Virus record (IMG/VR): IMGVR_UViG_3300020202_001036
Location: 1-55,016 of that record
Source: a virus
Lineage: Duplodnaviria; Caudoviricetes
Reading direction: 5' to 3' (one strand)
DNA length: 55,016 nt
Part shown: positions 1 through 55,016 of the stretch, piece after piece
Position numbering within the stretch: position 1 is the stretch's first letter
How the letters are laid out: each line of letters opens with the position of its first letter
The notes under the pieces: model-generated
Databases searched by the model: none
Seen by the model: only the letters and a program-made list of their open reading frames with translations
Told to the model about the DNA's origin: nothing
Program-made: the position numbers and the translations under genes

Positions 1-138
1 GGGGTCATACCCGGCCACCAACCTTGCCTCGACGAGGGCGCTGAGTGCCTTCGCCCTGGTCTTGCTCCCGTAGAGGCGAGCGACCTCTTCGACCATGTCT
101 CCCGGGACCCTGCCGTCGCTGAGTCGACGCGAACTCCA
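1..138. repeat. Terminal direct repeat, copy 1 (circular overlap)
   Basis: 1-138 equals 54879-55016 except position 12 (C here, A at 54890). Confidence 0.95.
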
Positions 139-246
139 GGCAGCAAGTCTCCACCACACGAGGAGGGCGCCATCCCCGCCCTTGCGAATGGCTCGACACC
201 ACTTCTCGTGATCAAGCATGTCGTCGTCAGTCCTAAGCCAAGACAT
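1..246 (-). CDS. Phage replication initiator, 5' part (continues across the circular junction into 54210-54878)
   Basis: ATG at 246 reads MSWLRTDDDMLDHEKWCRAIRKGGDGALLVWWRLAAWSSRRLSDGRVPGDMVEE in frame with ORF 54210..54974. The N-terminus is typical of phage initiators; joined protein is 304 aa. Confidence 0.8.
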   Translation of the reverse strand, partial: MSWLRTDDDMLDHEKWCRAIRKGGDGALLVWWRLAAWSSRRLSDGRVPGDMVEEVARLYGSKTRAKALSALVEARLVAGYDP

Positions 247-264
247 CGAAGCAGTGCCCGCCCG

Positions 265-513
265 TTACTTTCCAGCCGCCTGCTGCTGCGCGTACTTCTC
301 GAGCTTGCGGTAGAGCGTCCTGCGGTCGAGCCCGAGCAGCTCTGCGGCGTGGGTGATGTTGCCGTCGGTCTCGCCGAGCACGCGCTCGATGTGGCCGATC
401 TCGACCTGTTCGAGCGTGGGCATTTCGGCGATCTCGCGTCGCGGCTTGCGCCCGCGCCGCTCGAGCACTCTGCCGAGCACATTTTTGATCACTGATCCTT
501 GTCCTTGTTGCAT
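265..513 (-). CDS. Stand-alone Fis-type helix-turn-helix DNA-binding protein
   Basis: PTLEQVEIGHIERVLGETDGNITHAAELLGLDRRTLYRKLEKY matches the Fis/NtrC C-terminal HTH consensus. Confidence 0.9.
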   Translation of the reverse strand: MQQGQGSVIKNVLGRVLERRGRKPRREIAEMPTLEQVEIGHIERVLGETDGNITHAAELLGLDRRTLYRKLEKYAQQQAAGK

Positions 514-550
514 CGCTCCCTGTCTTTCCGTGCGCCGATGGCGCGGTGAT

Positions 551-751
551 TTACGTGGTGTGCTTCCAATACCGGCGCGTGATGATCGCGTGCACGGTGG
601 CCTTGCTCAGCCCGAAGTCACGCGCGAGCGTGGCCATGGACGGGCGCGGTGTTTCGCTCGCGTAGCGGGCACGCAGCCCGAGCACGCGGAGCACGGTCAT
701 CTTCGCAGCAGGGCGCGCCTCGCCGCGGCGGGTGGCGTAGTGGTCAGTCAT
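551..751 (-). CDS. Small HTH protein resembling the C-terminal DNA-binding tail of HNH homing endonucleases
   Basis: RGEARPAAKMT...SMATLARDFGLSKATVHAIITRRYWKH; ATG overlaps the upstream stop. Confidence 0.6.
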   Translation of the reverse strand: MTDHYATRRGEARPAAKMTVLRVLGLRARYASETPRPSMATLARDFGLSKATVHAIITRRYWKHTT

Positions 752-1191
752 GTCGTGACCTCCCACCGGATCTTCTCCTGTTCTGGCTGCAGATCGACGC
801 GCGGCCGCGAAGGGCGGGACCAACTCTCAGCCTTGACCCGGGCGACGTCGCGCCAACCCGCGGCGCGCAAGCTCGTGCCAGGCTCCGTCGCCAGCGTGTA
901 TGTGACCAATCGACGGTACCCCATGGCACGCGCGGCGCGCCACGCGGCGCCGTACAGGATTGAACACGCGTTAAACGACCCGTCGGTGCATAGTCGCGTG
1001 ACTTCGGCGGTGTAGTCGTTCGCCAGCTGCCGAGCGACGGGGCGACCAACGATCGCCACCCCAACGACCGCGCCATCGTGAGCGCAGCCGATGGCGAACA
1101 GGCCGCCCTGTGGCGCCGGGTGATGGCGATGCAATCGGTCGACGTACGCCCGAGCCTCTTTCAGCGTCATGGGGCAGAGTTCGAGCGTCAC
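748..1191 (-). CDS. XF1762-family GNAT-fold protein (Mom-like, possible DNA modification)
   Basis: HRHHPAPQGGLFAIG, GVAIVGRPVAR, EVTRLCTDG, NACSILYGAAWRAARAMGY, TYTL..EPGTSLRAAGW; GTGA coupling at 1188-1191. Confidence 0.75.
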   Translation of the reverse strand: MTLELCPMTLKEARAYVDRLHRHHPAPQGGLFAIGCAHDGAVVGVAIVGRPVARQLANDYTAEVTRLCTDGSFNACSILYGAAWRAARAMGYRRLVTYTLATEPGTSLRAAGWRDVARVKAESWSRPSRPRVDLQPEQEKIRWEVTT

Positions 1192-1661
1192 AGTCCACAC
1201 CCCTCCCGCCACGCGCGGACCGCTTCGTCGTCGATCTCGAGCGCGTCCGCCGGCGTGTGCACCGCCGCCATCAGCCCAGTCTTGGTGTGCCCGTCCTTGC
1301 AGTAGTGGCCCGCCTCATGCGCTGCGATGAGCCAGAGCGCGTCGAGGTTGTCGGCCTCGTGCCGGTTGCGCGCGATGAGCACGCGCCCGTCGCCCGTGTT
1401 GCGCCCGCCCGTGACGCAGCCATCGAGGCTGGCGCAGACGCTGCGCTCCTCGAGATCGCCGACGAGCACGAACGCGCCGTGCTCAGCCCAGCCGATCTCC
1501 TCGGGGCACCAGCGAGCGTCGGACTCGCACCAGGCGTCGACCGTGCTGCGGATGGTCTCGCGTTCGGGTCCGCTGAACTCCGAGTCGATGCTGTAGAAGG
1601 CCGGAGGGGATGGTGGCCCGCAGGCGGCCAGCGCGAGCGCAGCGCAGAGTAGGCGGGTCAT
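1188..1661 (-). CDS. Lipoprotein with metzincin-like zinc metalloprotease motif
   Basis: Signal and lipobox MTRLLCAALALAAC; HEAGHYCKDGH followed by a GLM Met-turn. Confidence 0.7.
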   Translation of the reverse strand: MTRLLCAALALAACGPPSPPAFYSIDSEFSGPERETIRSTVDAWCESDARWCPEEIGWAEHGAFVLVGDLEERSVCASLDGCVTGGRNTGDGRVLIARNRHEADNLDALWLIAAHEAGHYCKDGHTKTGLMAAVHTPADALEIDDEAVRAWREGCGL

Positions 1662-2302
1662 TCCGCGGCCTCCGGGTAGCGCTTCGAGTAGAGCTTGCTC
1701 GCGTCGGTGAACGTCGCTTCGGCTTGCTTCGCGCGCTCACGCTCGTATTCGTCGAGCGCTGCGCCGCCGCCGGCTTTGCGGATCTTGTCGCAGAGCATTT
1801 TTCTAAAGAGCTGCGGCCCAAGCGTGTCCAGGTGGCGTACCAGGCACGATGTTACCCACGAAGACTCGGAGCCCCACTTGGCCCGAAGCGAATCCTTGTG
1901 CCGATTGTTCGAGGCGCGGACATTCTCTCGCAACTGGATCGGGTCCAGGTTCTTTCGTGGAGCCGAGTCTCCGTTACGGCGATCTCTTCGGCGCTGATTG
2001 TTGAGCTTGTTGACTCTGACTCTACATTCTTCGCAGTGGTCAGCGTTGACTCTCGGGTTTTTCCCGCACCATTTGCACAGTCCAGCTGCCAACAAGCGAT
2101 CCCTTCGCCTAACGTTGGACGCTCTCAGATTCGAGCGAAACCTTTCAGCCCACTCCTTGGCCTGTCTGCACGCATCGGCTTTAGTGAGCGCCTCGTAGTA
2201 GCGAACGACAGCGCCCTGCCTGCCCTTTGAGTCAACCTCGGTGCACGAGAGGATCGCGCCGCTCGCATCGGTCTCGATGCGAAACCACTTTTTTTGGATC
2301 AC
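1658..2302 (-). CDS. Hypothetical protein with CxxC-CxxC zinc ribbon
   Basis: GLCKWCGK...HCEECR; coupled to both neighbours. Confidence 0.65.
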   Translation of the reverse strand: MIQKKWFRIETDASGAILSCTEVDSKGRQGAVVRYYEALTKADACRQAKEWAERFRSNLRASNVRRRDRLLAAGLCKWCGKNPRVNADHCEECRVRVNKLNNQRRRDRRNGDSAPRKNLDPIQLRENVRASNNRHKDSLRAKWGSESSWVTSCLVRHLDTLGPQLFRKMLCDKIRKAGGGAALDEYERERAKQAEATFTDASKLYSKRYPEAAE

Positions 2303-3951
2303 TGCTTGTCTCCGTTCCGCTTGGCGCGCGCGTCGGAGAGACTCGGGACGCTCGGTGCGGTGCGTTCACGCCGGCGCTCACCGAGTTCCTGAACGATGCT
2401 CTGAGCGAGCTGCCACTGCTGGCCGGCGATGGCCTGCGTCAGCGCCGCGGCGAGGGCGCGCTCGACCGGGCTCTCTTGGCCCACCCCCCCGATCCCGGCT
2501 GGGCCAACGCTCTGTCCCGTGGTAGTTGACACGGGCGCCGTGGCCCGTTTTGGCTCGGCTGGAGGAACCAGTGCTTCGAGCCGATTATCCGTATTAGGTG
2601 TCCCCGACATCGCTAACGACTTGCTTTCGTTGGCAAACGCTAAAAGTTTGGCCACCTGCTGGCCCAGGTCGGCGAGGAGCGTGGGCCCGCCCATCTCTGG
2701 TCCCTGCAGTCCCTGCATCCACGGCACGACGTAGCGATCGGATAAGGGCTCGAGACCGAGTTCGGTGACGAATGCCTCGTCGAGGGGGCGCAGCCAGACG
2801 CGGACGGTATCGCGCGACTCGCGCGCCATGCGGTTGTAGCGACTCACCATCTCGTCGCTCATGTGCCCCGTGCGATCGGTGACCCAATGCATTGGTGCGC
2901 CAGCGCGCAGCGCGAGCGTCACGAACGTGGCTCGACCGGCATCCTTGGCCGCGATCTGCCGCTCGGTGGCCGTGTTCCGGTGCAGCGCCGCGCGGTCAAC
3001 GCCGGCGGCGAGCAGGTCGGCGCGGAGCGTGCGCGCGATCTTTTTGTGAGTCCACTCGGGCAGCACGCGGTCGCTTGCGGGGACACGCTTGCGCCACGCG
3101 CTGAGCACGCGGAGCACGCGCTCGCAGACGGGCCAGCGCCGGACCCGCTTCTGCTTGTGACGGTGCGTCAGCAGTCCGCTCTCGAGGTCAATGGTGCTGA
3201 CGATCGAGTCCGCCGGCGCGCGGTCGGCCCAGTAGAAGAGCGTGAGGAACTCGGGGCGCACGGCCTCGCGGGCCATCAGCCCGTAGCCGATGCGGCGCCA
3301 CGTCGGCGCGGGCCCAGTGACGAGCCGCCACTCTTCGTCGGCCGTGAGGTATTGGAACAGGCGCTCCGGAGCCGACTGCTTGGAGACGAAGTCAGGGCGC
3401 AGCGGAATGTGGTCGATGAGCTCGAGCTTGCGCGCGTGCTGGAGCACCCGGAAGATGAGCCCCTCGAAGAGATGGCGACCAGCCCTTACGGTCTCCGGCA
3501 CGAGAGCCATGGCCTCATCGGCGGCTAAGCTGGTGACTTGGGCCACCGGGACCCGGCCAAGTCGGGGAGCTATCACGCGGAGCCGCTGGCGGTCCTTCTC
3601 GATGGTGTGCTCCGAGTTGCCGCGCCGGCGCTGGTCGGCGAAGAGCAGTTCGGCGACCTCGCCGAAGGTCTTGGCCGAACGTGAACTGGCGCGCGCAACG
3701 GTCGAGGCTGCGAGTTGCCGCACCTCTGCCTCCAACTCCGCAAGAGCAGACTCTGTAGCCGCCGCAGCTGTCTCCAGGATGCCGCGCGCATCGTCCGCGC
3801 CGGAGACTAGTCTGGCGAGCTGAACGAGCCGTGCCTCGCGCGCCTCGGCCGCCGACTGAGTCGGCGCGCTGAACGTGAACCTGTCGCGCTGACCCGCGCC
3901 GTAGCGCAGGCGAGTCTCCCAACGGGCCGGGCCTATGCGTCGAACAGTCAC
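2299..3951 (-). CDS. int: Tyrosine recombinase / phage integrase with long C-terminal extension
   Basis: REAVRPE (R), HKQK (K), KDAGRATFVTLAL (degenerate HxxR), TGH and VSRY (Tyr codon 2836-2838); GTG start coupled to the upstream stop. Confidence 0.85.
   Translation of the reverse strand: MTVRRIGPARWETRLRYGAGQRDRFTFSAPTQSAAEAREARLVQLARLVSGADDARGILETAAAATESALAELEAEVRQLAASTVARASSRSAKTFGEVAELLFADQRRRGNSEHTIEKDRQRLRVIAPRLGRVPVAQVTSLAADEAMALVPETVRAGRHLFEGLIFRVLQHARKLELIDHIPLRPDFVSKQSAPERLFQYLTADEEWRLVTGPAPTWRRIGYGLMAREAVRPEFLTLFYWADRAPADSIVSTIDLESGLLTHRHKQKRVRRWPVCERVLRVLSAWRKRVPASDRVLPEWTHKKIARTLRADLLAAGVDRAALHRNTATERQIAAKDAGRATFVTLALRAGAPMHWVTDRTGHMSDEMVSRYNRMARESRDTVRVWLRPLDEAFVTELGLEPLSDRYVVPWMQGLQGPEMGGPTLLADLGQQVAKLLAFANESKSLAMSGTPNTDNRLEALVPPAEPKRATAPVSTTTGQSVGPAGIGGVGQESPVERALAAALTQAIAGQQWQLAQSIVQELGERRRERTAPSVPSLSDARAKRNGDKQ
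2470..2700. other. Candidate attP inside the integrase 3' end
   Basis: AT-richer patch 2580-2650; minus-strand GTCGGGGACACC (2597-2608) resembles a tRNA 3' acceptor end; flanked by TGGCCCA/TGGGCCA-like repeats. Confidence 0.4.
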
Positions 3952-4286
3952 CGCCCGACCCCCCACATCTTGCGCACGCGGTCTCGAACCGATACGACGT
4001 TTTCAGCGACTGGTATGGCCTTGACGGTGGGTTCGCAGTGACCCAGTCTCCGCATCTCCTCTTGCAACGCATCCCGTGTCATCAGATACAGCTTCCCGTC
4101 TCGTGTGCAGTCGATGCGCCCCTCCCCCATGCGCCTCCTGACCGCTCTGCAGTGTCGCCGGGGCCCGAGCGGGGAATTTGCTTGGGAAACCCAGCTATCT
4201 CCATCCGCGGCGCGGAGCTCTCTGGCGAGCTCCCTCGCGATCTCGGCGGCAAGCGCCTTGCCGAGCGTCCCCAGGATTGAGTCCAA
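3948..4286 (-). CDS. Excisionase-like small DNA-binding protein
   Basis: GGAGG then TTG start at 4286; basic protein (RHCRAVRRRMGEGRIDCTRDGKLYLMTRDAL) directly upstream of int. Confidence 0.55.
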   Translation of the reverse strand: MDSILGTLGKALAAEIARELARELRAADGDSWVSQANSPLGPRRHCRAVRRRMGEGRIDCTRDGKLYLMTRDALQEEMRRLGHCEPTVKAIPVAENVVSVRDRVRKMWGVGR

Positions 4287-4415
4287 CGATCTGACCTCCC
4301 CGGTAGATTCAATATGTATCCGCGCGTGGCGAGATGCGCCAATGCATTTTGACTCGCGCGTGTCGAATTTGTGTTCGCGTGTAGTCATGACGCTATGCGC
4401 TGAATAGACGGGCAC
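4287..4415. promoter_or_regulatory. Divergent control region with candidate operator CTATGCGCTGAATAG (4393-4407)
   Basis: Main divergence point of the two arms; AT-richer; the operator matches palindrome 50090-50104 at 13/15. Confidence 0.6.
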
Positions 4416-4694
4416 ATGCCAAAGACAAAACAAATTCCAGAGTTGTCGGAGGAGAGGCTGCAATTCTTGCGCATGTACCGTCGCCTCGAGCGGGAGCTCG
4501 GGGGCGCGCCAACCCAGAGCGAACTCGCCGCCGAGCACGGGGGCTACGCCGAGGGTTCGGAGCGCGCCGCGGTGCAGTACATGCTCCGCGCCCTGGAGGA
4601 GATGGGGCTAATAGGGCCATTGGTGAAGCGGCCGCCGCCACGGATCACCGCCCTCGGCCTGAAGGTCCTGCGCAAGAACCGCAAGCGCGAATGA
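4416..4694 (+). CDS. LexA-type winged-helix repressor (DNA-binding domain only)
   Basis: LSEERLQFLRMY...GGAPTQSELA...AAVQYMLRALEEMGLI resembles the LexA N-domain; no peptidase domain. Confidence 0.7.
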   Translation: MPKTKQIPELSEERLQFLRMYRRLERELGGAPTQSELAAEHGGYAEGSERAAVQYMLRALEEMGLIGPLVKRPPPRITALGLKVLRKNRKRE

Positions 4695-4713
4695 TGCGTG
4701 CTACCATTTCACG

Positions 4714-5112
4714 GTGATTACCGCAGCCGCGACAGGGCTCTTCCAGCGCGTCTCGGCGCTGACGCTGCGGGAGTGTTTCATCGCTTTGGGCGTCGCAGCC
4801 CTTATCGGCGCCATCGCATGGATCGGTAGGAACGTGAGCAGGCTCATCGCTGCCCACGAGGCCCTCGCGGCGCGCCTGCAGGTCGCAGAGGGCAACCTGA
4901 CCAACGCCCAGGACGCTGTCGTGCAGCTCGATGAGCGGGTCACGCGGGTCGACGAGGCCGTGGCAAAGCGCGTGCGGAACGTTGAAGTGCGCCAGGATCG
5001 CCTGCAGAGCAAGGTCGACAACTGGGGCAAGGACTGGCGCGATAGCGGGCAGGCCACGAAGAACCTCGACCACACGGGGCCGATGACGGTGGTCGATCTG
5101 CGCAAGCCGTGA
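4714..5112 (+). CDS. Membrane-anchored coiled-coil protein
   Basis: Hydrophobic FIALGVAALIGAIAWIG followed by heptads; TGcTACCAT lies 6 nt before the GTG. Confidence 0.6.
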   Translation: MITAAATGLFQRVSALTLRECFIALGVAALIGAIAWIGRNVSRLIAAHEALAARLQVAEGNLTNAQDAVVQLDERVTRVDEAVAKRVRNVEVRQDRLQSKVDNWGKDWRDSGQATKNLDHTGPMTVVDLRKP

Positions 5113-5133
5113 GCAGGTCTAGCAAAGGACACG

Positions 5134-5358
5134 ATGGCTGAATTGACGGACCAGCAGAAGGTTGAGCGCGGCATCGCGCGGCTCGACGCGCTAGCACCGG
5201 AAGACCGAGCGGTGATGTACGAGGAGCTGGAGATCGGCGTTGCCAGACTAGGCAAGCATCCGAATCCACGGGTCGTGTGTCACGTGGCGGGCAACGTCAC
5301 CGATGAGGAGTGGGCTGCAGCGCTCTCCAGAATCCCAGCCTGGAAGTCCAGGCCCTAA
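5134..5358 (+). CDS. Hypothetical protein
   Basis: AAGGA SD before ATG. Confidence 0.55.
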   Translation: MAELTDQQKVERGIARLDALAPEDRAVMYEELEIGVARLGKHPNPRVVCHVAGNVTDEEWAAALSRIPAWKSRP

Positions 5359-5751
5359 CGGCGTCACCTAGACTTTGCTGCGGTGGGAGAGCAGCACCAC
5401 CGCAGCGTTCCCGCTGCCCCGGGTTGGCCAAGCTCTAGGAGCGTTTACAGGCCTTGAAGTCCCTTGGTCGCGGAACGAACTCTGGCAAGCAGAGGAAGGA
5501 TGCGCACACCTCGGTGTCAATACCCATCCAGCCCTTCGGGTGCCTCGGTCAACAGGAATCGTCTTTGGGCCAGCTTAGCAAGACGGCTTTGTATCACTCG
5601 CCCGCATGCTGAGAGCTTCTCGATATAGCAACCTGACCCGTGCGAGGCGCATTCGAATCACCGATGCAACTACGCGCTGACGAGGCGTAACGCCGCGCAC
5701 TGACCAAAGCGTCCAATTGCGCGGTGCTGAGCGCTCGGTCAGCATCGGCGG

Positions 5752-5970
5752 GTGAGCGAGAGCCGGCGCGCGCGCGCGTTCGAGGTAGTCGTCTACGCAA
5801 GCCCCTTGCCGGCGTTGTCGCTGATGCTTGGGCAGTCGCCGGCTGAGGCGGACTTTCTCGACCTGCAGAGGAACCCGCAGCGACGGCAGGAGTGGCGCGA
5901 GCACTGCGCTGGCGCGCTGAAGGCCTGGCACGAGCGGACTGGCGTGCCGGTGCGGAGTGCGGAGCGGTGA
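5752..5970 (+). CDS. Hypothetical protein
   Basis: Coupled to the next gene (TGATG). Confidence 0.45.
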   Translation: MSESRRARAFEVVVYASPLPALSLMLGQSPAEADFLDLQRNPQRRQEWREHCAGALKAWHERTGVPVRSAER

Positions 5971-6263
5971 TGTTTGAGCGAAACGTGATCGTCTCGATGT
6001 CCGCGCGCGACCTGTCTCCGGGCGTTGAACTCGACGATTTCGGCTGGTGGCGCAAGGTGGTGCGGGTCTACCGGCGAGAGCGCAGCGACGGCACCCTCAT
6101 GGTCGAGGCCTCGTTCGGAAGCATCTGCCGCGCGCTGACGGGCGAGCAGACCATCCGGGTCCGCATGGCCCCCAACGTGTTCCGGTGCTGGGAGATGCAG
6201 AGCGAGGCCGACGCCTGGTACGCGCGCGAAGTCGAGCGGATGCGGGAGCGCGCGCCAGCGTGA
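5970..6263 (+). CDS. Hypothetical protein
   Basis: GGAG SD; coupled on both sides. Confidence 0.55.
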   Translation: MFERNVIVSMSARDLSPGVELDDFGWWRKVVRVYRRERSDGTLMVEASFGSICRALTGEQTIRVRMAPNVFRCWEMQSEADAWYAREVERMRERAPA

Positions 6264-6862
6264 CGCCCTACTACGACCACGGCGGCATCACCATCTATCA
6301 CGGTGACGCGCGGGAGCTGCTACCGAACCTCGGCGCCGACCTGCTCGTTACCGACCCCCCGTATGGGATCAATTTCGCAGCCCAGCCGACGAAATGGCAA
6401 CGGCGCGCCGGCAAAGCCCCAGAGCACTGGGATTCAGCCGCGGCGAACTGGCTTGTCGAGTATGTCGGGCGCTTCGCAGCCGCGTGCATATGGGGGGGGA
6501 ACTATCTTCCGCTGCCCCCAAGCCGAGGGTGGCTGATCTGGCTGAAACCGGACGCCCCGCCCTCGATGGCCGGCGCTGAACTGGCCTGGACAACCAACGA
6601 CGCCAATGTCCGCGTGCTCTCGCAGAGCATCAGCGCCACGAATCACGAGCGCGTTGGGCACCCCACGCAAAAGCCATTGCGCGTGATGGCCTGGACACTC
6701 GAAAGTATGCCCGCGGGAAGCGTTGTCGATCCGTTCATGGGTAGCGGGACGACCCTGCGGGCGGCAAAGAATGCTGGCCGACGCGCCATCGGCATCGAAC
6801 TCGAAGAGCGCTACTGCGAGATAGCCGCCAAGCGCCTCGCGCAGGAGGTGCTGTTAGCATGA
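6260..6862 (+). CDS. N4/N6 DNA methyltransferase (beta class)
   Basis: TDPPYG precedes HPTQKP and VDPFMGSGTT; GIELEERYCE; GTG start coupled to the upstream stop. Confidence 0.9.
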   Translation: MTPYYDHGGITIYHGDARELLPNLGADLLVTDPPYGINFAAQPTKWQRRAGKAPEHWDSAAANWLVEYVGRFAAACIWGGNYLPLPPSRGWLIWLKPDAPPSMAGAELAWTTNDANVRVLSQSISATNHERVGHPTQKPLRVMAWTLESMPAGSVVDPFMGSGTTLRAAKNAGRRAIGIELEERYCEIAAKRLAQEVLLA

Positions 6863-7239
6863 CCGACGCCCGCTGCACGGCCCAAAGCCAGCGCACCGGC
6901 GCCCGCTGCGTGCGCAAGGTCGCGATCGGCGACCGCTGCTGGGGCCACGGCGCCAACGTGCCCGGTCCCTGCGCGCTGACGCTCGACGGCGGCAAGCCCG
7001 TGATCTGGTTCTGCGACGAGCGCGGGGGCTTTAGGCGAAACCCGCGCGCCGCGACGAAGTGGGCGGCGGTGCAGCTCGTGCTGCGCGGCGTGATTCAGCA
7101 CGGGTGGTTTCTCCGGCACAAGCCGCAGCGGTTCCTGCGCCGGCTCGAGCGCGCTGGCGTGACCGTGGTGCCCGCGGGTGTCGGGTTCGGGCGCGTGTTT
7201 CGGTATCGGTTCGAGGCTGCGAAAAGCCAGGCCGCTTGA
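6859..7239 (+). CDS. Hypothetical protein with N-terminal HGGxSTG-like Cys motif
   Basis: RCTAQSQRTGARC...RCWGHG; ATGA coupling. Confidence 0.55.
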   Translation: MTDARCTAQSQRTGARCVRKVAIGDRCWGHGANVPGPCALTLDGGKPVIWFCDERGGFRRNPRAATKWAAVQLVLRGVIQHGWFLRHKPQRFLRRLERAGVTVVPAGVGFGRVFRYRFEAAKSQAA

Positions 7240-7255
7240 GAGGAAAGCCAAGACG

Positions 7256-7975
7256 ATGAGTGACGAGAAGCACGCAGAGGCCCAGGCCGCGGTGATTGCG
7301 CGGGTGCAGAGCGTCATTGACGACCCAGACATCGAGGATGTGTGCCTGCGCAAGGAGCTCCGCAGGGCCCTCGCCGCCGCGCCCGAGCACACGGGGCCGG
7401 TCAACATCTACGCGCCAGATGCCGAGACGGTCGCCGACCCGTTCAAGGTTCTGACGGAGCCGGATATTGCAGAGAGGAACGCCCCGAAGTTGCGAACGCA
7501 ACTCGCCGCAGCCAACGCCCGGGTGGCGGAGTTGGAGAGTCGTCACGGCTGGGTGATGGTCGTGCGCGAGCGTGACGCCGCCAACGCCCGCGCCGATGCG
7601 GCGGAGGGGAAGCTGCACATGATGCTTACACGAGCAGAGGCGGTGGACGCCGCTCGTGCCCGCGCCGAATCCGAGCTCGCCGAGTTGAAGGTCAAGTATG
7701 AGGCGGCGGAGCGGAGAGCGCTCGATGAGCACAAGGCCGGGTGCGACGGAATCGACAACGTGTGCGATGTGCTGTCTCGCGCCGAATCCGAAGCCGCGGT
7801 CCTGCGCGCGGAGGTTGAGCGGTTGCGGAGCATGGTTCCGCATCCAGGCGACGGCACGTGCGAGCGCTGCGGAACAGCCCCGGCTGTGAAGGTGGCTCTG
7901 TGCCACGAGCATCGCATCTTCCTCGCCACCGCCCCAGCCCCGACCGAGCGCGAGAAAGCGGAGCGTCAACCGTGA
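7256..7975 (+). CDS. Mosaic coiled-coil protein with C-terminal Zn finger
   Basis: Shares DNA blocks with 42744-44823; CERC..CHEH; GAGG SD. Confidence 0.65.
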   Translation: MSDEKHAEAQAAVIARVQSVIDDPDIEDVCLRKELRRALAAAPEHTGPVNIYAPDAETVADPFKVLTEPDIAERNAPKLRTQLAAANARVAELESRHGWVMVVRERDAANARADAAEGKLHMMLTRAEAVDAARARAESELAELKVKYEAAERRALDEHKAGCDGIDNVCDVLSRAESEAAVLRAEVERLRSMVPHPGDGTCERCGTAPAVKVALCHEHRIFLATAPAPTEREKAERQP

Positions 7976-8307
7976 CGCACGCACAGTTCTGCGCGCTGAT
8001 GATTGCCCGCCGAGCCATGGGCGACCTCGGGCAGGAGGTGTTGCTCGACGACGAGCAGTTTGACGAGCTTGTTGAAACCTCCCGGGGCCAGGCCACGCCG
8101 TTCAACCCGTTTTCGGCGAGGTCGCGCGGCGAATTTTTGCTCAACAGCTGCAACGGGCCTACGAAGGTCCGCGCGTTGCCAAGCATTGGAAGCATTCGAG
8201 CGGTCCGTGACGAGAAAACCGGGCGTGTCTTCACGGTCCGCGTCGGCAGAGTGTGCGACTCGGGTTTCACGGGGACCGTATTAGACGAAAAAGGCATCGG
8301 CGGCTGA
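7972..8307 (+). CDS. Hypothetical protein
   Basis: GTGA coupling. Confidence 0.5.
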   Translation: MTHAQFCALMIARRAMGDLGQEVLLDDEQFDELVETSRGQATPFNPFSARSRGEFLLNSCNGPTKVRALPSIGSIRAVRDEKTGRVFTVRVGRVCDSGFTGTVLDEKGIGG

Positions 8308-8310
8308 CCC

Positions 8311-11300
8311 ATGCCCATTCGCACGTTCCCCTTCAACAGCGGCATAAATGGCGAGGTAGACATCCGTCTCCTCCCCGACGGGCTGCTCGCCGATGCGAGG
8401 AACGTCGAGCTGGACCGGCGCGGGCGCATCGTGGTGCGGCCGGGCTTTGCTGCGCAAGACACGACCGTTTACGGACCCGGCGGCGCGCTGGTGGCCTTCG
8501 ACCTGTTCACGCTGAACGACCGCCTTTTCGCCTTCGGCGACGCGCACGGCTACGGCTTCCCGTGCGACATCTACGAACTTCTCCCCGCGGGCTCAGCAGC
8601 GCGCTGGCGCCCGAGCTCGAGCAACAACGCAAACAGCCCGCGCCTGCCCCGCGCGACCAAGGTGCGCGAGATCGCGCGCCCGCCCGACCAGGCCGAAGGC
8701 GTCAGCAACTGGGGCTGCGCGGCATTCGGCGGCTACGCATGCCTGGCCTGGAACGCCTCGATCGGAGGCAGCCAGAGCGGCTACGTGCACGTGGTCAGCG
8801 CCGCCGACGACCAAACGCTCATCGTGCAGCGCATGAACACGGGCGACAACCCGCGGCTCTTGTTGCGTACGGTCGCGCTGTCAGATCGGTTTTTGATCCT
8901 CGGGACGACCGCCGCGGGCAACGAGCTCGACCTGGCGCGCTTCATCCCCGCGAGCGACGAAGCGGTCGCCAACGTTGCCCAGGACCTGTTTAGCGGAGGC
9001 GCGATCACGGTCTACGCGGCGGCACGCTGCGCCGGCTCCGACGAGTTCGTTGTCATCGCTCAGGTCGGCGCAAACCTCATCACGCGGCGCTTCAACTCAA
9101 GCGGTGTTCAGCAGACCCAGTACTCCAGCATCGCAGTCACCGCGGTCGCTGTTGCGATCGAGGCATCGGCGACGGCTAACCAAGTGGTTATCGGCTACAC
9201 CGCTGGGGCGCAAACAGCGGTGTTCGTCGCGTACAATCTGACCACGGGAGCTCAGATAGCCACGCGCACCCGGACCGAGTCGTTTGACTCGTTTCTGAAC
9301 GTCGGAATCGCTCGCATTAGTTCAACGCAACTCATGCTCGTCACGTCTATCGACGATGTGTCAGTGAGCGACCCCGAGCGCGTCGAAAAGGGCACGTGGA
9401 TTCCCAGCACGGACACGCTGGGGACGTTTGGCGCGTTCCGCGACATGAAGATGGTGAGCACGCCGGTCTTCGACGTCGAGACGTTCTTCGCGAGCCAATA
9501 CGGGAGCGCAACAGTCGGTGGGACACCGAACCTGCTGCTCAGCCTCGGCAACGACACGGGCGACGTCACGCCGCAGATGGCGAAAGACTTCGAGGTCGCG
9601 GACACCACGAGTGCTCTGCTGCCCGAGATCGCATTCGACGCGAGCACGGGGAAGTACTACTGGGCCAATGCGACGGCGAATCCGGACGGCACGACGACGC
9701 CGCAACTCACCGAGTTCGAGCTATCGTCGACCGAGCGGCGTCAGGTCGCGGTGCTAGGGAATCTCGCCTACATCGCCGGCGGTGTTCCACTGGTGTTCGA
9801 CGGACGAACCGTGGTCGAGAGCGGTTTCGTCGTCAGGCCGCGCATCATAAGCCTGACCGCATCGAACGGTGCGGGCGAACTCCTCGGCGGCGCCGCGTAC
9901 GACTACCGCCTGCACTGGGAATGGATCGACAGCGAGAACAACCTGCACCTCTCGCCGCCGAGCGCCATCTCGACGGTCACGCTGGGGGCAAACGACGATA
10001 CGGTGACGGGGCTTTGCTCGACCGCGCACTCGATGCGAAGCAACAACGGCGCCATCGCCGCTGGCAGCGCTCAGGCCTGCGTGCTGACGCGCACGCTGGC
10101 GACGAGAACGCAAACGTCAGCGACGCTGGCGGGCAGAGCTAGCGTGTCTCCACCAAGCGCGTCGTTGAATGGGTTGACGCTGTTCGTGCTCATCAGTGAC
10201 ACGACCGGGTACAACCTGTACACGATCACGTTTGATGCCGGGAGCGTTGACGCCGATGCTATCGCAGCAGACATCAATGCAGCAGTCAGCAGAGTCACCG
10301 CGACGAACGTGAACGGGCACATCGTGCTGACCGCAGATGAGGCCGGCGAGGGCGCTTTCTTGGAGGTGTCCGGCGGTACGGCGATCGATATTTTGGGTTT
10401 CGTCGAGTACGAAAACGACACCGGCACGACGACCCTCACCAAGGGCCAGAACTTTCAGCGCGCCGCGGTCGGCTACACGTCGACCACCAGCCTCGTCAGC
10501 GGCGCTTTTGTCTCGGTAGTCGACGTGCGAAAGGACCAAAGCGATCCCATCGTCGACACGGACCTGATTCGCCAGCAACCGCTCTACTCGAGCGGCATTT
10601 CGTCGGGCGCGCACCACGCGCCGACGCCGTCGGAATACGTCTGGGCGGGCCGCGAGCGCATCGTGATGAATCACCCGCGCCGGGCCCGATATGTCACGAG
10701 CAAGCTCGTGGTGCCGAGCGAGCCGGCAGAGTTTGCTGCGGAGGGATTTCCAGCCTTTACAGGCCAGGTCACCGGCGACATCGAGGGCTTGGTCGTGCTC
10801 GGTGACTCAATCGTGCCGTGGACGCGCAGGGAAATCTGGGAGGTGACCGGCTCGGGCCCGGCACGCAACGGCGTCGGTGAGTTTTTCGCCGCGCGCCGGG
10901 TCAGCAACGCAGGCGGGCTCGTTGCCGATGGCTGGCGCTCGCTGGTCGAGACCGACGCGGGAGTGTTTTTTCAACGCGAACCGACGCAACTCTGCATGCT
11001 GACGAAAGACGGCTCTGTCGCATGGATCGGGCTGCCCATCGAGGACTATCTCGAGGTCTATCCCGAGATCACGGCAGCCGTGTACGTGCCGAGTAAGCAC
11101 TCGGTGGCGTTCGCATGCCGCTCCACCGATGGGCTCGATGGCGGCATCCTGCGCTTTGACCTCGAGATGAACGCCTGGTTCTTCGACGACGTCGGCGCGG
11201 TGTCCGCGCTGGCAGAGCACCAGGGGCGGCTCGCCTACGTTCAGAGCGGCGTGGTGTTTCTCCAGGATGAGGCGCCAGGTGTCGGCACGTTCGTCGAATA

Positions 11301-11658
11301 CAGCCTCAAGACGAACATGTTTCAGGGGTTCAACGCGATCGGCTGGGGTCAGCTCAATCGCATCGGCGCGCTCGTTACCTATCAGGGCCCATGCACGGTC
11401 AACCTGTATCTGTCGGAGGACGGCACCGACTTCACGAACCTGATCGCGACGTGGACGCTCACGGATGCCGACTACGATCCGGGCGACCGCGAGATTCTGC
11501 TGAAGGATCCGCCCAAGCAGATGCAGGACAGCTTTGGGTTGCTCTTCGAGGTCACGCACAACGCGAGCAACTCGGAGGGCGTGTGGTTGCACGCCGTGGC
11601 CTTGGATGTTGACGGAGCGCCGGAGCTCGCACGCAAGGGGCCGGCGAAGAACCTTTGA
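8311..11658 (+). CDS. Tail nozzle / packaged-DNA stabilisation-like virion protein
   Basis: 1115 aa, beta-rich; N-terminal GINGEVDIRLLPDGLLADARNVELDRRG and beta-propeller-like C-half resemble podoviral nozzles (inference). Confidence 0.65.
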   Translation: MPIRTFPFNSGINGEVDIRLLPDGLLADARNVELDRRGRIVVRPGFAAQDTTVYGPGGALVAFDLFTLNDRLFAFGDAHGYGFPCDIYELLPAGSAARWRPSSSNNANSPRLPRATKVREIARPPDQAEGVSNWGCAAFGGYACLAWNASIGGSQSGYVHVVSAADDQTLIVQRMNTGDNPRLLLRTVALSDRFLILGTTAAGNELDLARFIPASDEAVANVAQDLFSGGAITVYAAARCAGSDEFVVIAQVGANLITRRFNSSGVQQTQYSSIAVTAVAVAIEASATANQVVIGYTAGAQTAVFVAYNLTTGAQIATRTRTESFDSFLNVGIARISSTQLMLVTSIDDVSVSDPERVEKGTWIPSTDTLGTFGAFRDMKMVSTPVFDVETFFASQYGSATVGGTPNLLLSLGNDTGDVTPQMAKDFEVADTTSALLPEIAFDASTGKYYWANATANPDGTTTPQLTEFELSSTERRQVAVLGNLAYIAGGVPLVFDGRTVVESGFVVRPRIISLTASNGAGELLGGAAYDYRLHWEWIDSENNLHLSPPSAISTVTLGANDDTVTGLCSTAHSMRSNNGAIAAGSAQACVLTRTLATRTQTSATLAGRASVSPPSASLNGLTLFVLISDTTGYNLYTITFDAGSVDADAIAADINAAVSRVTATNVNGHIVLTADEAGEGAFLEVSGGTAIDILGFVEYENDTGTTTLTKGQNFQRAAVGYTSTTSLVSGAFVSVVDVRKDQSDPIVDTDLIRQQPLYSSGISSGAHHAPTPSEYVWAGRERIVMNHPRRARYVTSKLVVPSEPAEFAAEGFPAFTGQVTGDIEGLVVLGDSIVPWTRREIWEVTGSGPARNGVGEFFAARRVSNAGGLVADGWRSLVETDAGVFFQREPTQLCMLTKDGSVAWIGLPIEDYLEVYPEITAAVYVPSKHSVAFACRSTDGLDGGILRFDLEMNAWFFDDVGAVSALAEHQGRLAYVQSGVVFLQDEAPGVGTFVEYSLKTNMFQGFNAIGWGQLNRIGALVTYQGPCTVNLYLSEDGTDFTNLIATWTLTDADYDPGDREILLKDPPKQMQDSFGLLFEVTHNASNSEGVWLHAVALDVDGAPELARKGPAKNL

Positions 11659-11669
11659 AAGGCAGGGAG

Positions 11670-12221
11670 ATGTCGAAGAAAAGCCTGGAATCGAGTTCGG
11701 CGGAGGATATGGCGCTGCTCAAATGGGAGAACGAGCCCTGGCCCGAAGGCACCGACGCTGGCAACCCTTGGGGGCTGCTCGAGGAGTCGATCGAGGCGAC
11801 GCGCCTGCGGTTCGTGGCTCGCTACCAGGAGGCGTTCCGCGCAGGCTTTCGCGCGGGGCAGGGGCACCCGAGGCGGCCTTTGCAGCTGGGAGAGCGCGCG
11901 GACGCCGCGATCCACTCGCAGTTCCGAGTACTCGATCGCATCCAGAGTTTGGAGTCTAAAGTGCTCACGCTGGAGGCTCAGACGCAGGGCACCGCGAGCT
12001 CACCGCTCGGCATCGAGCTTTCGAAGATCCGCGACATGCTAAACAGTTTGGAGGCCTGGCACAGAGGCGACGTGGGCGATCTTCAGCGCCGCGTTGAGGC
12101 GCTGGAGAACCACCCCGAGCGCCTGGGCAGCTCGGAGAAGCACATCGACCGGCGCGTCGAGGCTCTGGAGAAACAATTTCAGGGCGTCCGAGCGCTGGAA
12201 AAAGGAGCAAACCATGGCTGA
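11670..12221 (+). CDS. Coiled-coil hypothetical protein
   Basis: RRVEALE repeated twice. Confidence 0.55.
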   Translation: MSKKSLESSSAEDMALLKWENEPWPEGTDAGNPWGLLEESIEATRLRFVARYQEAFRAGFRAGQGHPRRPLQLGERADAAIHSQFRVLDRIQSLESKVLTLEAQTQGTASSPLGIELSKIRDMLNSLEAWHRGDVGDLQRRVEALENHPERLGSSEKHIDRRVEALEKQFQGVRALEKGANHG

Positions 12222-12567
12222 ATCAGCCTCAAAAGGACACTTCACCCGCGCCGCAGACTTCGTGCATGCAGTCGCGGACTGCACGAGCGCGAACCTGAAC
12301 CTCACCACGATCAGCCAGAAGCCGAAGCATGCGGCGCAGCGCGTGCGGTTCTTCAACACGGATGGCCTGGCGCATCTCACGGTGACGGTCACACCCGAGC
12401 TCGGCGCGGGTCAGACGCCATTCAACATCGCGCTCTCGGTCGGGCCACACCGCGACTACACGACGGAGTTTCCGGTCGCCGCCATCGTCAGCGCCACGTC
12501 CGACGCGGGCCACATCGAGGCCCTGGTCATGTGGTGGACCGGCAGCAGTCTCAACATCAACAAGTGA
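12214..12567 (+). CDS. Hypothetical beta-rich (possibly virion) protein
   Basis: AAGGAG SD before ATG 12214. Confidence 0.6.
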   Translation: MAESASKGHFTRAADFVHAVADCTSANLNLTTISQKPKHAAQRVRFFNTDGLAHLTVTVTPELGAGQTPFNIALSVGPHRDYTTEFPVAAIVSATSDAGHIEALVMWWTGSSLNINK

Positions 12568-12571
12568 CGCC

Positions 12572-13162
12572 ATGACTCCAAACCAGGTCAGCGAGTTTCA
12601 GCGCGGTCGATTCGACTGGGAGGGCAAGCCCCTGCGCGTCGACGGCGACCTGGGTCCGCGCACGCGCTGGGCGCTGGCCATGTCACGGCTGGATTCGCGC
12701 CGCCAAGCCATCGTGGCCAACGCCTGCGGCTTCGTCGGGCTCACCGAGCGCGCAACAAATCGCGGGCCAGAGATCGACACCTGGCTCGAGCGCTGCGGAG
12801 CCCCGCTCGGATCGCCCTGGTGTGCCGCGTTCGCGAGCTGGTGCATCTCGGTGCCGGATCTTTCCTCCGTGAGGGAGGCCGGCGCGCAGACGCTCGGGCG
12901 CTCGCTCAGGTCCACCACGCTCATCCTTCCCGGCGACGTCATGTGGTTTCCTGCCGGCACGTGGCAGGGCCACTGCGGAATCGTCGTCGGCACCGGGCCC
13001 GGCGAGGTCGCGTGCGTCGAGGGCAACCACGGCAACCGCGTCGCACTGGTGCGGCGCCGCACTGCCGATGTTCGGATCGCAACGCCGCTGCCAGTCGAGG
13101 AGTTGCCGGGCATCCCGCCTGGGCTGCCGCTGGTGCCGGTGCAGCGGGAGGGGACGCGGTGA
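12572..13162 (+). CDS. CHAP-domain endolysin with N-terminal peptidoglycan-binding motif
   Basis: VDGDLGPRT; PWCAAFASWC; GHCGIV; EGN. Confidence 0.85.
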   Translation: MTPNQVSEFQRGRFDWEGKPLRVDGDLGPRTRWALAMSRLDSRRQAIVANACGFVGLTERATNRGPEIDTWLERCGAPLGSPWCAAFASWCISVPDLSSVREAGAQTLGRSLRSTTLILPGDVMWFPAGTWQGHCGIVVGTGPGEVACVEGNHGNRVALVRRRTADVRIATPLPVEELPGIPPGLPLVPVQREGTR

Positions 13163-13338
13163 CCAACGATCGATTCTCTTCCCTCGAGCGCGACCCCGAT
13201 GCGCGTCTGACCCGCGAGGAGATGCGCGAAGGGTGGCACTTCTGCACGGAGTTAGACCTTGGTCTGACGCAGGGCGAGCAGATCGATGGCGACGGGCGCT
13301 GCGCATGGTGCGGTTTTGACAAGCGGAGGGTGGCTTGA
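13159..13338 (+). CDS. Small Cys-containing hypothetical protein
   Basis: GTGA coupling; GWHFC..CAWC. Confidence 0.5.
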   Translation: MTNDRFSSLERDPDARLTREEMREGWHFCTELDLGLTQGEQIDGDGRCAWCGFDKRRVA

Positions 13339-13961
13339 AGAGCTCCAGCATCGTCAACGGCATCGACGTGACCGCCCACGGCGGCCTCATCGGGCGCTGC
13401 GTGCAGCACTACAAGCGATTCGTCGGCGGGTGCCTCGAATGGGAGGACCTGTTCCAGGCAGGCTGGCTCGGTGTGTACCACGCTGCTGAGCGCTTCGACC
13501 CCACACGGGGTTTCAAGTTTTCGACCTACGCGAACTGGTGGATTCGCGCCTTCATCCAGCGCGCCATCATGAACGAGCGGCGCACGGTGCGCGTGCCGGT
13601 TCATGCGCAGCAGAGCGCATTCGCACGCGGCGAGCGTCTGCATCTGGACGCGCTGTCACTCAACGCGCCGGTGAGTGCGGACCACCCAGAGGACACCTGG
13701 ATCGACCTGCTGCGAGCCGACAGCGACCCGGAGCGGGAGGCGATGGACAGTGACGCGGCCTCGCACATCGAGGCCGCCGTCGATGCGCTCCCAGACGTGA
13801 GCCGGCGCGCCATCAGAGGGCGTTTCTGGGGCGAGCACACGCTCAAGGAGATCGGCGACGATGTTGGCCTCTCGCGAGAGCGCATCCGCCAGCGCGAGGC
13901 TCAGGCGCTGGAACGGTTGGAGTTGAGACTCGCGACGCTGCAGCACGAGACGAGGCGATGA
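13335..13961 (+). CDS. Sigma-70 family RNA polymerase sigma factor (RpoD/RpoS-like regions 2-4)
   Basis: EDLFQAGWLG..AAERFDPTRGFKFSTYANWWIR..RTVRVPVH; TLKEIG..LSRERIRQRE. Confidence 0.92.
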   Translation: MKSSSIVNGIDVTAHGGLIGRCVQHYKRFVGGCLEWEDLFQAGWLGVYHAAERFDPTRGFKFSTYANWWIRAFIQRAIMNERRTVRVPVHAQQSAFARGERLHLDALSLNAPVSADHPEDTWIDLLRADSDPEREAMDSDAASHIEAAVDALPDVSRRAIRGRFWGEHTLKEIGDDVGLSRERIRQREAQALERLELRLATLQHETRR

Positions 13962-13962
13962 C

Positions 13963-15267
13963 ATGACGGTCCGATATAACCGAAATCTGGGCGTTTGGCA
14001 GGTCAACGGGCGCGGCGCCTACGCGAGTGAAGCAGATGCGAAGTCTGCCGACTCGACAGCGGCGCAGGCAACACAGGTCATCGATGATGACGACTTCGCG
14101 AGCAGCTTAAGGGCGCCCTCGCGCGTGCTCGGGGCCGAGCGGACCACCTCGACCGTGACGACGCCGACGCAGGCCAAGGAGAAGCAAACGGCGTTCGAAG
14201 AGGCGAACAAGCTCTATCAGCAGGGCTACAGCGACCTGAACGGCGACGGCACCATCAACGCGGAGGATCAGCGCCTCTCGGGAGTCGCCTACGGCACCCC
14301 AGTCTCTCAGGGCGGCACGGCGGCGCACTATCAGACAGAGCAGGAGGCGATCGGCACGCGGAACATGCGCACGAATCGGCTCAACGCCTCGCCCGTCACG
14401 GCGCTGAACGGCGCGCCTGGTGTCGGCGGCGGCTATCTGCCTGCCGGGGCGCTCTCGAGCGAGCAGAAGTACCAGGCGGCGGCAGGGGCTGCCGAGTCGG
14501 CTGGTGCGCAGTTCCAAAACCAGCAGGAAGAAAACGCTGCGGACAACGAGTCCCTGTTTGCGGGCGCGATGGATCGCTACGACGAGCTGGGCGGCACCGA
14601 CAACCAACTCTCCGACGAGGCGCGGCGCTATCAGCAGGAGGGGCTTGCGCAGCAGCGCATGCTGCTGGAGAAGTTGCTCGGCTTCGACGAGGAGCAATAC
14701 GCGACGCAATTCGCTGACCAGGCGCTGGCGCGCACGATCGCGGCGGGGCGGCAGGGCACGAGCGCAGCAGCGCAGCAAGCGGGCATGTTCGCGGCGATGG
14801 AGCAGGCGCCTGCGCTCTACGCCGAGGGGCGTCGGCAGGCGTCCGAGCAAGCGAACCAGCGGCTGGGGCTCGCCGGAGCTGCCGCCAAGTCGTTCGGAGA
14901 ACTCGGAACGATGACGCGAGGTCAGGACGAGACCCGCGCGCAATTCGAAGCGCAACTCCCGCTCGAGATCGCCAACAGCGTGGCCGCGCTTACCCAGGGG
15001 AAGATGGCGCTCAACCAGCAGGAGTCGGAGATGTTCGCCGAGATCTGGATGGACTTCGCGCGGCTGCAGAGCGTTTTTGCGGGGATGAGCTCACAAGAGC
15101 AGATGGCGTGGTGGGAATACGAGACGGCGCAAAGGGGCCAAGACAAACAATTCGAGGCCATCAAGGCTCAGATAAAGGCAAACGGAGCGGTGTCCGACAA
15201 GGACATCCTCAATGGGATTTTTCAGCTCGGTGGAGGCCTGCTCGGCATGGCCAGGATGGGGGCGTAA
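13963..15267 (+). CDS. Putative ejection (internal virion) protein 1
   Basis: Ala/Gln-rich helical protein with C-terminal glycine zipper GIFQLGGGLLG; first of three coupled genes of increasing size. Confidence 0.6.
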   Translation: MTVRYNRNLGVWQVNGRGAYASEADAKSADSTAAQATQVIDDDDFASSLRAPSRVLGAERTTSTVTTPTQAKEKQTAFEEANKLYQQGYSDLNGDGTINAEDQRLSGVAYGTPVSQGGTAAHYQTEQEAIGTRNMRTNRLNASPVTALNGAPGVGGGYLPAGALSSEQKYQAAAGAAESAGAQFQNQQEENAADNESLFAGAMDRYDELGGTDNQLSDEARRYQQEGLAQQRMLLEKLLGFDEEQYATQFADQALARTIAAGRQGTSAAAQQAGMFAAMEQAPALYAEGRRQASEQANQRLGLAGAAAKSFGELGTMTRGQDETRAQFEAQLPLEIANSVAALTQGKMALNQQESEMFAEIWMDFARLQSVFAGMSSQEQMAWWEYETAQRGQDKQFEAIKAQIKANGAVSDKDILNGIFQLGGGLLGMARMGA

Positions 15268-17183
15268 TGCCGAACATTCGCGGCTTTAAACCGCTCACGG
15301 ATCCGAATTGGATTTCACTGGAGTTTGACGACGGCACGATCTCGAATCCCGTCAACGATCCGACTGGCGAGTATCGAAAGCAGGTATCCGAGATCGCCCA
15401 GAAGATCGCCGGCGTCCCACCGAACCCGATGGCTGGCGCGACCGCAAGCCTCGGCGGCGAACTCACGCAGGGCACTGGTGAGGCGATGGCGCGCGCAGAC
15501 GTCGCGGCGCCCCTCGCCGCTGGGCCGCGCACGGGAGCCATGGCGGTTGCACCGGTGGCTCCGGCGCCTGCTCCAGCGGCCGCAGCAAACACGGATGCCG
15601 GTCTCATCAATCGGGCGCTCACCACCGCGATGAAGCCGCAGCCGGAAGGCGGGATGCCGCCCGGCGGAGCCGCTCCGGGCCTGGGCGGGGCATCGCGGCC
15701 GGCGACGCCTCCACAGGCGCCCACCGGCGCCAGTCTCGGGCCGCTCGTGACGACAGGCACAACGAGCAGCTGGCAGCGACAGAAGGGCAGCCAGACGAGC
15801 ACCAGCGGGCTAGCTGAAGCGGACCGACCCAGGGTCGAGGCCGCAAACGAGGGCGCCGTGAAGGCCGCCGAGACCGCGAACACCGAGGACTACGTGTCCA
15901 AGGCGACGCAGTACTGGCACGAGTTCGGCCGGCTCAGCGAGGACGCCAAGCGCCAGATCGCGCAGCGCGCCACGCTGCAGGAGCAGGAGCGCCGCTTCGA
16001 CGAGTCGCTGAACGCCGCGTACCGTCGCCTCGACGAGACGGCGGCGCGCCCCGTCGATCCAGCGCAGGCATTCGCTGGCGAAAAGGGCTGGTACGCTTTC
16101 ATGGCCGGCTTCGGCGACGTGCTCCGCAACGTGGGCTCGGCGCTCGCCGGCAAGGGCCCCGTCGCAGACCCCGGCGCGACGCTGGATGCGCTCGTCGAGC
16201 GCTCCGTGAACCTGCAGATGGCCCAGAAAAAGGCCGACTACGAGGCAGGGCGCATCGGCATCGACCGGCTCACCGCCGACCGCGAGACGGTGCGGCACCG
16301 CTTGGGTGTGGTACTCCAGCAACTCGCCACGACGGAGCTCGCGAAGGCTCAGACGGAGCAGGCCTATCAAGGCCTCGGAGCCGTCAAGGCCAAGGGCGAC
16401 GCGATCGTGGCCGATGCGCGCGCAAAGGCAGCGGCGGCGACGGCTCGGCAAGAGACCACCAGCACGACGGACAGCCAGGTCAGCGGCGGCACGACGCAGC
16501 GAGAGCGCCAGCCAGCAGGAGGCGGAGCCTCGCTCGAGCAACTGTCGAAGATTTTGGACATCGAGAAAAAGAAGCTCGAGCTCCGGAACGCGCAGCTCGA
16601 CAGCGCCACCACGGAGGATGTCTCTGCAGCTATCGGCAAGGAAGTCAGCCCGGAGCGGGCGAAGCAACTCCGCGACACGGTCAAAGAAAACGCCGTGCCG
16701 CTCGCAAAGCTCGGCTCGTTCATGCAGGGGATGAAAGAACAGCTCCGCATCAACGGTGCGACCGTGAATTGGGAAACGGGTCAGGTGCAGTGGCCCAAGG
16801 ATCTCAGCGGCGTCAGCGCAGTGAAGCCGTCGGACGTGCTCGGCAAGGACTTGGGCGAGGCGTTCAACACGAACGAAGACCAACTGCGAAAGCAGATGGC
16901 TTTCAACAAGGAACTGCTCACCACGGACACGACGGGTGCCGTTGCCACGCCGGAGCAAGCGGCAACGTTCGAACAAGTGCTGGGCGGAGCCGCGCGAAAC
17001 GAAGACGCTTACAAATCATCCGTGGAACGCGCGGTCAAGTATCTCGTGTCTCGCCGCCATGGGTTCCTGACGGCGATGGGCACAGAGGGATCGGCGCTTT
17101 ACAAGGCCACCGAAGACAAGCTGAGGAACGCGCAGCAAGCGAAGATGAATGAACTCGGCACGCTTCCGGAGGGGCGCCGATAA
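15267..17183 (+). CDS. Putative ejection protein 2
   Basis: TAATG coupling; 638 aa; coiled coil and central amphipathic segment. Confidence 0.6.
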   Translation: MPNIRGFKPLTDPNWISLEFDDGTISNPVNDPTGEYRKQVSEIAQKIAGVPPNPMAGATASLGGELTQGTGEAMARADVAAPLAAGPRTGAMAVAPVAPAPAPAAAANTDAGLINRALTTAMKPQPEGGMPPGGAAPGLGGASRPATPPQAPTGASLGPLVTTGTTSSWQRQKGSQTSTSGLAEADRPRVEAANEGAVKAAETANTEDYVSKATQYWHEFGRLSEDAKRQIAQRATLQEQERRFDESLNAAYRRLDETAARPVDPAQAFAGEKGWYAFMAGFGDVLRNVGSALAGKGPVADPGATLDALVERSVNLQMAQKKADYEAGRIGIDRLTADRETVRHRLGVVLQQLATTELAKAQTEQAYQGLGAVKAKGDAIVADARAKAAAATARQETTSTTDSQVSGGTTQRERQPAGGGASLEQLSKILDIEKKKLELRNAQLDSATTEDVSAAIGKEVSPERAKQLRDTVKENAVPLAKLGSFMQGMKEQLRINGATVNWETGQVQWPKDLSGVSAVKPSDVLGKDLGEAFNTNEDQLRKQMAFNKELLTTDTTGAVATPEQAATFEQVLGGAARNEDAYKSSVERAVKYLVSRRHGFLTAMGTEGSALYKATEDKLRNAQQAKMNELGTLPEGRR

Positions 17184-20100
17184 TGGCCGTACTCATAAAT
17201 AAAGAGACCGGCCAGGCCTTCGAGGTCTCCGACGACGAGGCGCCCCAAGCCGCGGCGGACATGGATCTCGTGCCGGCGACTCCGGACCAGATCGAGTGGC
17301 TGCGCAAACAACGCGAGTACGAAGCAAAGCCCGTCACTGAGCGGGCGCTGGAGTCTGTTCAGAGCTACGGCGAAGGCCTATCGCAGATAGGCGGCAAGGC
17401 GGCGCTGGCCGTTGGTGGCCTTGCTGGACTGCAGCCGATCCAGGGCCGCGAAGACGCGCTGTATCGCGCGCCGGACGTGCTCGAACGTCAGGAACGGCAT
17501 CCGATCGCTCATGCGCTCGGGGTGCAAACACCAGCCCTCACTCTGAGCGGAGCCGTTGGCGGGTTTGCGGGCATGGCCGCGGAGAGCGCCGCGGTTGGGT
17601 TGAGCGATGAATTGGTCGCGTCTACGCAAGAGGAGCGCGACTTCTCCGCCGGCGCCGCTGCGGAAGGCGCAGCAGTCGACCTGGCATTCAGCGCGCTGGC
17701 ACACGCTGCAACGGGTGTCGCGAGCCGCGTCGGCAACCTGCTGCTGTTCGGCACCGGCAACACGATGGCGCGCAACATCAAGCGCGGCCTCGACGAGAGC
17801 GCGGGCCCGGTCGTGCCCGATGACGTGCGCTTCGAGGGCCCGCTGCTCGAGGCGGAGACGCGGTCTGCGCGCGCCGCGGCGGCGGCCAGCCCCGGCATGC
17901 CCCCGGGGCCCGAGCGAGACGAGATGCTGCGCAGGGCGGCGCGAGACCTCAACCAGCAGGTGGAGACCGAGGGCGGCGACCTCTTCGAGCGCACCGCTGC
18001 GACAGCGCGCGAGAGCGCATCGGTGGGCGGCTCGGACGCGGTCGCTCGGCGAATCGACGACTTTCTGACCGAGACCACTCCGGCGCAGACGAGCTGGAGC
18101 GCGGACGCGACGCGAAAGCTCGACCAGATGCGTCAGGCGCTCGTGGCCATCGGCGACGAGCCCGCGGAGGCTGGCGTTGCTGCCCGGGCGCGAGAGACCG
18201 CCGACGAGGCCATCGCGGCGATCGACGGCGCCGCCGACTCCGCGGAGTGGTTCAAGGCGTCGGGGAAAGCGCGGGATCGCCTCGATGCGATCGCCGACGA
18301 GATCGCGGATTCCGACCTGCCCGAGGGCGGCGTCGTGGCCCGAGCCGTCGAGGACGCGCGCTCGTACCTTGAAAAGAGCCTGGCCGATCGAGCGCTGTTC
18401 GGCGCCGCGGCGGAGATGGACGCGGGGCTGCGCGGCGCGGCGCGAGACCAGATCGGCGCCGCGGTGCGCGCGAGCGGCGGCGACCTGCGTGCGCAGCTGG
18501 CGGCATTCGTTTCGGCCGACGCTGCCGAACGGGTCGTGATGCGGGCGCCGCTCGAGCAGGCGATCGAGGGCTTCGAAGATCTCGCGCGCGCCCACGAGCG
18601 ATTCGGAACGGCGCGGCCCAGGGATATCGAGACGCTACGCGAGAACGCGGCGTCGCTCCGTCGCGCCCTGACGTTGGCTGACGACGTTGGCGCAGCAACG
18701 CGAAGCGCTCCGGCGCCAGCCGCTCCGAAGGCTTCGCCGGACTCGCGCGCTGAGCCGAACTTTGCGCGTGCCGAGACCCTTGCGGGCCAGATTCGCCAGC
18801 GCGCAGCGGCGCACGCAAAACGCGCCGGTGTCCAGGCGGCGCAGAGGGTCGTGGACTACGCGGCGGGGCCAGGGCGCGCAGTGTACGACGACGCCGTCAG
18901 CGACGCGCTGAAAGGGGCGATCCAGACGGTCGGCGCGCTTGGGGGTCTCGCCGCAATGGGGCCGCCCGGGTTCGTCGCTGGCTGGCTCGGGGCTCGATCG
19001 ATCGGGAAGAAGATGGCTCCGAAGGTCGGGCAACAGATTCTCGATGCTGCCCAACGGTATGTCAAAACGCACGGTGCAGACACGGCCGGTGCTGCGCTGC
19101 TGGCGGCAGCGGCCCTGGGCGAGGGAGACGACGAGAGCGGCGACACGGACGCGCTGGCAGCCTCAATCGGAGGTCTCTTCTTCGCACGCCGGTTTGCCGA
19201 ACGCGCGCTGGGCGCCGCTGGCCGCGGCGCGAAGGCGTTGGGTGAAGGGGCCTATCGCGCCTCGGAGGCCGTCACGGGCGCCGTGGACGCAGCAACTGGC
19301 AAGGCTGCTCAGGCAGTGGGGAACGTCGCCTACAAGGCGGGACGAAAGGTCGGGGAAGCCACGGGCGCAGGGCTCGATGCCGTCGCAAAGGGCGCCGCGG
19401 ACGAGGACCTCGTCAAGGGCGCGATCCGGTCGGGTGTGCGCGACCCGAAGCGTTGGCTGGTTCGAAACACCCGTGGCCGCATCGCGGACAAGGCCGCCGA
19501 ATACTTTGGCCCGCGCATCTCGGGTGCTGCAGCGAGATGGCTGGAGAAACGGCACGGCAAGGCAGCGCAAGAGATTGTCAACGAAGCCATCAGCGAAACC
19601 GCGGCGGCCGGCAAGCGCGACGTCGCCTTGCTCGAGCAGCATTCGGCGCAGTCCGCGGCGATGGTCGAGGATGTTGGGGCCCAGATTCGAGCCGCGCTGA
19701 ACGAGACTCCCGAACAGAAGGCACGGGCACTCGAAGCTTTCCCGCAGCGCATCGGCGGCGATGCCCATGCCCAACGTCAGCTCTTGACGGCCGCTGTGGA
19801 TGAGTTGGCCGACGCGCTCGGCAAGGTCAGCGACGGAACCACTGCCAAAGTCGCGATCGATTTCGCCAACGCGGCGAAAGAAGCCATCATCAACGCTCGC
19901 ACGGCGCGCGATCGGTTTCGCATCGGGATGCAACTCACGGAGACGCTCGTTCACCACACGGCTGAGGTGGGCGATAGCGAGATGGCCAAGGTCTTCGGGG
20001 CGTACGCTGACAAAATGTGGGAGGCCATGGGTCAGCGCGAACTCTGGATGGGTGCGCGCGAGCTGGAGCGCGAGACGAAGCGACTCGCGAAGAAGCGCGA

Positions 20101-22180
20101 GTCGATTATCGCGAAGATCAGCGCTGGAGAAAAGCTGGGAATCGCGGCTCTTGTTGGCTCTGCTGCTGTTGACGACGACGAGACCGGTGCGGCGCTTGCT
20201 AGCGCTGGTGGGCTGCTCGCTGGAAAGCGTCTGATGCGTGAGGCCGCTACCGTGCCCCCGAAAGGAAAAGCGCGACGCCCCGACGGGCCCATTGCCGCGC
20301 TTGATGCACGCGACGCCACACCCACGAACTTCTACCCGAACAGCAACGCGGCTCGGAACGAGTATGGTGAATCGATGCGCGCGTATCGTGAGGCGCAGCG
20401 CGCTGACAACCTGAGAGCAGGAGAACTCGAAGGCGAGTTGTCGGACCTGAAGAAAGCGGGGCTAGTCACCGGCGCAGCCGGAGCGCTGGCGCTCGACGAC
20501 GACGACGGCGGGGCTGCGATGGCGGGGGCTGGGGCTCTGGGTCTCGCTGGCCGGCGTCTTGGGATGTGGAAGATCGGTCGCGAGTTGGTGAATCTTGACA
20601 ACGTCGCAGACCCTATCGCAAAGCTTCGCGAAATGGGCGCGAAGCCCGCTCTTTTGGAACGTGTCGCGTCACGGCTCGATGCCGCAAGCCGCCCCATTGC
20701 AGAGACAGCGATCGAGACAGAGCAACACGCAGCTGTCGCAGCAAAAAACCAGGCGCTTTGGAGCGACGCTGAACGCGAAGCCATTAGCGACTATCAGGGC
20801 GAAGGATACAGAGACGTAAACGAGGCGCTGCGCTTCGGCGAGCGAGCGCCAGCAGAGATTATATCCGCGCTCGATAAGGCAGTGGCTGCAGGCAACGTCA
20901 CTCCGGGCATGATCTGGCGCGGCGTCGACTTGCCGGAAGCAGAGATCGAGCGCTTAAAGCAGAGTTCTCACGTGATGTCTCAGGGCATCTTGAGCGGAGC
21001 GACCAACGACGCGCGCGCCCGCGTGTTTTCTCCAGGCGAGTACGGCAACAAGCCAGTCCTATTTCGTATCGAGCAAAAGACGGGTGTTCCTGTAGAAGAG
21101 AGTGGCGAAGCTGAAGTGCTCATGCGCCCAGGAACGAAGTTCGAAGTCGTAGGGGTTGGGCGAGACCGCTACGAAGGCGGTCCGTACACGAAGAACGACA
21201 AGGATTGGAAGTACATCGACACAATCGATCTTCGCGAGGTCGGTCAGGTTCCGGATAAGAGCCGACGGTCGTTCATGCGAAAGCATGGCGGCAAGGTTGC
21301 GGCCGGCGGAATCGTTGGTCTGGGTGCCGGAACGCTCGCTGTAGACGACGCCCAGGCGGCAGAGTTGGAGGACTCTCCTGACGATCGCACGATCGCCGCC
21401 CAGCGCATCCTAAGCATCGACGACGCGGCGACACGCCGGATCCGCCACACGGCGCGCGTGCTCTCTGGTCTCGCCGAGCCGCCGTCGCCAGAGGGTCTAA
21501 CGACCGCGCTCGGGCGATTCGGCGCCGAGTACGACGACCCGCGCTCCGCCTTCGAGGAACGGAAGACGATCCTGCAGAAAGCCGAGATCGCGCCGGCGCT
21601 GGTCTACGACGTGATCGCGGCCACGTTCGGCGACGTCGCGCGCGTGAGCCCGGAGCTCTATCAGGCCGCGTCGGCGCGCCTGCTCGATGGGTTCCGCTAC
21701 ATGCGCGAAAACCTGCCGCCCGAGGTCAAGACGTCGATGCTCTACCCGACCGGGCTGCCACCGAGCGAGAGCGCGATGCGCGACTGGGCCACGCAGTGGA
21801 ACACAGTGATGGACCCTGAGTCTGTGCTCGATGACATCGACCGCGGCACGGTGACGCACTTGCAGATCGAGACGCTCGAAGGCGCTCACCCCGATACGTA
21901 CCAGCAGCTGCGCACCGAGATCATCGCCGAGGTCGGCGCGAACTTCGCCGACATCCCGACTTCGACCAAGCAACAGCTCGACATTCTGTTCCAGGCCGAT
22001 GGCTTGGCGGGGCCAATGTTCAGCAGCGCGGCCGCGGTCATGATCGGGGAAGCGAGCCGCGCCGCATCGAAGCGAAAGCAGCCGGGGCCCGCCGACACCG
22101 GCGTCAACGATATCGAGGCGGCGCGAAGCGCGAACGGGCTCGAAGCGATACGCAGCAGCGTCACAAACAGGGCAACATGA
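17183..22180 (+). CDS. Large ejection-type polyvalent protein with ADP-ribosyltransferase domain
   Basis: 1665 aa, Ala-rich; ART signature Y..Y..VNEALR, IWRG, LSGAT, GEAEVL..PGTKFEV at 20759-21242. Confidence 0.8.
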   Translation: MAVLINKETGQAFEVSDDEAPQAAADMDLVPATPDQIEWLRKQREYEAKPVTERALESVQSYGEGLSQIGGKAALAVGGLAGLQPIQGREDALYRAPDVLERQERHPIAHALGVQTPALTLSGAVGGFAGMAAESAAVGLSDELVASTQEERDFSAGAAAEGAAVDLAFSALAHAATGVASRVGNLLLFGTGNTMARNIKRGLDESAGPVVPDDVRFEGPLLEAETRSARAAAAASPGMPPGPERDEMLRRAARDLNQQVETEGGDLFERTAATARESASVGGSDAVARRIDDFLTETTPAQTSWSADATRKLDQMRQALVAIGDEPAEAGVAARARETADEAIAAIDGAADSAEWFKASGKARDRLDAIADEIADSDLPEGGVVARAVEDARSYLEKSLADRALFGAAAEMDAGLRGAARDQIGAAVRASGGDLRAQLAAFVSADAAERVVMRAPLEQAIEGFEDLARAHERFGTARPRDIETLRENAASLRRALTLADDVGAATRSAPAPAAPKASPDSRAEPNFARAETLAGQIRQRAAAHAKRAGVQAAQRVVDYAAGPGRAVYDDAVSDALKGAIQTVGALGGLAAMGPPGFVAGWLGARSIGKKMAPKVGQQILDAAQRYVKTHGADTAGAALLAAAALGEGDDESGDTDALAASIGGLFFARRFAERALGAAGRGAKALGEGAYRASEAVTGAVDAATGKAAQAVGNVAYKAGRKVGEATGAGLDAVAKGAADEDLVKGAIRSGVRDPKRWLVRNTRGRIADKAAEYFGPRISGAAARWLEKRHGKAAQEIVNEAISETAAAGKRDVALLEQHSAQSAAMVEDVGAQIRAALNETPEQKARALEAFPQRIGGDAHAQRQLLTAAVDELADALGKVSDGTTAKVAIDFANAAKEAIINARTARDRFRIGMQLTETLVHHTAEVGDSEMAKVFGAYADKMWEAMGQRELWMGARELERETKRLAKKRESIIAKISAGEKLGIAALVGSAAVDDDETGAALASAGGLLAGKRLMREAATVPPKGKARRPDGPIAALDARDATPTNFYPNSNAARNEYGESMRAYREAQRADNLRAGELEGELSDLKKAGLVTGAAGALALDDDDGGAAMAGAGALGLAGRRLGMWKIGRELVNLDNVADPIAKLREMGAKPALLERVASRLDAASRPIAETAIETEQHAAVAAKNQALWSDAEREAISDYQGEGYRDVNEALRFGERAPAEIISALDKAVAAGNVTPGMIWRGVDLPEAEIERLKQSSHVMSQGILSGATNDARARVFSPGEYGNKPVLFRIEQKTGVPVEESGEAEVLMRPGTKFEVVGVGRDRYEGGPYTKNDKDWKYIDTIDLREVGQVPDKSRRSFMRKHGGKVAAGGIVGLGAGTLAVDDAQAAELEDSPDDRTIAAQRILSIDDAATRRIRHTARVLSGLAEPPSPEGLTTALGRFGAEYDDPRSAFEERKTILQKAEIAPALVYDVIAATFGDVARVSPELYQAASARLLDGFRYMRENLPPEVKTSMLYPTGLPPSESAMRDWATQWNTVMDPESVLDDIDRGTVTHLQIETLEGAHPDTYQQLRTEIIAEVGANFADIPTSTKQQLDILFQADGLAGPMFSSAAAVMIGEASRAASKRKQPGPADTGVNDIEAARSANGLEAIRSSVTNRAT

Positions 22181-24162
22181 CCGACAGCGCACAGAACTCC
22201 AAGCTCGCGAGAACGATCCAGGATTCGATCAAGAATCAAGACGCAGAGTGTTGGATGCTGCGAAAGAACCAAGTCGACGCTGCGCGCGACCTCGGCGACC
22301 TCGGTGAGCGAGCGATGATTGAGAATTGCTGGCGAGCGACCCGCGCCTATCGCTTCGCGTCCTTGTATGAGGGCTTTCGACTCACAAACCTGAGCAGCTG
22401 GGGCGCCGACCTCGACTGCCTGCAGGGCATCTTCCCCGGGCTCGAAGCGCCGGTAATCAAGAACCGATGCCGCTCGCTGGTGCGGGCCTTCATCAACAAG
22501 AGCTTCGCCAACGATTCGCCGCTGCCGCAGTTCATGACGAAGGGCGGCACGTTCGACCAGGTCGCCGCCGCCGAGGACCTCGACCAGGCCATCTGCGCCG
22601 AGTTCAAGGAGCCGCAGGGGCGCTTCTCGAACAAGGCCGAGATGGATCGGCATGGCGCGCTCATCGCGACCGCTGCGACTGGCCAGTACGCAGTCTTTTG
22701 CATCGACTACGACAACGCCACGAGACCGGAACTCGAGCTCGACGACACGCTGACGCTCGGCATCTACCGCACCCAGCAGTACGGCGCGATCCGCCACGTG
22801 GTGCGCACCGTGTGGATGCTGCCCGAAGAGGCGATTCGAAAGTTCGGCCTCAAGTTCCGCGACAAGATCTACGAGAACCTCGAGATGCGCGAGGGCAAGT
22901 TCGTTGCGGGCCAGGGTCTGAACCGCGGAACCATGCCCACCGCGAGCACGCTCACGTTGGCGCGTCGCGAGGTACGCATCGTGATGGGCTGGGCCGTCAG
23001 CGTTGGAGACGAGCCGGGGCGGCAGATGTTCGTGCTGAGAGACGGCACCGTGCTCCGTGACCGTGGCTACGACAAGCCTGCGCCCCCCATGGTGACGTGG
23101 GAGTACGAGCCCGAGATCGGCGGCGAGGGCGGGACGCCGCTCACCCAGCTCATCTACGTCCAGGCCATGTACCAGTCGCGCATCTTGCACGACGTCGACC
23201 ACGCGGAGCGCAACACGCCTCAGGTGGGGTGGGCCGTTCAAAAGGGCACGCAGGGTGCTAAGTCTGTCCAAGGGCAACTCGCGCAGTCGAAGGCGATACA
23301 GGTGTTCGAGATCGACGGACCGATCGAGGGCGCATTCAAGGTGTTCGAGGTCGCGAAGTTCTCCAAGGACTCACTCGCGCTCGAAGGCGTCTACGACCAG
23401 GCCCAGTTCGACGACACCGGCATCTCGCGCAACCACGCCACTGGCACGAAGGCAGCGGGCACGACGAGCGGCGTGCACGAGAGTCTCTCGGCGAGCTATT
23501 ACACCGAGTCGTTTGCCGATGCCGAGCGCCGATCCATCGAGATGCGCGCCGTCGGCGCGACCCGCATCATGGTCTGGGTCCTGCAGACGCTGGCAAAGCG
23601 CGGCTTCGAGCGCTGGGTCGGCGACAAGGCGTTCCGACGCAAGTTGCGCGGGGAAGATCTCGACCTCGACGAGAGCAAGTACATCCTCGAAATCCAGCCG
23701 GCGAGCGAGGAGAAAGACACGCCGAAAGGGCGGCTCCAGAAGGCCGAGAAGTGGATGGCGGATCCATCGGTGCCATTCACTGGGTCGGACATGGTCCAGA
23801 TGTTTCGGACCTACGACGACACGCGCATGGCCCAGCAGCTATACGAACTCGACGGGTGGGTCGAGGAGCAGATCGAACGCTACCGCAAAACGCCGCTCGC
23901 CGAGATGGCAAAGCGGGACTTCTACCAGCCACCAGAGCGCTCGATGCAGATGGATGGGCTAATGTCCGCGTTGCGGATCATGAACCTCGCCTATCTGCGC
24001 GCGAAGCAGCAGGGCATGCCGCGTCAGCGACTGGTCTTCTTCGAGAACTTTTGCAACGGCTGCATCGCGCTGATCCAAGAGGAGCAGCGGCGGCTCGCGT
24101 CGTTGCAGCAGCCCCCACCCGGCGCAGGAGCGCCACCACCCATGCCCGCACCGGCGGGATAA
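22177..24162 (+). CDS. Portal protein (putative)
   Basis: 661 aa; N-terminal VIKNRCRSLVRAFINK...PQF pattern; GISR..ATG.KAAG.TSG; Pro/Gln tail; precedes a scaffold-like gene. Confidence 0.7.
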   Translation: MTDSAQNSKLARTIQDSIKNQDAECWMLRKNQVDAARDLGDLGERAMIENCWRATRAYRFASLYEGFRLTNLSSWGADLDCLQGIFPGLEAPVIKNRCRSLVRAFINKSFANDSPLPQFMTKGGTFDQVAAAEDLDQAICAEFKEPQGRFSNKAEMDRHGALIATAATGQYAVFCIDYDNATRPELELDDTLTLGIYRTQQYGAIRHVVRTVWMLPEEAIRKFGLKFRDKIYENLEMREGKFVAGQGLNRGTMPTASTLTLARREVRIVMGWAVSVGDEPGRQMFVLRDGTVLRDRGYDKPAPPMVTWEYEPEIGGEGGTPLTQLIYVQAMYQSRILHDVDHAERNTPQVGWAVQKGTQGAKSVQGQLAQSKAIQVFEIDGPIEGAFKVFEVAKFSKDSLALEGVYDQAQFDDTGISRNHATGTKAAGTTSGVHESLSASYYTESFADAERRSIEMRAVGATRIMVWVLQTLAKRGFERWVGDKAFRRKLRGEDLDLDESKYILEIQPASEEKDTPKGRLQKAEKWMADPSVPFTGSDMVQMFRTYDDTRMAQQLYELDGWVEEQIERYRKTPLAEMAKRDFYQPPERSMQMDGLMSALRIMNLAYLRAKQQGMPRQRLVFFENFCNGCIALIQEEQRRLASLQQPPPGAGAPPPMPAPAG

Positions 24163-24177
24163 CGAAAGGCCACACCC

Positions 24178-25314
24178 TTGGCTGATGCCAGCACATTATC
24201 AAGTCGATTATCCGCCGCCCGCGCGGTCACGAACACACAGACCGGAGGCGCGGCGCCGGCGCCCACCAACGGTGCCTCCACGTCGTCAGCGCCAGCGGCG
24301 AGCACAGGCTCGCCCGCGGCCGACGCGAGCAAGCCAACCGGGACGGCCCCGGCAGACGCCAAAGAGACGCCCGCCGTAGACGCCGACAAGGGCACTAGCG
24401 ACGACACCAAGGCGGACGGCGGCGACAAGCCGCAAACGCCCGAGGAACTCAAGAAGCATTTCGTCGCGATCGACCGGCGCGAGAAGAAGCTCAAGCGGCA
24501 GCGCAAGGAGTGGGAAGCCGACAAGAAAGCAAAGGAGTCAGAGTTCACGAAGGCCCGCGAGGAACTCGTCCAGGAGAACAACCGCATCTCGGCGCTGCAG
24601 CGCCATGTCGAGCAGAAGCATGCCTGGGTCGCCAAGGGCCAGCAGGCTTGGGACAACGACGACAAGGTCGGCTTTGCCAAGGCGATCGAAAAGATGGCCA
24701 AGGGCGCGAGCCTCGCCGCGATCACCCAGTGGCTCGCCGGTGCCACGGACAAGCCCGCGGGCGCGGCGAAGGCGGAGCCGAGCGAAGAGGAGCAGGGCTG
24801 GCGCCGCGAGAAGGCCGAATGGGAGCGCAAGCAAGCCGAGGAGCGCGCGAAGGCCGAGGGCTCGAAGAAGGAGACTGCGAGCGCGGAGAAGCGCGACCAG
24901 GCCAAGGGCAGGATCGCGGTGGCGTTTGCCAGGCACCCGTTTCTCGCCAACCCGGACGACCCCCAGAAGCCCGACCCGGATGCGCTGCAGGAGGCGTTTG
25001 AGCGCTGGGAAGGCGCGATGAAGCACCGTAGACCGGGCCAAACCGCGCGCGAGGTCGCGAAAGAGGTGCTCGACCAGCTCCACGCGCGCGAGGTGCGCCG
25101 GCTCAAGCGGCTAGGCATCGAGCCCAAGACGGCAGCGCCAGCGAACGGCAAGGGCGCCGCCAAGGGCACCGAGGGCAGGAAGCAGGGCGAGCGCCTCCCC
25201 GAGCCGCCGCCCACGAACAGGGGCGTCAAGCCGCCGAGCCTCGACGAGACGCGGGCAAATCGCATCGCGGCGGCAAGGCGCATGACCGAGCAGCAGAGGC
25301 GCGGAGTCGTGTGA
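24178..25314 (+). CDS. Capsid scaffolding protein (putative)
   Basis: Low-complexity N-terminus, charged coiled coil, basic C-terminal helix; follows the portal. Confidence 0.6.
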   Translation: MADASTLSSRLSAARAVTNTQTGGAAPAPTNGASTSSAPAASTGSPAADASKPTGTAPADAKETPAVDADKGTSDDTKADGGDKPQTPEELKKHFVAIDRREKKLKRQRKEWEADKKAKESEFTKAREELVQENNRISALQRHVEQKHAWVAKGQQAWDNDDKVGFAKAIEKMAKGASLAAITQWLAGATDKPAGAAKAEPSEEEQGWRREKAEWERKQAEERAKAEGSKKETASAEKRDQAKGRIAVAFARHPFLANPDDPQKPDPDALQEAFERWEGAMKHRRPGQTAREVAKEVLDQLHAREVRRLKRLGIEPKTAAPANGKGAAKGTEGRKQGERLPEPPPTNRGVKPPSLDETRANRIAAARRMTEQQRRGVV

Positions 25315-25619
25315 GCCACGAAAGGAAAGCCATGAAAGAGCTGAAAGTCAGAATCACCGTTCCGGGTCCGGAAGAGGACTTTTGCTGCCAGTTGGAGTTC
25401 GATCGCGAGTGCGTCCGCGCAATCATCGAAAGGGCCGGCGGAGTTCTGAAACCAGAGTGGGAGCGCGTCAGGCATGAGTTGCGCCTGGCCACGGAAGACA
25501 CGTTGCTCAAATGGGCGCAGCGGGCGCTCCCGGATCAGGTCGGGCGCGTGCGCTCCGAACTCGAGCTTGCCTCGATGACACTGGAGAACCTTCGTCGTCA
25601 CCAGGAGCGCAGCGGATGA
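25311..25619 (+). CDS. Hypothetical protein
   Basis: Coupled to both neighbours. Confidence 0.5.
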   Translation: MSHERKAMKELKVRITVPGPEEDFCCQLEFDRECVRAIIERAGGVLKPEWERVRHELRLATEDTLLKWAQRALPDQVGRVRSELELASMTLENLRRHQERSG

Positions 25620-26476
25620 CCCTTCGAGCAATAAACAATTCTCTAATCGGCACCCCTAACTATGAGGTGCAGAGTCGCATGAGCCACCTTGCCTGCGACG
25701 GCGAGGAGATTCACACGAAGCAATTCGGCACGGTGAAGGTCGGACGCACCGTCGAGTATAGCAACGTGCCGGGCCAAAACCGGATGGCCTGGATCACCGT
25801 GCAAAGCGTGGGGCCTGGTGCCGCGTGGATGAAGGACAAATACAGGCTCGATCGCATCCTGAAGCAGGGCGACGTGATCGGCTTCGACGCGAGCCAAAGC
25901 ATCAATTGGAACGACGACGGAGAGCAGTTGATGATGCTGCCAGTCGATGCGGCGCTCTGTCGCTTTAACCCTGGCGACGAGAGGCCGCAAGCGCTCGGCG
26001 TCTACTTCATGTCGGTGCCCGACGAGGACGCTGCGCGCCGCTTCGTTCTCGGCAAGCGCTTACAGGAGTCGGGGTTCATCCTGACCAACGACACGAAGCG
26101 CGGAGAGATTCGCGTTGCCGACAACCCGCACTCGAAGATCCGCTACAGCGCCGAGCGCATCGTCGGCGTGGGCGCTGGAGGCATGACGATCGGCGAAGCG
26201 GGCCAGCAGGCGCTCGGCGACACGCGCGCGTACACGACCGTGTCGGTGGACGGAGGCATCAAGCGCATCCGGACAAAGGAGCCCGTCGAGATCGTGCCGG
26301 ACCCGAGCGCGGTGGGCATGATCGGCGTGTTCATCAACACGATGAGCGTGGACTGCCTGGTGCAAGGCACGCCATACCGATTCACCAACTGGGACCGCGT
26401 GAAGGCGCTCGCCTCCGATGCGGCGGACCTGGAGACCGAGGAACTGGCGAGCTACCTCGCGAGCACGGGGACGTGA
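25616..26476 (+). CDS. Tandem GroES/Cpn10-like co-chaperonin
   Basis: Domain 1: ITVQSVGPG..LKQGDVIGF..GEQLMML. Domain 2: ESGFIL..RIVGVGAG..VGMIGVF..GTPYRF. Confidence 0.6.
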   Translation: MTLRAINNSLIGTPNYEVQSRMSHLACDGEEIHTKQFGTVKVGRTVEYSNVPGQNRMAWITVQSVGPGAAWMKDKYRLDRILKQGDVIGFDASQSINWNDDGEQLMMLPVDAALCRFNPGDERPQALGVYFMSVPDEDAARRFVLGKRLQESGFILTNDTKRGEIRVADNPHSKIRYSAERIVGVGAGGMTIGEAGQQALGDTRAYTTVSVDGGIKRIRTKEPVEIVPDPSAVGMIGVFINTMSVDCLVQGTPYRFTNWDRVKALASDAADLETEELASYLASTGT

Positions 26477-26745
26477 TGGAACCAACGCACCTCCACCGGC
26501 TGTTTGACTGCCCGAGGCCAGTTGAAGCAGCATGCTGCTGCACCGAGTGCACGTGCAATGGCGACGTGCGGAACCGGTGTTCCGCGTGCAAAGCAGCACG
26601 CGCCGCTTTGATCGCTGCGCGAGACGAGCGATTCGCACGGACGGGGCACTACCTACCCGACTGCAAACCCGGAGAGGAACCGACGCTGCACGGGCGGTGC
26701 TACCATTGCGGCGCCAATGTTCCGGAAGACGAGCTGCGGGAATAG
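26473..26745 (+). CDS. Cys-rich hypothetical protein
   Basis: Multiple CxxC motifs. Confidence 0.5.
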   Translation: MMEPTHLHRLFDCPRPVEAACCCTECTCNGDVRNRCSACKAARAALIAARDERFARTGHYLPDCKPGEEPTLHGRCYHCGANVPEDELRE

Positions 26746-26748
26746 GCC

Positions 26749-27399
26749 ATGTCGGCGCGGCGACGAAAGACCAAGGGGGCGGCGGGTGCCGCCGGGCAGG
26801 GACTCACGGCACCCGAGCCCGCGGATGCTACGCCCGCCGCCCCTGTGGACTCGGACACACCGGGACCAAACGGCCTCTCTCGCGCGCTCGCCGACCAGCT
26901 CGTCGCCAACCGCCGCACGATGCCGCGTCGGTTCGCGGCCACCGCCGCCGGCGTGAGTCCGCGCACGTTCGAGCGCTGGATTCAGATCGGCGCGAGCTCC
27001 GGCGACGACCCCATCTGCATCGAGCTCGCCCGGCGCATCTTCGAGGTCGAGGGGCAGGACGTCAGCGAGTCGATCTCCGATCTGAAGATGCTGCGCACCA
27101 TGAGCGCCACGGCATCAGAGGCCTACCTGCGCCTGATGCACCCGGCCGACTTCGGGGGCGCCGTTCGCTCGGCCCCCGACGAGTTCGAAGACCAGGTGCG
27201 AAACCGCGAGGCGCAAGACAAGCTGCTGGCGTCGCCGCCTCCGCGCATGTTGGCCAAGCTGCGCGAGCACCGCTGGTTTCAGGTCCCGGCGGAGGCCACG
27301 AAGGAAGAGCTGGCCGCGGTCGAGACCATGATCGCAAACATCCGGATGCGCCTGACGAACGAGCGAGCGCTCGCGGCGCAGGGCCAGGGAAAAGGGTGA
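26749..27399 (+). CDS. terS: Terminase small subunit (putative)
   Basis: HTH FAATAAGVSPRTFERWIQIG; directly precedes terL. Confidence 0.65.
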   Translation: MSARRRKTKGAAGAAGQGLTAPEPADATPAAPVDSDTPGPNGLSRALADQLVANRRTMPRRFAATAAGVSPRTFERWIQIGASSGDDPICIELARRIFEVEGQDVSESISDLKMLRTMSATASEAYLRLMHPADFGGAVRSAPDEFEDQVRNREAQDKLLASPPPRMLAKLREHRWFQVPAEATKEELAAVETMIANIRMRLTNERALAAQGQGKG

Positions 27400-28848
27400 T
27401 TGAGCCCCAACGCAACATGGCACGAGGATTGGCGCGACTGCTTCAGGGAGTACGAGCCGCGCGTCGATCTGACGGGGCACCTGCACCCGAAGCAGTTGGC
27501 TTTCAGGACCGATCCGAGCTTTCTCCGCGTGCTGCACGGGACGCGGCGCAGCGGCAAGACCGAGGTGATGTGCGTCGAGGCCATCGAGGTTGCCGACATG
27601 TTCCCGGGCGAGACCGTGCCCTGGATCATGCCCACGATCGGCATGGGCCGAGACATCGTGTTCCCCAAGATGGAGGAGCTCAGCACCAAGTTCGACCTTG
27701 GCCTGACCATCAACCGCGGCGACTTCAAGATCCACACGCCGAGCGGTGGCGTGATCCAACTCTTCGGGCTGAGCACGAAGCCCGAGGCGGAGAAGGGGCG
27801 CGGCAAGCGCTATCCCCTCGTGATCGCCGACGAGGGCGGCGCGTACCCGAACCAAGACCTGCTGAAGCTTGCGCTGGACGAGACCTTTGGCCCCGCAACG
27901 GCGGACTTCCGTGGTCTCGGGGGCCGCGGAATCGTCGTGGCGGGAACAGCGGGATACGAGCCCGACTCCTACTTCGAACGCCTCGTCGGCGGCAACTCGC
28001 ACGTGAGCAAGCTGGGCGCCTCGGTCCATTTCATGCGGATCTGGGACAATCCGTTTTTTGCGGGCCGCGAGCAGATGATCATCGACGCGCACTTGCGCGA
28101 GAAGGGGCTCGCGGCCAACGATGCCGGCTTCCGGCGCGAGTGGCTCGGCGAGTTCTGCTCGAACACGGAGGGTCTCTGCTACCAGCGCTGGAACGGCGCG
28201 CTGCTGCCGCGGCACATGATCCCGACGGGCGGCTACACCGTGATGGGCCTCGACTTGGGCCGCCATCACCCCTGCGCCTGGGTCATCGTGCGCTTCGTCG
28301 TGGTCGAGACGGTCATCGGCAACACGCTGCGCAGCGTGCACCACGGGCACGTCATTGCGAGCTTCGAAAAGACCGAGTGCGGGCTCGAAGAGATCGCGAG
28401 CATCACGCGCAAGCTCACGCAGGCCTATCACGTCAGCCACATCGCGGGCGACTCGGCGGGACTCGGGGCCACGATCATCGACGACCTGAAGACCGTCTAC
28501 GGACTCCCGATCGTCGCGGTGAAGAAGCGCGGCGACAAGTCGGGCCGCATCTGGATGATGGACTCACAGCTCGGCGCGGGCACGCTGCACGTTCACGAGG
28601 GCTGCGATTCGCTGGTGCGGCAGCTCAGGACGGTGCCTTGGGATGAGCGGAGAAAAGACCACCACCCACGTTTCAGTGACCATTCCGCCGATGCGTGCCA
28701 CTATAGCCTCACGCTCTCGCGGCAGCACGACCTCGAGGAGGAGTTGCCGCCCGAGCCCGGCACGCCTCAATGGTATGCTGCTCAGGAGAAGCGCGATGAA
28801 GAACTCACGCTGGAGTATTCTCGACACCGTCAGCAGCGCGCGGCGTGA
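27400..28848 (+). CDS. terL: Terminase large subunit
   Basis: HPKQ, Walker A GTRRSGKT, Walker B LVIADEGG, GLDLG, DHSADA. Confidence 0.92.
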   Translation: MSPNATWHEDWRDCFREYEPRVDLTGHLHPKQLAFRTDPSFLRVLHGTRRSGKTEVMCVEAIEVADMFPGETVPWIMPTIGMGRDIVFPKMEELSTKFDLGLTINRGDFKIHTPSGGVIQLFGLSTKPEAEKGRGKRYPLVIADEGGAYPNQDLLKLALDETFGPATADFRGLGGRGIVVAGTAGYEPDSYFERLVGGNSHVSKLGASVHFMRIWDNPFFAGREQMIIDAHLREKGLAANDAGFRREWLGEFCSNTEGLCYQRWNGALLPRHMIPTGGYTVMGLDLGRHHPCAWVIVRFVVVETVIGNTLRSVHHGHVIASFEKTECGLEEIASITRKLTQAYHVSHIAGDSAGLGATIIDDLKTVYGLPIVAVKKRGDKSGRIWMMDSQLGAGTLHVHEGCDSLVRQLRTVPWDERRKDHHPRFSDHSADACHYSLTLSRQHDLEEELPPEPGTPQWYAAQEKRDEELTLEYSRHRQQRAA

Positions 28849-28866
28849 CCGCGCAGAAAGCAAACG

Positions 28867-28992
28867 ATGAGGCCCTTCAGCACGCTGGGCTGGTTCATGC
28901 TCGAAGCCATCGGTGCTCTGCATCTCGACCAGACGAAAGACGTCGTGCTCCAGGCCTGGATCCTGGACACGGAGGAAAGGAAAGCATCATGA
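28867..28992 (+). CDS. Small ORF (41 aa) missing from the ORF track
   Basis: MRPFSTLGWFMLEAIGALHLDQTKDVVLQAWILDTEERKAS; ATGA coupling with the next gene. Confidence 0.35.
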   Translation: MRPFSTLGWFMLEAIGALHLDQTKDVVLQAWILDTEERKAS

Positions 28993-29525
28993 CCATCGCC
29001 GACGACATCCGCCGCGTGAAGATGCGCAAGAGCGCCGAGCTCAAAGCTCGCGAGACCCGAGCCGCCAAGCGCGAAGCGAAGCGCCTCGAGGGGCGCCTGC
29101 AAAGCAACCGCGCGCCGGGCGCGATGTTCGACACCGGATTCAAGGCGCAGCTCGACCGAAAGGCGCGCGAGGCCAAAGAGCGCGCGGGCGACCAACCGCG
29201 CCCCGACCTCGACCAGGCTATCGCGGTGGCGCGCCAGAAGGGCCACCTCCCGCCGGCTCACGATGCGGGCACGAGCTACGTCCCGACCGTAGAAGAGATC
29301 CTCGGAGACGAGGCGCTTCCCAAGCCGCCGGCTCCGACGGGCGGCGACACCGAAAATCTGCCGAGCGCTGATGATGTGTTGAACAACCCAGCCCCTGAGC
29401 CCGTGGAGGGCAGCGCGTTCACCCGGGAAGAACTCGCGGAGATCGACCGGCTGAACCCGAAGCGCGCGGTTGCGCCGGCATCAGCGCCGCGTCACCATCA
29501 GGGTGGCCGCCACAAGAGGCGGTGA
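28989..29525 (+). CDS. Hypothetical protein
   Basis: AAGGA SD before ATG 28989. Confidence 0.6.
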   Translation: MTIADDIRRVKMRKSAELKARETRAAKREAKRLEGRLQSNRAPGAMFDTGFKAQLDRKAREAKERAGDQPRPDLDQAIAVARQKGHLPPAHDAGTSYVPTVEEILGDEALPKPPAPTGGDTENLPSADDVLNNPAPEPVEGSAFTREELAEIDRLNPKRAVAPASAPRHHQGGRHKRR

Positions 29526-29537
29526 ACGGGAGCTTGG

Positions 29538-30095
29538 TTGTTCGTCTACGTCATCACCAATTCCGTCAACGGCAAGGTTTACGTCGGCAAGACGATCGCT
29601 CCCGAGAAGCGATGGGCACAGCACCAGTCCGTTGCGATGGCTGGGAAGGCAGGGCCACTGTATGACGCGATCCGGGAGGAAGGCGCTGCCGCATTCGAGG
29701 TTTCGGTAGTTGAGGAATGCGGCTCGGAAGACGAGGCCTTCGATGCCGAGAGGGTATGGATCGACCGGCTAGCGGCGACTGACCCGGACCACGGGTTCAA
29801 CCGATGCATTGGCGGCAACGGCCCGTCTGCGCTGGGCGATCATCGGTACCGCCACATCACGGCTGAGACGTGCTGGGAGCTTTACTCCGCGGGCGTCGCG
29901 GCCCCTGAGATCGCCAGGCGTCTTGGTGTCGCCTCGTACCAGCCAATCTACAGGCTGCTGAAGCGCGCTGGGTACCCCGTGAGGAACGCCGGTCGTGTCA
30001 GGAACGCTGCGGCTGGGCACGTCCTTCGTGACGCTCGGGATTCTCACTCGCCGGAGTGTCGCGCCGCCCTTGACAGCGCGCGGGGCTCCTCATAA
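29538..30095 (+). CDS. Free-standing GIY-YIG homing endonuclease with C-terminal HTH
   Basis: FVYVITNSVNGKVYVGKT..KRWAQH..E..GFN; APEIARRLGV. Confidence 0.88.
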   Translation: MFVYVITNSVNGKVYVGKTIAPEKRWAQHQSVAMAGKAGPLYDAIREEGAAAFEVSVVEECGSEDEAFDAERVWIDRLAATDPDHGFNRCIGGNGPSALGDHRYRHITAETCWELYSAGVAAPEIARRLGVASYQPIYRLLKRAGYPVRNAGRVRNAAAGHVLRDARDSHSPECRAALDSARGSS

Positions 30096-30098
30096 GAT
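30070..30098 (+). promoter_or_regulatory. Sigma70-type promoter for the capsid operon
   Basis: TTGACA (30070-30075), 17-bp spacer, TAAGAT (30093-30098). Confidence 0.7.
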
Positions 30099-30235
30099 TT
30101 TGCTAGTCTACCGGTGACTCTAAACCCGGCCGCGTCCTCGGGCCTTTGGGCGCGGGAGCCACGCTGTGGTCTCCGAAACCGAGCGCTGTGCAACGGAGCA
30201 TCCCCGTTGTTCCCTCGATTCGGAGGTCTGTCCCA

Positions 30236-31799
30236 GTGTCGGACGTTACCTTCTTCAAGGTGGAGACCTGAGAGGCGAAAGCACTCAGCGCAAACCCTTC
30301 TGTATGCTGGAACACCCGGTGGATCCGACGGTACGGGCGCAGTTGCATCCGTGAAAATCCGAGCGGTGCGGGCAATCAGCAGGCAACCGTAAAGTGGGAG
30401 CCTCAGAGGCCAAACGAAGGGCACCCTACGGGGTGATGATATGGTCCGAACACCACGGCGACGTGGTGAGCTGGCGGGAACAGAAACTAGCCAGCCTTCG
30501 CTGAACCAGCGATGCAACAGTTGTAAGTGCACCAATTTCCTCAATATTTCCTACGTCGACGGTGACCTCGCGCACCAGGCCAGCGTCCGCGCGAACCCGT
30601 CGATCAAGCTGTTCGACATCAAGGAAGCGGGCGGTAGCAGCGTCGAGTCACGCTTCATGCTCCGCGGCGCTGCGGGCATGTCGGGCAATCTCACGGACGC
30701 CCAGGCCATCGCGGCGCAGAACAAGAACGGCCGGCACTACCGCTGGCAGGTTCCGTTCGGCAAGACGCGCGGCAGCTTCCGGATCCCCTACGAAGACATC
30801 ATCCAGTCGAAGCTGAGCGAGGCCGCGGAGGCCCAGGCGCTCGAGCTCGAAATGGAGAAGGGTCTCGCCGAGTGCGGGAGCAAGCTCGTGCAGCTGCTCT
30901 TCGGGCGCTCTGGCCTCGCCGGCGGCTTCGGCGAGTGGGAAGAGACCGCGAGCGGCGACTACCCCTCGTTCTGCATCCGCTTCGCCGACCCCAGCGACGC
31001 GCGGAACTTCCAGCCCGGTGACAACGTGGTCATCGCGGCGGGCACGGGCGAGAGCGCTCAGAGCCTCGTCGGTGACGTCGGCTACGTGCTCGACTCGGAC
31101 GTCGAGGATGGCTTCATTCGCCTCGCTGCGCTGAGTGACCTCGAGACGGCGGCGAACCCAGGTGGCTGGGTCGACGACACGAACTACTACGTGTTCAACC
31201 TCGGCCTGCACGGCAACGGCGACCAGGAAGAGGTCATCGTGCCGCTCGAGGCCTACCTCCCCGCGTCGCGCGCCAACGACACGTTCCTGGGCGTGCCGCG
31301 CATCGACTCGGCGTCGCTCTCGGGCGCTCGCCTCTCGGCGACCGAGGAAACCGGCTCGATCGTGCAGCGGATCAAGCGGCTCATCGCGAAGATGCGCGGT
31401 CGCTACACCGACATCGCGAAGGGCGCGAACAAGGTCGTGCTGAACGCCGAGGACTTCGGCGCCGCGGACGAAGACCTGACCGCGCAGCTGATGCGCTCGC
31501 CGGCGACGAAGACCGAGGACGGCTTCACCCAGATCACGATCAACACCGCCAACGGCGCGACGGACCTGATCTCGGAGCCCTACAAGAACAAGGGCTCGTT
31601 CTTCGTGCTCTCGCCCGCATCGCTGAAGCTCTACTCGGCGCTCGGCGGAGGCAAGCTGCTCGACCTGGTGAAGTTCCCGGGCGGCCAGGTCACGCGCGTG
31701 ATGGAGGGCTCGAACGACTTCGAGGTCCGAACCTTCTCCAGCCTCGCCAACACCGTCGGCGCACCCTTCGCGCACGGGCGCGGGTCGACGACCTCCTGA
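30236..31799 (+). CDS. Major capsid protein, spliced: join(30236..30255,30530..31799), 429 aa
   Basis: GGAGG SD then GTG; splicing gives MSDVTFFTNFLNISYVDGD... Size, biased codon use and position after the terminase fit a capsid gene. Confidence 0.75.
30256..30529 (+). ncRNA. Group I self-splicing intron (274 nt, no ORF)
   Basis: P ATGCTGGAA 30304, Q AATCAGCAGG 30374, R TCAGAGGCCA 30403, S GATATGGTCC 30438; P3 CCCTTC/GAAGGG; IGS GGTGGAGA pairs with the ligated exons TCTT/CACC; terminal G 30529. Confidence 0.9.
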
Positions 31800-31814
31800 A
31801 AGGAGCCGACCCAG

Positions 31815-32210
31815 ATGGCACTCGGCGGCTGCGGCAGTCCAGTTCGTGGGTCCGGCAACGGGCTCACGATCTGGAACCTGGAGTGGACCTTTTCCGACGG
31901 GTCGGGCGCGGTGGCGCTCGACACGGCGCAGAGCGATCGTCACCCGGACATCGCGACGCCCGTCGCCGATGGCGGCACGGGCATCACGTCGATCCGCTTC
32001 CCCAAGTGCGACCGCGTGTGGCTCGACGCGCTCAACCACGAGCCCGCGGACGAGACCACGGCTGCGGCATACCGCCAAGTCGCGCTCGTCTCGGTCAGCC
32101 CCACCGCGGGCACGGCCGAGGTTCGTTACCTGGCCGCCAACGGCGGCGCGCTGTCGGACCCCACCAGCGGTTCGAGGACGCGGCTCACGCTGCGGCTCGA
32201 GCGCCCCTGA
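31815..32210 (+). CDS. Virion structural protein (putative)
   Basis: AAGGAG SD; directly after the capsid gene; beta-rich. Confidence 0.65.
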   Translation: MALGGCGSPVRGSGNGLTIWNLEWTFSDGSGAVALDTAQSDRHPDIATPVADGGTGITSIRFPKCDRVWLDALNHEPADETTAAAYRQVALVSVSPTAGTAEVRYLAANGGALSDPTSGSRTRLTLRLERP

Positions 32211-32231
32211 CCATCAACGGAGATTTGATCC

Positions 32232-32825
32232 ATGGCAACTACCATCTTGAGCGGCCCCACGGGGCTGTTTGACCCGTACACCCGGGACCAGGCCAGCGCG
32301 CGCCAGGTCCTCGCGCTCGCCATGTATGGCGGCGAGAAGGGCGCCGGCGACACCGATCTGGCACTCCGAAAGCGCGTCGTCACGGCCGAGAAGTGGATCT
32401 CCGGATTCCCCGACTTCGAGGTCGACGTCGCCACGACTGCAGCGGAGACCGGCGCCGCGATCGAACTCATCGCGAGGGGCGTCACCTTCCCGGCGGGCTT
32501 CATGCGGCTCGTCAACGTCGACTACTACGTCGCCGGCAACGCCGCGGACGAGACGGGCTGGGCGCGACACACCGCGCTCGTGTCGGGTGGCTCGACGCCG
32601 ATCGTTCGCGTCGTGACGGTGCCCGCGAGCACGCCCGTTCAGGTCGGCGGCAACACGCTGTCCGGCGTGGCTGGCGCAGGGTTCGCGTCTACCCCGGCCG
32701 TCACGGTCGTGGCTGGCGCGAGCACGGTGACGGTCAACGTCGTGTCGGCAGAGGCCGAGAACCTGAACTGGAGGGTGCAGGTCTCGCTCGGCAGGCTCGT
32801 CCCGCTGCGTATCCCCGCGAGCTGA
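32232..32825 (+). CDS. Virion structural / decoration protein (putative)
   Basis: GGAG SD; Val/Ala/Thr-rich beta protein. Confidence 0.65.
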   Translation: MATTILSGPTGLFDPYTRDQASARQVLALAMYGGEKGAGDTDLALRKRVVTAEKWISGFPDFEVDVATTAAETGAAIELIARGVTFPAGFMRLVNVDYYVAGNAADETGWARHTALVSGGSTPIVRVVTVPASTPVQVGGNTLSGVAGAGFASTPAVTVVAGASTVTVNVVSAEAENLNWRVQVSLGRLVPLRIPAS

Positions 32826-32835
32826 ACCCTTCCCT

Positions 32836-32878
32836 CCGCGGGCGGCGAGAGTTTCTGGCTTTCGCTCGTCGCCCGCGG
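32836..32878 (+). other. GC-rich stem-loop after the capsid-associated genes
   Basis: CCGCGGGCGGCGAG pairs with CTCGTCGCCCGCGG (one G-U); no U-tract, so a terminator role is uncertain. Confidence 0.4.
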
Positions 32879-32917
32879 TGGATCCTTCGCAAAGCCGCCG
32901 GAAAGCGAGGCCATCAA

Positions 32918-33193
32918 GTGGCTGACATGTACGACGAACTGTCCGAGCTCGATGACGAGATGGGCGAAGACATGGCCGCCGAAGGCGCCGCAGACGAGGC
33001 CGAGGCCATCGACGCCGAGTTCGCGATGCACGCCGCCGAGGCGGGCTTCGACACGCCCGAGAAGCAGAAGGCCCTCAAGGCTGCGATCGAGCGCTGCTAC
33101 GCCATGAAGGACGAGGCCGCGGGCGAGGAAGAAGTCGCCGACGAAAACCTCGAGGAACTCGAGGACGAAGACCCGCTCGAAGCCTTCGCGTGA
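32918..33193 (+). CDS. Highly acidic small protein
   Basis: MYDELSELDDEM...EELEDEDPLEAFA. Confidence 0.6.
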   Translation: MADMYDELSELDDEMGEDMAAEGAADEAEAIDAEFAMHAAEAGFDTPEKQKALKAAIERCYAMKDEAAGEEEVADENLEELEDEDPLEAFA

Positions 33194-33201
33194 GGTGATT
33201 C

Positions 33202-33933
33202 ATGGCGGTCACTCGCACGCTCGGGGCCATGCAAAACCGCGGGGCCAAGCTGGCCGACATCACGCTTGGTAGCGGAAGCAGTGCGCGCCACGAGACAACC
33301 GACGCCACGCTGTATCTGAACGACAGCTATCGGCAGCTGCTCACGCTGCTGACCACGCGCGGCTTTGATTTCGCCTTGACCGAGACCGCGCAGGCGCCGC
33401 TGCCGTCAACGCGCGCCGACACGAACGAGCAGTACTCGCTCATCGACTGGCCCAGCGGGGCCATCCTGCTCAAGCGGATCGACGTCTACAGCGACGGCAA
33501 CTGGTTCGAGCTCGACCGGCGCGACTGGACCACGCTACGCAGCGAGTGGCGCTCGAGCGCGGCCATGGCGCGCCGCCCCGTCGTCTACGCGCCGAAGAGC
33601 CATGGCACGGTGAGCGGGGCCACCTTCACCGCCGGCAAGATCGCGCTGGCCCCGTTCTCTGCCAACGGCTCGTACAAGGTCACGTATCAGGCCGAGTGGG
33701 CCGACATCACGGACACGGCGCATGTCTTCCTGTTCCCCGACGAGCACTGCGTGCAGTGGGTGCTCTGGGATTTCGTCGTCAAGATCGCGGCGCGAGACCG
33801 GGACAACCGGAAGCGCCACGAGATCGCCATCACGGAGCGCGCTCACGCCGAGGCGCTGATCGGGCACTTCGTGCCGAACATCGTGCAGACCGGGCCCCAG
33901 ACGATGGTCCGATCGCTCAACTACCACCGATGA
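33202..33933 (+). CDS. Head-to-tail adaptor protein (putative)
   Basis: GAGGTG SD; TLGAMQNR..AD..LYLNDSY pattern typical of podoviral adaptors (inference). Confidence 0.6.
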   Translation: MAVTRTLGAMQNRGAKLADITLGSGSSARHETTDATLYLNDSYRQLLTLLTTRGFDFALTETAQAPLPSTRADTNEQYSLIDWPSGAILLKRIDVYSDGNWFELDRRDWTTLRSEWRSSAAMARRPVVYAPKSHGTVSGATFTAGKIALAPFSANGSYKVTYQAEWADITDTAHVFLFPDEHCVQWVLWDFVVKIAARDRDNRKRHEIAITERAHAEALIGHFVPNIVQTGPQTMVRSLNYHR

Positions 33934-33944
33934 AGGAGACACCC

Positions 33945-34148
33945 ATGCTCACCCGCACCATGCTCGCCACCGCTCTCTGCCTCGCCACCGTCGCCTCGGG
34001 CTGCGGCTCAGCGCTCGTGCAGTGCAAGCTCGAAGCGGTCGAAAGGCTGCCCGATGACCCGCTCGCCGTGAACGGACACGACGTTTCGAACCTCATCGCG
34101 CGCCTGCAGAACTGCCGGGCCAGCGCCGCCGACGCGGGGGCCCGGTGA
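33945..34148 (+). CDS. Small lipoprotein (possible o-spanin)
   Basis: AAGGAG SD; MLTRTMLATALCLATVASGC lipobox. Confidence 0.5.
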   Translation: MLTRTMLATALCLATVASGCGSALVQCKLEAVERLPDDPLAVNGHDVSNLIARLQNCRASAADAGAR

Positions 34149-34615
34149 GTCCGCTCCCGCCCCGAGCGAAGCCGCGCGCGGTGCCGCAGGTTCCTCAGCA
34201 GCCATACCCGACGGCGTCCGACTACGAGCCCGAGGTCACCGTCGAGGAGCCGATACCGCTCACCTCCGACGAGGTGCCCACGATGCGCGATCTGAGCGAG
34301 CAGATCGGCGCGGTGAGTTCGCACCTGCAGGTCGTGCACAAGGAGGCCGCGCTGGCCCGCGTTGCCGCCAGTGCTGCTGCCGCCGCAGCGGAGTCCGCCC
34401 GCGGCGAGATCGCTGAGGTGCGCAGGCTGGTTGTCGGTGACCACGCGCCTCGCCTCACGGAGGTCGCAAAGCGCGTCGAGGACGTCGAGAAGCGCGTCCC
34501 GCTCACGATTCCACCGATGGCCAAGAAGGGCGGCGCGCTCGTCGGCGCAGCGGCCATCTACCCGCTGCTTGAGTGGCTGATTCCTCTCGCCCAGAAGTGG
34601 ATCGAGTCGCGGTGA
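34145..34615 (+). CDS. Coiled-coil protein with C-terminal membrane anchor
   Basis: GALVGAAAIYPLLEWLIPLA. Confidence 0.55.
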   Translation: MSPLPPRAKPRAVPQVPQQPYPTASDYEPEVTVEEPIPLTSDEVPTMRDLSEQIGAVSSHLQVVHKEAALARVAASAAAAAAESARGEIAEVRRLVVGDHAPRLTEVAKRVEDVEKRVPLTIPPMAKKGGALVGAAAIYPLLEWLIPLAQKWIESR

Positions 34616-34812
34616 CCTGGACCGGCGTCGCCAAGTTCCTCTGGGAACTGGGCAGCGAACTCTGGCACGAGCGCCAGCGGCGGAAAGCGCGCTCGCGCGC
34701 CGCGGAGCACTGGGCGACGACTTCAGCCCCAGCGCGCGCGTGCCCGCGGTGCCGCGAGATCGCCTACGTACCGGGCCAGACGACGTGCACCAAGTGCGGA
34801 GCCGCGCTGTGA
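34612..34812 (+). CDS. Small zinc-ribbon protein
   Basis: CPRC..CTKCG; GTGA coupling. Confidence 0.5.
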   Translation: MTWTGVAKFLWELGSELWHERQRRKARSRAAEHWATTSAPARACPRCREIAYVPGQTTCTKCGAAL

Positions 34813-35432
34813 AATTTACGGGCGTGCACCACGCCGTGCTGGTCTACCGCTCGATGGGCTTCCGCGTGGTGCCTCTGTACGGGGTCACCAACGGGCAGTG
34901 CGCGTGCGGCTCCTATCGCTGCAAGGAACGCGACGCGGGCAAGCACGAGCCGCCGGCGACCGACGGCGCCTGGAAGGATGGTGCCGAGCACGGCCCCGCC
35001 GACTTCGGCACCGAAGACAACGTTGCGCTCGCCATGGGCGCCTGGAATGGCTCCGCCGACTGGCTCGTCGCGCTCGACATCGACGGCCCGCTCGACCTGT
35101 CCGAAATCGGCTGGACGCTGCCGCCGACGCTGACGCAGCGGAGCCCACGTGGGCGGCACCTGGTGTTCTCCGTGCCCGCCTACACCCCGCTCGGCAACTG
35201 GGTCGACGCGCTCGAGACGAAGGCCAGCTTTGGTGCCTCGCTCGACCTCCGCTACGCGCGCGGCCGCATCGTTGCTGCGCCGAGCCGCAACGCCTTCGGT
35301 GCCTACGAGTGGGTCGACTTTCGGCCGCCAGCGCGGCTGCCGCAGGCAGCCATCGACGACATCCTCGACCGCCGTGCCGCGCGGGGCCTGCCCGTGGACA
35401 CGGAATGGCGCCGCGGCAGCAAGCGGCCATGA
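34809..35432 (+). CDS. Bifunctional primase-polymerase (Prim-Pol) N-terminal domain protein
   Basis: GFRVVPL..CACG..C..GKH; VALDIDG; SPRGRHLVF; DLR..GRIVAAPSR..YEW. Confidence 0.85.
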   Translation: MKFTGVHHAVLVYRSMGFRVVPLYGVTNGQCACGSYRCKERDAGKHEPPATDGAWKDGAEHGPADFGTEDNVALAMGAWNGSADWLVALDIDGPLDLSEIGWTLPPTLTQRSPRGRHLVFSVPAYTPLGNWVDALETKASFGASLDLRYARGRIVAAPSRNAFGAYEWVDFRPPARLPQAAIDDILDRRAARGLPVDTEWRRGSKRP

Positions 35433-35438
35433 GTTCCC

Positions 35439-37769
35439 ATGGCGCAGAGGTTTCGCCCACCACGCGACGTCCCTGATATTGGGGCCACACCCGCTGAACA
35501 GGCGCGGTTCAAGGCGTGGCTGCGCACCGCGTTCGTCGAGCTCGCCGAGGACATCGCCGCGCTCGGTCGCATCGACGCTCAGACGGTTGTCGCCCAAGAG
35601 ACCATCGACGTAGCCGAGGGCTCGCTCCGGCGCGTGACTCCGCCGTCGGGCGGCATGGCGGTCCGCGTCCCGCCGCCGCACCCAGGCAACGCGGGCGCGA
35701 CGATCCGCCTCATGATCGAGGCGCCGGTCGGTGCGCTCACCATCGTGGCGCGGCCCGGCGTTGGCGACGATGGCAGAGTGTTCCAGCCCACGATCAACGG
35801 GCAGAGCGCGGCCACGTTTACGGCTTCTGGGCTCGTCGTGCTCACGTCGAACGGCGAGGACGACTGGAAGTCGGCGGCCGAGTTCGCCGCGGAGTCGCCG
35901 GCGAGCATCGTCATGCGCTCCGGAGGCTCCGCGCTCGACGCGGAGTACCTATTACGCACCGCAAACGCTCAACTGCCGAACGCGCGTGTCGCTGATGACT
36001 CGACCGAGATCGATATCAACTACTCGGCGCCGGCTCTCGTCAGTTGGTTCCTGAAGACTGCCAGCGTCGCATTCTCGAAGCTCGCCAATTTGACGGGGCT
36101 GAGCGTGCTCGGGCGCGCCGCCAACAGCGCCGGAGTCATGGCCGCCATTACGGCCACGGCGGGTCGCCAGGTGCTACGAAACAATGATGCTGGCACTCAG
36201 ATCGAATGGGGCAACCCGATTGAGGCGCAGCTCGACGACGTCGACCAGGGCGACGTGCACACGATCAATAGGGAAGACGGACGCCTCAGTGTCGCGGGCG
36301 GGATCGCCACATTCGCGAAGCCGCAGTCGGTTTCGGATGCGCCGGCAGGAACCCAGAACAGCTACCCGCTGCCGGCCACGTTGAAGCATGGCGACATTCT
36401 GAGTTGGAACCTGTCTGGTGGAGCCGTCACGTTGAATGGGATCGACTCGACGGGTGTACCCGACGGCTTCGAGTTCACGCTAACTCAATCCAATGGCGGT
36501 CTACCTGACGGGAATCAGCTTACGGTTGTAGACGAGAGCGGATCCGCTGGCGCCGCTGGATATCGCATCGGCACGCCAGATAACATCTCCATGATCGTTG
36601 GCACGGCCGGCGCCATCCGTTTCCGTCGGTTGGGCGATCCTGCCACTGGTCGATGGTTTGCCGTCGAACGCGGTTTCCCGCGTTCGTCCACCAGTATCGT
36701 CTACGGAGGCACCAGCGGGCGCGAAGCGCAGCGCGCTGCACTGACAGGATTCGCCGCAGCTCCTCAGAACAGCAACGCGACAACGAGCGCGGAGCCGCTC
36801 GTAACATACAGCGCAAGCGCCAACATGAGTGCCGAGCGCGTGCTTACAACGAGCACATCAAACACAGTCGACGTTTCGGTTGCTGGACAGATTCAAGTGC
36901 GAAGCGCTGCAAAAACAGGCGCCATCTCGCAAGCCGCCAACTCAAACGCCACGCAGTTTGCTGGCATCCGCGACAACGGGTCGCTCGAAACAGCGCGTGG
37001 GTTCATCAACGTGCTGTCCACCAGCACCATCACCGCGCTGGGCACGCAAGACGCGGGCAACGATGAGATCGAGCTGACGTGGAACGTCAATCTGGCTGCT
37101 GCGTACGCTTGGACAGGCAGTCATACGATTGGCGGCTCGGCGAACTGGACGATGAATTCCACCGGTGACTACGCCGTCACGGCGGCAGTGGTGGGGTTGA
37201 TTAGCAGTAGCACGATGGGGCTCGACGCCGTTGGGACATTGACGCTCGAGTCAGACTTGAACGTGCAGGTCAATGCCGACGCGCTGTATCTGTCGGGCGA
37301 CGGATTCCTGGTGTTCGATTCCGCGCCTGCGTCGACGCCTAGCCTCGGGACGCAACAGGGCATGTTCTGGGTGTCTCCGTCGTCTGCATCGGCCGAAACG
37401 CTACCTAGGTTCACCGACTCCGCCAACTCCGACCGTCGCCTGCTTATGTCGTTCGACCAGTTCTCGTTATCCACAGCGACCGGCGCCATCGGGACGGCGG
37501 CGCTCGATGACGAGCACGATGTCTTTCGTTGGAGTGGCGGGGCCAACGCGGACATTGACGGATGGTCGGGAAACCTGTGGAACGGGCGAGTCCTGTGCAT
37601 CAGGAATACAACCAACGCTTTCACGCTCACGGTCAACCATGCCGCAGCGGCTACTCCTGCGAACGGGGTCAGATGTCCAGGGAGCGCGGCATTCGCGCTT
37701 GGCCCCAACAGTAGCGTGCTAGCAATTTACGATACAACCACGTCGCGGTGGCACTTAGTGGCTTACTGA
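35439..37769 (+). CDS. Tail fibre / receptor-binding protein
   Basis: 776 aa, Gly/Ser/Thr/Ala-rich; three related modules ending DDWK, GRWF and SRWH. Confidence 0.7.
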   Translation: MAQRFRPPRDVPDIGATPAEQARFKAWLRTAFVELAEDIAALGRIDAQTVVAQETIDVAEGSLRRVTPPSGGMAVRVPPPHPGNAGATIRLMIEAPVGALTIVARPGVGDDGRVFQPTINGQSAATFTASGLVVLTSNGEDDWKSAAEFAAESPASIVMRSGGSALDAEYLLRTANAQLPNARVADDSTEIDINYSAPALVSWFLKTASVAFSKLANLTGLSVLGRAANSAGVMAAITATAGRQVLRNNDAGTQIEWGNPIEAQLDDVDQGDVHTINREDGRLSVAGGIATFAKPQSVSDAPAGTQNSYPLPATLKHGDILSWNLSGGAVTLNGIDSTGVPDGFEFTLTQSNGGLPDGNQLTVVDESGSAGAAGYRIGTPDNISMIVGTAGAIRFRRLGDPATGRWFAVERGFPRSSTSIVYGGTSGREAQRAALTGFAAAPQNSNATTSAEPLVTYSASANMSAERVLTTSTSNTVDVSVAGQIQVRSAAKTGAISQAANSNATQFAGIRDNGSLETARGFINVLSTSTITALGTQDAGNDEIELTWNVNLAAAYAWTGSHTIGGSANWTMNSTGDYAVTAAVVGLISSSTMGLDAVGTLTLESDLNVQVNADALYLSGDGFLVFDSAPASTPSLGTQQGMFWVSPSSASAETLPRFTDSANSDRRLLMSFDQFSLSTATGAIGTAALDDEHDVFRWSGGANADIDGWSGNLWNGRVLCIRNTTNAFTLTVNHAAAATPANGVRCPGSAAFALGPNSSVLAIYDTTTSRWHLVAY

Positions 37770-37795
37770 TTGTGTGACTTCGGAGATTGGATCCA

Positions 37796-37984
37796 ATGGC
37801 TCAGCGCAAACGCACCCGCCGCACACAGGAAGAGTACACGATGCCGATCAACGACGCGCTCGCGCTGCTGCTGCCTCAGCATGTGCCGCAGGACGGTGAC
37901 ACCTGGACGCTATTCGTGCGTGACGGCACCCTGGAGATGACGCTGACGCAAGCGCCAGAGGTGCTGACGGGCAGTTCACGGTAG
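37796..37984 (+). CDS. Hypothetical protein
   Basis: Short ORF after the fibre gene; start uncertain. Confidence 0.4.
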   Translation: MAQRKRTRRTQEEYTMPINDALALLLPQHVPQDGDTWTLFVRDGTLEMTLTQAPEVLTGSSR

Positions 37985-38473
37985 CGCTTCGCCGGTGCCT
38001 GGATCGACGGTGTTGCAGTCGAGCGCGGTCACGTCGACGAGGCCAACTTCGCCGTACGTTCGCACCACCGCGTTCTCAGGATCGACGATGAGACTGAGCG
38101 ATAGCGGAGCCCCATCCGCGTCCGTCCCGCCACGCGGGTCGAGCGTCGACCAATCGGTCAGAAAGCAAAGCCCGCCCGTATAGTAGGCGATGTCGACGAC
38201 ACGATCGCCGCGTCGCTCGACAGAGCAAATCCCGGAAACGTTGCCGTCGGAAAATGTGACGTGCTCGGCCTCCACGGACACGCGCACGTCGCCGCTCGAG
38301 TAGGAGCCGGCGCATTTGACGCTTGCGGTGACACGGACGCCATCGGCGCCGGGTGGGCCCGGGGCACCAGGTGGGCCGTCCGCGCCACGCTCACCGGGCG
38401 CGCCGGGGGCTCCAGTCTCGCCTCGCTCGCCAGAGCATCCAGCCACCATCAAAACGAGCAAAAACCGCCTCAC
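37976..38473 (-). CDS. Collagen-like repeat lipoprotein (moron-like)
   Basis: VRRFLLVLMVAGC lipobox followed by GERGETGAPGAPGERGADGPPGAPGPPGADG. Confidence 0.75.
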   Translation of the reverse strand: MRRFLLVLMVAGCSGERGETGAPGAPGERGADGPPGAPGPPGADGVRVTASVKCAGSYSSGDVRVSVEAEHVTFSDGNVSGICSVERRGDRVVDIAYYTGGLCFLTDWSTLDPRGGTDADGAPLSLSLIVDPENAVVRTYGEVGLVDVTALDCNTVDPGTGEALP

Positions 38474-38576
38474 CCGCGGCACTACGGACGCCGCACCGGC
38501 GTCTTTAGGCCCTCCGCCTCCGCGCCTAGTCCGATGGCCGGTTGCCTGCCAGCCGGTTCCGCGCTTCGCTCCGCGG

Positions 38577-38903
38577 ATGCCTGCCGACACCCACGGCCCA
38601 TTCCCCTTCGAGGCGGTTCGCGACCTGCTCGGGATCGCCCGAGCGCTCTACCGTGCCGCGGACGGTGAGCCCCAGCGCCAGGCCGAGCTGCAGCACATCG
38701 GGACGGGGCTGCGCGAGGCCCTCGAACTGGCGCGCAGCAGTGGCGAGGGCACGATGGGGCGCCGTGCCGCCTGGGCCAAGGCGGAGCGCGCCGCCAAGGC
38801 GCTCGGGGAGTTGGTCGCCGACGGATGCACCGTCGAGCCGCTGGTGCACGCCACGGCGGCGCGTCTGGCGCGTGGCCGGCGCACACGGGCGCGCAATCAG
38901 TGA
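38577..38903 (+). CDS. Helical hypothetical protein
   Basis: MPADTHGPFPFEAVRDLLGIARALY...; appears all-alpha. Confidence 0.55.
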   Translation: MPADTHGPFPFEAVRDLLGIARALYRAADGEPQRQAELQHIGTGLREALELARSSGEGTMGRRAAWAKAERAAKALGELVADGCTVEPLVHATAARLARGRRTRARNQ

Positions 38904-38948
38904 GCAGTTCAGTGGTACGGCTATCCGAGTCCGTGGAATCGTCCCGCC

Positions 38949-39254
38949 GTGGCCGCCGTCACTCCCCCGATCGAGGGGCCATTCTTCGTCACCGAGCGCG
39001 CCGCGCGCGATTACGCCACGCTGATGCGCCTGGACGACCTCGAGCGCGCCCGGACAGAGCTCGCCCAGCTCGCGGCGCGGGCCCACCTGGTGAGGCGCCA
39101 GGCGAACGGGCTCGAGCTCTGGCGCGTCAAGGCATTCGACGGGCAGCGACTCCGCCTGCTCGTCGGCGAGCCCGCTGCGCGCTTCCCAGGCGCCAAACCG
39201 GCGCTGATCCAGGTGCTCGGCGAGTTCACGCGCGGGCCGAAAACGGCCCGGTGA
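38949..39254 (+). CDS. Hypothetical protein
   Basis: Plausible ORF with genome-typical codon use. Confidence 0.5.
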   Translation: MAAVTPPIEGPFFVTERAARDYATLMRLDDLERARTELAQLAARAHLVRRQANGLELWRVKAFDGQRLRLLVGEPAARFPGAKPALIQVLGEFTRGPKTAR

Positions 39255-39296
39255 GCGCGTGTGGCGGCCGGCGCCCGTCTGGGGTATTGTCCGGCC

Positions 39297-39632
39297 ATGA
39301 AGATGGCACTTATCCTGCTAGCGATCGGGTGCGGGTCGGCTGCGGTCGCAGCGCCCAAATCTACCGAGTCCAGACCCGCTGAGAAAGGCTCGCCGTCGAT
39401 GCTGGTGCTCGACAACGGGCCGCCGCCTTCACCAGCGAGCCTCGTTGCGCCTGGCGAGGACCTGGCCGAGTCGCAGGCGAGGCTCGATGAAGACCTGCGG
39501 CTAAACCCGCCTGGCCCCGCGCCAGCGACCTTCTGCGACGCGCCCGAGGACGACCCGCTGGCGCCGGCCGAGCCCGCAAAGACTTCGGCTCGGGCCCGCG
39601 CCAAGCCGAAGTCCGCGGTGTTACCTCACTGA
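39297..39632 (+). CDS. Short Pro-rich lipoprotein sharing 34 codons with 39626..40897
   Basis: MKMALILLAIGC lipobox; TATTGT lies 6 nt before the ATG. Confidence 0.6.
   Translation: MKMALILLAIGCGSAAVAAPKSTESRPAEKGSPSMLVLDNGPPPSPASLVAPGEDLAESQARLDEDLRLNPPGPAPATFCDAPEDDPLAPAEPAKTSARARAKPKSAVLPH
39423..39525 (+). repeat. 103-bp inverted repeat, left copy
   Basis: Exact reverse complement of 40672-40774. Confidence 0.95.
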
Positions 39633-40897
39633 CCGGTCGGGATGAAGCAGCTCAGGTCGTTGTCGTGGATGTCGAGCGCATCGCCGCTCGCATCCATGTC
39701 GATGTCGTTGATGCTCTCGCGATGAAGCTGCGAAATACCCATCGACGTAGCCACCGTCTGCGCGCATGTCAGGCCGGCACGCATGACACCGAAGGTGATG
39801 TCGGCGTATTGGTCGTGGGCGAACGAGAACCCGTGCATCATCTCGTGCAACAGGATGTTGAAGATGCCTGAGCGACGAGGCAGGACTTGAGTCGTGCACG
39901 ACAGGAAATTGAACAACCCTGACCAATTAACGCCGATGTCGACCTTGCTATAGGTGTACATCATGTCGGGGCGTTGAGTGTACTGCACGGGAGGAAAGGT
40001 GCTGCCTGGAAGGCCAGCGGTTTCGCATTCGTCGGTCCACTCGACGATCTCGCCCTGCACAGCGGTGGCGTAGCGCAGCATCAATGGGCCAGCAGCGCTG
40101 AAACGTGCTGCAGCGGAGGCCGGCACGGTCGAGTCGCATTTGACGATGACCTTCGCTTCCGAGACGTTGGTGGTTCTCGGGAAAGTCAGCAGCGTGTTGT
40201 TTTCGAGGTACGTGAACATCGCTTGGATCGCGATCCGAAAGTCTTCACGCTGGCTGCTGTTGTTGGGGCATGCCGTTTCGTCATAGTACCAGCGCCACCG
40301 ACGTCCCGTGGTGCTCAGGTGGATGTAGGGCATCAGGCACGGGCGCCACTCGTTCGTCGTGAGATCTGGGCGCTGGAACAGAGACCCGCAGCGAGCGCCT
40401 GGGGTGCGAAGCGAGTTGGAGTCCAGAAAGTCCACGTGACTATCGATCTGGATGTCCAAAGCCTGGATGTGCCAGGCGTCGTCGCAATCGAGCCCGAAGT
40501 GGCTGCAGTGATCGGGCTTCCCGGGGGCATCGTTGATGCCGTCCTGGAACGCGAGTTCGCCGTGCAGCGCCCAGCCCGCCAGTGCGGGGAAAGAGTCGTT
40601 TGCCTTCTCGACTTCCCCCTCTTCTAGGGGCGGGTCAGCGTAGGGGTCATCTTCGTGCGTCCAGATCCTCTCTGGCGCGGGGCCAGGCGGGTTTAGCCGC
40701 AGGTCTTCATCGAGCCTCGCCTGCGACTCGGCCAGGTCCTCGCCAGGCGCAACGAGGCTCGCTGGTGAAGGCGGTAGCAGGATCTCATTGAGATCTGGGC
40801 GCTCCAGCACCGGCGGCTGCTCCGGTGAGTCGAGCAGCGTCTCGTCGTTGCTGCTGCAGCCCACCGTGAGCGCGAGCATCATCCAAATTCGCTTCAT
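39626..40897 (-). CDS. Lipoprotein zinc metalloprotease (metzincin-like), Cys-rich
   Basis: AAGGA SD; MKRIWMMLALTVGC; HEMMHGFSFAH followed by a GVM Met-turn. Confidence 0.75.
   Translation of the reverse strand: MKRIWMMLALTVGCSSNDETLLDSPEQPPVLERPDLNEILLPPSPASLVAPGEDLAESQARLDEDLRLNPPGPAPERIWTHEDDPYADPPLEEGEVEKANDSFPALAGWALHGELAFQDGINDAPGKPDHCSHFGLDCDDAWHIQALDIQIDSHVDFLDSNSLRTPGARCGSLFQRPDLTTNEWRPCLMPYIHLSTTGRRWRWYYDETACPNNSSQREDFRIAIQAMFTYLENNTLLTFPRTTNVSEAKVIVKCDSTVPASAAARFSAAGPLMLRYATAVQGEIVEWTDECETAGLPGSTFPPVQYTQRPDMMYTYSKVDIGVNWSGLFNFLSCTTQVLPRRSGIFNILLHEMMHGFSFAHDQYADITFGVMRAGLTCAQTVATSMGISQLHRESINDIDMDASGDALDIHDNDLSCFIPTGQ
40672..40774 (-). repeat. 103-bp inverted repeat, right copy
   Basis: Encodes PPSPASLVAPGEDLAESQARLDEDLRLNPPGPAP in both genes. 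Confidence 0.95.
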
Positions 40898-41034
40898 GGA
40901 TTCGTTCCTTTCAGTCGGCGCGCGGGCGGCACTGCGCCACCCGCATCGCCTTTCAATGGCAGCGCTGCTCGCGTGCGGGTCCAAGCCGCGTGGTTCGCGA
41001 GTCAGCGCGATGTGCGCCCGATGGGGCGCGTGTT

Positions 41035-41817
41035 TCACTGATTCTGTGTGGGTTCCTCCTTTGCCTGGCCGCAGATGTGGTCGTCGCAGTGCTGCTCCAA
41101 CCGGCTCCAGGTTACGCGCGACAGATCACCGCCAGGGTCCTCCATTTCGCGCCTGATGCCCTCCAGCAGCGCGAGCGCGGCCGCGAGCTGCCGCCGGAGC
41201 TCGAGCGCCTCATCGCATCCGCACGCATCGACCTCCGCGGGGCGCTCGCTGCGGTAGTCGGGCGCGGGCGCGATCAGGTAGTCGGGAATGGCGAAGCCCT
41301 GCGACTCGTAGTCGGGCTCGCGCTGGATCACGACCGTGCCGGGGCCGATCTGGCCAAACGACGGACACAGCGTGTTCTCGCCCTCGCGATGGCGCACCAG
41401 GCAGAGAGGGCAGAGCGGAGGCGTGCTGGGCTCCAGGGTGGCGCCACCCAGCGGCGCGATGACGGGGCGGAACGGGAGGCTCGCTAGCTCTGCCGCGTCC
41501 ATTGGGCGGGGGCTGGGCAGGAGCGCCTCGAGCGCCGCGACACGCCTGCCAATGTCCTCTCGGATGGCCGTCTCGACGTCTGCGTTGCGGAAGAGCACGC
41601 GGTTCTCGTGCTCGAGCGCGTCGATCCGCTCGCGCAGCGGCTTGCCCTCGGCGGGGTAAACCAGTGCGTCCAGATCGTCGATGCGCCTACCCAACTCGAC
41701 GGCGCGGTCATCAAGCGCAGTGGTCTGCTCGACCAACGCTGTGATGTTCCTGGCGCGTTCGTTCTCCAGCGCTGCAACGCGGCGCCGAATCTCCTCGAAT
41801 TGCTCGAACATCGTCAT
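41035..41817 (-). CDS. Coiled-coil hypothetical protein
   Basis: RRVAALE twice; CPLC motif. Confidence 0.6.
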   Translation of the reverse strand: MTMFEQFEEIRRRVAALENERARNITALVEQTTALDDRAVELGRRIDDLDALVYPAEGKPLRERIDALEHENRVLFRNADVETAIREDIGRRVAALEALLPSPRPMDAAELASLPFRPVIAPLGGATLEPSTPPLCPLCLVRHREGENTLCPSFGQIGPGTVVIQREPDYESQGFAIPDYLIAPAPDYRSERPAEVDACGCDEALELRRQLAAALALLEGIRREMEDPGGDLSRVTWSRLEQHCDDHICGQAKEEPTQNQ

Positions 41818-42140
41818 CGCTTCACCTTCGTGCAGAGAACCTCTCTGATGAGTCGCGCCCACGCATGAGCCTTAAGCCGGTCCGTGGCCGGAAAGCGCAT
41901 GATCCGCCACCCCAGCAACACGGCCGCGTTGTACTTCTCACACTCGTCTCTGACGGCCTTCACGCGGCTGTGACCGCCACCCTGCCCGTCGATCTCAATC
42001 GCCAGTTTCTGCGACGGGAAGGCAAAATCAAATCTCCAGCGCCGCGTCTCGTGAAAGCGATACTCGCGAACCAAATCCCAGCCCGGCACCGGGTTCGCGG
42101 CGAGCGCCTTGGCCAGGTACTCCTCGGCGAGGCTCTTCAC
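41814..42140 (-). CDS. PD-(D/E)XK endonuclease (DUF559/Vsr-like)
   Basis: REYRFHETRRWRFDFAFP..KLAIEIDG..D.EKYNAA..GW. Confidence 0.8.
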   Translation of the reverse strand: MKSLAEEYLAKALAANPVPGWDLVREYRFHETRRWRFDFAFPSQKLAIEIDGQGGGHSRVKAVRDECEKYNAAVLLGWRIMRFPATDRLKAHAWARLIREVLCTKVKR

Positions 42141-42364
42141 CGCTCCCCCAGCGCGCTCGGGTCGAGCCGACCAAACCGCATGGCAAGAAAGCCGTACGCG
42201 CGCGGGTCACGGCCCGCGGCGCGCAACTCGCGGCAGAAGGTCTCGGTGTTGCCTCGGCACCGCATGGCCGTGTAGGTGTCGATCCCGGCGTCCCGAGCGG
42301 CGCGGTAGCGGCGGCGCTGAAGATCATTGAACTCCCTCGCCTGCTCTGGCGTGCGACGCGGCAT
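42137..42364 (-). CDS. Small basic protein with GxDP domain
   Basis: Aligns without gaps to 42364..42747 and 52649..52903. Confidence 0.6.
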   Translation of the reverse strand: MPRRTPEQAREFNDLQRRRYRAARDAGIDTYTAMRCRGNTETFCRELRAAGRDPRAYGFLAMRFGRLDPSALGER

Positions 42365-42747
42365 CAGGCCACCTCCCGCCGCGCCACGAGGCCCGGTCGC
42401 AATGGCAGCGTTCGTCCAGCGGACAGGGCCCGCATCGCGTAGGCATGAGCTGCTGCGCTCCGGCACCAGAACCGCGCCTGACCGGCGGGCATCCCGGCGC
42501 TCTTCAGCTCGGCGTAGGCGGCGCGCCTGCGAGCGGCAGCCTCCGACTCCGACCTCGCCTTGCCCTCCGCCCCCATCAGGTCGGGGAACGCCTGCGGGTC
42601 CACGCCAGCGCCGCGCAGAGTTTCAAGGAAACGAGACCGACTGGTCCGGACCCGAGACGCGACGCGCCAGTCGATCCCGAGCCGGCGCATGAGCGCGTGA
42701 CGTCCCCGCCAGAGCGCGCGCATGTTGGGCGTCGCGAAGCCGGTCAT
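42364..42747 (-). CDS. Basic protein with one full and one partial GxDP domain
   Basis: GGAGG SD; ATG 42747. Confidence 0.6.
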   Translation of the reverse strand: MTGFATPNMRALWRGRHALMRRLGIDWRVASRVRTSRSRFLETLRGAGVDPQAFPDLMGAEGKARSESEAAARRRAAYAELKSAGMPAGQARFWCRSAAAHAYAMRALSAGRTLPLRPGLVARREVA

Positions 42748-43265
42748 GGCTTCGCCTCCCGGCGCCCGCTGGGCGGAACCCAGGTCTGCGGCGGAATCAC
42801 GGCGCGCTGGCACGTGTGGTTGGTCTCGATGCCTTCGAGGCAGCCCTTGCAGGTGCGCTGGCACGGGTGGTTGCTCTCGAATCCTTCGGCGCACCCGATG
42901 CACTCGGGCTGCTTCACCTTCCGCTCCGCTTTCTCGCGCTCGGTCGGGGCTGGGGCGGTGGTCTGCAGGAAGGCGCGGGTGTCGCTGACAACAGAAGCAC
43001 TCCGACCGCCCACGTTGCGCGGCGGTGTGACGGCCATCCACCTGCCCAGCAACTCGGTCGCGGTGGAGAGGCGGGACTTGAGCGAACCGCACAGGTCGCG
43101 CATTCCAGCATCGGCGTCGTCTCCGTCCTGCAGCTCCGCTCGCAATCGCTCCAGCAACTCGGTCGTGGCGGAGAGGCGGGTGTTGGTGTCCCATAGGTCT
43201 CGGGCGAGACCTTGACACGTAGTCACCAACTCTTCTCTAGACATACTATCGAACTTAGTCGACAT
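42744..43265 (-). CDS. Mosaic hypothetical protein with internal repeats
   Basis: RLS[AT][TA]TELL twice; C..C.EG.E.NH.CQR twice. Confidence 0.55.
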   Translation of the reverse strand: MSTKFDSMSREELVTTCQGLARDLWDTNTRLSATTELLERLRAELQDGDDADAGMRDLCGSLKSRLSTATELLGRWMAVTPPRNVGGRSASVVSDTRAFLQTTAPAPTEREKAERKVKQPECIGCAEGFESNHPCQRTCKGCLEGIETNHTCQRAVIPPQTWVPPSGRREAKP

Positions 43266-44823
43266 CGCGCCGCCTTCCGCAACCCTCGTTCGGCCGATGC
43301 GTGTAACAGCACTTGTCACACAGCTTCTGTTGGTTTGCCTCCAACCGCTCCACCTCCGTGCACAGGGCCTCGCAATCGCGACAGGGTTTCTCCAAGGCTT
43401 CGTTCGCAGCGTCGAGCAGTCCGGTGATGTGCTCCACCTCCGCGCGCAGTGCCTCCTGCGTCTCCAGCGACTCACCCAGCGCTTCGTACGCCTTGTGCAG
43501 CTCCGCGCGCAGGGCCGCGGCTTTGGATTCGGCCGCACTGCGCGTTGCCAGCAGCTCTTTATTTACCTGCCGCAGGCGTTCGTTCTGTTTAAACAATCCC
43601 TGCGCGTTCTCCAGCTCAATCTGCTGATGTGCCAAGTCGCGCTCGTTCAGCGCTTGCTCGTGTGCCCGCTCCGCCGCCTCGCACTTGGCTTTCCACTCGG
43701 CGCACTCGGATTCGGCGCGGTCGAATTGGTCGTGCAATGCCTTCAGATGAGCGTTTGCATCTGCTAGGTCCGCTTCCGCCGCTTCCGCCCGATTCATGAG
43801 AGTCGCTTGACCCATCGCCTCCAGGGCCTGCTCCAGCTCTTGTTCCGCGCACTGACGCGCCTCGTAGTGTACCTTCGCGCCAGCCTCCGCCGCCTCGCAC
43901 TTGGCCTTGACCTCGGCGAGCTCGGATTCGGCGCGCTGCAGGTCCTCATCTGCCGCTGCCATGTAACTCTGATACTGGTCTGCGGCCTGGTGGTCTTTGA
44001 GGACTAACCTGCGAACAGCCTCTTCTCGGTCTTTGGCGTACCGCTCCGCCGCATCGGCGCGGGTGTTGGCTGCATGCAGCGACTCGGACACAGCGGCTAG
44101 GTCCTCCGACTGCATCCGGTTCATCGCCTCCAACTCCGCCACCCGGGCATTGGCTGCGTCCAACTCATCCTGAAGGCGGGTCACCTCGCAACCCAGCCCG
44201 ATGCTGCGCGCCTCCAACTCCACCACCCGGGCGTTGGCTGCGTCCAAGAGAGACTCGGCCGCGCGGGCGTGTGATTCCAGCGCTCCGCACTCCGCCTCCA
44301 GCTCCGTCACCCGGGCGTCGCCCAGCGCCGTGATGTCTTCTCGGTCGCGCTCCAACTCCGCCACCCGGGCGTTTGCTGCGGCGAGGTCGCAGTGCAGCTT
44401 GGTCGGCCCCGTCTGGTCGGGCGCGCCATGGTATTCGTCGATGCGGGCCTTGGTCGGGCTCGGCCCCGTGTGCTTGGGTGAGCCGGAAGCCGGTGCGGCG
44501 GCGAGGGCGGCCTCGAAAGCGTCACACGTCGTCTTGGGCAGGTGGGCGAATGCGCGCGTTTCGTACCAGGCCCGCACCCGGTCGAGCGCCGCGGCGAGGG
44601 CTTCGCACTTGGCGTTTGCGGCGTCCAATTCGTCTCGCGTGTCGAGCCAGCGTGCGTTGGCTGCGTTTCGTTCTTTTTCTGCGGTCGCTATCTCCGCGGC
44701 CTGGGCGTCGCACTTGGCGGTCGCAGCGTCCAGCAGACGGAGGGCTTTGGCCTCCAACTGGTAGTCACCATCGCCGTCCGCCAGCGCTGCGCGCTCCTCG
44801 TCCGTCAGTTTCTCCGTGGTCAT
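43255..44823 (-). CDS. Long repetitive coiled-coil protein
   Basis: Repeated LxAANARVAELE and RAESE blocks; AGGAGG SD. Confidence 0.7.
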   Translation of the reverse strand: MTTEKLTDEERAALADGDGDYQLEAKALRLLDAATAKCDAQAAEIATAEKERNAANARWLDTRDELDAANAKCEALAAALDRVRAWYETRAFAHLPKTTCDAFEAALAAAPASGSPKHTGPSPTKARIDEYHGAPDQTGPTKLHCDLAAANARVAELERDREDITALGDARVTELEAECGALESHARAAESLLDAANARVVELEARSIGLGCEVTRLQDELDAANARVAELEAMNRMQSEDLAAVSESLHAANTRADAAERYAKDREEAVRRLVLKDHQAADQYQSYMAAADEDLQRAESELAEVKAKCEAAEAGAKVHYEARQCAEQELEQALEAMGQATLMNRAEAAEADLADANAHLKALHDQFDRAESECAEWKAKCEAAERAHEQALNERDLAHQQIELENAQGLFKQNERLRQVNKELLATRSAAESKAAALRAELHKAYEALGESLETQEALRAEVEHITGLLDAANEALEKPCRDCEALCTEVERLEANQQKLCDKCCYTHRPNEGCGRRRDVD

Positions 44824-45044
44824 CGCTTCCTCCTAGCTCTCTCGCGAATCGCCTCGACCTCAGCCGGCAGGAACTTGGTCGCGATCATGTTGCGAGCGCA
44901 GAGCGCGTTGGCGCGCGCCAGCAGCCTCTGTGTCCTCGGCATCGGCACGCGCAGGGCCGGGTCGCCGCGGTCATCCTTCAGGTCACGGCGCTCGAGGTCA
45001 CGGCAGAAGGCCTCGAGTGCCCGATCGAGAGTGGCGTAGTTCAC
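44820..45044 (-). CDS. Hypothetical protein
   Basis: Directly follows recT; coupled downstream. Confidence 0.45.
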   Translation of the reverse strand: MNYATLDRALEAFCRDLERRDLKDDRGDPALRVPMPRTQRLLARANALCARNMIATKFLPAEVEAIRERARRKR

Positions 45045-45046
45045 GA

Positions 45047-46174
45047 TCAGCCGTCCTCGCCCGGTTCGCGCGCGATCATCGTGTGCGCGGGCCGCCTGAT
45101 GTTGTTTGGTGAGTTGGCGAGGTATCCGGCGCACCAGGCCAAGGCCTGAGACCTCTCGGTCTCGCTCCACGCCTCCACCGTTTCGCGCGCATCGAAATCC
45201 GGATCGTCCCACGCCGGGTCTATCTCCCGCAGCATCTGCACGAGGCGCCCGCCGTCCACACGCTTGGGCAGGTCCGCGGGGGCGGCGGCTGGCGCGGCAG
45301 CGGGCGGAGGGGGTGTCACCTCGCTGCTCTGCGCTGGGGCCGCCGCCCCCTTGGATGCAACGGGGCCATCATTCCCCGTTGACTGCTTTTTCTGCCCGCG
45401 CATCGCGACGCGGCGCCCGTCGGGTGTGCCCGCCGGGACGGGGCTCGGAGTCGGCTCGGCCGGGATGTCGCTCAGCAGCCCCACGATCTCGGGCGCGAAC
45501 GACTCGGCTTGTGGTTGGTCGCGCTCGGTGGCCTCGTCTACGTCCTGGGCGAGCGCCATCTCAGCGCTCTTGGGGAGCCAAGTGAAGAGCCGTCGTATGG
45601 CCGTCTTTTGCGCCATCGCGTTGTAGTCGTTGACCCAGGGCCCGTTGTTCTTGGCCATGGATCGCGCGCGGTAGCTCTCGACGCGCTCCCGGGTCAGCAC
45701 GGTAAAGACTGGCTCACCATCCGTCAGGCGAGCGACGCCATACACGTGCGTGAGCGGCCCCGGCTCGTCGCAGGGCCTGTGCTTCAGCCTCGGCTCCAGG
45801 CCGAGCTCATACTCGAACAGGTCCCCCTTGAACACAGGATGAGCGTAGATGGCCTTCACCATGCCGCTCCGGCGCGCCAGGTCCATCATGCCCTGATACC
45901 CAATGATCAGAGTGCAAACGTCATTGTATGGAACCAAGTAGGCCTGGCCCAGCGGAGTGTTGACCTCCAGCCCGAGTTGGCTCGCCTGCAACAGGCTCCC
46001 CAGGAACGATTGCGGCGTGCACTGGGCCAGCTTGTGGTTGGTTCGCACCGCGGTTAGCGCAATGCGCGCAATGCGCTCCGGCGAGATGTGGTTTGGCAGC
46101 GCCTGCGCGATTGCGGGCTTCATCTTTTCGAGCAGCGCGACCAGTTCCCCGCCGCGTTTCGCCAAGTCACTCAT
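45047..46174 (-). CDS. recT: RecT single-strand annealing recombinase
   Basis: ALPNHISPERIARIALT..CTPQSFLGSL..LGLE..LGQAYLVPY..IGYQG..GPW..MAQKTAIRRL; AAAGGG before ATG 46174. Confidence 0.93.
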   Translation of the reverse strand: MSDLAKRGGELVALLEKMKPAIAQALPNHISPERIARIALTAVRTNHKLAQCTPQSFLGSLLQASQLGLEVNTPLGQAYLVPYNDVCTLIIGYQGMMDLARRSGMVKAIYAHPVFKGDLFEYELGLEPRLKHRPCDEPGPLTHVYGVARLTDGEPVFTVLTRERVESYRARSMAKNNGPWVNDYNAMAQKTAIRRLFTWLPKSAEMALAQDVDEATERDQPQAESFAPEIVGLLSDIPAEPTPSPVPAGTPDGRRVAMRGQKKQSTGNDGPVASKGAAAPAQSSEVTPPPPAAAPAAAPADLPKRVDGGRLVQMLREIDPAWDDPDFDARETVEAWSETERSQALAWCAGYLANSPNNIRRPAHTMIAREPGEDG

Positions 46175-46646
46175 TTGGTTCCCTTTCATTCGGTGCCGCG
46201 AATGGTCCGAAGTGTTCGATCGCTGCCGCGTCATACGCGCGCGCAGCATCAGATTCGTCTTTGAAGTAGCCCAAATGGATGCGGGCTCCGTTGACCTTGA
46301 TGGTGGCGCGCCAGCCGTTGTGATGTTGGCTCTTGGACACGCCCTTGAAGCGCGACGTTTTGTTCGGCCGCTTGCGAACCATGTTCTGGCTGTTCTGTCT
46401 CTTGGTTGCCAGGCGGATGTTCTCGCGCCGATTGTCCAAGCCGTCGCCGTTGATGTGATCCACGAACAAGTGTTTCGGGGCGCACACGATCTGTCGGTGC
46501 ATCCAAACGATTCCATCGCTCGATCGGCGAAGCGCGTATGCGCGCTCGCCGTGAACCTGGACGCACCACTTCCACCGCCTCAATATCCGCCAGTCGTCGT
46601 CATCAACGACAGCGATGTACCCTTGGGTGAGAGGTATTGCTTTCAC
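46167..46646 (-). CDS. HNH homing endonuclease with AP2 domain
   Basis: IPLTQG..VDDDD..MHR..VDHINGDGLDNRRENIR..SRFKGV..HLGYF..AARAYD.AA...FG.FA. Confidence 0.92.
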   Translation of the reverse strand: MKAIPLTQGYIAVVDDDDWRILRRWKWCVQVHGERAYALRRSSDGIVWMHRQIVCAPKHLFVDHINGDGLDNRRENIRLATKRQNSQNMVRKRPNKTSRFKGVSKSQHHNGWRATIKVNGARIHLGYFKDESDAARAYDAAAIEHFGPFAAPNEREPNE

Positions 46647-47797
46647 GCGCGCCTCTGAACCATCTTCTGGATCTCACGCACCTGAATGGCGCCCGCCGCC
46701 TCCAGTTTCGCTGTGAGCTGTCGCTTCTCCGCCGCAGCCTTGCCCTTCGGGGCCCGCTCGGCGACCACGTTTTCGGCCTTCGATGCGGTCATTTCGATGC
46801 ACGCGGCCATGTCATCATCGCTGAATCCCGCATCCTGCAGGACCGGGAACGCCTTGATCGGATCAAGGTGGCGTCGCGGCTCCGTGACGATCGTCAGCCT
46901 GCGCCGACCGTCGCTGATCTCGCCCCCGTTCCTTATCACGTCGGCCTTCAGCGCGTCGAGCACGCGGTCGATCAATTTCGATGCAACACGAGCTTTCTCC
47001 ACGAGATCGATCTTCGCCTCGTTGGTCCACGTCGCGATCGTCTCGCCATCCTCGGCGTAGCCGACCAGGTCACGGTCCGTGACGATCGCGAAGTCGCGAC
47101 GCATCAGCGCGTTCGCGGCTGGGCACTCGTGTGAGCGGTCGCAATGCGCGCAGTGCGGACCGGGGCGGTACTCACCTGACCATGCGACGATCTCGTCGTC
47201 GATGCGCTGGCGCCAGGTGTCGAGCTCGGTGCGCTGCATGCTGTACCGCTCAATCTCCTGGTCGCGAATCCAAAGCACAGAGGCCTCGGCCCACAGCGCG
47301 GCGCGGTCGTCGAGCAGCGCGAGCGCGGCGTATCCGAGCAGCTGTTCACGGAATGACTTATCGACGCGGCCCCCTTTCCAGTCACCGACGTGCACACCGA
47401 CGGGCCCGCGCCCGAGGATGTCGGCGTGCCCGGTCAGGATCCAGGCGTCGTCTTCGTGTTCGAGTTCAATCTCGGTGAGTGGCTCGGGGAAGCACTCGAG
47501 CACTCGCTTGTCCGACTCGGGAAGGTTCGATTCCCAGAGTTTCACACCCTGCGCGATGAGAATGCGCAGGTCCTTTTCTCCCACGCCGTGTTGGCGCGCG
47601 AGCGCGGGGATGCCGTCCCAGTCGGGCCAACCGCGCTCGACCAGCGTGGCCAATCCGGCGTGCGCGGCCGTGCCGAGTTCCGCGACATCGCTCGTGTCGT
47701 TGATCGGAAGTGTGCTCGGGCGCACTGAGCCCGGGCAGGTGAACGCGAGCGGAAGGGCAGAGCACCTCAACCGTAGCTTCTCATTCATCGAGGTCAC
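46643..47797 (-). CDS. PD-(D/E)XK exonuclease (Cas4/DUF2800-like), RecT partner
   Basis: CPGS..GTAAH..E..GHADIL..DWKGG..QLLGYA..PGPHCAHC..CPA. Confidence 0.8.
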   Translation of the reverse strand: MTSMNEKLRLRCSALPLAFTCPGSVRPSTLPINDTSDVAELGTAAHAGLATLVERGWPDWDGIPALARQHGVGEKDLRILIAQGVKLWESNLPESDKRVLECFPEPLTEIELEHEDDAWILTGHADILGRGPVGVHVGDWKGGRVDKSFREQLLGYAALALLDDRAALWAEASVLWIRDQEIERYSMQRTELDTWRQRIDDEIVAWSGEYRPGPHCAHCDRSHECPAANALMRRDFAIVTDRDLVGYAEDGETIATWTNEAKIDLVEKARVASKLIDRVLDALKADVIRNGGEISDGRRRLTIVTEPRRHLDPIKAFPVLQDAGFSDDDMAACIEMTASKAENVVAERAPKGKAAAEKRQLTAKLEAAGAIQVREIQKMVQRRA

Positions 47798-47893
47798 CCT
47801 CCAAAATCTGTCGCGCCAAGCCCTCGGCGAGCAGCACCAGGGGCCAGCAAAAGATACTGAGCCCGAGCAGTACGATGCCGATGGCGAGAGCGG

Positions 47894-48298
47894 TCATGCC
47901 GCCCCCTTTGCCCTGGACGGGCGCACCCTAGCCGGGTCCAGTCGATCGCCATGCATCGCAGCTGCGCGAATCGCAGTGCCAGCGCTGGAACTCAGAATCG
48001 TCCCGCGCTCGATCCGCTCCTCGCCGGACCGCAACCCGCACCCGGAGCATCGTTCGCCGATCACGCGCCACGGCATGCTGCCGCAGAGGTCGCACAGGTG
48101 CTGACGCTGCCGCGGCTCGCCGTCATGGGCAGACTTGACCAGGTGCCGCATCGGCGAGGGCGACCGGAACTGGCGTCGGCGCTCCGCGGTGCGCCGGATG
48201 CGGCACTCGCTCAGGGGCTGCGCTGCTGGGTGCAGATGGTCAATCGAGCGCCCGCATCCGCACGAACAAACGCGGACCCCATCTTTGGGCCGCGTCAT
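47894..48298 (-). CDS. Cys-rich hypothetical protein
   Basis: CSCGCG, CDLC, CSGC. Confidence 0.55.
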   Translation of the reverse strand: MTRPKDGVRVCSCGCGRSIDHLHPAAQPLSECRIRRTAERRRQFRSPSPMRHLVKSAHDGEPRQRQHLCDLCGSMPWRVIGERCSGCGLRSGEERIERGTILSSSAGTAIRAAAMHGDRLDPARVRPSRAKGAA

Positions 48299-48492
48299 GA
48301 CCCAGTCTCCAGGTATCGGGCGGCCATCATGACAGGCCTGCCGAATTCGTCCTCACCGACGCGCTCTTCGATGTCAACGAGATGCCAGCCGTCGCGCTGC
48401 TGGCGATCAAGCTCTGTCACGGCCTGCTCGAGCACCTCGGCGATCACCGGCGTGCTCGGCACGTAGGAGATGGGTCGATCGGAGTCGATCAC
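48295..48492 (-). CDS. Hypothetical protein
   Basis: GTGA/ATGA coupling. Confidence 0.5.
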   Translation of the reverse strand: MIDSDRPISYVPSTPVIAEVLEQAVTELDRQQRDGWHLVDIEERVGEDEFGRPVMMAARYLETGS

Positions 48493-48779
48493 GGCATCAC
48501 CGCCCACAGCAGCAAACCACCCAGCACCACGGCTGCAGCGAACGAGATGGCGAACTCTGCCCAGTTCACGCGCTGCCGCCGCACGATCTGCGTGGTCACC
48601 TCGAGGCGGCAAGCCCGCGGGAGATCCGTCGGAGTCGGGCGCGACGGCCATGTGTCGCTCGGCTTGTTCAGCGGCACGAGGCGCGGACGGAGAGGGAATG
48701 GCTCGTGATCGAGCTCTGTCAGATTGCCAGGAGCGAGGCGGGGCAGTCCCGTAAGGGTCTTGTTCCGGTTCGGCGTCAC
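48489..48779 (-). CDS. Small membrane protein
   Basis: C-terminal TM FAISFAAAVVLGGLLLWAV. Confidence 0.55.
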   Translation of the reverse strand: MTPNRNKTLTGLPRLAPGNLTELDHEPFPLRPRLVPLNKPSDTWPSRPTPTDLPRACRLEVTTQIVRRQRVNWAEFAISFAAAVVLGGLLLWAVMP

Positions 48780-48991
48780 TGGCCCACCTCCGCCTCGTAG
48801 CGAGCAGCCGCCGTCAGCAGACGCGCCGAGACGCGGTCACCGAGTTCGCTCGTGCCCTTGAGTTCACCGGCTGCGCGCCGCACCAGGGCCAGGAGGTCGT
48901 CGCGCGGCCCCGACAGCACCTCGTACGGGGCCAGGTTGAGCACGCCGGGTTCTGGCGCCGGGCGCTGGGCATCGATGTTGCTAGGTCTCAT
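48776..48991 (-). CDS. Hypothetical protein
   Basis: Coupled on both sides. Confidence 0.5.
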   Translation of the reverse strand: MRPSNIDAQRPAPEPGVLNLAPYEVLSGPRDDLLALVRRAAGELKGTSELGDRVSARLLTAAARYEAEVGQ

Positions 48992-49203
48992 GACGTTAGC
49001 TCCACTTCGTGACCGTCATCGCGCACGACTACGACCCTCAGAACGTGGCCGCACGCGGCGGCGTATTGGCCCACTTGCTGCACAGCCCACGCCTCCAGCG
49101 GCGTCGATTCGAGAATGCGCAGGTTGGGCACGGTGAGCCCCATGCGGCTGGCAACCAGGCTCAGCGAGAGGCCGACCTTGGCCCTGAGATGTGCTGGCGT
49201 CAT
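48988..49203 (-). CDS. XRE-family HTH protein
   Basis: LRAKVGLSLSLVASRMGLTVPNLRILES...YAAACGHVLRVVV. Confidence 0.6.
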   Translation of the reverse strand: MTPAHLRAKVGLSLSLVASRMGLTVPNLRILESTPLEAWAVQQVGQYAAACGHVLRVVVVRDDGHEVELTS

Positions 49204-49436
49204 CACTCGTTCTCCGCGTCGGGCAACTCGGGATGACTCAGCGGCGCCGCGGGACACGCCTCGAACCCGAACGTCACCGCGAAGGCCGTCTCGATTTCCT
49301 CGTGCGCCTCGCCCGTGTAGTAGGGACGATGCCAGCCCGGCTTGGGCTGGAACGGGTCTAACTTTCGAAGCTTCGCCGCCAGGCGCTCTGCGGACTCTGG
49401 CTTGGCTTTCAACTCGGTGAGTTCGAGTGCGATCAT
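49203..49436 (-). CDS. Hypothetical protein
   Basis: GAGGAG SD; coupled. Confidence 0.55.
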   Translation of the reverse strand: MIALELTELKAKPESAERLAAKLRKLDPFQPKPGWHRPYYTGEAHEEIETAFAVTFGFEACPAAPLSHPELPDAENE

Positions 49437-49780
49437 GGTTCACTCCTCGCGCAGCACGGCTTGCTGCAGTGCAGCGGGTGGTTCGGGTGGCGCGAATCAT
49501 CGCTGTCGACGCAGCCTGACTCGATGGCGTCGATCTCGGCGTCCGTCATTGTCATCCGCTGCGCCGCTGCCCTCAGGTCGGCAGCGCGAGCCAGCAGCGG
49601 GCTCGCCTCGGCCTCGTATTTGGCAGCTTGCGCGAGCAGGTCGGTGGCCTGAGTCTCAGGTGCCGGAGGCGGCGTGGTTGGCGCTGCGCGGCCGCGGTGG
49701 CCGAAGCAGCGCGGCGTGATGCTGGACGCCGGCTTGCGGCCGGTGTGCGCAGCGTACAGGTCAATGGTGATCTGGCTCAT
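49433..49780 (-). CDS. Hypothetical protein
   Basis: ATGA coupling. Confidence 0.5.
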   Translation of the reverse strand: MSQITIDLYAAHTGRKPASSITPRCFGHRGRAAPTTPPPAPETQATDLLAQAAKYEAEASPLLARAADLRAAAQRMTMTDAEIDAIESGCVDSDDSRHPNHPLHCSKPCCARSEP

Positions 49781-49989
49781 GACCACCCCAGAGCGCGATA
49801 CGTCTCGTAGACCTGAGCCTTGGGCTCTTTGCGCGCATCGAGCCGGCGCTGCTCTTCGGCGCAGAACGCATTCCAGATCCGGACCAGTCGGCCGCGCTCT
49901 GCGCGTTGCTCTAGTGTGGCGGCGTCCTCCAGATCATCGATCTGGATCACCCGGCGGCGCGCTGCCTCTGCGGTCTTACGGTCGATCAT
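49777..49989 (-). CDS. Hypothetical protein, first gene of a sub-operon
   Basis: Strong GGAGGA SD. Confidence 0.6.
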   Translation of the reverse strand: MIDRKTAEAARRRVIQIDDLEDAATLEQRAERGRLVRIWNAFCAEEQRRLDARKEPKAQVYETYRALGWS

Positions 49990-50009
49990 TTGGGTTCCTC
50001 CAATGAAGC

Positions 50010-50120
50010 CTCGAGCCGGGACGGGCGGGTGTTGAAGTCATCTCGAGCCGCCCGCCCCGGGTGTTGACGGGTTCCGACTGACACATAAACTATGCACTGC
50101 ATAGTCGCGTCACGCAAGCG
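50010..50120 (-). promoter_or_regulatory. Internal leftward promoter with 17-bp palindromic operator and structured leader
   Basis: TTGCGT-17-CATAGT; ACTATGCA-C-TGCATAGT at 50089-50105; 26-bp repeats at 50010-50035 and 50042-50067. Confidence 0.6.
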
Positions 50121-50137
50121 CGCGGCGCCTAAATTCG

Positions 50138-50761
50138 TCATCCGAGCCTCGGTTCTGTCGCACCTGAACAGGGGACGCGTAGTAGGCGGCGATCCCAAAC
50201 CACGATCACGATGCCGAAGGGCGGCGCCTTGCTCGTCGAGTTGCCGATGACCTCCCCTTGGTAGAGGAACGAGCGTCGGCCTGGGAGGAAGCGCACCTCC
50301 GGGCCGCCCGGGGCGCGTCCATCGCGGTACGGCTCGACGTAGCGCTGCCACGCCGGTTGTTCGGTGCGGTTCGCGGGCAACAGCATCACCCAGGTCGCCG
50401 CGTCGCCGTGCGCCTTGGCCATCCAGGGTTCGAGATCGCTGAAAGGCGGGTTGCACCAGATGACCTCGTCGGGCCCCCACGTCTGAGCCAGGCCGTCGTA
50501 CCCGAGCGCCTCGGGGTCGCCCATCAGGGAGGTCGGGAAGAGTTGGCCCTGGCGAGCCTCGGCCGCCGTGTAGCCCGCCTTGGCGTAGTAGCGCCTGCAC
50601 TTCGCGTTGTGCCTCGCCGCGGCGACGTCGAGGGTGAAGTGGAACTCTTCGTTGAGCGGGTCGAACACGTCCGGCGGCGTCTCGCGATCGTCCGTGGCAT
50701 CGTCCACGCCCCGCTTCATGACCTGATGCGGGTGGTTGGTCGCCTTGAAGCCGGGGAACAT
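50138..50761 (-). CDS. Phage Dam-family N6-adenine methyltransferase
   Basis: DDRETPPDVF..FHFTLDVAA..WCNPPFS..VMLLPA..RFLPGR; GGAGGAG SD. Confidence 0.88.
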   Translation of the reverse strand: MFPGFKATNHPHQVMKRGVDDATDDRETPPDVFDPLNEEFHFTLDVAAARHNAKCRRYYAKAGYTAAEARQGQLFPTSLMGDPEALGYDGLAQTWGPDEVIWCNPPFSDLEPWMAKAHGDAATWVMLLPANRTEQPAWQRYVEPYRDGRAPGGPEVRFLPGRRSFLYQGEVIGNSTSKAPPFGIVIVVWDRRLLRVPCSGATEPRLG

Positions 50762-50786
50762 CAGGACTCCTCCATCGCTATCTCGA

Positions 50787-51017
50787 TCACGCGGCTCGTC
50801 CTCTCGCGGACCGCATGTACGCGCGCCGCAGGCGCAACGCGCCATCGCGAGTCACGTCGGTTCCGGTCGCGCGCTGCTTGCGTTGGAAGAGTGGACAGCG
50901 CCCTGCTGGCGGGCGCGGGCCCGCGAGGAAACGGATGATTCGCTCGATGTGCGCGAGAGTGAGTGGCTCCTTGCCGCGGGCGACTCGGCGAGCGTTGACT
51001 TGGGCGGCGAGGGTCAT
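50787..51017 (-). CDS. Hypothetical protein
   Basis: ATGA coupling; MTLAAQVNARR. Confidence 0.4.
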   Translation of the reverse strand: MTLAAQVNARRVARGKEPLTLAHIERIIRFLAGPRPPAGRCPLFQRKQRATGTDVTRDGALRLRRAYMRSARGRAA

Positions 51018-51538
51018 TGCAGCGCCCCTCCCTCCCAAAGCCTCGGCGTCAGCGTCTTGAGCAGATAGAGCGGATGCGCCGGGAACCCGCCCTTGGTCAG
51101 CTTGAGCGCGTGTACGCGGATGCCCTCCGTCTTGAGCATGCGTCGGAGTTCCCATGCATCGCGCTCGCGGATGTTGTTGCCCCAGCATGCGACGAACAGA
51201 CCGCCCTCGCGTTTGATGATGGCATCGAAACACGCGACGCGGATCGCCAGGAAGTTGTCCTCTCCGCGCGGGTCGTCGACAGCCCAGAGGCCCTTGGGGT
51301 CGGTGCTGCGGTAGCCGTAGGCGTTCACCTTGACGTAGCGTCCGAATCCCCAGTCGCGCGCGAAGCCGAGTTCGCGGCGGATCGTGGGGTCGTCTTGCGT
51401 CTCGTCCGCGGTGCTGGGGTTGAGCCCGCAGAACACGACCGTGGGCTTGGTGGCGTCCCACTCGCGCCAGAGCGCGTAGCGATAGCGCCGGCACGGGCTG
51501 AATGTGGCACCGGTGAGCGTAAAGGACATGCGTCTCAT
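51014..51538 (-). CDS. DUF1643 family protein
   Basis: FSPCRRYRYALWREW..GLNPSTAD..DDPTIRR..N.Y..RSTDP..WG..PAHPLY. Confidence 0.88.
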   Translation of the reverse strand: MRRMSFTLTGATFSPCRRYRYALWREWDATKPTVVFCGLNPSTADETQDDPTIRRELGFARDWGFGRYVKVNAYGYRSTDPKGLWAVDDPRGEDNFLAIRVACFDAIIKREGGLFVACWGNNIRERDAWELRRMLKTEGIRVHALKLTKGGFPAHPLYLLKTLTPRLWEGGALQ

Positions 51539-51792
51539 TGCGACACTCCGCCCTTTGCCGCTGCCAGCAACTCGTCACGCTCGCGCTCGACTCGGCGGAG
51601 AATCTCGACGGTCTTGCGCAACTGAATGCGCTCATGCTCCAGGCACTTCTCGGCGAACTCTAGGCGCTCCCAGACGTCACCTTCAGGCTTTGGACCCCTG
51701 AATGACTGGATGGGCTGGTCGTCTTGGTACTGCTTGCGCCAGTTGCTCTCCCTAAGGGCCTTGAGGTACGGGATCTGTTCTCTAGCGCTCAT
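51535..51792 (-). CDS. Hypothetical protein
   Basis: Coupled downstream. Confidence 0.45.
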   Translation of the reverse strand: MSAREQIPYLKALRESNWRKQYQDDQPIQSFRGPKPEGDVWERLEFAEKCLEHERIQLRKTVEILRRVERERDELLAAAKGGVSQ

Positions 51793-51927
51793 ATGCCTTC
51801 TCCCAAGTGCGTCGGCGCGCGCTTCATGGCGCAACTCCAAACCAGTAACCGATCACGACACCAGCGCAGAACATGCCGAGCACGAACCACTCATCGTGCT
51901 GGCGAGGCATCCGAAGCTTGAGCTTGG

Positions 51928-52089
51928 TCATCTTGCTCTCCAAGTCAGGGGAATCAACCCAGTGCATGTCAGCGACATGGCCGCGAATGTGAACGCTGCG
52001 ACTGACCAGCCTGCGTGGCTCGCCCATGCGGCTGCGCCGGCGTACGCCCAAGCGCCGAGCCCGAGAATGGCGACTCGGTGCGCTGTCAT
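51928..52089 (-). CDS. Small hydrophobic protein
   Basis: Two TM-like segments; ATG overlaps the upstream stop. Confidence 0.45.
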   Translation of the reverse strand: MTAHRVAILGLGAWAYAGAAAWASHAGWSVAAFTFAAMSLTCTGLIPLTWRAR

Positions 52090-52652
52090 CGCAGCGCCTC
52101 CTGGTAAGCCGCGTTGATGCGGGCCATCGTGGCGTTGTCGCCGCCGCGGTCCGGATGGTTGATGCGCGCGAGCTCGCGGTATCGCGCATCGACCTCGTGG
52201 CGCGCCACGCGACCAGAGAATCCCAGAACGGACCAGCAATCCGCGGCCTGCGGCAGGCGCGCGAAGCCCGCGAAGGCTCGCTCCAGCAGTTCGCTTGCGC
52301 CCGTGCGCTCGAGAGCACGCAGGCTCTCCACCGCGAGTCCGACAGCTCTGAGGTTCTCGCGCACCGTCTGCCAGGCGTCGCAGGCGCAAACGCGCGGCTT
52401 GCCGTTCTTGTCGGTCCAGTACGCGGCCACGCCCGGATCCTCGGGCTCCCGCTGTCCAGCCAGCGGCAAGCCGTCACGTCGCAGCGGTACGCTCGTCGAG
52501 ATGACGACGTCTTTGGCGCGCATCAGCTTGAGCTGTCGCGCGAGTTCGTCCCGTGCGCGCAGGAACGTCACCTCGTACCGCGAGCGGTTGCGCGCGTACG
52601 CCTTGCGCCGCGGCCATCCATCGGGCCAGCAGAGCGGATATGCTTCGATCAT
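52086..52652 (-). CDS. Phage protein with C-terminal J domain
   Basis: AYPLCWPDGWPR..DPGVAAYW..ACDAW..ENLRA; WSVLG..YRELARINHPDRGG..MARINAAY. Confidence 0.85.
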   Translation of the reverse strand: MIEAYPLCWPDGWPRRKAYARNRSRYEVTFLRARDELARQLKLMRAKDVVISTSVPLRRDGLPLAGQREPEDPGVAAYWTDKNGKPRVCACDAWQTVRENLRAVGLAVESLRALERTGASELLERAFAGFARLPQAADCWSVLGFSGRVARHEVDARYRELARINHPDRGGDNATMARINAAYQEALR

Positions 52653-52903
52653 CGCTCGCTCCTTTCGTGACGCGGAGGGAGGGCAGCGCCCCCGCATCGT
52701 TCCCGCTGCCCCGGGGTTGCTCCGAAAGAACGCGCGAACTCTCCGAGCGTGTCGGGGTCCAACCCGAGGCTGACGACGTGTCGCCGGAACTCAGAGATGT
52801 TCGATGCAAGCGATCTCGCCGCCGACCACTTGCATCCATGCGCTGCGGCCCAGTTGCGGCGCTGACGCCAACGCTGGTAGGCGGGCTTTTGGGAAGTCTT
52901 CAC
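52649..52903 (-). CDS. Small basic protein with GxDP domain
   Basis: AGGAGGT SD, GTG 52903; aligns to the 42137-42747 proteins. Confidence 0.6.
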   Translation of the reverse strand: MKTSQKPAYQRWRQRRNWAAAHGCKWSAARSLASNISEFRRHVVSLGLDPDTLGEFARSFGATPGQRERCGGAALPPRHERSER

Positions 52904-53142
52904 GCTACCTCCTTGGCAGCGCGCTGCTCGCGGTTGGGACACCACGGCATCGTGATGTGGTTGCGGGCGTAGTGAGCCCCGAGGCATGCCGGGCACGCGA
53001 GGCTCGGCAGCAGCGCCAAGCGGTCACAGCCGTGGCTGCACCACACCTGTCCCTTGTCGTCGACGAGGTGCCATTTGCGCGCGTAGGCGATCGCGGTGGT
53101 CTCTTGGACCGCGTCCAGCGCGTCTTTGAGCGTGGTTGTCAT
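52900..53142 (-). CDS. Cys-rich hypothetical protein
   Basis: CSHGC..CPAC; coupled. Confidence 0.5.
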   Translation of the reverse strand: MTTTLKDALDAVQETTAIAYARKWHLVDDKGQVWCSHGCDRLALLPSLACPACLGAHYARNHITMPWCPNREQRAAKEVA

Positions 53143-53327
53143 CGCTCCACCACGTTGTCGAGCACGCGCAGCCAATGCGCGGTGTTTGGCTTGGTCCACG
53201 GTTCCGGTTGTGCTGCCATCGCGTCGGCGAGCAGCCGACGCAGGATCTCGATCTCCTCACGCAGCGCCTGCTGCGTGTCGCCTTGCTGCTGTGCGAGCTT
53301 CAGCTCCTCGAGTCCAACGAGCATCAC
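53139..53327 (-). CDS. Hypothetical protein
   Basis: Coupled; short coiled coil. Confidence 0.4.
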   Translation of the reverse strand: MMLVGLEELKLAQQQGDTQQALREEIEILRRLLADAMAAQPEPWTKPNTAHWLRVLDNVVER

Positions 53328-53521
53328 GACCTGCCTCCCCGCGGCCAGCGCACTCGCTGCTCCGGCGGCGCGAGGCGCTCGGAGAGCACCTTGCGCACGC
53401 GGGGAGTGGATGCCCACACGCCTGGGATGTGCACCCACCCCACGCCGTTCCAGCGCGAGATGGTGGCCACCCCGCGCATGTGCACGAGTTCTACCCAATA
53501 GAACCCTGGCACGCGCTTCAC
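53324..53521 (-). CDS. Hypothetical protein
   Basis: GAGGTG SD; VKRVPGFYWV..W.G.GW. Confidence 0.5.
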   Translation of the reverse strand: MKRVPGFYWVELVHMRGVATISRWNGVGWVHIPGVWASTPRVRKVLSERLAPPEQRVRWPRGGRS

Positions 53522-54213
53522 GACGCACCTCGCTGCGGGTGACAATCGACGAACGGGCCACCCATGCCCTCGTGTTCGATGATCCTCCGAACCGTGGCGG
53601 AGCCGATGTGACAGATGAGCTGGTGCGACTCCAGCCCGCTCGTCACCAGCGTTGGCTTGCACTCGCGGTATCGCGACGAGAGAATGAGCTGGATGAGCGT
53701 GGGCGACGCCGTCACGCCGACGTCATCGAGCACGATCCAGTCGGCCCGGTACGCGGTCTCGAGCAGCGCCGGAGTGCCGGTGCCGAGCTTGTAGCGACGC
53801 TCCGCATCCGTCAGTTCGAGCGCGTCGACCCAGCCCGTGCTGTACGGCTGCGACGCGCGATGCCGAGCGGCGCGCCAGCACCGCAGTGCCCATGCTGCAG
53901 CACTCGACTTGCCGCAGCCGGAGGGGCCGATGAAAAGCCCTCCGTACGCATCGGTGCGGCGGCGCTCGACTTCGGTCCTGAGCAGCGGATGGCACCGCGC
54001 CAGCAGCGATTGCGGCTGGCCCCGATACGCGCTGGGCATGTTCAGATCCGGCGCCAGCGGGCCCGGTCCTGCCGGCATGTCGTACTCGGGCGCGGGAGTG
54101 GCTGCGGCGGCTAGGAGCGCCAGGCGCAGCGGTTCACGCATCGGCGGGGTTGACGCTGGCGTTCCCAGCGCTTCGCGCTCATTGAGCGAACGTTCGATGT
54201 CTTCAGCGTTCAT
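53518..54213 (-). CDS. DnaC/IstB-like AAA+ helicase loader
   Basis: GLFIGPSGCGKSS Walker A; IVLDDVG Walker B; RY..KPTLVTS; coupled to the initiator. Confidence 0.85.
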   Translation of the reverse strand: MNAEDIERSLNEREALGTPASTPPMREPLRLALLAAAATPAPEYDMPAGPGPLAPDLNMPSAYRGQPQSLLARCHPLLRTEVERRRTDAYGGLFIGPSGCGKSSAAAWALRCWRAARHRASQPYSTGWVDALELTDAERRYKLGTGTPALLETAYRADWIVLDDVGVTASPTLIQLILSSRYRECKPTLVTSGLESHQLICHIGSATVRRIIEHEGMGGPFVDCHPQRGAS

Positions 54214-55016
54214 CGTATGACCTGTGCTTTCTCGAGGCCGGTCACGCCGGCATTGGGTTGGTTGGGGACGTCACGCCGATGGGGGCCCGCCCGCGCATGC
54301 CGCTTGGCGCTGTCGGTCTCGTTCCACGTGCGCCACTTGGGGAATTGGCGCCGGATGTAGTTCCGCAGCTCGCGGGCGAAGATGCCGCGTTGGCCCCCGA
54401 TGGGGCCGCGCTTCAGGTCGTTGAAGCGGTCGTCGATGGTGATCGGCGGGACGCCGGCGGCGATCGCCTCGGAGCGGAGCTCGTCGTCGAGCTCGTAGTC
54501 CACAGGAATCTCTTTGAGGACCGCTGACGAGGTGTCGGGCGCAGCGGATGGCGCCTCATGGTGCAACGACGTTGCATCGGTGCGGGCGCGCTCAGTGGTA
54601 GTAGAGGGAGGGGAGGGGAGGGGAGGGGAGGGGACGTTTTCAGGGTCCGATCTGGTCGGGCGGACACTGATCGGCTCCTGATTGGTCACTGACGCGGTCA
54701 GACGCTTTCTATCTTCGTAATCTCGTTGAGCTTTGGCCTTGCGTTCGAGCTCTTGCTCGACCTTCTCCCGGCTTGGATTGCGCTTGAGGTAGCCGACGAT
54801 CACGAGCTCGTCGCCGTCTCGGCGCGCCCTCGTCGAGGGCTCGACGAGGCCTCGACGGACCCCTGACGAGTCCTCGGCGGGGTCATACCAGGCCACCAAC
54901 CTTGCCTCGACGAGGGCGCTGAGTGCCTTCGCCCTGGTCTTGCTCCCGTAGAGGCGAGCGACCTCTTCGACCATGTCTCCCGGGACCCTGCCGTCGCTGA
55001 GTCGACGCGAACTCCA
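54210..55016 (-). CDS. Phage replication initiator, 3' part
   Basis: Open frame runs through the junction to ATG 246; GYLKRNPS motif; upstream of the DnaC-like gene. Confidence 0.8.
   Translation of the reverse strand, partial: WSSRRLSDGRVPGDMVEEVARLYGSKTRAKALSALVEARLVAWYDPAEDSSGVRRGLVEPSTRARRDGDELVIVGYLKRNPSREKVEQELERKAKAQRDYEDRKRLTASVTNQEPISVRPTRSDPENVPSPPLPSPPSTTTERARTDATSLHHEAPSAAPDTSSAVLKEIPVDYELDDELRSEAIAAGVPPITIDDRFNDLKRGPIGGQRGIFARELRNYIRRQFPKWRTWNETDSAKRHARAGPHRRDVPNQPNAGVTGLEKAQVIR
54605..54879. repeat. Candidate replication origin: 11-bp phased iterons and purine tract
   Basis: CTCGNCG at 54807, 54818, 54829, 54840, 54851, (54862), 54873; CTGAY at 54667, 54678, 54689; (AGGGG)5 at 54609-54633. 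Confidence 0.65.
54879..55016. repeat. Terminal direct repeat, copy 2
   Basis: Matches 1-138. Confidence 0.95.

Follow-up and report, generated by a model that had tools for sequence, protein, structure and literature searches.

A phage makes its first move against host defences and transcription through the proteins that accompany its DNA into the cell, and how such proteins organize and diversify their cargo, and pass the inner membrane, is poorly understood. In CdiA (VENN) and Rhs a short conserved motif marks the start and the point of exchange of the variable part. T4 Alt, a phage ADP-ribosyltransferase (ART) of the R-S-ExE class, travels in the phage head and is injected alongside the DNA; it is a separate protein with a capsid-targeting peptide. 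Polyvalent proteins are giant phage polypeptides that join conflict enzymes (ARTs among them), vary in content between relatives and presumably accompany the DNA into the host (PMC5512222, main text). The MuF polymorphic toxins of temperate phages combine a conserved delivery part with a variable toxin part (PMC5576092, in the portion of the text available). The gp16 proteins of T7 and P22 are large, mostly helical and encoded just before tail and terminase genes; the family is matched mostly by size and synteny, and T7 gp16 carries an enzyme domain too (PMC8954989, likewise in part).

The gene described here comes from an uncultured temperate phage and occupies positions 17183..22180 (+ strand) of the window, that is, of the whole 55,016-nucleotide stretch of DNA analysed. 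From the ORF list, the translation and the homologues it encodes a protein of 1665 aa (P0001), which reads as a conserved N domain and a conserved C domain with an array of cassettes between them. We read it as a probable variant of polyvalent or polymorphic virion effectors. Polyvalent proteins share the giant polypeptide and the varying enzyme content; here, in contrast, almost all cargo belongs to a single enzyme class, with up to four different ARTs per protein, and its boundaries are hydrophobic-acidic hairpins, whereas the main text of PMC5512222 has no such domain boundary (the word 'transmembrane' occurs 0 times, and 'hairpin' denotes only beta-hairpins inside domains). We did not find a description of such a hairpin as a module boundary in phage multi-effector proteins. 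MuF, CdiA and Rhs proteins carry one variable C-terminal domain and a short motif; P0001 carries several internal cassettes between two scaffold domains, a hydrophobic hairpin of roughly 32 aa, and no MuF domain. Its ARTs are of the same class as Alt, but are embedded in a scaffold protein that would itself be packaged. Like gp16, P0001 is large, mostly helical and encoded just before tail and terminase genes, but homology is not detectable: hhalign of a 26-sequence scaffold profile gave probabilities of 0.8% for P22 gp16 and 0.1% for gp20 (the comparison covered the P22 proteins), and a pre-ejectosome entry reached only Z 3.2 against the C-domain fold. A swappable cassette array goes unmentioned in the available text of PMC8954989 ('cargo' occurs 0 times), whereas here the array is present.

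The N-terminal scaffold domain (aa 1-633; 17183..19081, +) gives a jackhmmer profile that matches 151/167 family proteins; it has no Pfam, PHROG or PDB sequence match. Within it, aa 582-604 form a Gly/Ala arm, Pro-Pro and a second arm, and an arm-P(P)-arm arrangement recurs in 57/146 proteins examined. The C-terminal scaffold domain (aa 1388-1665; 21344..22177, +) is all-alpha and recovers 1086 cluster representatives at E <= 0.001, with the match at the C end in the full-length proteins listed; the family of these 1086 representatives has no Pfam or PHROG model. AlphaFold2 models the C domain with a pLDDT of 87.8 and a pTM of 0.78, and the fold has no match (best E 0.56 with Foldseek against PDB, best Z 3.8 with VIA-align, best E 0.30 in BFVD). 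Relatives of the C domain were absent from the genome contigs searched and present at one locus, L002, among the viral contigs. In most of the about 1,086 relatives the two domains are adjacent, and in basal members (about 780-950 aa) the N domain directly abuts the C domain.

Between the two domains, all on the + strand, lie three hairpins, three segments and a terminal arm. Hairpin 1 (aa 634-668; 19082..19186) has an arm of 13 aa, an acidic loop of 10 aa, an arm of 12 aa and RR. It is followed by segment A (aa 669-984; 19187..20134), which we read as cargo or spacer, and by hairpin 2 (aa 985-1014; 20135..20224), with an arm of 12, the loop DDDE, an arm of 14 and KR. Segment B (aa 1015-1091; 20225..20455) is short, conserved and rich in Pro, Lys and Arg. 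Hairpin 3 (aa 1092-1123; 20456..20551) has an arm of 13, the loop DDDD, an arm of 15 and RR, and precedes a cassette predicted to be an Alt-like R-S-ExE ART (aa 1124-1371; 20552..21295). The array ends in a single arm (aa 1372-1387; 21296..21343) which, with DDAQAAE (to aa 1394), makes up the 'half copy' (21296..21364). Rfam gave 0 matches in 17000-22400, and opposite-strand ORFs such as 19163-19957 were rejected, since their codon-position G+C is mirrored in the manner of a shadow frame.

Hydrophobic peaks (aa 634-647/657-668, 985-997/1002-1014 and 1092-1104/1111-1122, plus the single arm) lie where the original prediction placed a repeated hairpin. A strict pattern was used to count the motif: nine or more uncharged residues, then a loop of up to 16 residues that includes two or more D/E but no K/R, then again nine or more uncharged residues. 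P0001 has three copies, against a mean of 0.09 in whole-protein shuffles and 0.15 in shuffles of 60-aa blocks; at least three copies arose in 0/5000 and 1/5000 of these, respectively. The prediction had also held that four motifs are related. For the block layout, and for the residues of hairpins 2 and 3, this stands (z 8.6 in full shuffles, p 0.0035 in within-block shuffles); hairpins 1 and 2 are marginal (p 0.0015 and 0.037), whereas neither hairpin 1 against hairpin 3 (p 0.09 and 0.59) nor the half copy against any hairpin (p 0.16-0.70) is significant at the residue level. The four copies are thus alike mainly in layout. At the DNA level the motif corresponds to no repeat above background: hairpins 2 and 3 give the strongest pair (45 nt at 71%), which does not exceed other chance pairs in this G+C-rich gene.

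Among 42 distinct hairpins, with counts taken within this protein family only, the arms have medians of 13 (arm 1) and 14.5 aa (arm 2) and consist of 34% Ala, 24% Gly and 18% Leu. The loops are 2-12 aa long, typically about 5 aa, with a mean charge of -4.2, D/E being the only fixed residues. Arm 2 is followed by a net basic flank in 39/42; the flank before arm 1 is net positive in 9/42 and negative in 12/42. The pattern is kept in place in 11/11 close homologues (P0002-P0012) and occurs also in the distant P0016, P0017 and P0019, while hairpin 1 holds the same place in P0002-P0009, P0011 and P0012 and is split by an inserted ART cassette in P0010. Judged by mean pairwise identity (hairpin 1 81% in nine relatives, hairpin 2 73%, against 69% for the N domain and 79% for the C domain), the hairpins are conserved like folded domains; in nine relatives the arms of hairpin 1 are 89% identical, against 69% for the N domain. 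The AlphaFold2 model of aa 570-1400 (16-row alignment) has a mean pLDDT of 44, with hairpins at about 25-40, and because confidence is this low the geometry of the hairpins is not readable from it. In 102/149 full-length family members the 110 aa before the C domain contain an uncharged stretch of 12 residues or more, so the terminal arm is a feature of the scaffold.

Comparison between relatives points to the hairpin as, very probably, the cassette junction of the array. Proteins that are 60-94% identical differ by whole cassettes, and the edges fall in hairpins. Most 25-residue windows of aa 1-1100 are 92-100% identical between P0001 and P0002 (68-88% in windows 676-750 and 1001-1050 and in the first window), and from aa 1401 onward identity is 84-100%; between a point just after hairpin 3 and the terminal arm it is 12-35%, the mark of a swapped cassette. 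The left edge of the swap is hairpin 3, with window identity falling from 92% through 69% to 13% across aa 1076-1150, and the right edge is the terminal arm. Across relatives, the points where similarity to P0001 breaks off cluster at aa 626-670, 1000-1019, 1082-1126 and 1365-1400. P0005, P0007 and P0008 are without the ART cassette, through an arm-to-arm deletion in which arm 1 of hairpin 3 runs into GDAxAAEP; since one arm of P0005 aligns to both arm 1 of hairpin 3 and the terminal arm, the half copy is counted as an arm 1. In P0010 a cassette lies within the loop of hairpin 1, giving a full hairpin at 918-951 and, from 649 to about 680, two arms around a loop that is not acidic. P0004 and P0010 carry extra ART cassettes inserted right after arm 2 of hairpin 2. 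A second site of the scaffold, after N-domain position about 240, has hairpin-bounded insertions in P0109, P0116, P0129 and P0157.

Segment A is present in only 14/167 family proteins, and unrelated cargo takes its place in P0012; it has no family match in Pfam or PHROG and is helical in the low-confidence model. Segment B is present in 11/167 and was seen in P0020 as well. The same cargo types reappear in other slots and on distant scaffolds: P0016 and P0122, whose N domains have no BLAST match, carry cassettes 49-52% identical to the P0001 ART cassette, and cargo of P0012 reappears beside hairpins in both P0109 (39% identity, E 3e-64) and P0018. GC3 of the ART cassette is 0.64, against 0.80-0.86 in the scaffold; the cassette region runs at 0.57-0.68, against 0.85-0.93 from codon 1411. 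The rule is not absolute, because in P0004 and P0010 the extra ARTs, which directly follow hairpin 2, lack a downstream arm of their own inside the 60-aa limit (the distances are 79 and 93 aa) and because an arm lies within 120 aa upstream of only 13/38 ART domains. Strict hairpins are found in 6/6 family proteins of at least 1700 aa, 3/12 of 1300-1700 aa and 4/129 shorter ones, and an uncharged arm lies within 60 aa after 32/38 ARTs (27/33 distinct arms), against 22.9% of random positions, both sets of counts including related proteins and their p-values overstating independence. The prediction of a modular cargo architecture, in which the motif is the place of exchange and the segments between motifs are unrelated to one another, is supported by these swaps, insertions and deletions; inter-motif content is anything but invariant, the 19 homologues ranging from 1016 to 2647 aa with differing cassettes.

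The last segment had been read as an ART domain, and profile searches agree: aa 1165-1261 of P0001 match phrog_802, 'Alt-like RNA polymerase ADP-ribosyltransferase', at E 6.5e-7. Pfam ADPrib_exo_Tox (PF03496) stays below its cut-off in P0001 (16.4 vs 23.4 bits) and exceeds it in P0010 (32.1), P0011 (26.1), P0016 (38.5), P0018 (29.4), P0122 (47.4), P0127 (27.0) and P0135 (24.9). The R-S-ExE signature consists of Arg, Ser(-x-Ser/Thr) and Glu-x-Glu. In the aligned ART domains the corresponding residues are kept at R1246 (38/38), S1271 (36/38), E1309 (36/38) and E1311 (37/38), although in P0001 the residue two after S1271 is neither S nor T (no S-x-[ST] match). The profile match together with Arg, Ser and Glu-x-Glu marks the cassette as a predicted R-S-ExE ART, and no other part of the aa 570-1400 model is folded with confidence. 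In all, 38 ART domains occur in 25/167 proteins, fall into 24 clusters at 50% identity and number up to four per protein.

P0001 thus holds one recognisable enzyme domain and two segments without a family match, and homologues hold two to four ART domains from different clusters plus other cargo without a family match. Pfam (E <= 0.01) finds only ADPrib_exo_Tox in P0001 and likewise in 18 homologues, save for a weak, below-cut-off PF01129 (ART) in P0011; MuF (Phage_Mu_F), peptidase and other signature domains are absent from these scans. Non-ART cargo of P0012, P0013 and P0019 has no PHROG match and no PDB sequence match at E <= 1, apart from one chance-level hit; by eye, parts of it may resemble kinase-like and ParB-like motifs. 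With up to four divergent Alt-like ARTs in a protein, it becomes of interest which targets in the host they modify at entry.

Two apolar segments, a short acidic loop and a basic outer flank are also the layout of M13 procoat and of the diphtheria toxin T-domain hairpin TH8-TH9 (acidic tip), in which at least one arm has about 19-22 residues. Here both arms have about 13-14, so that the analogy is one of design only; by that analogy, such a layout could be oriented across a membrane by potential or pH. The classical 19-residue Kyte-Doolittle threshold for a membrane span is 1.6. Only 1/42 distinct hairpins reaches it (median 1.11; maximum in P0001 1.29), and the arms appear too short for canonical membrane helices, so the hairpins do not qualify as canonical transmembrane hairpins; terminal arms reach 1.6 in 5/12 homologues sampled. 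The membrane hairpin of the original prediction is therefore not established. A less canonical activity has precedents: T7 gp16 is soluble, yet its putative membrane regions refold to cross the inner membrane (PMC8954989, text in part), and a Gly-rich N-terminal region takes the T6SS DNase Tde1 across the target inner membrane (PMC10240207, also in part). Hydrophobic Gly-rich segments of prePAAR TMD effectors (PMC7773334) and of Tde1 (PMC10240207) lie beside a toxin domain, aid its passage across the inner membrane and must be kept from inserting in the producer; in the available parts of these sources, however, they are N-terminal, dependent on a chaperone or adaptor and, in Tde1, on GxxxG, whereas here they are internal, repeated, tipped with acidic residues and not enriched in GxxxG. 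A glycine zipper is not indicated: GxxxG occurs in 29/84 arms (30.9 in shuffles), small-xxx-small-xxx-small in 54 (61.0) and GxxxGxxxG in 3 (4.7). A membrane-active hairpin is thus possible, with the balance tilted somewhat against it.

As a whole, the material may best be explained by a cassette array in a scaffold, delivered by the virion and equipped with membrane-active hairpins, a reading to which we give an even chance. Its first part is what comparison of relatives shows: the cargo array is built between the N and C domains of a two-part scaffold; cargo units, mostly distinct Alt-like ARTs, start after the basic flank of one hairpin and stop within arm 1 of the following one; and whole units are inserted, deleted and exchanged between related phages at the hairpins. 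As with podovirus ejection proteins or T4 Alt, the protein would be packaged in the virion and exit together with the DNA. The hairpins would be marginally hydrophobic, membrane-active joints, soluble in the producing cell and in the capsid, which at the host inner membrane would leave the acidic tip on the outer side and keep the basic flank and the cargo on the inner side, and the ARTs might thereby be tethered or threaded beside the DNA entry site. A stronger version, which we consider doubtful, holds that the hairpins are self-inserting, potential-oriented translocation devices, like mini procoat hairpins, each of which carries or tethers the ART before or after it across the host inner membrane during ejection: one polypeptide would deliver up to four ARTs at the point of DNA entry, the same hairpins would serve as in-frame exchange points, and the family (more than 1000 cluster representatives) would be an unrecognised ejection family. 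What the grammar itself amounts to is simple: two scaffold domains and a slot between them, filled by hairpin-bounded cassettes. Should the hairpins be membrane-active, they would offer a compact natural module for moving enzymes across the bacterial inner membrane; should they be only junctions, they would still provide a rule by which new injected effectors can be recognised from sequence. Several of the segments between hairpins belong to no known family.

Of the other readings, one takes the hairpins to be passive joints: low-complexity linkers or duplication scars retained because they tolerate in-frame recombination, with no membrane or processing role. The Ala/Gly/Leu arms without periodicity beyond composition, their low AlphaFold2 confidence and the weak residue similarity of all pairs but hairpins 2 and 3 fit this; conservation like that of folded domains, with the arms of hairpin 1 exceeding the N domain, does not, and neither do the distant scaffolds that keep the acidic loop and the basic flank after arm 2 (39/42) or the lack of any DNA repeat with the length or similarity that recombination inside a single genome would need. 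We regard passive joints as unlikely. Polyprotein processing would instead have a protease cut the hairpins and the terminal arm GDAxAAEP (for example in the manner of signal peptidase I, after AxA), freeing the cargo in the capsid or host. A Sec signal peptide cut at AxA is laid out as a basic residue, an uncharged run and the AxA site. In 24/149 full-length members the terminal arm likewise consists of a basic residue and 16-21 uncharged residues, followed by small-x-small-(small)-acid, and the cargo does form discrete units, each bracketed by the motif. Proteolytic release of domains is moreover proposed for polyvalent proteins (PMC5512222, in the text available). However, the loops vary from 2 to 12 aa and in sequence, with only D/E kept, and therefore suggest a charge requirement and not a recognition site; P0001 and 18 homologues contain no Pfam peptidase domain, and S78, S49 and ClpP families were absent from the genome although controls were detected, an argument weakened by the portal also going unrecognised. 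The prediction of a processing site is accordingly not established, and we hold processing to be distinctly unlikely.

The remaining alternative is that a long-tailed phage has built enzymes into its tape measure protein, and that the scaffold is not an ejection protein of the podovirus type, the hydrophobic segments being the usual membrane-active parts of such proteins. It draws on weak phrog_167 matches in the homologues P0158 (E 2.1e-8), P0020 (E 0.0028) and P0100 (E 0.0062), and on the likeness of the Gly-rich region of Tde1 to tape measure proteins (PMC10240207, in the part available). P0001 itself, though, has no phrog_167 match; close relatives with collinear neighbours span 1394-2074 aa, which is awkward for a ruler of tail length; the two upstream genes encode 434 and 638 aa and not a small chaperone pair; and the sole hint of morphology, a weak match of the capsid-like gene to the podovirus-type capsid NF033394 (E 4.8e-4, far below cut-off), points elsewhere. 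A tape measure protein is, in our judgement, improbable.

Returning to the array in a virion-delivered scaffold, the gene belongs to a single + strand block that also includes TerL and the capsid-like gene, and its position together with the Alt-like cargo makes delivery by the virion probable. The more specific label 'ejectosome protein', which the original prediction used, is not established; we infer it from gene position and an Atlas lead, and P0001 has no sequence, profile or fold match to a known virion or ejection protein. That lead, an Atlas feature search that placed the protein near the P22_gp16 cluster (score 0.93), was not supported as a P22 gp16 identity by hhalign. Neighbouring genes of 434, 638/691, 661, 378, 321, 776 and 1115 aa have no Pfam, PHROG or NCBIfam match, and an Atlas search of the 638-aa neighbour returned nothing named. 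Searches of gene and protein against 50,697 phage records (blastn/tblastn) gave no match; among named phages the capsid-like protein matches none, and TerL gives only three matches, at about 26% identity. At L002 the flanking genes are collinear and of near-equal length, and the gene itself differs (1665 vs 2089 aa). One homologue of an upstream neighbour comes from a Polyangiaceae MAG, a lead to the host only.

A hydrophobicity scan of P0001, the 1665-aa protein encoded at 17183-22180 on the + strand (ORF list and translation), shows three pairs of peaks (aa 634-647/657-668, 985-997/1002-1014 and 1092-1104/1111-1122) and a single one (aa 1372-1387): these are the positions at which the original prediction had placed four related motifs. 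The three pairs (hairpins 1 to 3) are alike in layout. Arm 1 is an uncharged Ala/Gly/Leu run of 12-13 residues, the loop (10, 4 and 4 residues, respectively) consists exclusively of D/E/G/S/T, and arm 2 comprises 12-15 uncharged residues followed by RR, KR and RR. A strict rule (an uncharged run of at least 9 residues, a loop of at most 16 with at least two D/E and no K/R, and a second uncharged run of at least 9) matches P0001 three times, compared to a mean of 0.09 in whole-protein shuffles and 0.15 in shuffles of 60-residue blocks; at least three copies were found in 0 of 5000 whole-protein shuffles and 1 of 5000 block shuffles. The hairpins are alike mostly in this layout: residue by residue the likeness is clear for hairpins 2 and 3 only (p 0.0035, block-preserving shuffles), marginal for 1 and 2 (p 0.037), and not significant between 1 and 3 or between the single peak – the predicted half copy – and any hairpin. 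No DNA repeat beneath the hairpins exceeds the background of this G+C-rich gene, Rfam has no family in the region, and its antisense ORFs have shadow-frame composition.

The segment carrying the hairpins (aa 634-1387) has been inserted between two conserved domains, since these domains adjoin in shorter family members and the segments between the hairpins occur in few proteins (segment A, aa 669-984, in 14 of 167; segment B, aa 1015-1091, in 11 of 167). The family of the last 278 residues (the C domain) comprises 1086 cluster representatives (E ≤ 0.001), with the match at the C end of the full-length proteins listed, which are mostly 700-1100 aa long; the profile of aa 1-633 (the N domain) matches 151 of the 167 family proteins in the set. 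The C domain (21344-22177) has a confident all-alpha predicted fold (pLDDT 87.8, pTM 0.78), for which nothing above chance was found in PDB (Foldseek, VIA-align wide) or BFVD, and its family is without a Pfam or PHROG model. The scaffold itself also bears hydrophobic Gly/Ala elements: an arm-Pro-arm element (aa 582-604 in P0001) in 57 of 146 proteins and, in 102 of 149 full-length members, a stretch of 12 or more uncharged residues in the 110 aa that precede the C domain. The half copy is this scaffold arm (21296-21364). In seven homologues (P0003, P0005-P0007, P0009, P0010 and P0012) the terminal arm has a basic residue before it and G-D-A-x-A-A-E-P after it; the remaining near relatives show close variants (DDAQAAE in P0001, DAKAEAP in P0008). 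The looser small-x-small-(small)-acid comes after the arm in 24 of the 149 full-length proteins, though a few of these are doubtful. Arm plus GDAxAAEP is laid out like a Sec signal peptide and its signal-peptidase-I site, although it lies inside the protein.

A word-index search gave 19 homologues of 1016-2647 aa; roughly 12 relatives are near-complete, on contigs of 53-57 kb. Hairpins are kept in all 11 close homologues (P0002-P0012); among the others, strict hairpins are present in P0016, P0017 and P0019, while the strict rule finds no hairpin in P0013-P0015, P0018 or P0020. In the homologue alignments, similarity to P0001 ends at aa 626-670, 1000-1019, 1082-1126 and 1365-1400. The clearest case is P0002, in which a different ADP-ribosyltransferase (ART) cassette stands in place of that of P0001, from hairpin 3 to the terminal arm: identity is 92-100% in most 25-residue windows of aa 1-1100 (lower, 68-88%, in windows 676-750 and 1001-1050 and in the first window), 12-35% across 1126-1375, and back to 84-100% from 1401. 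In addition to this replacement there is insertion, in P0010, of an ART cassette into the loop of hairpin 1, so that one hairpin is complete (918-951) and the other two arms (649 to ~680) enclose a loop that is not acidic; loss, in P0005, P0007 and P0008, which are without the ART cassette and in which arm 1 of hairpin 3 joins GDAxAAEP directly; and a swap in P0012, where segment A is replaced by unrelated cargo. Content between the motifs is therefore not invariant – homologues differ by whole cassettes – and the hairpins bound cargo cassettes, as had been predicted. P0109 carries P0012-type cargo (39% identical) between two full hairpins after N-domain position ~240, a second scaffold site at which P0116, P0129 and P0157 have further hairpin-adjacent insertions; in P0018 such cargo directly follows a hairpin. 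In the wider family, sorted by length, strict hairpins are found in all 6 proteins that reach 1700 aa, in 3 of 12 of 1300-1700 aa, and in 1 of 43, 2 of 57 and 1 of 29 among the shorter length classes, where at least two of the matches look like other Gly-rich loops.

The profile of the P0001 ART finds 38 ART domains in 25 of the 167 proteins, with the catalytic Arg, Ser and Glu-x-Glu conserved in 36-38 of them. They form 24 clusters at 50% identity, and as many as four different ones are found in P0122 (3027 aa); P0122, P0016, P0004 and P0011 each have two to four ART domains of different clusters. The tightest unit is 'ART then arm', given that an uncharged run of at least 10 residues lies within 60 residues after the ART in 32 of 38 cases, and within 120 residues upstream in only 13 of 38. 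For the downstream figure, positions drawn at random from these proteins give 22.9% (nominal p 2e-15, the proteins being related; 27 of 33 when distinct arms are counted). Exceptions are the extra ARTs of P0004 and P0010, which directly follow hairpin 2, are succeeded by segment B, and lack an arm of their own.

Along its full length, the ART cassette of P0001 shares 49-52% identity with cassettes of P0016 and P0122, whose C domains are 26-30% identical to that of P0001 and whose N domains have no BLAST match to it. Third-position G+C is 0.57-0.68 over codons ~960-1380 (20060-21330 of the window: hairpin 2, segment B, hairpin 3 and the ART cassette), 0.85-0.93 from codon 1411 (the C domain) and 0.74-0.89 in seven other genes; total G+C is 0.632 at 20001-22000 vs. 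0.697 at 18001-20000. Cassette likeness across divergent scaffolds and the drop in G+C both accord with cassettes that move from one scaffold to another; that the cassette is more alike than the scaffold could alternatively reflect stronger constraint on the ART. A second recurrent cargo type (P0012 aa 662-984, P0109 aa 365-683, P0018 aa 1267-1465; 39% and 29% identity) has no Pfam, PHROG or PDB match, and contains a Gly-rich motif then Lys, seen by eye, which we take to be reminiscent of kinases.

What the hairpins do physically is less certain. Among nine relatives identity is 81% for hairpin 1 (89% in its arms) and 73% for hairpin 2, and the N and C domains reach 69% and 79%, respectively; the hairpins are conserved like folded domains, which counts toward a real function. 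It is unlikely that they are passive joints, and a little more unlikely still that they are processing sites, that is, places of cleavage. The charge layout, which likewise counts toward a function, is kept over 42 distinct hairpins: their loops average -4.2 in charge, and 39 of them have a net basic flank after arm 2. Their two arms are a median 13 and 14.5 residues long, with 34% Ala and 24% Gly. Several results speak against a canonical form of the membrane hairpin originally envisaged: the arms are short, only 1 of the 42 reaches the classical 19-residue hydropathy value (the P0001 maximum is 1.29), and the flank before arm 1 is not basic. The arms also have no GxxxG periodicity beyond composition, and AlphaFold2 pLDDT in the hairpin stretches is ~25-40. 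The reading we prefer, tentatively, is that the hairpin may be a marginally hydrophobic, membrane-active joint. There are precedents for it. In their apolar-acidic-apolar-basic layout, hairpins of the P0001 family resemble that of M13 procoat and the diphtheria toxin TH8-TH9 hairpin with its acidic tip. T7 gp16 is described as soluble, yet proposed to pass through the inner membrane by refolding (PMC8954989), T6SS effectors as bearing membrane-crossing segments next to toxin domains (PMC7773334), and Tde1 as having a Gly-rich, tape-measure-like region that carries the DNase across the target's inner membrane (PMC10240207).

We infer, as did the original prediction, that P0001 may be an ejectosome protein. 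For this reading are the position of its gene in a long + strand block with the large terminase gene (27400-28848, + strand) and a gene whose product weakly matches a podovirus-type capsid family, the Alt-like cargo, and an Atlas feature search that gives the P22 gp16 cluster at 0.93. Against it are weak tape-measure PHROG matches in three homologues; hhalign of the scaffold against P22 gp16 and gp20 was negative, and the scaffold and its neighbours have no match in Pfam, PHROGs, NCBIfam, PDB or named phages. Protease family searches of this genome were also negative, but negative family searches carry little weight here because no portal family was recognised in it either.

The closest described kind is the polyvalent proteins of phages and plasmids (PMC5512222), an account whose main text mentions no transmembrane segments and no hydrophobic hairpin as a boundary; the term 'cargo' is absent from the text of the ejection-protein review (PMC8954989). 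A description of this architecture was not found in the literature searched on internal virion proteins and ARTs, ejection proteins, polyvalent proteins, or glycine zippers and tape measures. What we rate as new is the boundary module, repeated inside a protein whose scaffold belongs to an uncharacterised family; we group P0001 itself with an already known kind, polyvalent/polymorphic virion effectors, its virion location being presumptive.

The virus record is complete (55,016 bp, ~66% G+C), with an integrase gene at 2299-3966 (- strand) and RecT and exonuclease genes on the minus strand. In the + strand block a lysozyme-like gene (12572-13162; phrog_1259, E 6.9e-8) and an RNA polymerase sigma-factor-like gene (13335-13961; phrog_351, E 9.7e-42) sit just upstream of the large genes, which encode 434, 638, 1665, 661, 378 and 321 aa in order and are followed by the terminase. 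In the one related genome (L002) behind the DNA-level gene-order comparison, the flanking genes are collinear and near-equal in length (638/640, 661/655 and 378/389 aa), and the P0001 counterpart is 2089 aa vs. 1665. TerL is at most 26% identical to any named phage (best matches: Halorubrum and Rhizobium phage terminases) and tblastn of the capsid-like protein against named phages gave no match; the phage is very distant from those in culture. A Polyangiaceae MAG has a homologue of the 638-aa upstream neighbour, a lead to a possible myxobacterial host. For the ORF at 8311-11658 (1115 aa), whose codon composition is of the coding type (GC3 0.82), sequence searches of Pfam, PHROG, NCBIfam and PDB gave no match. 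A gene for a GIY-YIG-type homing endonuclease (29538-30095; phrog_314, E 4.3e-22) follows the terminase region and precedes the capsid-like gene.

Follow-up and report, generated by a model that had tools for sequence, protein, structure and literature searches.

How a phage could express its major capsid gene when the reading frame closes almost at once is the question raised by this locus, which lies in a 55-kb window (the whole stretch of DNA analysed), the record of an uncultured soil phage with a GC content of 66%. Left unspliced, the frame opened by GTG 30236 runs for 11 codons and then meets a TGA. A first-pass annotation had noticed the GGAGG preceding this GTG and a stop within 12 codons unless an intron is removed, and had proposed that a group I intron lacking an ORF sits in codon 7. 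We find that the segment 30256-30529 is very probably a real group I intron spliced at 30255|30530. Splicing itself we infer from the anatomy of the intron and the established behavior of this intron class.

The Rfam group I model RF00028, whose gathering score is 50, matched the segment with 64.3 bits (E = 4.6e-14, computed for the whole window and both strands). The match extended from 30246 to 30468 and covered the full model (1-253). The same model gave no second group I intron on either strand of the 55-kb window up to an E of 0.1. Base by base, the guide sequence pairs with both exons over eight nucleotides as first described: 30263-30266 pair with the last four bases of exon 1 (30252-30255) in P1, where U30255-G30263 is a wobble, and 30259-30262 pair with the first four bases of exon 2 (30530-30533) in P10. 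P1 contains just four exon pairs and two intron pairs, and its hairpin (30252-30257/30261-30266) is the local minimum-energy fold. The insertion follows the second base of capsid codon 7. Because the intron and exon 2 open with the same two bases, three junction pairs give an identical 429-aa protein; among them, only 30255|30530 has both a U at position -1 and a G ending the intron.

Helices P1 to P9.1 could be drawn on the window sequence. Among them, P3 and P7 make up a pseudoknot that has A30407 as a bulge (Table 1). This recovered the P3 and P7 pairings and the P8 and P9 hairpins of the first-pass annotation. We compared the structure with that of a homologous intron in a related locus, L008. 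Eight of the 75 proposed pairs were changed on both sides (two each in P2, P7, and P9, one each in P8 and P9.1), a count that comes from two sequences only, so that the statistics are thin; six slid controls contained no double change. Of the cells compared, 99.3% were paired, a measure favored by having drawn the structure on the window sequence. Folded by itself, the intron had a minimum free energy that was unremarkable for its composition (z-score of -1.28; 20 of 200 shuffles folded equally well), and support for the intron therefore comes from the covariance model and the comparison, not from thermodynamics.

Table 1. Coordinates of the interrupted capsid gene, the predicted intron with its helices, and the upstream gene
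Feature	Position	Strand	Remarks
Predicted free-standing GIY-YIG homing endonuclease gene	29538..30095	+	185 aa; TTG start; GGGAG 5 nt upstream
Candidate sigma-70-like promoter, TTGACA-17-TAAGAT	30070..30098	+	Overlaps endonuclease stop codon; consensus match only
Shine-Dalgarno sequence GGAGG of capsid gene	30222..30226	+	9 nt upstream of GTG 30236; read directly
Capsid exon 1	30236..30255	+	GTG, six more codons, two bases; U30255 at end
Predicted group I intron	30256..30529	+	274 nt; RF00028 match, structure, covariation, junction; last base G30529
Internal guide sequence	30259..30266	+	Read directly; partner in P1 and P10
In-frame TGA	30269..30271	+	Closes exon-1 frame 13 nt into intron; ORF 30146..30271 ends there
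Catalytic core	30295..30447	+	Pair tables from window/L008 comparison
P3	30295-30300/30416-30421	+	Core helix
P4	30305-30310/30376-30381	+	Core helix
P5 with extension	30315-30372	+	A-rich bulge 30354-30358
P6	30382-30402	+	Core helix
P7	30406,30408-30412/30442-30447	+	A30407 bulged; two compensatory double changes
P8	30422-30435	+	One compensatory double change
ATG of mis-called 452-aa ORF	30441..30443	+	Within J8/7 of ribozyme
Peripheral 3' helices	30451..30512	+	P9, P9.1, P9.2
P9	30451-30468	+	GCGA loop; two compensatory changes
P9.1	30470-30495	+	One compensatory change
P9.2	30498-30512	+	Different short hairpin at its place in L008
Capsid exon 2	30530..31799	+	Last base of codon 7 to stop codon; HK97-fold major capsid protein (predicted structure)

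Joining 30255 to 30530 yields a 429-aa product from GTG 30236, which aligned without gaps to the intron-less homologue P0071 (96.7% identity over 429 aa). This colinearity bears out the earlier proposal that splicing restores the frame. Among 59 homologues whose N termini were compared, 57 are full length (426 to 438 aa) and begin at the equivalent start, and two are shorter (P0054, 298 aa; P0059, 395 aa). Bar one S/T change, the first seven residues of the spliced product are also those of P0002, P0004, and P0010. No Pfam or PHROG family matched the protein. An AlphaFold2 model computed from a 41-sequence alignment (pLDDT 82.3, pTM 0.81) had as its best Foldseek matches in the PDB the HK97-fold capsids of SU10, A-1(L), Mic1, and HK97 (probability 1.00); the matches at E ≤ 0.001 numbered 256, and the best listed were capsid or encapsulin shell proteins with TM scores of 0.36 to 0.65. 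By its predicted structure, the host gene of the intron is thus that of an HK97-fold major capsid protein, in agreement with the major capsid gene named by the first-pass annotation.

We propose that the capsid pre-mRNA would start at the candidate promoter upstream of the gene, which is probably the start of the capsid transcript. It matches the consensus at 10 of 12 positions, in a scan that found one site where 0.1 was expected, and the intron-less relative L001 carries TTGACA-17-TAGTAT at the equivalent place behind its scaffold-like gene. In this RNA, the guide would pair with the end of exon 1, and a free guanosine at P7 would attack behind U30255. The guide would next position exon 2 while G30529 occupies the guanosine site, and the exons would be ligated. 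The ligated mRNA would encode the 429-aa protein, whereas unspliced RNA read from the true start would give an 11-residue peptide only, so that capsid synthesis would depend on splicing. With just 20 nt between the start codon and the 5' splice site, a ribosome initiating or terminating there would cover P1 and the guide. The locus could therefore serve as a handy case of ribosome loading versus ribozyme folding on a very highly expressed late mRNA.

Nineteen related loci reach the capsid 5' end, of which we inspected 17, omitting L009 and L016 as duplicates of L001 and L005. Codon 7 is uninterrupted in 16 of them, and L008 alone has the homologous intron (264 nt) at the same place. The L008 intron scored 46 bits with RF00028, below the cut-off of 50; its guide region differs, as does the third codon of its exon 2, and P10 was derived there by hand. 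The two introns share 81.5% nucleotide identity, and the two capsid proteins 95% amino acid identity (dS 0.55). Within the capsid cluster at 90% identity, intron-bearing and intron-less alleles are interleaved, as expected of an element that is recently mobile or recently lost. A tree of 44 capsid rows was a polytomy, which leaves the number of gains and losses uncounted. DNA identical across both splice sites was found in contigs X2 and X3, from two more soil metagenome runs of other studies, indicating that the intron is not an assembly artefact. A look for RNA data sets containing 29900-30900 turned up none, and joined exons were not seen in metagenome contigs from four runs. A wastewater library, labelled RNA-Seq but probably DNA, held only diverged pieces, one of which begins an exact match at 30530 and is uninterpretable.

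An inactive intron would leave the capsid gene broken and the genome defective or a dead-end variant. The short P1 and the unremarkable stability could be held to favor this. We nevertheless regard it as highly improbable: every core pairing is intact, as are the U-G wobble, the A bulged from P7, and the terminal G; compensatory change upholds the structure across two lineages; the same sequence turns up again in soil metagenomes from three studies; and the virus record is rated 100% complete. We give next to no credence to the view that nothing is spliced and that the capsid protein is the 452-aa ORF from ATG 30441, with the intron-like segment as a decayed relic acting as leader and N-terminal coding sequence; that ORF is indeed open and in frame with exon 2, has G-rich bases just before its ATG, and is present in databases as a 452-aa call (P0060), but its 29 extra residues have no match in the 57 full-length homologues and are wholly unlike the L008 read-through despite DNA that is ~81% identical, its ATG is inside the ribozyme core, the conserved seven-residue N terminus stands intact 274 nt upstream with a good Shine-Dalgarno sequence, and the eight compensatory double changes point to selection on RNA structure and not on a peptide.

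Judged by these alignments, the 30441 start is an artefact, as the first-pass annotation had argued. The residues encoded by 30441-30529 have no counterpart in the homologues, which align to the spliced N terminus instead, and even the second allele with an intron does not conserve them. Gene callers have produced false N termini in this phage group (452, 448, and 445 aa), and the annotation should be corrected to a capsid protein of 429 aa.

We then turned to the mobility of the intron. The description of the intron as ORF-less holds in that no endonuclease ORF lies inside it, its longest open stretches being without Pfam match. It overlooked the free-standing GIY-YIG gene that adjoins upstream, and given this gene, the lack of an internal ORF need not imply that the intron has no endonuclease partner. 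A scaffold-like ORF (28845-29525) precedes the gene and the capsid gene follows it; it ends 160 nt upstream of the intron insertion site. Its product matched PF01541 (50.7 bits, cut-off 22.6, E = 2.3e-13) and phrog_314, "homing endonuclease" (E = 4.3e-22), and aligned to the catalytic domain of I-TevI (1MK0/1LN0; 25 bits, E = 1.4e-4). Both tyrosine motifs are kept, as are the counterparts of R27 and E75, the residues that 1LN0 and 1MK0 carry in mutated form. A helix-turn-helix match at residues 115 to 143 was weak and below cut-off, while HTH_23 was above cut-off in the endonuclease of L008. L008 has the same pair of endonuclease gene and intron in the same order. Both endonucleases are intact, with 54% amino acid identity, a dN/dS of 0.19, and a dS of 1.34. 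The L008 copy has two helix-turn-helix repeats, one of which is missing from that of the window. Given this missing repeat, and 54% identity compared to 95% for the capsid protein, the endonuclease of the window may be decaying or have a different history.

It seems to us an even call whether this gene is the mobility partner of the intron, acting in trans in what is termed collaborative homing. Where a capsid allele lacks the intron, the endonuclease would cut it close to the insertion site. With the intron-bearing genome as the template for repair, the endonuclease gene would be copied along with the 5' UTR, exon 1, and the intron, and the intron, by interrupting the target, would shield its own genome. 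The arrangement is that of collaborative homing, namely an intron without endonuclease ORF and a free-standing gene adjoining the interrupted gene. We found no other GIY-YIG gene in the 55-kb record, so the genome has one such gene and one group I intron, 160 nt apart. The two elements also have an identical distribution: both are present in two loci, and neither occurs in the 11 intron-less loci (13 with the duplicates) that span the scaffold-like gene and the capsid start. The endonuclease gene is likewise absent from the closest complete intron-less genome (56.5 kb). However, since both positive loci belong to one shallow clade, this co-occurrence may be a single inherited event.

The same proximity and shared distribution speak against a competing explanation that we consider quite possible, if not quite probable. 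The intron would splice, but the GIY-YIG gene would be an independent homing element with another target nearby, such as the scaffold-capsid intergenic region, and the intron would have been merely inherited, precisely deleted, or moved by other means. Homing endonuclease genes are described as often clustering by essential phage genes, capsid genes included, where no intron is present; according to one study, 31% of T5orf172 neighborhoods contain a capsid gene (10.1101/2023.03.23.533998). In line with an independent element, L024, a contig of the L008 type, has a second, different GIY-YIG gene downstream of its capsid gene. Moreover, the endonucleases have diverged far beyond the capsid proteins (dS of 1.34 versus 0.55) or the introns. 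Finally, a related intron in another phage, L026 (RF00028, 72.8 bits), has no GIY-YIG gene near it in the 15-kb fragment available.

Collaborative homing could be extended to a broader reading, which we offer as speculative and rather unlikely as a whole. The 20-nt exon 1 and the intron would form one co-converting cassette with the endonuclease gene, the capsid promoter over the stop codon of that gene, and the 5' UTR, the intron lineage would have settled repeatedly in major capsid genes of soil phages, and the intron would also act as a gate on capsid production. A ribosome starting at GTG 30236 would cover the 5' splice site, so that initiation of translation and splicing would be mutually exclusive on each RNA, and the intron could therefore be a timing or quality gate. 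The cassette would replace the whole capsid expression start in related phages during co-infection. Its repeated-settlement part draws on the L026 intron, which lies after codon 29 of a capsid gene without sequence similarity to that of the window. L026 came from a scan of viral contigs with a 17-mer from the L008 P9, which gave six loci with an intron only in L026; the other five look like chance matches. Two conserved core stretches, used as exact words against viral contigs, had no match.

The T4 td/I-TevI system resembles this locus in several respects. Both comprise a group I intron of a phage, in which an in-frame stop comes shortly after the 5' splice site, and an enzyme with a GIY-YIG catalytic domain, the same key residues, and a C-terminal helix-turn-helix DNA-binding part. 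However, I-TevI is encoded inside the td intron, while the endonuclease gene lies outside the intron here, and the td intron is of the IA type with P7.1/P7.2, which are absent from the intron of the window.

Closer in host gene is mycobacteriophage LittleE (Cluster J), whose major capsid gene holds a group I intron that RT-PCR and N-terminal sequencing are reported to have shown to splice; Tuc2009, a lactococcal phage, is cited in that paper for an intron in its capsid gene (PMC3706429). The first-pass annotation had emphasized that phage group I introns are best known from DNA-metabolism genes. In light of these published precedents, the capsid-gene location is less surprising than it had held. 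As described there, the LittleE intron also is of group I type, splits the gene for the virion's most abundant protein in a phage of a high-GC host, has a U closing exon 1 and a G closing the intron, and was recognised against intron-less relatives. Unlike the 274-nt intron studied here, it is ~820 nt long with an endonuclease ORF of its own, whereas here the gene is outside and upstream. Furthermore, our insertion is just 20 nt from the start codon, and our intron is a prediction from sequence.

Collaborative homing pairs have been described for the psbA intron of cyanophage S-PM2 with the free-standing F-CphI and for DNA polymerase introns of T3/T7-like phages with a free-standing endonuclease (PMC3984707). 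In these accounts, as in our proposal, the enzyme would cut the intron insertion site of intron-less alleles and both elements would move. The cleavage sites of those pairs have been mapped, while the target is only proposed here. In addition, F-CphI is Endo VII-like and not GIY-YIG, and the host genes are psbA and polymerase instead of a capsid gene. In Vibrio phage ICP1, a terminase intron has a T5orf172 (GIY-YIG-related) endonuclease gene beside the N-terminal exon, and "HEG islands" surround capsid genes (10.1101/2023.03.23.533998, PMC10448857). There too, the endonuclease gene adjoins a short 5' exon outside the intron of a late structural or packaging gene, and the islands resemble L024 with its second endonuclease flanking the capsid gene. 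The gene, the host group, and the endonuclease subfamily differ. Another origin, proposed by the ICP1 authors, is turnover of the endonuclease out of the intron (10.1101/2023.03.23.533998). Judging from these sources, capsid-gene introns and pairs of introns with free-standing endonucleases are already published, and what is new here is a further example.

With this example, group I introns in capsid genes reach a high-GC lineage of uncultured soil phages whose large proteins fall into almost no known family. Among these proteins, 0 of 9 matched PHROGs and 1 of 10 had a weak, sub-threshold Pfam match; the scaffold-like ORF and neighboring large ORFs had no family in either collection. We found no DNA relative of the 2.5-kb region 29400-31900 among GenBank phages. 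In looking for the host, we met a capsid relative in none of 185,579 species genomes, and the 55-kb window contained no tRNA. With a compact natural pair of intron and free-standing endonuclease, and 97%-identical intron-less alleles at hand, the proposed route to mobile introns becomes biochemically testable. Short capsid calls (373, 380, and 419 aa) had also been considered as a proxy for the presence of an intron and were dropped, as P0067 (419 aa) is identical to the intron-less P0069 over its last 370 residues.

The first-pass annotation had placed a group I intron lacking an ORF in codon 7 of the capsid gene, and when re-read on the window sequence, its statements on the 5' end of this gene were correct (see table). 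Excision of the intron restores the frame and gives a 429-aa product, and the guide pairs with four bases from each exon across the ligated junction, the U-G wobble falling at the 5' splice site. The first two bases of the intron are also those of exon 2, so that three junctions yield an identical protein; among these, only junction 30255/30530 combines a U at position -1 with a G as the final base of the intron. The covariance-model search proposed with that annotation returned the RF00028 group I intron over its full model length with 64.3 bits (gathering score, 50; E 4.6e-14), and no other Rfam family matched the window even at E <= 0.1.

Features at the 5' end of the predicted capsid gene (window positions)
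Feature	Position	Remark
Scaffold-like ORF	28845-29525	charged
Predicted GIY-YIG endonuclease ORF	29538-30095	
Promoter candidate	30070-30098	sigma-70-like
Capsid leader	30096-30235	
Leader hairpin	about 30211-30226	
Shine-Dalgarno GGAGG	30222-30226	
Capsid start GTG	30236	frame closed by TGA 30269-30271 after 11 codons
Exon 1	30236-30255	
RF00028 match	30246-30468	
Intron	30256-30529	
Guide	30259-30266	8 nt
ATG of the long ORF	30441	as called by gene callers
Exon 2	30530-31799	

Alignment to homologues, also proposed at that stage, agreed with this reading. A search with the exon-2 protein recovered 59 proteins, 57 of which are full-length (426 to 438 aa) with a start equivalent to GTG 30236; the two others are shorter (P0054, 298 aa; P0059, 395 aa). 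The first seven residues encoded by exon 1 are identical in several homologues, and all 429 residues of the spliced product align gap-free to the intron-less P0071, at 96.7% identity. P0001 (445 aa) starts with unrelated residues, and its conserved part sets in precisely where exon 2 begins. At the DNA level, 19 of the 24 related loci (6 viral and 18 metagenomic) reach the capsid 5' end, and 17 of these were inspected, leaving out L009 and L016, which are the same contigs as L001 and L005. Codon 7 was uninterrupted in 16 of the 17; the remaining one, the phage contig L008 from which P0001 derives, has 264 nt inserted at this position.

The 90%-identity cluster of the capsid protein has 30 members. 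Among the 15 listed, three are intact 429-aa proteins and four have N-terminal extensions reading out of an intron (452 aa in the window, 445 aa in L008, and two of 448 aa), while the eight shorter ones carry no information on this point, as a truncated call of an intron-less gene is among them. In the capsid tree (44 rows), a single clade of 13 rows holds all four intron-bearing alleles, which are not resolved there from three intron-less ones. Two further soil runs, from other studies, contain contigs that match the window base for base over both splice sites; neither run showed an intron-less joint. The two 448-aa proteins, P0070 and P0072, are capsid calls whose start lies within an L008-like intron and whose first six residues are those of P0001. 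Directly before the conserved exon-2 sequence they read R-V-F, not K-C, and their intron would not end in G at the window's junction, which suggests that the 3' end differs or that, within the repeated Phe codons, the splice site has moved by a few bases.

The insertion in L008 shares 81.5% identity with the window intron; against RF00028 it scores 46 bits, under the cut-off. We drew P1 to P9.1 on the window sequence and counted pairs on the window/L008 alignment. Over 75 pairs, 99.3% of cells were paired; both sides had changed in eight pairs (two each in P2, P7, and P9, one each in P8 and P9.1), one side had changed in two, and one pair was broken. Six slid controls gave 35 to 46% pairing and zero double changes. 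These covariation statistics are thin, as they come from two sequences with a structure derived from one of them; nevertheless, double changes in five helices are difficult to account for unless the fold is under selection. The drawn structure has a bulged A (30407) beside a G-C pair in P7, an extension with an A-rich bulge in P5, a GNRA loop (GCGA) at L9, GAAA at the tip of P2, and UACG at L8. Since P7.1/P7.2 are absent, we take the intron not to be of the T4 td type. Its free energy is unremarkable (z -1.28).

The anatomy of the intron, colinearity, and selection on structure are shown by this analysis, and splicing itself would follow established group I chemistry: guanosine would attack after U30255, G30529 would dock, and P1 and P10 would guide exon ligation. 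The intron has its in-frame stop after 13 nt, in keeping with the usual phage pattern. Only 20 nt separate the start codon from the splice site, and P1 and the guide would therefore be covered by a ribosome positioned at either the start or the stop; T4 introns reportedly depend on translation of the pre-mRNA. The promoter candidate overlaps the stop codon of the upstream endonuclease gene, which would therefore lie outside the capsid transcript, directly downstream of the scaffold-like gene.

The capsid leader is long and is conserved in the equivalent spacers of L001 to L023. Within it, a short motif with TAAACCC at its end follows G+C-rich hairpins in one to three copies, and the Shine-Dalgarno GGAGG is paired in a further hairpin with a CCUC lying a few bases upstream. 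As it is present in intron-less relatives too, the leader is not part of the intron and may be a regulatory 5' untranslated region. In the intron-less relative L002, an Rfam tRNA match (2031-2155, +; 43.1 bits) covers the whole 71-position model over a 125-nt span directly upstream of the scaffold-like gene, and may represent a tRNA gene into which about 50 nt have been inserted.

No Pfam or PHROG family matched the product of the interrupted gene. Its AlphaFold2 model (41-sequence alignment; pLDDT 82.3, pTM 0.81) matched PDB structures with probability 1.00 (256 at E <= 0.001), the top ones being the HK97-fold capsid proteins of SU10, A-1(L), Mic1, HK97, and T7, and the scaffold-like ORF precedes the gene. 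Fold and position together support the prediction of a major capsid gene. The IMG/VR record (55,016 nt; completeness rating, 100%) has a G+C content of 66.1%. None of its nine large ORFs tested against PHROG matched a family, and one of ten gave a Pfam match, to an integrase and sub-threshold; the ORFs without a family include products of 1665, 1115, 776, 704, and 661 aa. We found no tRNA genes in the window and no relatives of the capsid gene among 185,579 prokaryote species (one genome per species), and the runs containing this phage are soil metagenomes. The whole lineage is uncharacterised, in a sequence space with almost no annotation.

The window intron is hence a well-supported, real feature of a kind already known. 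Capsid-gene group I introns have been reported in LittleE, by RT-PCR and protein sequencing, and in Tuc2009, as cited in the same article (PMC3706429), and introns in structural and packaging genes of metagenomic phages are now reported in large numbers (PMC12880540). In the open-access text searched, we found neither this phage group described nor a capsid gene with a GIY-YIG/ORF-less-intron pair.

The first-pass annotation had overlooked the predicted GIY-YIG homing endonuclease gene, whose end lies 160 nt upstream of the site where the intron is inserted and which is the only GIY-YIG gene in the window genome. Its product matches PF01541 (50.7 bits; cut-off, 22.6) and phrog_314 (E 4e-22) and aligns to the catalytic domain of I-TevI, retaining the key arginine and glutamate. 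A homologous gene occupies the equivalent position in L008. Local tblastn detected no endonuclease in 11 intron-less loci (13 with duplicates) that contain the scaffold-like gene and the capsid start, and no GIY-YIG gene was found in the closest complete intron-less genome; the scaffold-capsid spacer of those loci is only about 230 to 460 nt. Both endonuclease copies are intact, with a dN/dS of 0.19 at a near-saturated dS of 1.34. Compared with L008 17-661, the window enzyme misses about 36 residues corresponding to the second helix-turn-helix repeat, and its target may be shorter, or the enzyme may have partly decayed. A second, different GIY-YIG gene (about 234-524, +; PF01541 E 7.9e-10; 37% identical to the window's) follows the capsid 3' end, itself 94% identical, on L024, a short contig from the L008 assembly; in the window, an unrelated 131-aa ORF takes this position. 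The capsid gene may thus be bracketed by two endonuclease genes in an L008-type relative.

The arrangement resembles published collaborative or trans homing, in which a free-standing endonuclease cleaves intron-less alleles at the site of intron insertion, and copying brings in the intron along with the endonuclease gene; such pairs have already been described (PMC3984707; 10.1101/2023.03.23.533998). We see roughly equal chances for and against the window endonuclease being the mobility partner of the intron. The co-occurrence may instead be one inherited event, because both positive loci share one shallow clade of the capsid tree, and endonuclease genes often adjoin capsid genes for their own reasons (10.1101/2023.03.23.533998). 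Caution about a partnership also comes from the low identity of the endonucleases (54%, versus 95% for the capsids), the repeat missing from the window copy, and the second gene downstream of the capsid gene in L024.

A 17-nt word from P9 of L008 led to a related intron on another contig, L026 (1411-1712, - strand; 302 nt; RF00028, 72.8 bits). It is inserted after 88 nt of a different major capsid gene (phrog_14242, E 3e-46), whose product shares 27 to 30% identity with capsid proteins annotated in Microbacterium and Arthrobacter phages and shows no detectable sequence similarity to the window capsid protein (best E 0.30). No GIY-YIG gene was found in this 15-kb fragment. Across the junction, the protein encoded by the joined exons stays colinear with the capsid protein of Shocker. 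The two introns have the core and the P9-P9.1 region in common, and P3 and P7 are kept between them through several double changes.

Follow-up and report, generated by a model that had tools for sequence, protein, structure and literature searches.

Layout of the convergent locus

The window, which is the whole stretch of DNA analysed here, is an entire 55-kb soil phage record of 55,016 nt, in which AT skew is above zero up to 40 kb and below zero beyond, with a concordant ORF map. The phage is temperate-looking, no tRNAs were found in its genome, and the rightward arm contains one minus-strand gene (37976-38590). At the strand switch two ORFs converge on each other between two framing genes, both kept in a phage contig labeled L006, and the features of this region are as follows.

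38949..39254, plus strand: gene of 101 aa, left frame of the slot described below, 42 nt upstream of the short ORF, 75% identical to L006 6932-7216, GC3 0.89
39297..39632, plus strand: short ORF of 111 aa, composed of a lipoprotein-like leader (MKMALILLAIGC), a tether, a shared core of 34 residues and a tail of 36 residues
39423..39525, plus strand: left arm of the perfect inverted repeat (103 nt), spanning short-ORF codons 43-76
39526..39556, plus strand, with partner 40644-40671: degenerate inward continuation of the homology, retaining the acidic EDDP motif of the protease family
39526..40671, no strand: segment between the arms, 1146 nt, made of the short-ORF tail (plus) and the protease body (minus) with zero intergenic space
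39626..40897, minus strand: metzincin-like lipoprotein of 423 aa, which has MKRIWMMLALTVGC as its leader and carries the zinc motif HEMMHGFSFAH as well as the invariant Met372
40672..40774, minus strand: right arm of the perfect inverted repeat (103 nt), spanning protease codons 42-75
40898..40975, minus strand: upstream element, conserved with L006, that contains the ribosome-binding site GAAAGGA together with a GC-rich hairpin
41035..41862, minus strand: gene of 275 aa, right frame of the slot, upstream of the protease, its N-terminus 56% identical to L006 3711-4106

The left arm and the reverse complement of the right arm are identical at 103/103 nt, each arm is read in frame, yielding the same 34 residues (43-76 in the short ORF, 42-75 in the protease), and the stop ends of both ORFs overlap by 7 nt (39626-39632). 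When 39526-40671 is inverted in silico, two chimeric reading frames result, which are 424 and 110 aa long and both intact. An earlier note on this DNA had described the complementarity, the common 34 residues, the overlap at the stops, the two chimeras and the position of the repeat where the genome-wide arms converge, and all of these hold, the last one with the exception of the single minus-strand gene mentioned above. The inversion would exchange only the signal peptides and about 28 tether residues; the functional domains stay where they are, and the mature protease is identical in both orientations from residue 42 onward.

Beyond the exact core, the repeat extends to 113 nt at 96% according to the repeat finder (39423-39535 and 40662-40774), and to about 131-134 nt at 93% in a BLAST search within the record. 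The second-best inverted pair in the window reaches 40 nt at 100% and none approaches the length and perfection of the 103-nt one, which chance cannot explain. Within the arm only 7-nt imperfect dyads are found and no dyad-symmetric core, and elsewhere in the genome the arms find matches of 11-13-mers at most and no att-like sequence.

The arms are exact complements on one strand, and could thus be thought of as an RNA device, in which a read-through transcript folds into a 103-bp perfect stem that invites cleavage by a double-strand RNase or blocks translation of the protease. The overlap of the ORFs would suit such a transcript, as would the terminator scan of 37700-42200, which returned three terminator-like sites (2.1 expected), none of them between the two genes. 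However, an Rfam search gave no match, and the repeat is already accounted for by the in-frame coding of the 34 residues together with the family homology; we consider this explanation very unlikely.

An unnamed family of metzincin-like lipoproteins

The 423-aa protein matches no family of Pfam, NCBIfam or PHROG at E<=0.01, including Peptidase_M10 and the other named metzincin families. Its own family comprises 52 representatives at E<=0.001, all metagenomic and at least two of them on phage DNA; the ten members looked up in clusters are all unnamed metagenome singletons or belong to small clusters. In an alignment of 44 family members H351, E352, H355, H361 and M372 are invariant, the last (44/44) lying downstream of the third His as a candidate Met-turn, a role read from the sequence alignment. 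The motif HEMMHGFSFAH deviates from HExxHxxGxxH in that Ser replaces Gly, which the family consensus retains. By eye, a lipobox-like sequence (LTVGC) is recognized in the leader, and Cys14 is nearly invariant across the family.

The alignment-based AF2 model of the protease has a pLDDT of 84 and supersedes a single-sequence model with a pLDDT of 38; in it residues 41-70 show values of 70-82 and include a helix at 55-68. Comparison with the PDB yields 17 chains at E<=0.001, and all those ranked are MMP or karilysin catalytic domains, with TM values of 0.5-0.6 by target and 0.22-0.26 by query; the catalytic domain of the 423-aa protein is about twice the size of the MMP domain. The invariant residues and the MMP-type match together bear out the earlier assignment as a metzincin protease, and on sequence and model the gene belongs to an unnamed family of putative metzincin-like lipoproteins. 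Structural neighbours in the Atlas are Peptidase_M10 and M57 clusters, to be taken as leads only.

A variable gene slot

Searches for relatives of the phage were broad and mostly empty. DNA 38900-41100 and the terminase protein gave no match in 50,697 isolate phage records, IMG/VR yielded no relative with the protease, with a 7-row family alignment or with the short ORF, and neither did GTDB species genomes with that alignment and the terminase. Among JGI metagenome contigs a single relative was found, L004, which carries a family member of 416 aa without the repeat and without a convergent short gene. In L006 both framing genes and the upstream element are kept and the slot is filled by three unrelated lipoprotein genes; the repeat and the short gene are absent there, the longest inverted repeat being 30 nt at 70%. 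The orientation of the segment in related genomes had been proposed as a check, and both relatives with context (2/2) turn out to lack the repeat and the short gene altogether.

The L006 homology to the upstream element reaches as far as the start codon of an unrelated gene for a metzincin lipoprotein and no further, hence 40898-40975 marks the edge of a swappable gene slot. The hairpin of this element is no more stable than those of shuffles (z -1.46). Judged from these sequence comparisons, the locus is a variable gene slot placed where the transcription arms meet.

The short ORF

Whether the short ORF begins at 39297 is less clear than the rest of its reading frame. The public gene call (P0038) is a protein of 77 aa that begins at an internal ATG at 39399, which is preceded by a better Shine-Dalgarno-like sequence (GAGAAAGG), while the ribosome-binding site before 39297 is weak; because of the public call and the better site, the lipoprotein start at 39297 is plausible, not certain. 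The lipobox leaders that the earlier note had seen on both genes are therefore only partly secured: lipobox-like sequences are recognized by eye in both ORFs, but the LAIGC of the short ORF depends on the start at 39297, with 39399 competing. The AIGC part is common to a family member (P0013). A scan for consensus promoters of the sigma-70 type, the only type covered by it, gave no sites.

Compared with the family profile, from which the window's protein was excluded, the leader of the short ORF scores 7 bits, where the best of 200 shuffles reaches -0.8 bits. The tail scores -0.8 bits, no better than shuffles, and since it is not scored by the profile, the case for older paralogy past the core consists of some 30 nt of pairwise similarity plus a single short motif, the EDDP that in the family alignment precedes the catalytic domain and that the tail retains. 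Among 5.8 billion proteins, the only homologue of comparable length to the short ORF is the ORF itself; being an orphan, it does not count as a conserved gene, and it may be a by-product without function.

This last thought leads to an alternative in which the short ORF is an untranslated or useless remnant, left by an inverted partial duplication or by the deletion of a second protease gene, and the perfect core is an inconsequential accident of recent recombination. The orphan status, the weak ribosome-binding site with its differing gene call and the empty promoter scan all suit it, as does the mostly non-synonymous character of the changes in a variant described below. On the other hand, two diverged variants both have the ORF open, its frame surviving two indels, GC3 in its frame (0.76 in the leader, 0.83 in the tail) is similar to that of the protease body (0.78), the leader carries a good lipoprotein signal common to a family member, and modelling places the shared segment and the residues next to it above the active site with high confidence. 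On balance, we consider a functionless relic unlikely, although of the alternatives it deserves to be taken seriously.

Recombination functions and inversion of the segment

The phage encodes the following recombination functions.

2299..3966, minus strand: tyrosine integrase with a single PF00589 match, the sole site-specific recombinase found, about 35 kb from the repeat
45047..46516, minus strand: RecT-family annealing protein (PF03837, E 9e-45; phrog_148, E 4e-86)
46643..47797, minus strand: PD-(D/E)XK exonuclease, partner of RecT (PF12705, DUF2800, phrog_69)

A six-frame search for Resolvase (PF00239) gave no matches, in line with the lack of a serine invertase noticed earlier, and among 26 proteins scanned there is no dedicated recombinase in or near the locus.

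The earlier note had proposed a phase-variable switch, possibly driven by RecT or the integrase. In such a switch the 1146-nt segment would invert regularly via the arms through host RecA, phage RecT or the integrase. This would move the protease body between two leaders and transcription units, altering its timing or its membrane sorting. Residues after the lipidated Cys can affect lipoprotein sorting, and those of the two genes differ (CSS vs CGS), a difference that could alter it. The arms are perfect and in frame, the chimeras are intact, RecT and its exonuclease are encoded by the phage, and a mosaic confined to one arm (see next section) indicates that the arms do recombine. Nevertheless, no invertase is present, the integrase that had been named as a possible driver lies far away and the arms offer no common site beyond the 11-13-mers and no dyad-symmetric core, the mature protease would be the same in either form, and the repeat is missing in both relatives with context. 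We thus regard regular inversion as quite improbable, and a programmed switch at the locus is not supported. A variant of the same idea, in which general or RecT-driven recombination through the arms, with no invertase, moves the protease body between two leaders and two opposed transcription arms, gives the other leader to a pro-segment-only partner binding the protease, and thereby re-times or re-sorts a surface metzincin and its inhibitor in one event, appears to us slightly more improbable still.

Other inverted patches of this phage are instructive in this respect. They are also in frame and join diverged paralogues on opposite arms: one of 40 nt at 100% (7926-7965 and 42922-42961), others of 51-55 nt at 87-90% and of 31-36 nt at 97%, in proteins only about 39% identical. 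Near-perfect patches between such distant paralogues suggest that patchy conversion is a habit of the phage. Recombination at these patches would invert 35 kb, hence the repeats look incidental rather than designed.

Known inversion systems differ from the locus in several ways. In the phage Mu G and P1 C segments a serine invertase (Gin or Cin) acts on short crossover sites, with the promoter and a constant N-terminus outside and two alternative fibre ends inside. The present segment resembles them in being phage-borne and flanked by inverted repeats located inside genes, but none of their invertase, crossover-site or promoter and fibre-end features are found. In the sap locus of Campylobacter fetus inversion is RecA-dependent, proceeds via long conserved 5' gene segments without a dedicated invertase, and moves a single promoter among full-length surface-protein genes, resulting in antigenic variation. 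This is the mechanism that a regular inversion would require here; unlike in sap, each leader has its own start and the flip leaves the mature protease unchanged.

For gene-altering inversions, Milman et al. (2023, PMC9881135) describe a recombinase gene usually in or near the locus and alternative C-terminal specificity domains for one expressed gene, include phage tail genes among the targets, and also report some invertible regions without a nearby recombinase, which speaks for the switch. In these loci, in shufflon-like ones and in the 'partial intergenic invertons' of Chanin et al. (bioRxiv 10.1101/2023.03.11.532203), repeats lie within coding sequence as they do here; as in gene-altering inversions and partial intergenic invertons, inversion would fuse the constant part of one gene to the opposite end of a partial copy, in frame and with no non-functional intermediate. 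For both classes the two sources report that coexisting orientations were demonstrated by long reads (PMC9881135; bioRxiv 10.1101/2023.03.11.532203). Besides having no invertase, the phage locus shows the reverse layout: its partial copy is an N-terminal leader with its own start, and the C-terminal alternative is the 36-residue orphan tail. For scans of this kind the caution is that convergent genes which share a perfect, in-frame inverted repeat do not by themselves amount to evidence of phase variation.

Metagenome contigs and the variant arm

Four runs (X1 to X4) were found to contain the stretch, X1 being possibly the source sample and X4 another soil run; none of them is recorded as RNA, and all are represented by independently assembled Logan contigs, which cannot reveal a minor orientation. 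In X1 the 103-nt arm is a separate contig with a depth of 29.1, flanks having depths of 13.8, 14.3 and 12.3; all four flank-arm junctions are present and 39496-40701 is covered by one contig, but the contigs break at the arm and orientation is unreadable there. The same left-arm junction is present in X2. Contigs that cross an arm come from X3, where record 20 (40559-40871) passes the right arm uninterrupted, and from X4, where record 23 (268 nt, 39391-39658) passes the left one. Both (2/2) have the orientation of the assembled record, which adds to the case against a phase-variable switch. Two joints were also recorded, 38219>38780 and 39695>41764; their sides measure 21-22 nt, and they lie away from the arms.

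The same data bear on whether the inverted copy was made by the metagenome assembler. The record is metagenomic, and its duplicated ends (1-138 equal to 54879-55016 at 99%) reveal assembler overlap. The twofold arm depth and the complete set of junctions in X1, the junction in X2 and the two contigs that each span one whole arm reduce the chance of an artefact to next to nothing.

Record 23 of X4 differs from the window by 11 substitutions and two compensating indels, all at 39425-39503 within the arm; its flanks (39391-39424 and 39504-39658) are identical to the window and the ORF is open. Eight of the 11 substitutions fall at codon positions 1-2, altering 8/34 core residues, so that no purifying selection is seen on the core. 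The confinement of the mosaic to the arm points to conversion between arms in at least one lineage. This variant, which concerns the arm of the short gene, may reflect concerted evolution of both arms, a possibility that would fit frequent recombination or flipping. Other X4 pieces differ from the window at 8/200 and 20/286 letters. Pieces near 40728-40757 continue into unlike sequence, and the X4 contigs leave 39661-40717 uncovered, a gap that does not speak for absence of the gene.

Origin of the repeat

The reading that we favour, and hold to be moderately probable, is that the short ORF derives from the 5' end of the protease gene as an inverted and truncated paralogue, with a core homogenised by recent gene conversion. 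A partial inverted copy of that end, comprising the lipoprotein leader and the N-terminal pro-segment, would have given rise to the short ORF in the variable slot, and the copies would already have diverged when conversion replaced one core by the other, leaving a sharply bounded tract of 103 identical bases. A core of 103 nt without a single change, next to about 30% change over the following 30 nt, argues for a recent recombination tract and not for uniform decay. We infer both the direction and the timing of the conversion, which would have proceeded via general homologous recombination, probably aided by the RecT and exonuclease pair. The recent duplication that the earlier note held in reserve comes close to this reading.

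The short gene looks like a leftover partial copy that recombination keeps identical, and not like an established flip switch. In principle homologous recombination could flip the intervening segment, and occasional flipping is possible; there is no sign that it is programmed or frequent. If the paralogue reading is true, most of what the locus shows is ordinary: a partial paralogue in inverted orientation, homogenised over a short tract by gene conversion, in an accessory-gene hot spot of the phage.

A possible pro-segment partner of the protease

The 34 residues common to both proteins make up a segment with a helix, for which docking on the catalytic domain across the zinc site is predicted and which would act as a pro-segment in the protease. 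A complex model was built from protease residues 100-423 and short-ORF residues 20-111, with our own alignment as input. Its score is 0.72, the best of three controls being 0.00; this score was reached by 116/157 solved complexes and 2/215 mismatched pairs, counts that are rough given the own alignment. Contact agreement between runs is at least 47% and the partner pLDDT at least 59, and the modelled interface joins short-ORF residues 38-83 with protease residues including those of the zinc site (351-352, 355 and 361). This outcome is partly expected, because the partner includes the enzyme's own N-terminal segment and the pair behaves like two halves of one gene. The model shows where the segment is predicted to dock, which is distinct from production of the short protein or inhibition by it, and the location over the zinc site hints at a pro-segment-like partner protein.

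From here, the short ORF may yield a small lipoprotein made of the pro-segment only, which would bind this protease in trans much as an adjacent lipoprotein inhibitor does. This step is tentative, and we judge it less probable than its contrary. If it is true, a pro-segment-only gene, possibly a trans inhibitor, can originate from an enzyme's own 5' end, with recombination keeping the match. The locus in any case documents an unnamed family of metzincin-like lipoproteins of about 400 residues, with an N-terminal pro-segment predicted to dock.

In metzincin zymogens, such as those with MMP pro-domains or the short karilysin propeptide, an N-terminal segment lies across the catalytic cleft of an enzyme with HExxHxxxxxH and a Met-turn. 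The models suggest a comparable arrangement here, since they put the common segment of 34 residues and the acidic motif after it at the cleft; in contrast to MMP zymogens, the phage family has no Pfam, NCBIfam or PHROG model and its catalytic domain is about twice as large. The potempins of Tannerella forsythia are lipoproteins of 98-132 residues encoded beside the genes of the secreted KLIKK peptidases, including the MMP-like karilysin; they bind these enzymes and inhibit them (PMC9890683). Similarly, the 111-aa lipoprotein-like ORF has a metzincin-like gene as its neighbour, and its product is predicted to cover the zinc site of that enzyme; unlike the phage ORF, potempin genes precede the peptidase gene on its own strand and do not copy the enzyme N-terminus (PMC9890683). 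Two potempin complexes (8b2q and 8b2n) are among the structural matches of the protease model, and the karilysin propeptide structure (PDB 4r3v) is also listed there.

The inverted repeat and its two convergent genes

The anatomy that the earlier note had read from the sequence is confirmed. Positions 39423-39525 and 40672-40774 are exact reverse complements (103/103 nt), and beyond this core the match goes on inward with some differences (113 nt at 96%; by BLAST within the record, about 131-134 nt at 93%). Translation of both arms gives the same 34 residues in frame, shortly past the lipobox-like Cys of each ORF, and the stop ends of the two ORFs overlap by 7 nt at the point where the genome switches strand. 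The two genes are:

39297-39632, + strand: short ORF of 111 aa, with a lipoprotein-like leader, the shared core and a tail
39626-40897, - strand: protease gene, ORF of 423 aa, metzincin-like putative lipoprotein

As had also been predicted, inverting 39526-40671 in silico yields two uninterrupted ORFs, 424 and 110 aa long. In the Logan contigs of the soil metagenome run X1, possibly the source sample, the arm is a separate 103-nt contig with a depth of 29.1, about twice that of the flanks and middle (13.8, 14.3 and 12.3), hence there are two real copies. The X1 contig graph is compatible with either orientation and uninformative on flipping.

The protease family

The 423-aa protein has no match in Pfam, PHROG or NCBIfam. 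When 1.84 billion representatives were searched exhaustively with HMMER, 52 proteins reached E<=0.001, among them two products of the window itself; 44 of the 52 were aligned (P0026, P0038, P0042, P0044, P0047, P0050, P0051 and P0052 were left out as fragments, over-long proteins or weakest matches). H351, E352, H355, H361, M372 and four Cys are invariant in this alignment, and the leader Cys14 is nearly so. AF2 with the family alignment reaches a pLDDT of 84, against only 38 for the single-sequence fold. Foldseek ranks the catalytic domains of MMPs and of karilysin highest (17 chains at E<=0.001; TM of 0.5-0.6 by target), while the Atlas structural neighbours, which serve as leads only, belong to Peptidase_M10 and M57 clusters. 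All ten family members looked up are unnamed metagenome proteins. We therefore assign the protein to an unnamed family of metzincin-like putative lipoproteins.

Among 5.8 billion proteins, the sole match of the short ORF is P0038, its own public 77-aa gene call, which starts at the internal ATG 39399, with a better ribosome-binding motif. GC3 in the short-ORF frame is 0.76 in the leader and 0.83 in the tail, similar to the protease body (0.78). The AIGC lipobox of the leader is also present in family member P0013, and against a family profile from which the window's protein was left out the leader scores 7 bits (best of 200 shuffles, -0.8 bits); the tail does not outscore shuffles, and the family's acidic motif is kept in it, directly inward of the perfect core. 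The short ORF reads as a family gene reduced to its 5' part by truncation about 40 nt before the protease stop codon.

Probable gene conversion and possible inversion between the arms

The 103-nt core shows no differences, versus roughly 30% in the adjoining 30 nt, a contrast that uniform decay of a single duplication could not produce. A 268-nt contig from a further metagenome run (X4 record 23, 39391-39658) carries a short-gene variant with 11 substitutions and 2 compensating indels, all at 39425-39503, within the arm. The flanking stretches, 34 nt on the left and 155 nt on the right, match the window exactly, and the short ORF remains open. In the other X4 pieces, divergence from the window is 4-7%. 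The restriction of the differences to the arm is the kind of trace that gene conversion between arms leaves, in one lineage or the other. Inverted patches that keep the reading frame (40 nt at 100%, 7926-7965 / 42922-42961; 51-55 nt at 87-90%; 31-36 nt at 97%) are also shared by coiled-coil genes of the two opposite arms, the one at 7178-7975 (+) and those at 42744-44823 (-), whose proteins are only about 39% identical. Patchy conversion between inverted paralogues thus seems to be habitual in this phage, which encodes RecT and an exonuclease. Recombination between the coiled-coil patches would invert about 35 kb.

The arms clearly recombine, and a crossover would invert the segment between them, as in the protease phase variation proposed by the earlier note; inversion loci with no recombinase nearby are, moreover, on record (PMC9881135). 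However, no serine invertase was found in the window, as that note had already stated, the only tyrosine recombinase is the integrase, distant from the arms, and the arms carry neither a recombinase-like dyad nor a site common to the rest of the genome. The two contigs crossing a whole arm (X3 record 20, right; X4 record 23, left) have the assembled orientation, like the record itself, although contigs are blind to a minor orientation. In the known gene-altering inversions (PMC9881135; bioRxiv 10.1101/2023.03.11.532203), the C-terminal domains of one expressed gene are exchanged, usually with a recombinase close by; the layout here is the reverse. After a flip, the mature protease would be the same from residue 42 onward. 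The programmed-switch reading is hence not supported, and regular flip-flop of the segment is improbable, keeping a small chance because the arms recombine and contigs would miss the rarer form. The favoured reading is an inverted partial paralogue of the protease gene that has acquired a recent conversion tract.

Relatives and the gene slot

The repeat is absent from both relatives for which genomic context is available. The IMG/VR phage contig L006 retains both framing genes (the 101-aa gene at 75% identity, the N-terminus of the 275-aa gene at 56%), and the longest inverted repeat in it spans 30 nt at 70% identity. Its slot, at 4163-6881, contains three unrelated lipoprotein-like genes:

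289-aa ORF with HEAGHMFGFGH (canonical HExxHxxGxxH)
lipoprotein of about 300 aa
convergent lipoprotein of 247 aa

Just before the protease start lies an element of about 75 nt (40898-40975, - strand) that comprises a GC-rich hairpin and the ribosome-binding site GAAAGGA. It is kept at L006 4110-4185, roughly 90% conserved by eye, where it precedes an unrelated metzincin lipoprotein gene; homology ends at the ATG. The hairpin fold is not more stable than shuffles. The 2.3-kb metagenome contig L004 encodes a 416-aa family member (41-44% identity) with phage-like genes downstream, and neither repeat nor convergent short gene. These comparisons indicate a swappable lipoprotein-gene slot, with a repeat peculiar to the window's lineage; the convergence point of the genome arms acts as a lipoprotein-cargo hot spot. 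Directly downstream of the L004 homologue lies a 67-aa Cys-rich ORF (1512-1715, +) with a signal-like N-terminus, unrelated to the window's short ORF.

The shared segment in structural models

The full-length AF2 model confidently places residues 41-70, which include a helix (55-68); a disordered linker (73-99) comes next. The complex model of protease 100-423 with short ORF 20-111 scores 0.72 (best of 3 controls, 0.00), with contact agreement between runs of at least 47% and partner pLDDT of at least 59. It passes a mark reached by 116/157 solved complexes and 2/215 mismatched pairs, counts that hold only roughly here since our own alignment was used. The short ORF contributes its residues 38-83 to the modelled interface; the enzyme side includes zinc ligands 351, 352, 355 and 361. 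Because the partner contains the enzyme's own N-terminal segment, the pass mainly shows the shared segment modelled as a pro-segment lying over the protease cleft. The short ORF possibly yields a pro-segment-only partner protein, which, we infer, may be made and act in trans. It would then resemble the small inhibitory lipoproteins of Tannerella, whose genes adjoin those of secreted peptidases (PMC9890683).

The phage genome

The IMG/VR record (55,016 nt, 66% GC) is classed as linear, with a CheckV completeness of 100%. X1 covers 0.99 of its sampled words and three further runs cover parts. The window encodes a terminase, a tyrosine integrase, RecT with a PD-(D/E)XK exonuclease and a Dam-like methylase, and no tRNA; the 50,697 isolate phage records, searched with the DNA of 38900-41100 and the terminase protein, hold no relative. 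Despite the linear classing, the ends (1-138 / 54879-55016) form a 138-nt direct repeat at 99%; a circular or terminally redundant genome of about 54,878 nt is probable.

Three further genes deserve mention. The 204-aa ORF at 37976-38590 (-), which combines a lipobox-like LMVAGC sequence with Gly-X-Y repeats of the collagen type (PF01391, E 1e-6), is a minus-strand gene within the rightward arm, adjoining a 776-aa putative tail fibre gene. The 1665-aa product of 17183-22180 (+), possibly a virion protein that is ejected, weakly resembles Alt-like ADP-ribosyltransferases over residues of about 1165-1261 (phrog_802, E 6.5e-7), with Pfam ADPrib_exo_Tox below cut-off. A 230-aa Prim-Pol domain protein (34740-35432, +; PF09250, E 1.6e-15) lies immediately 5' of the putative tail fibre gene, an unusual position for a replication gene.
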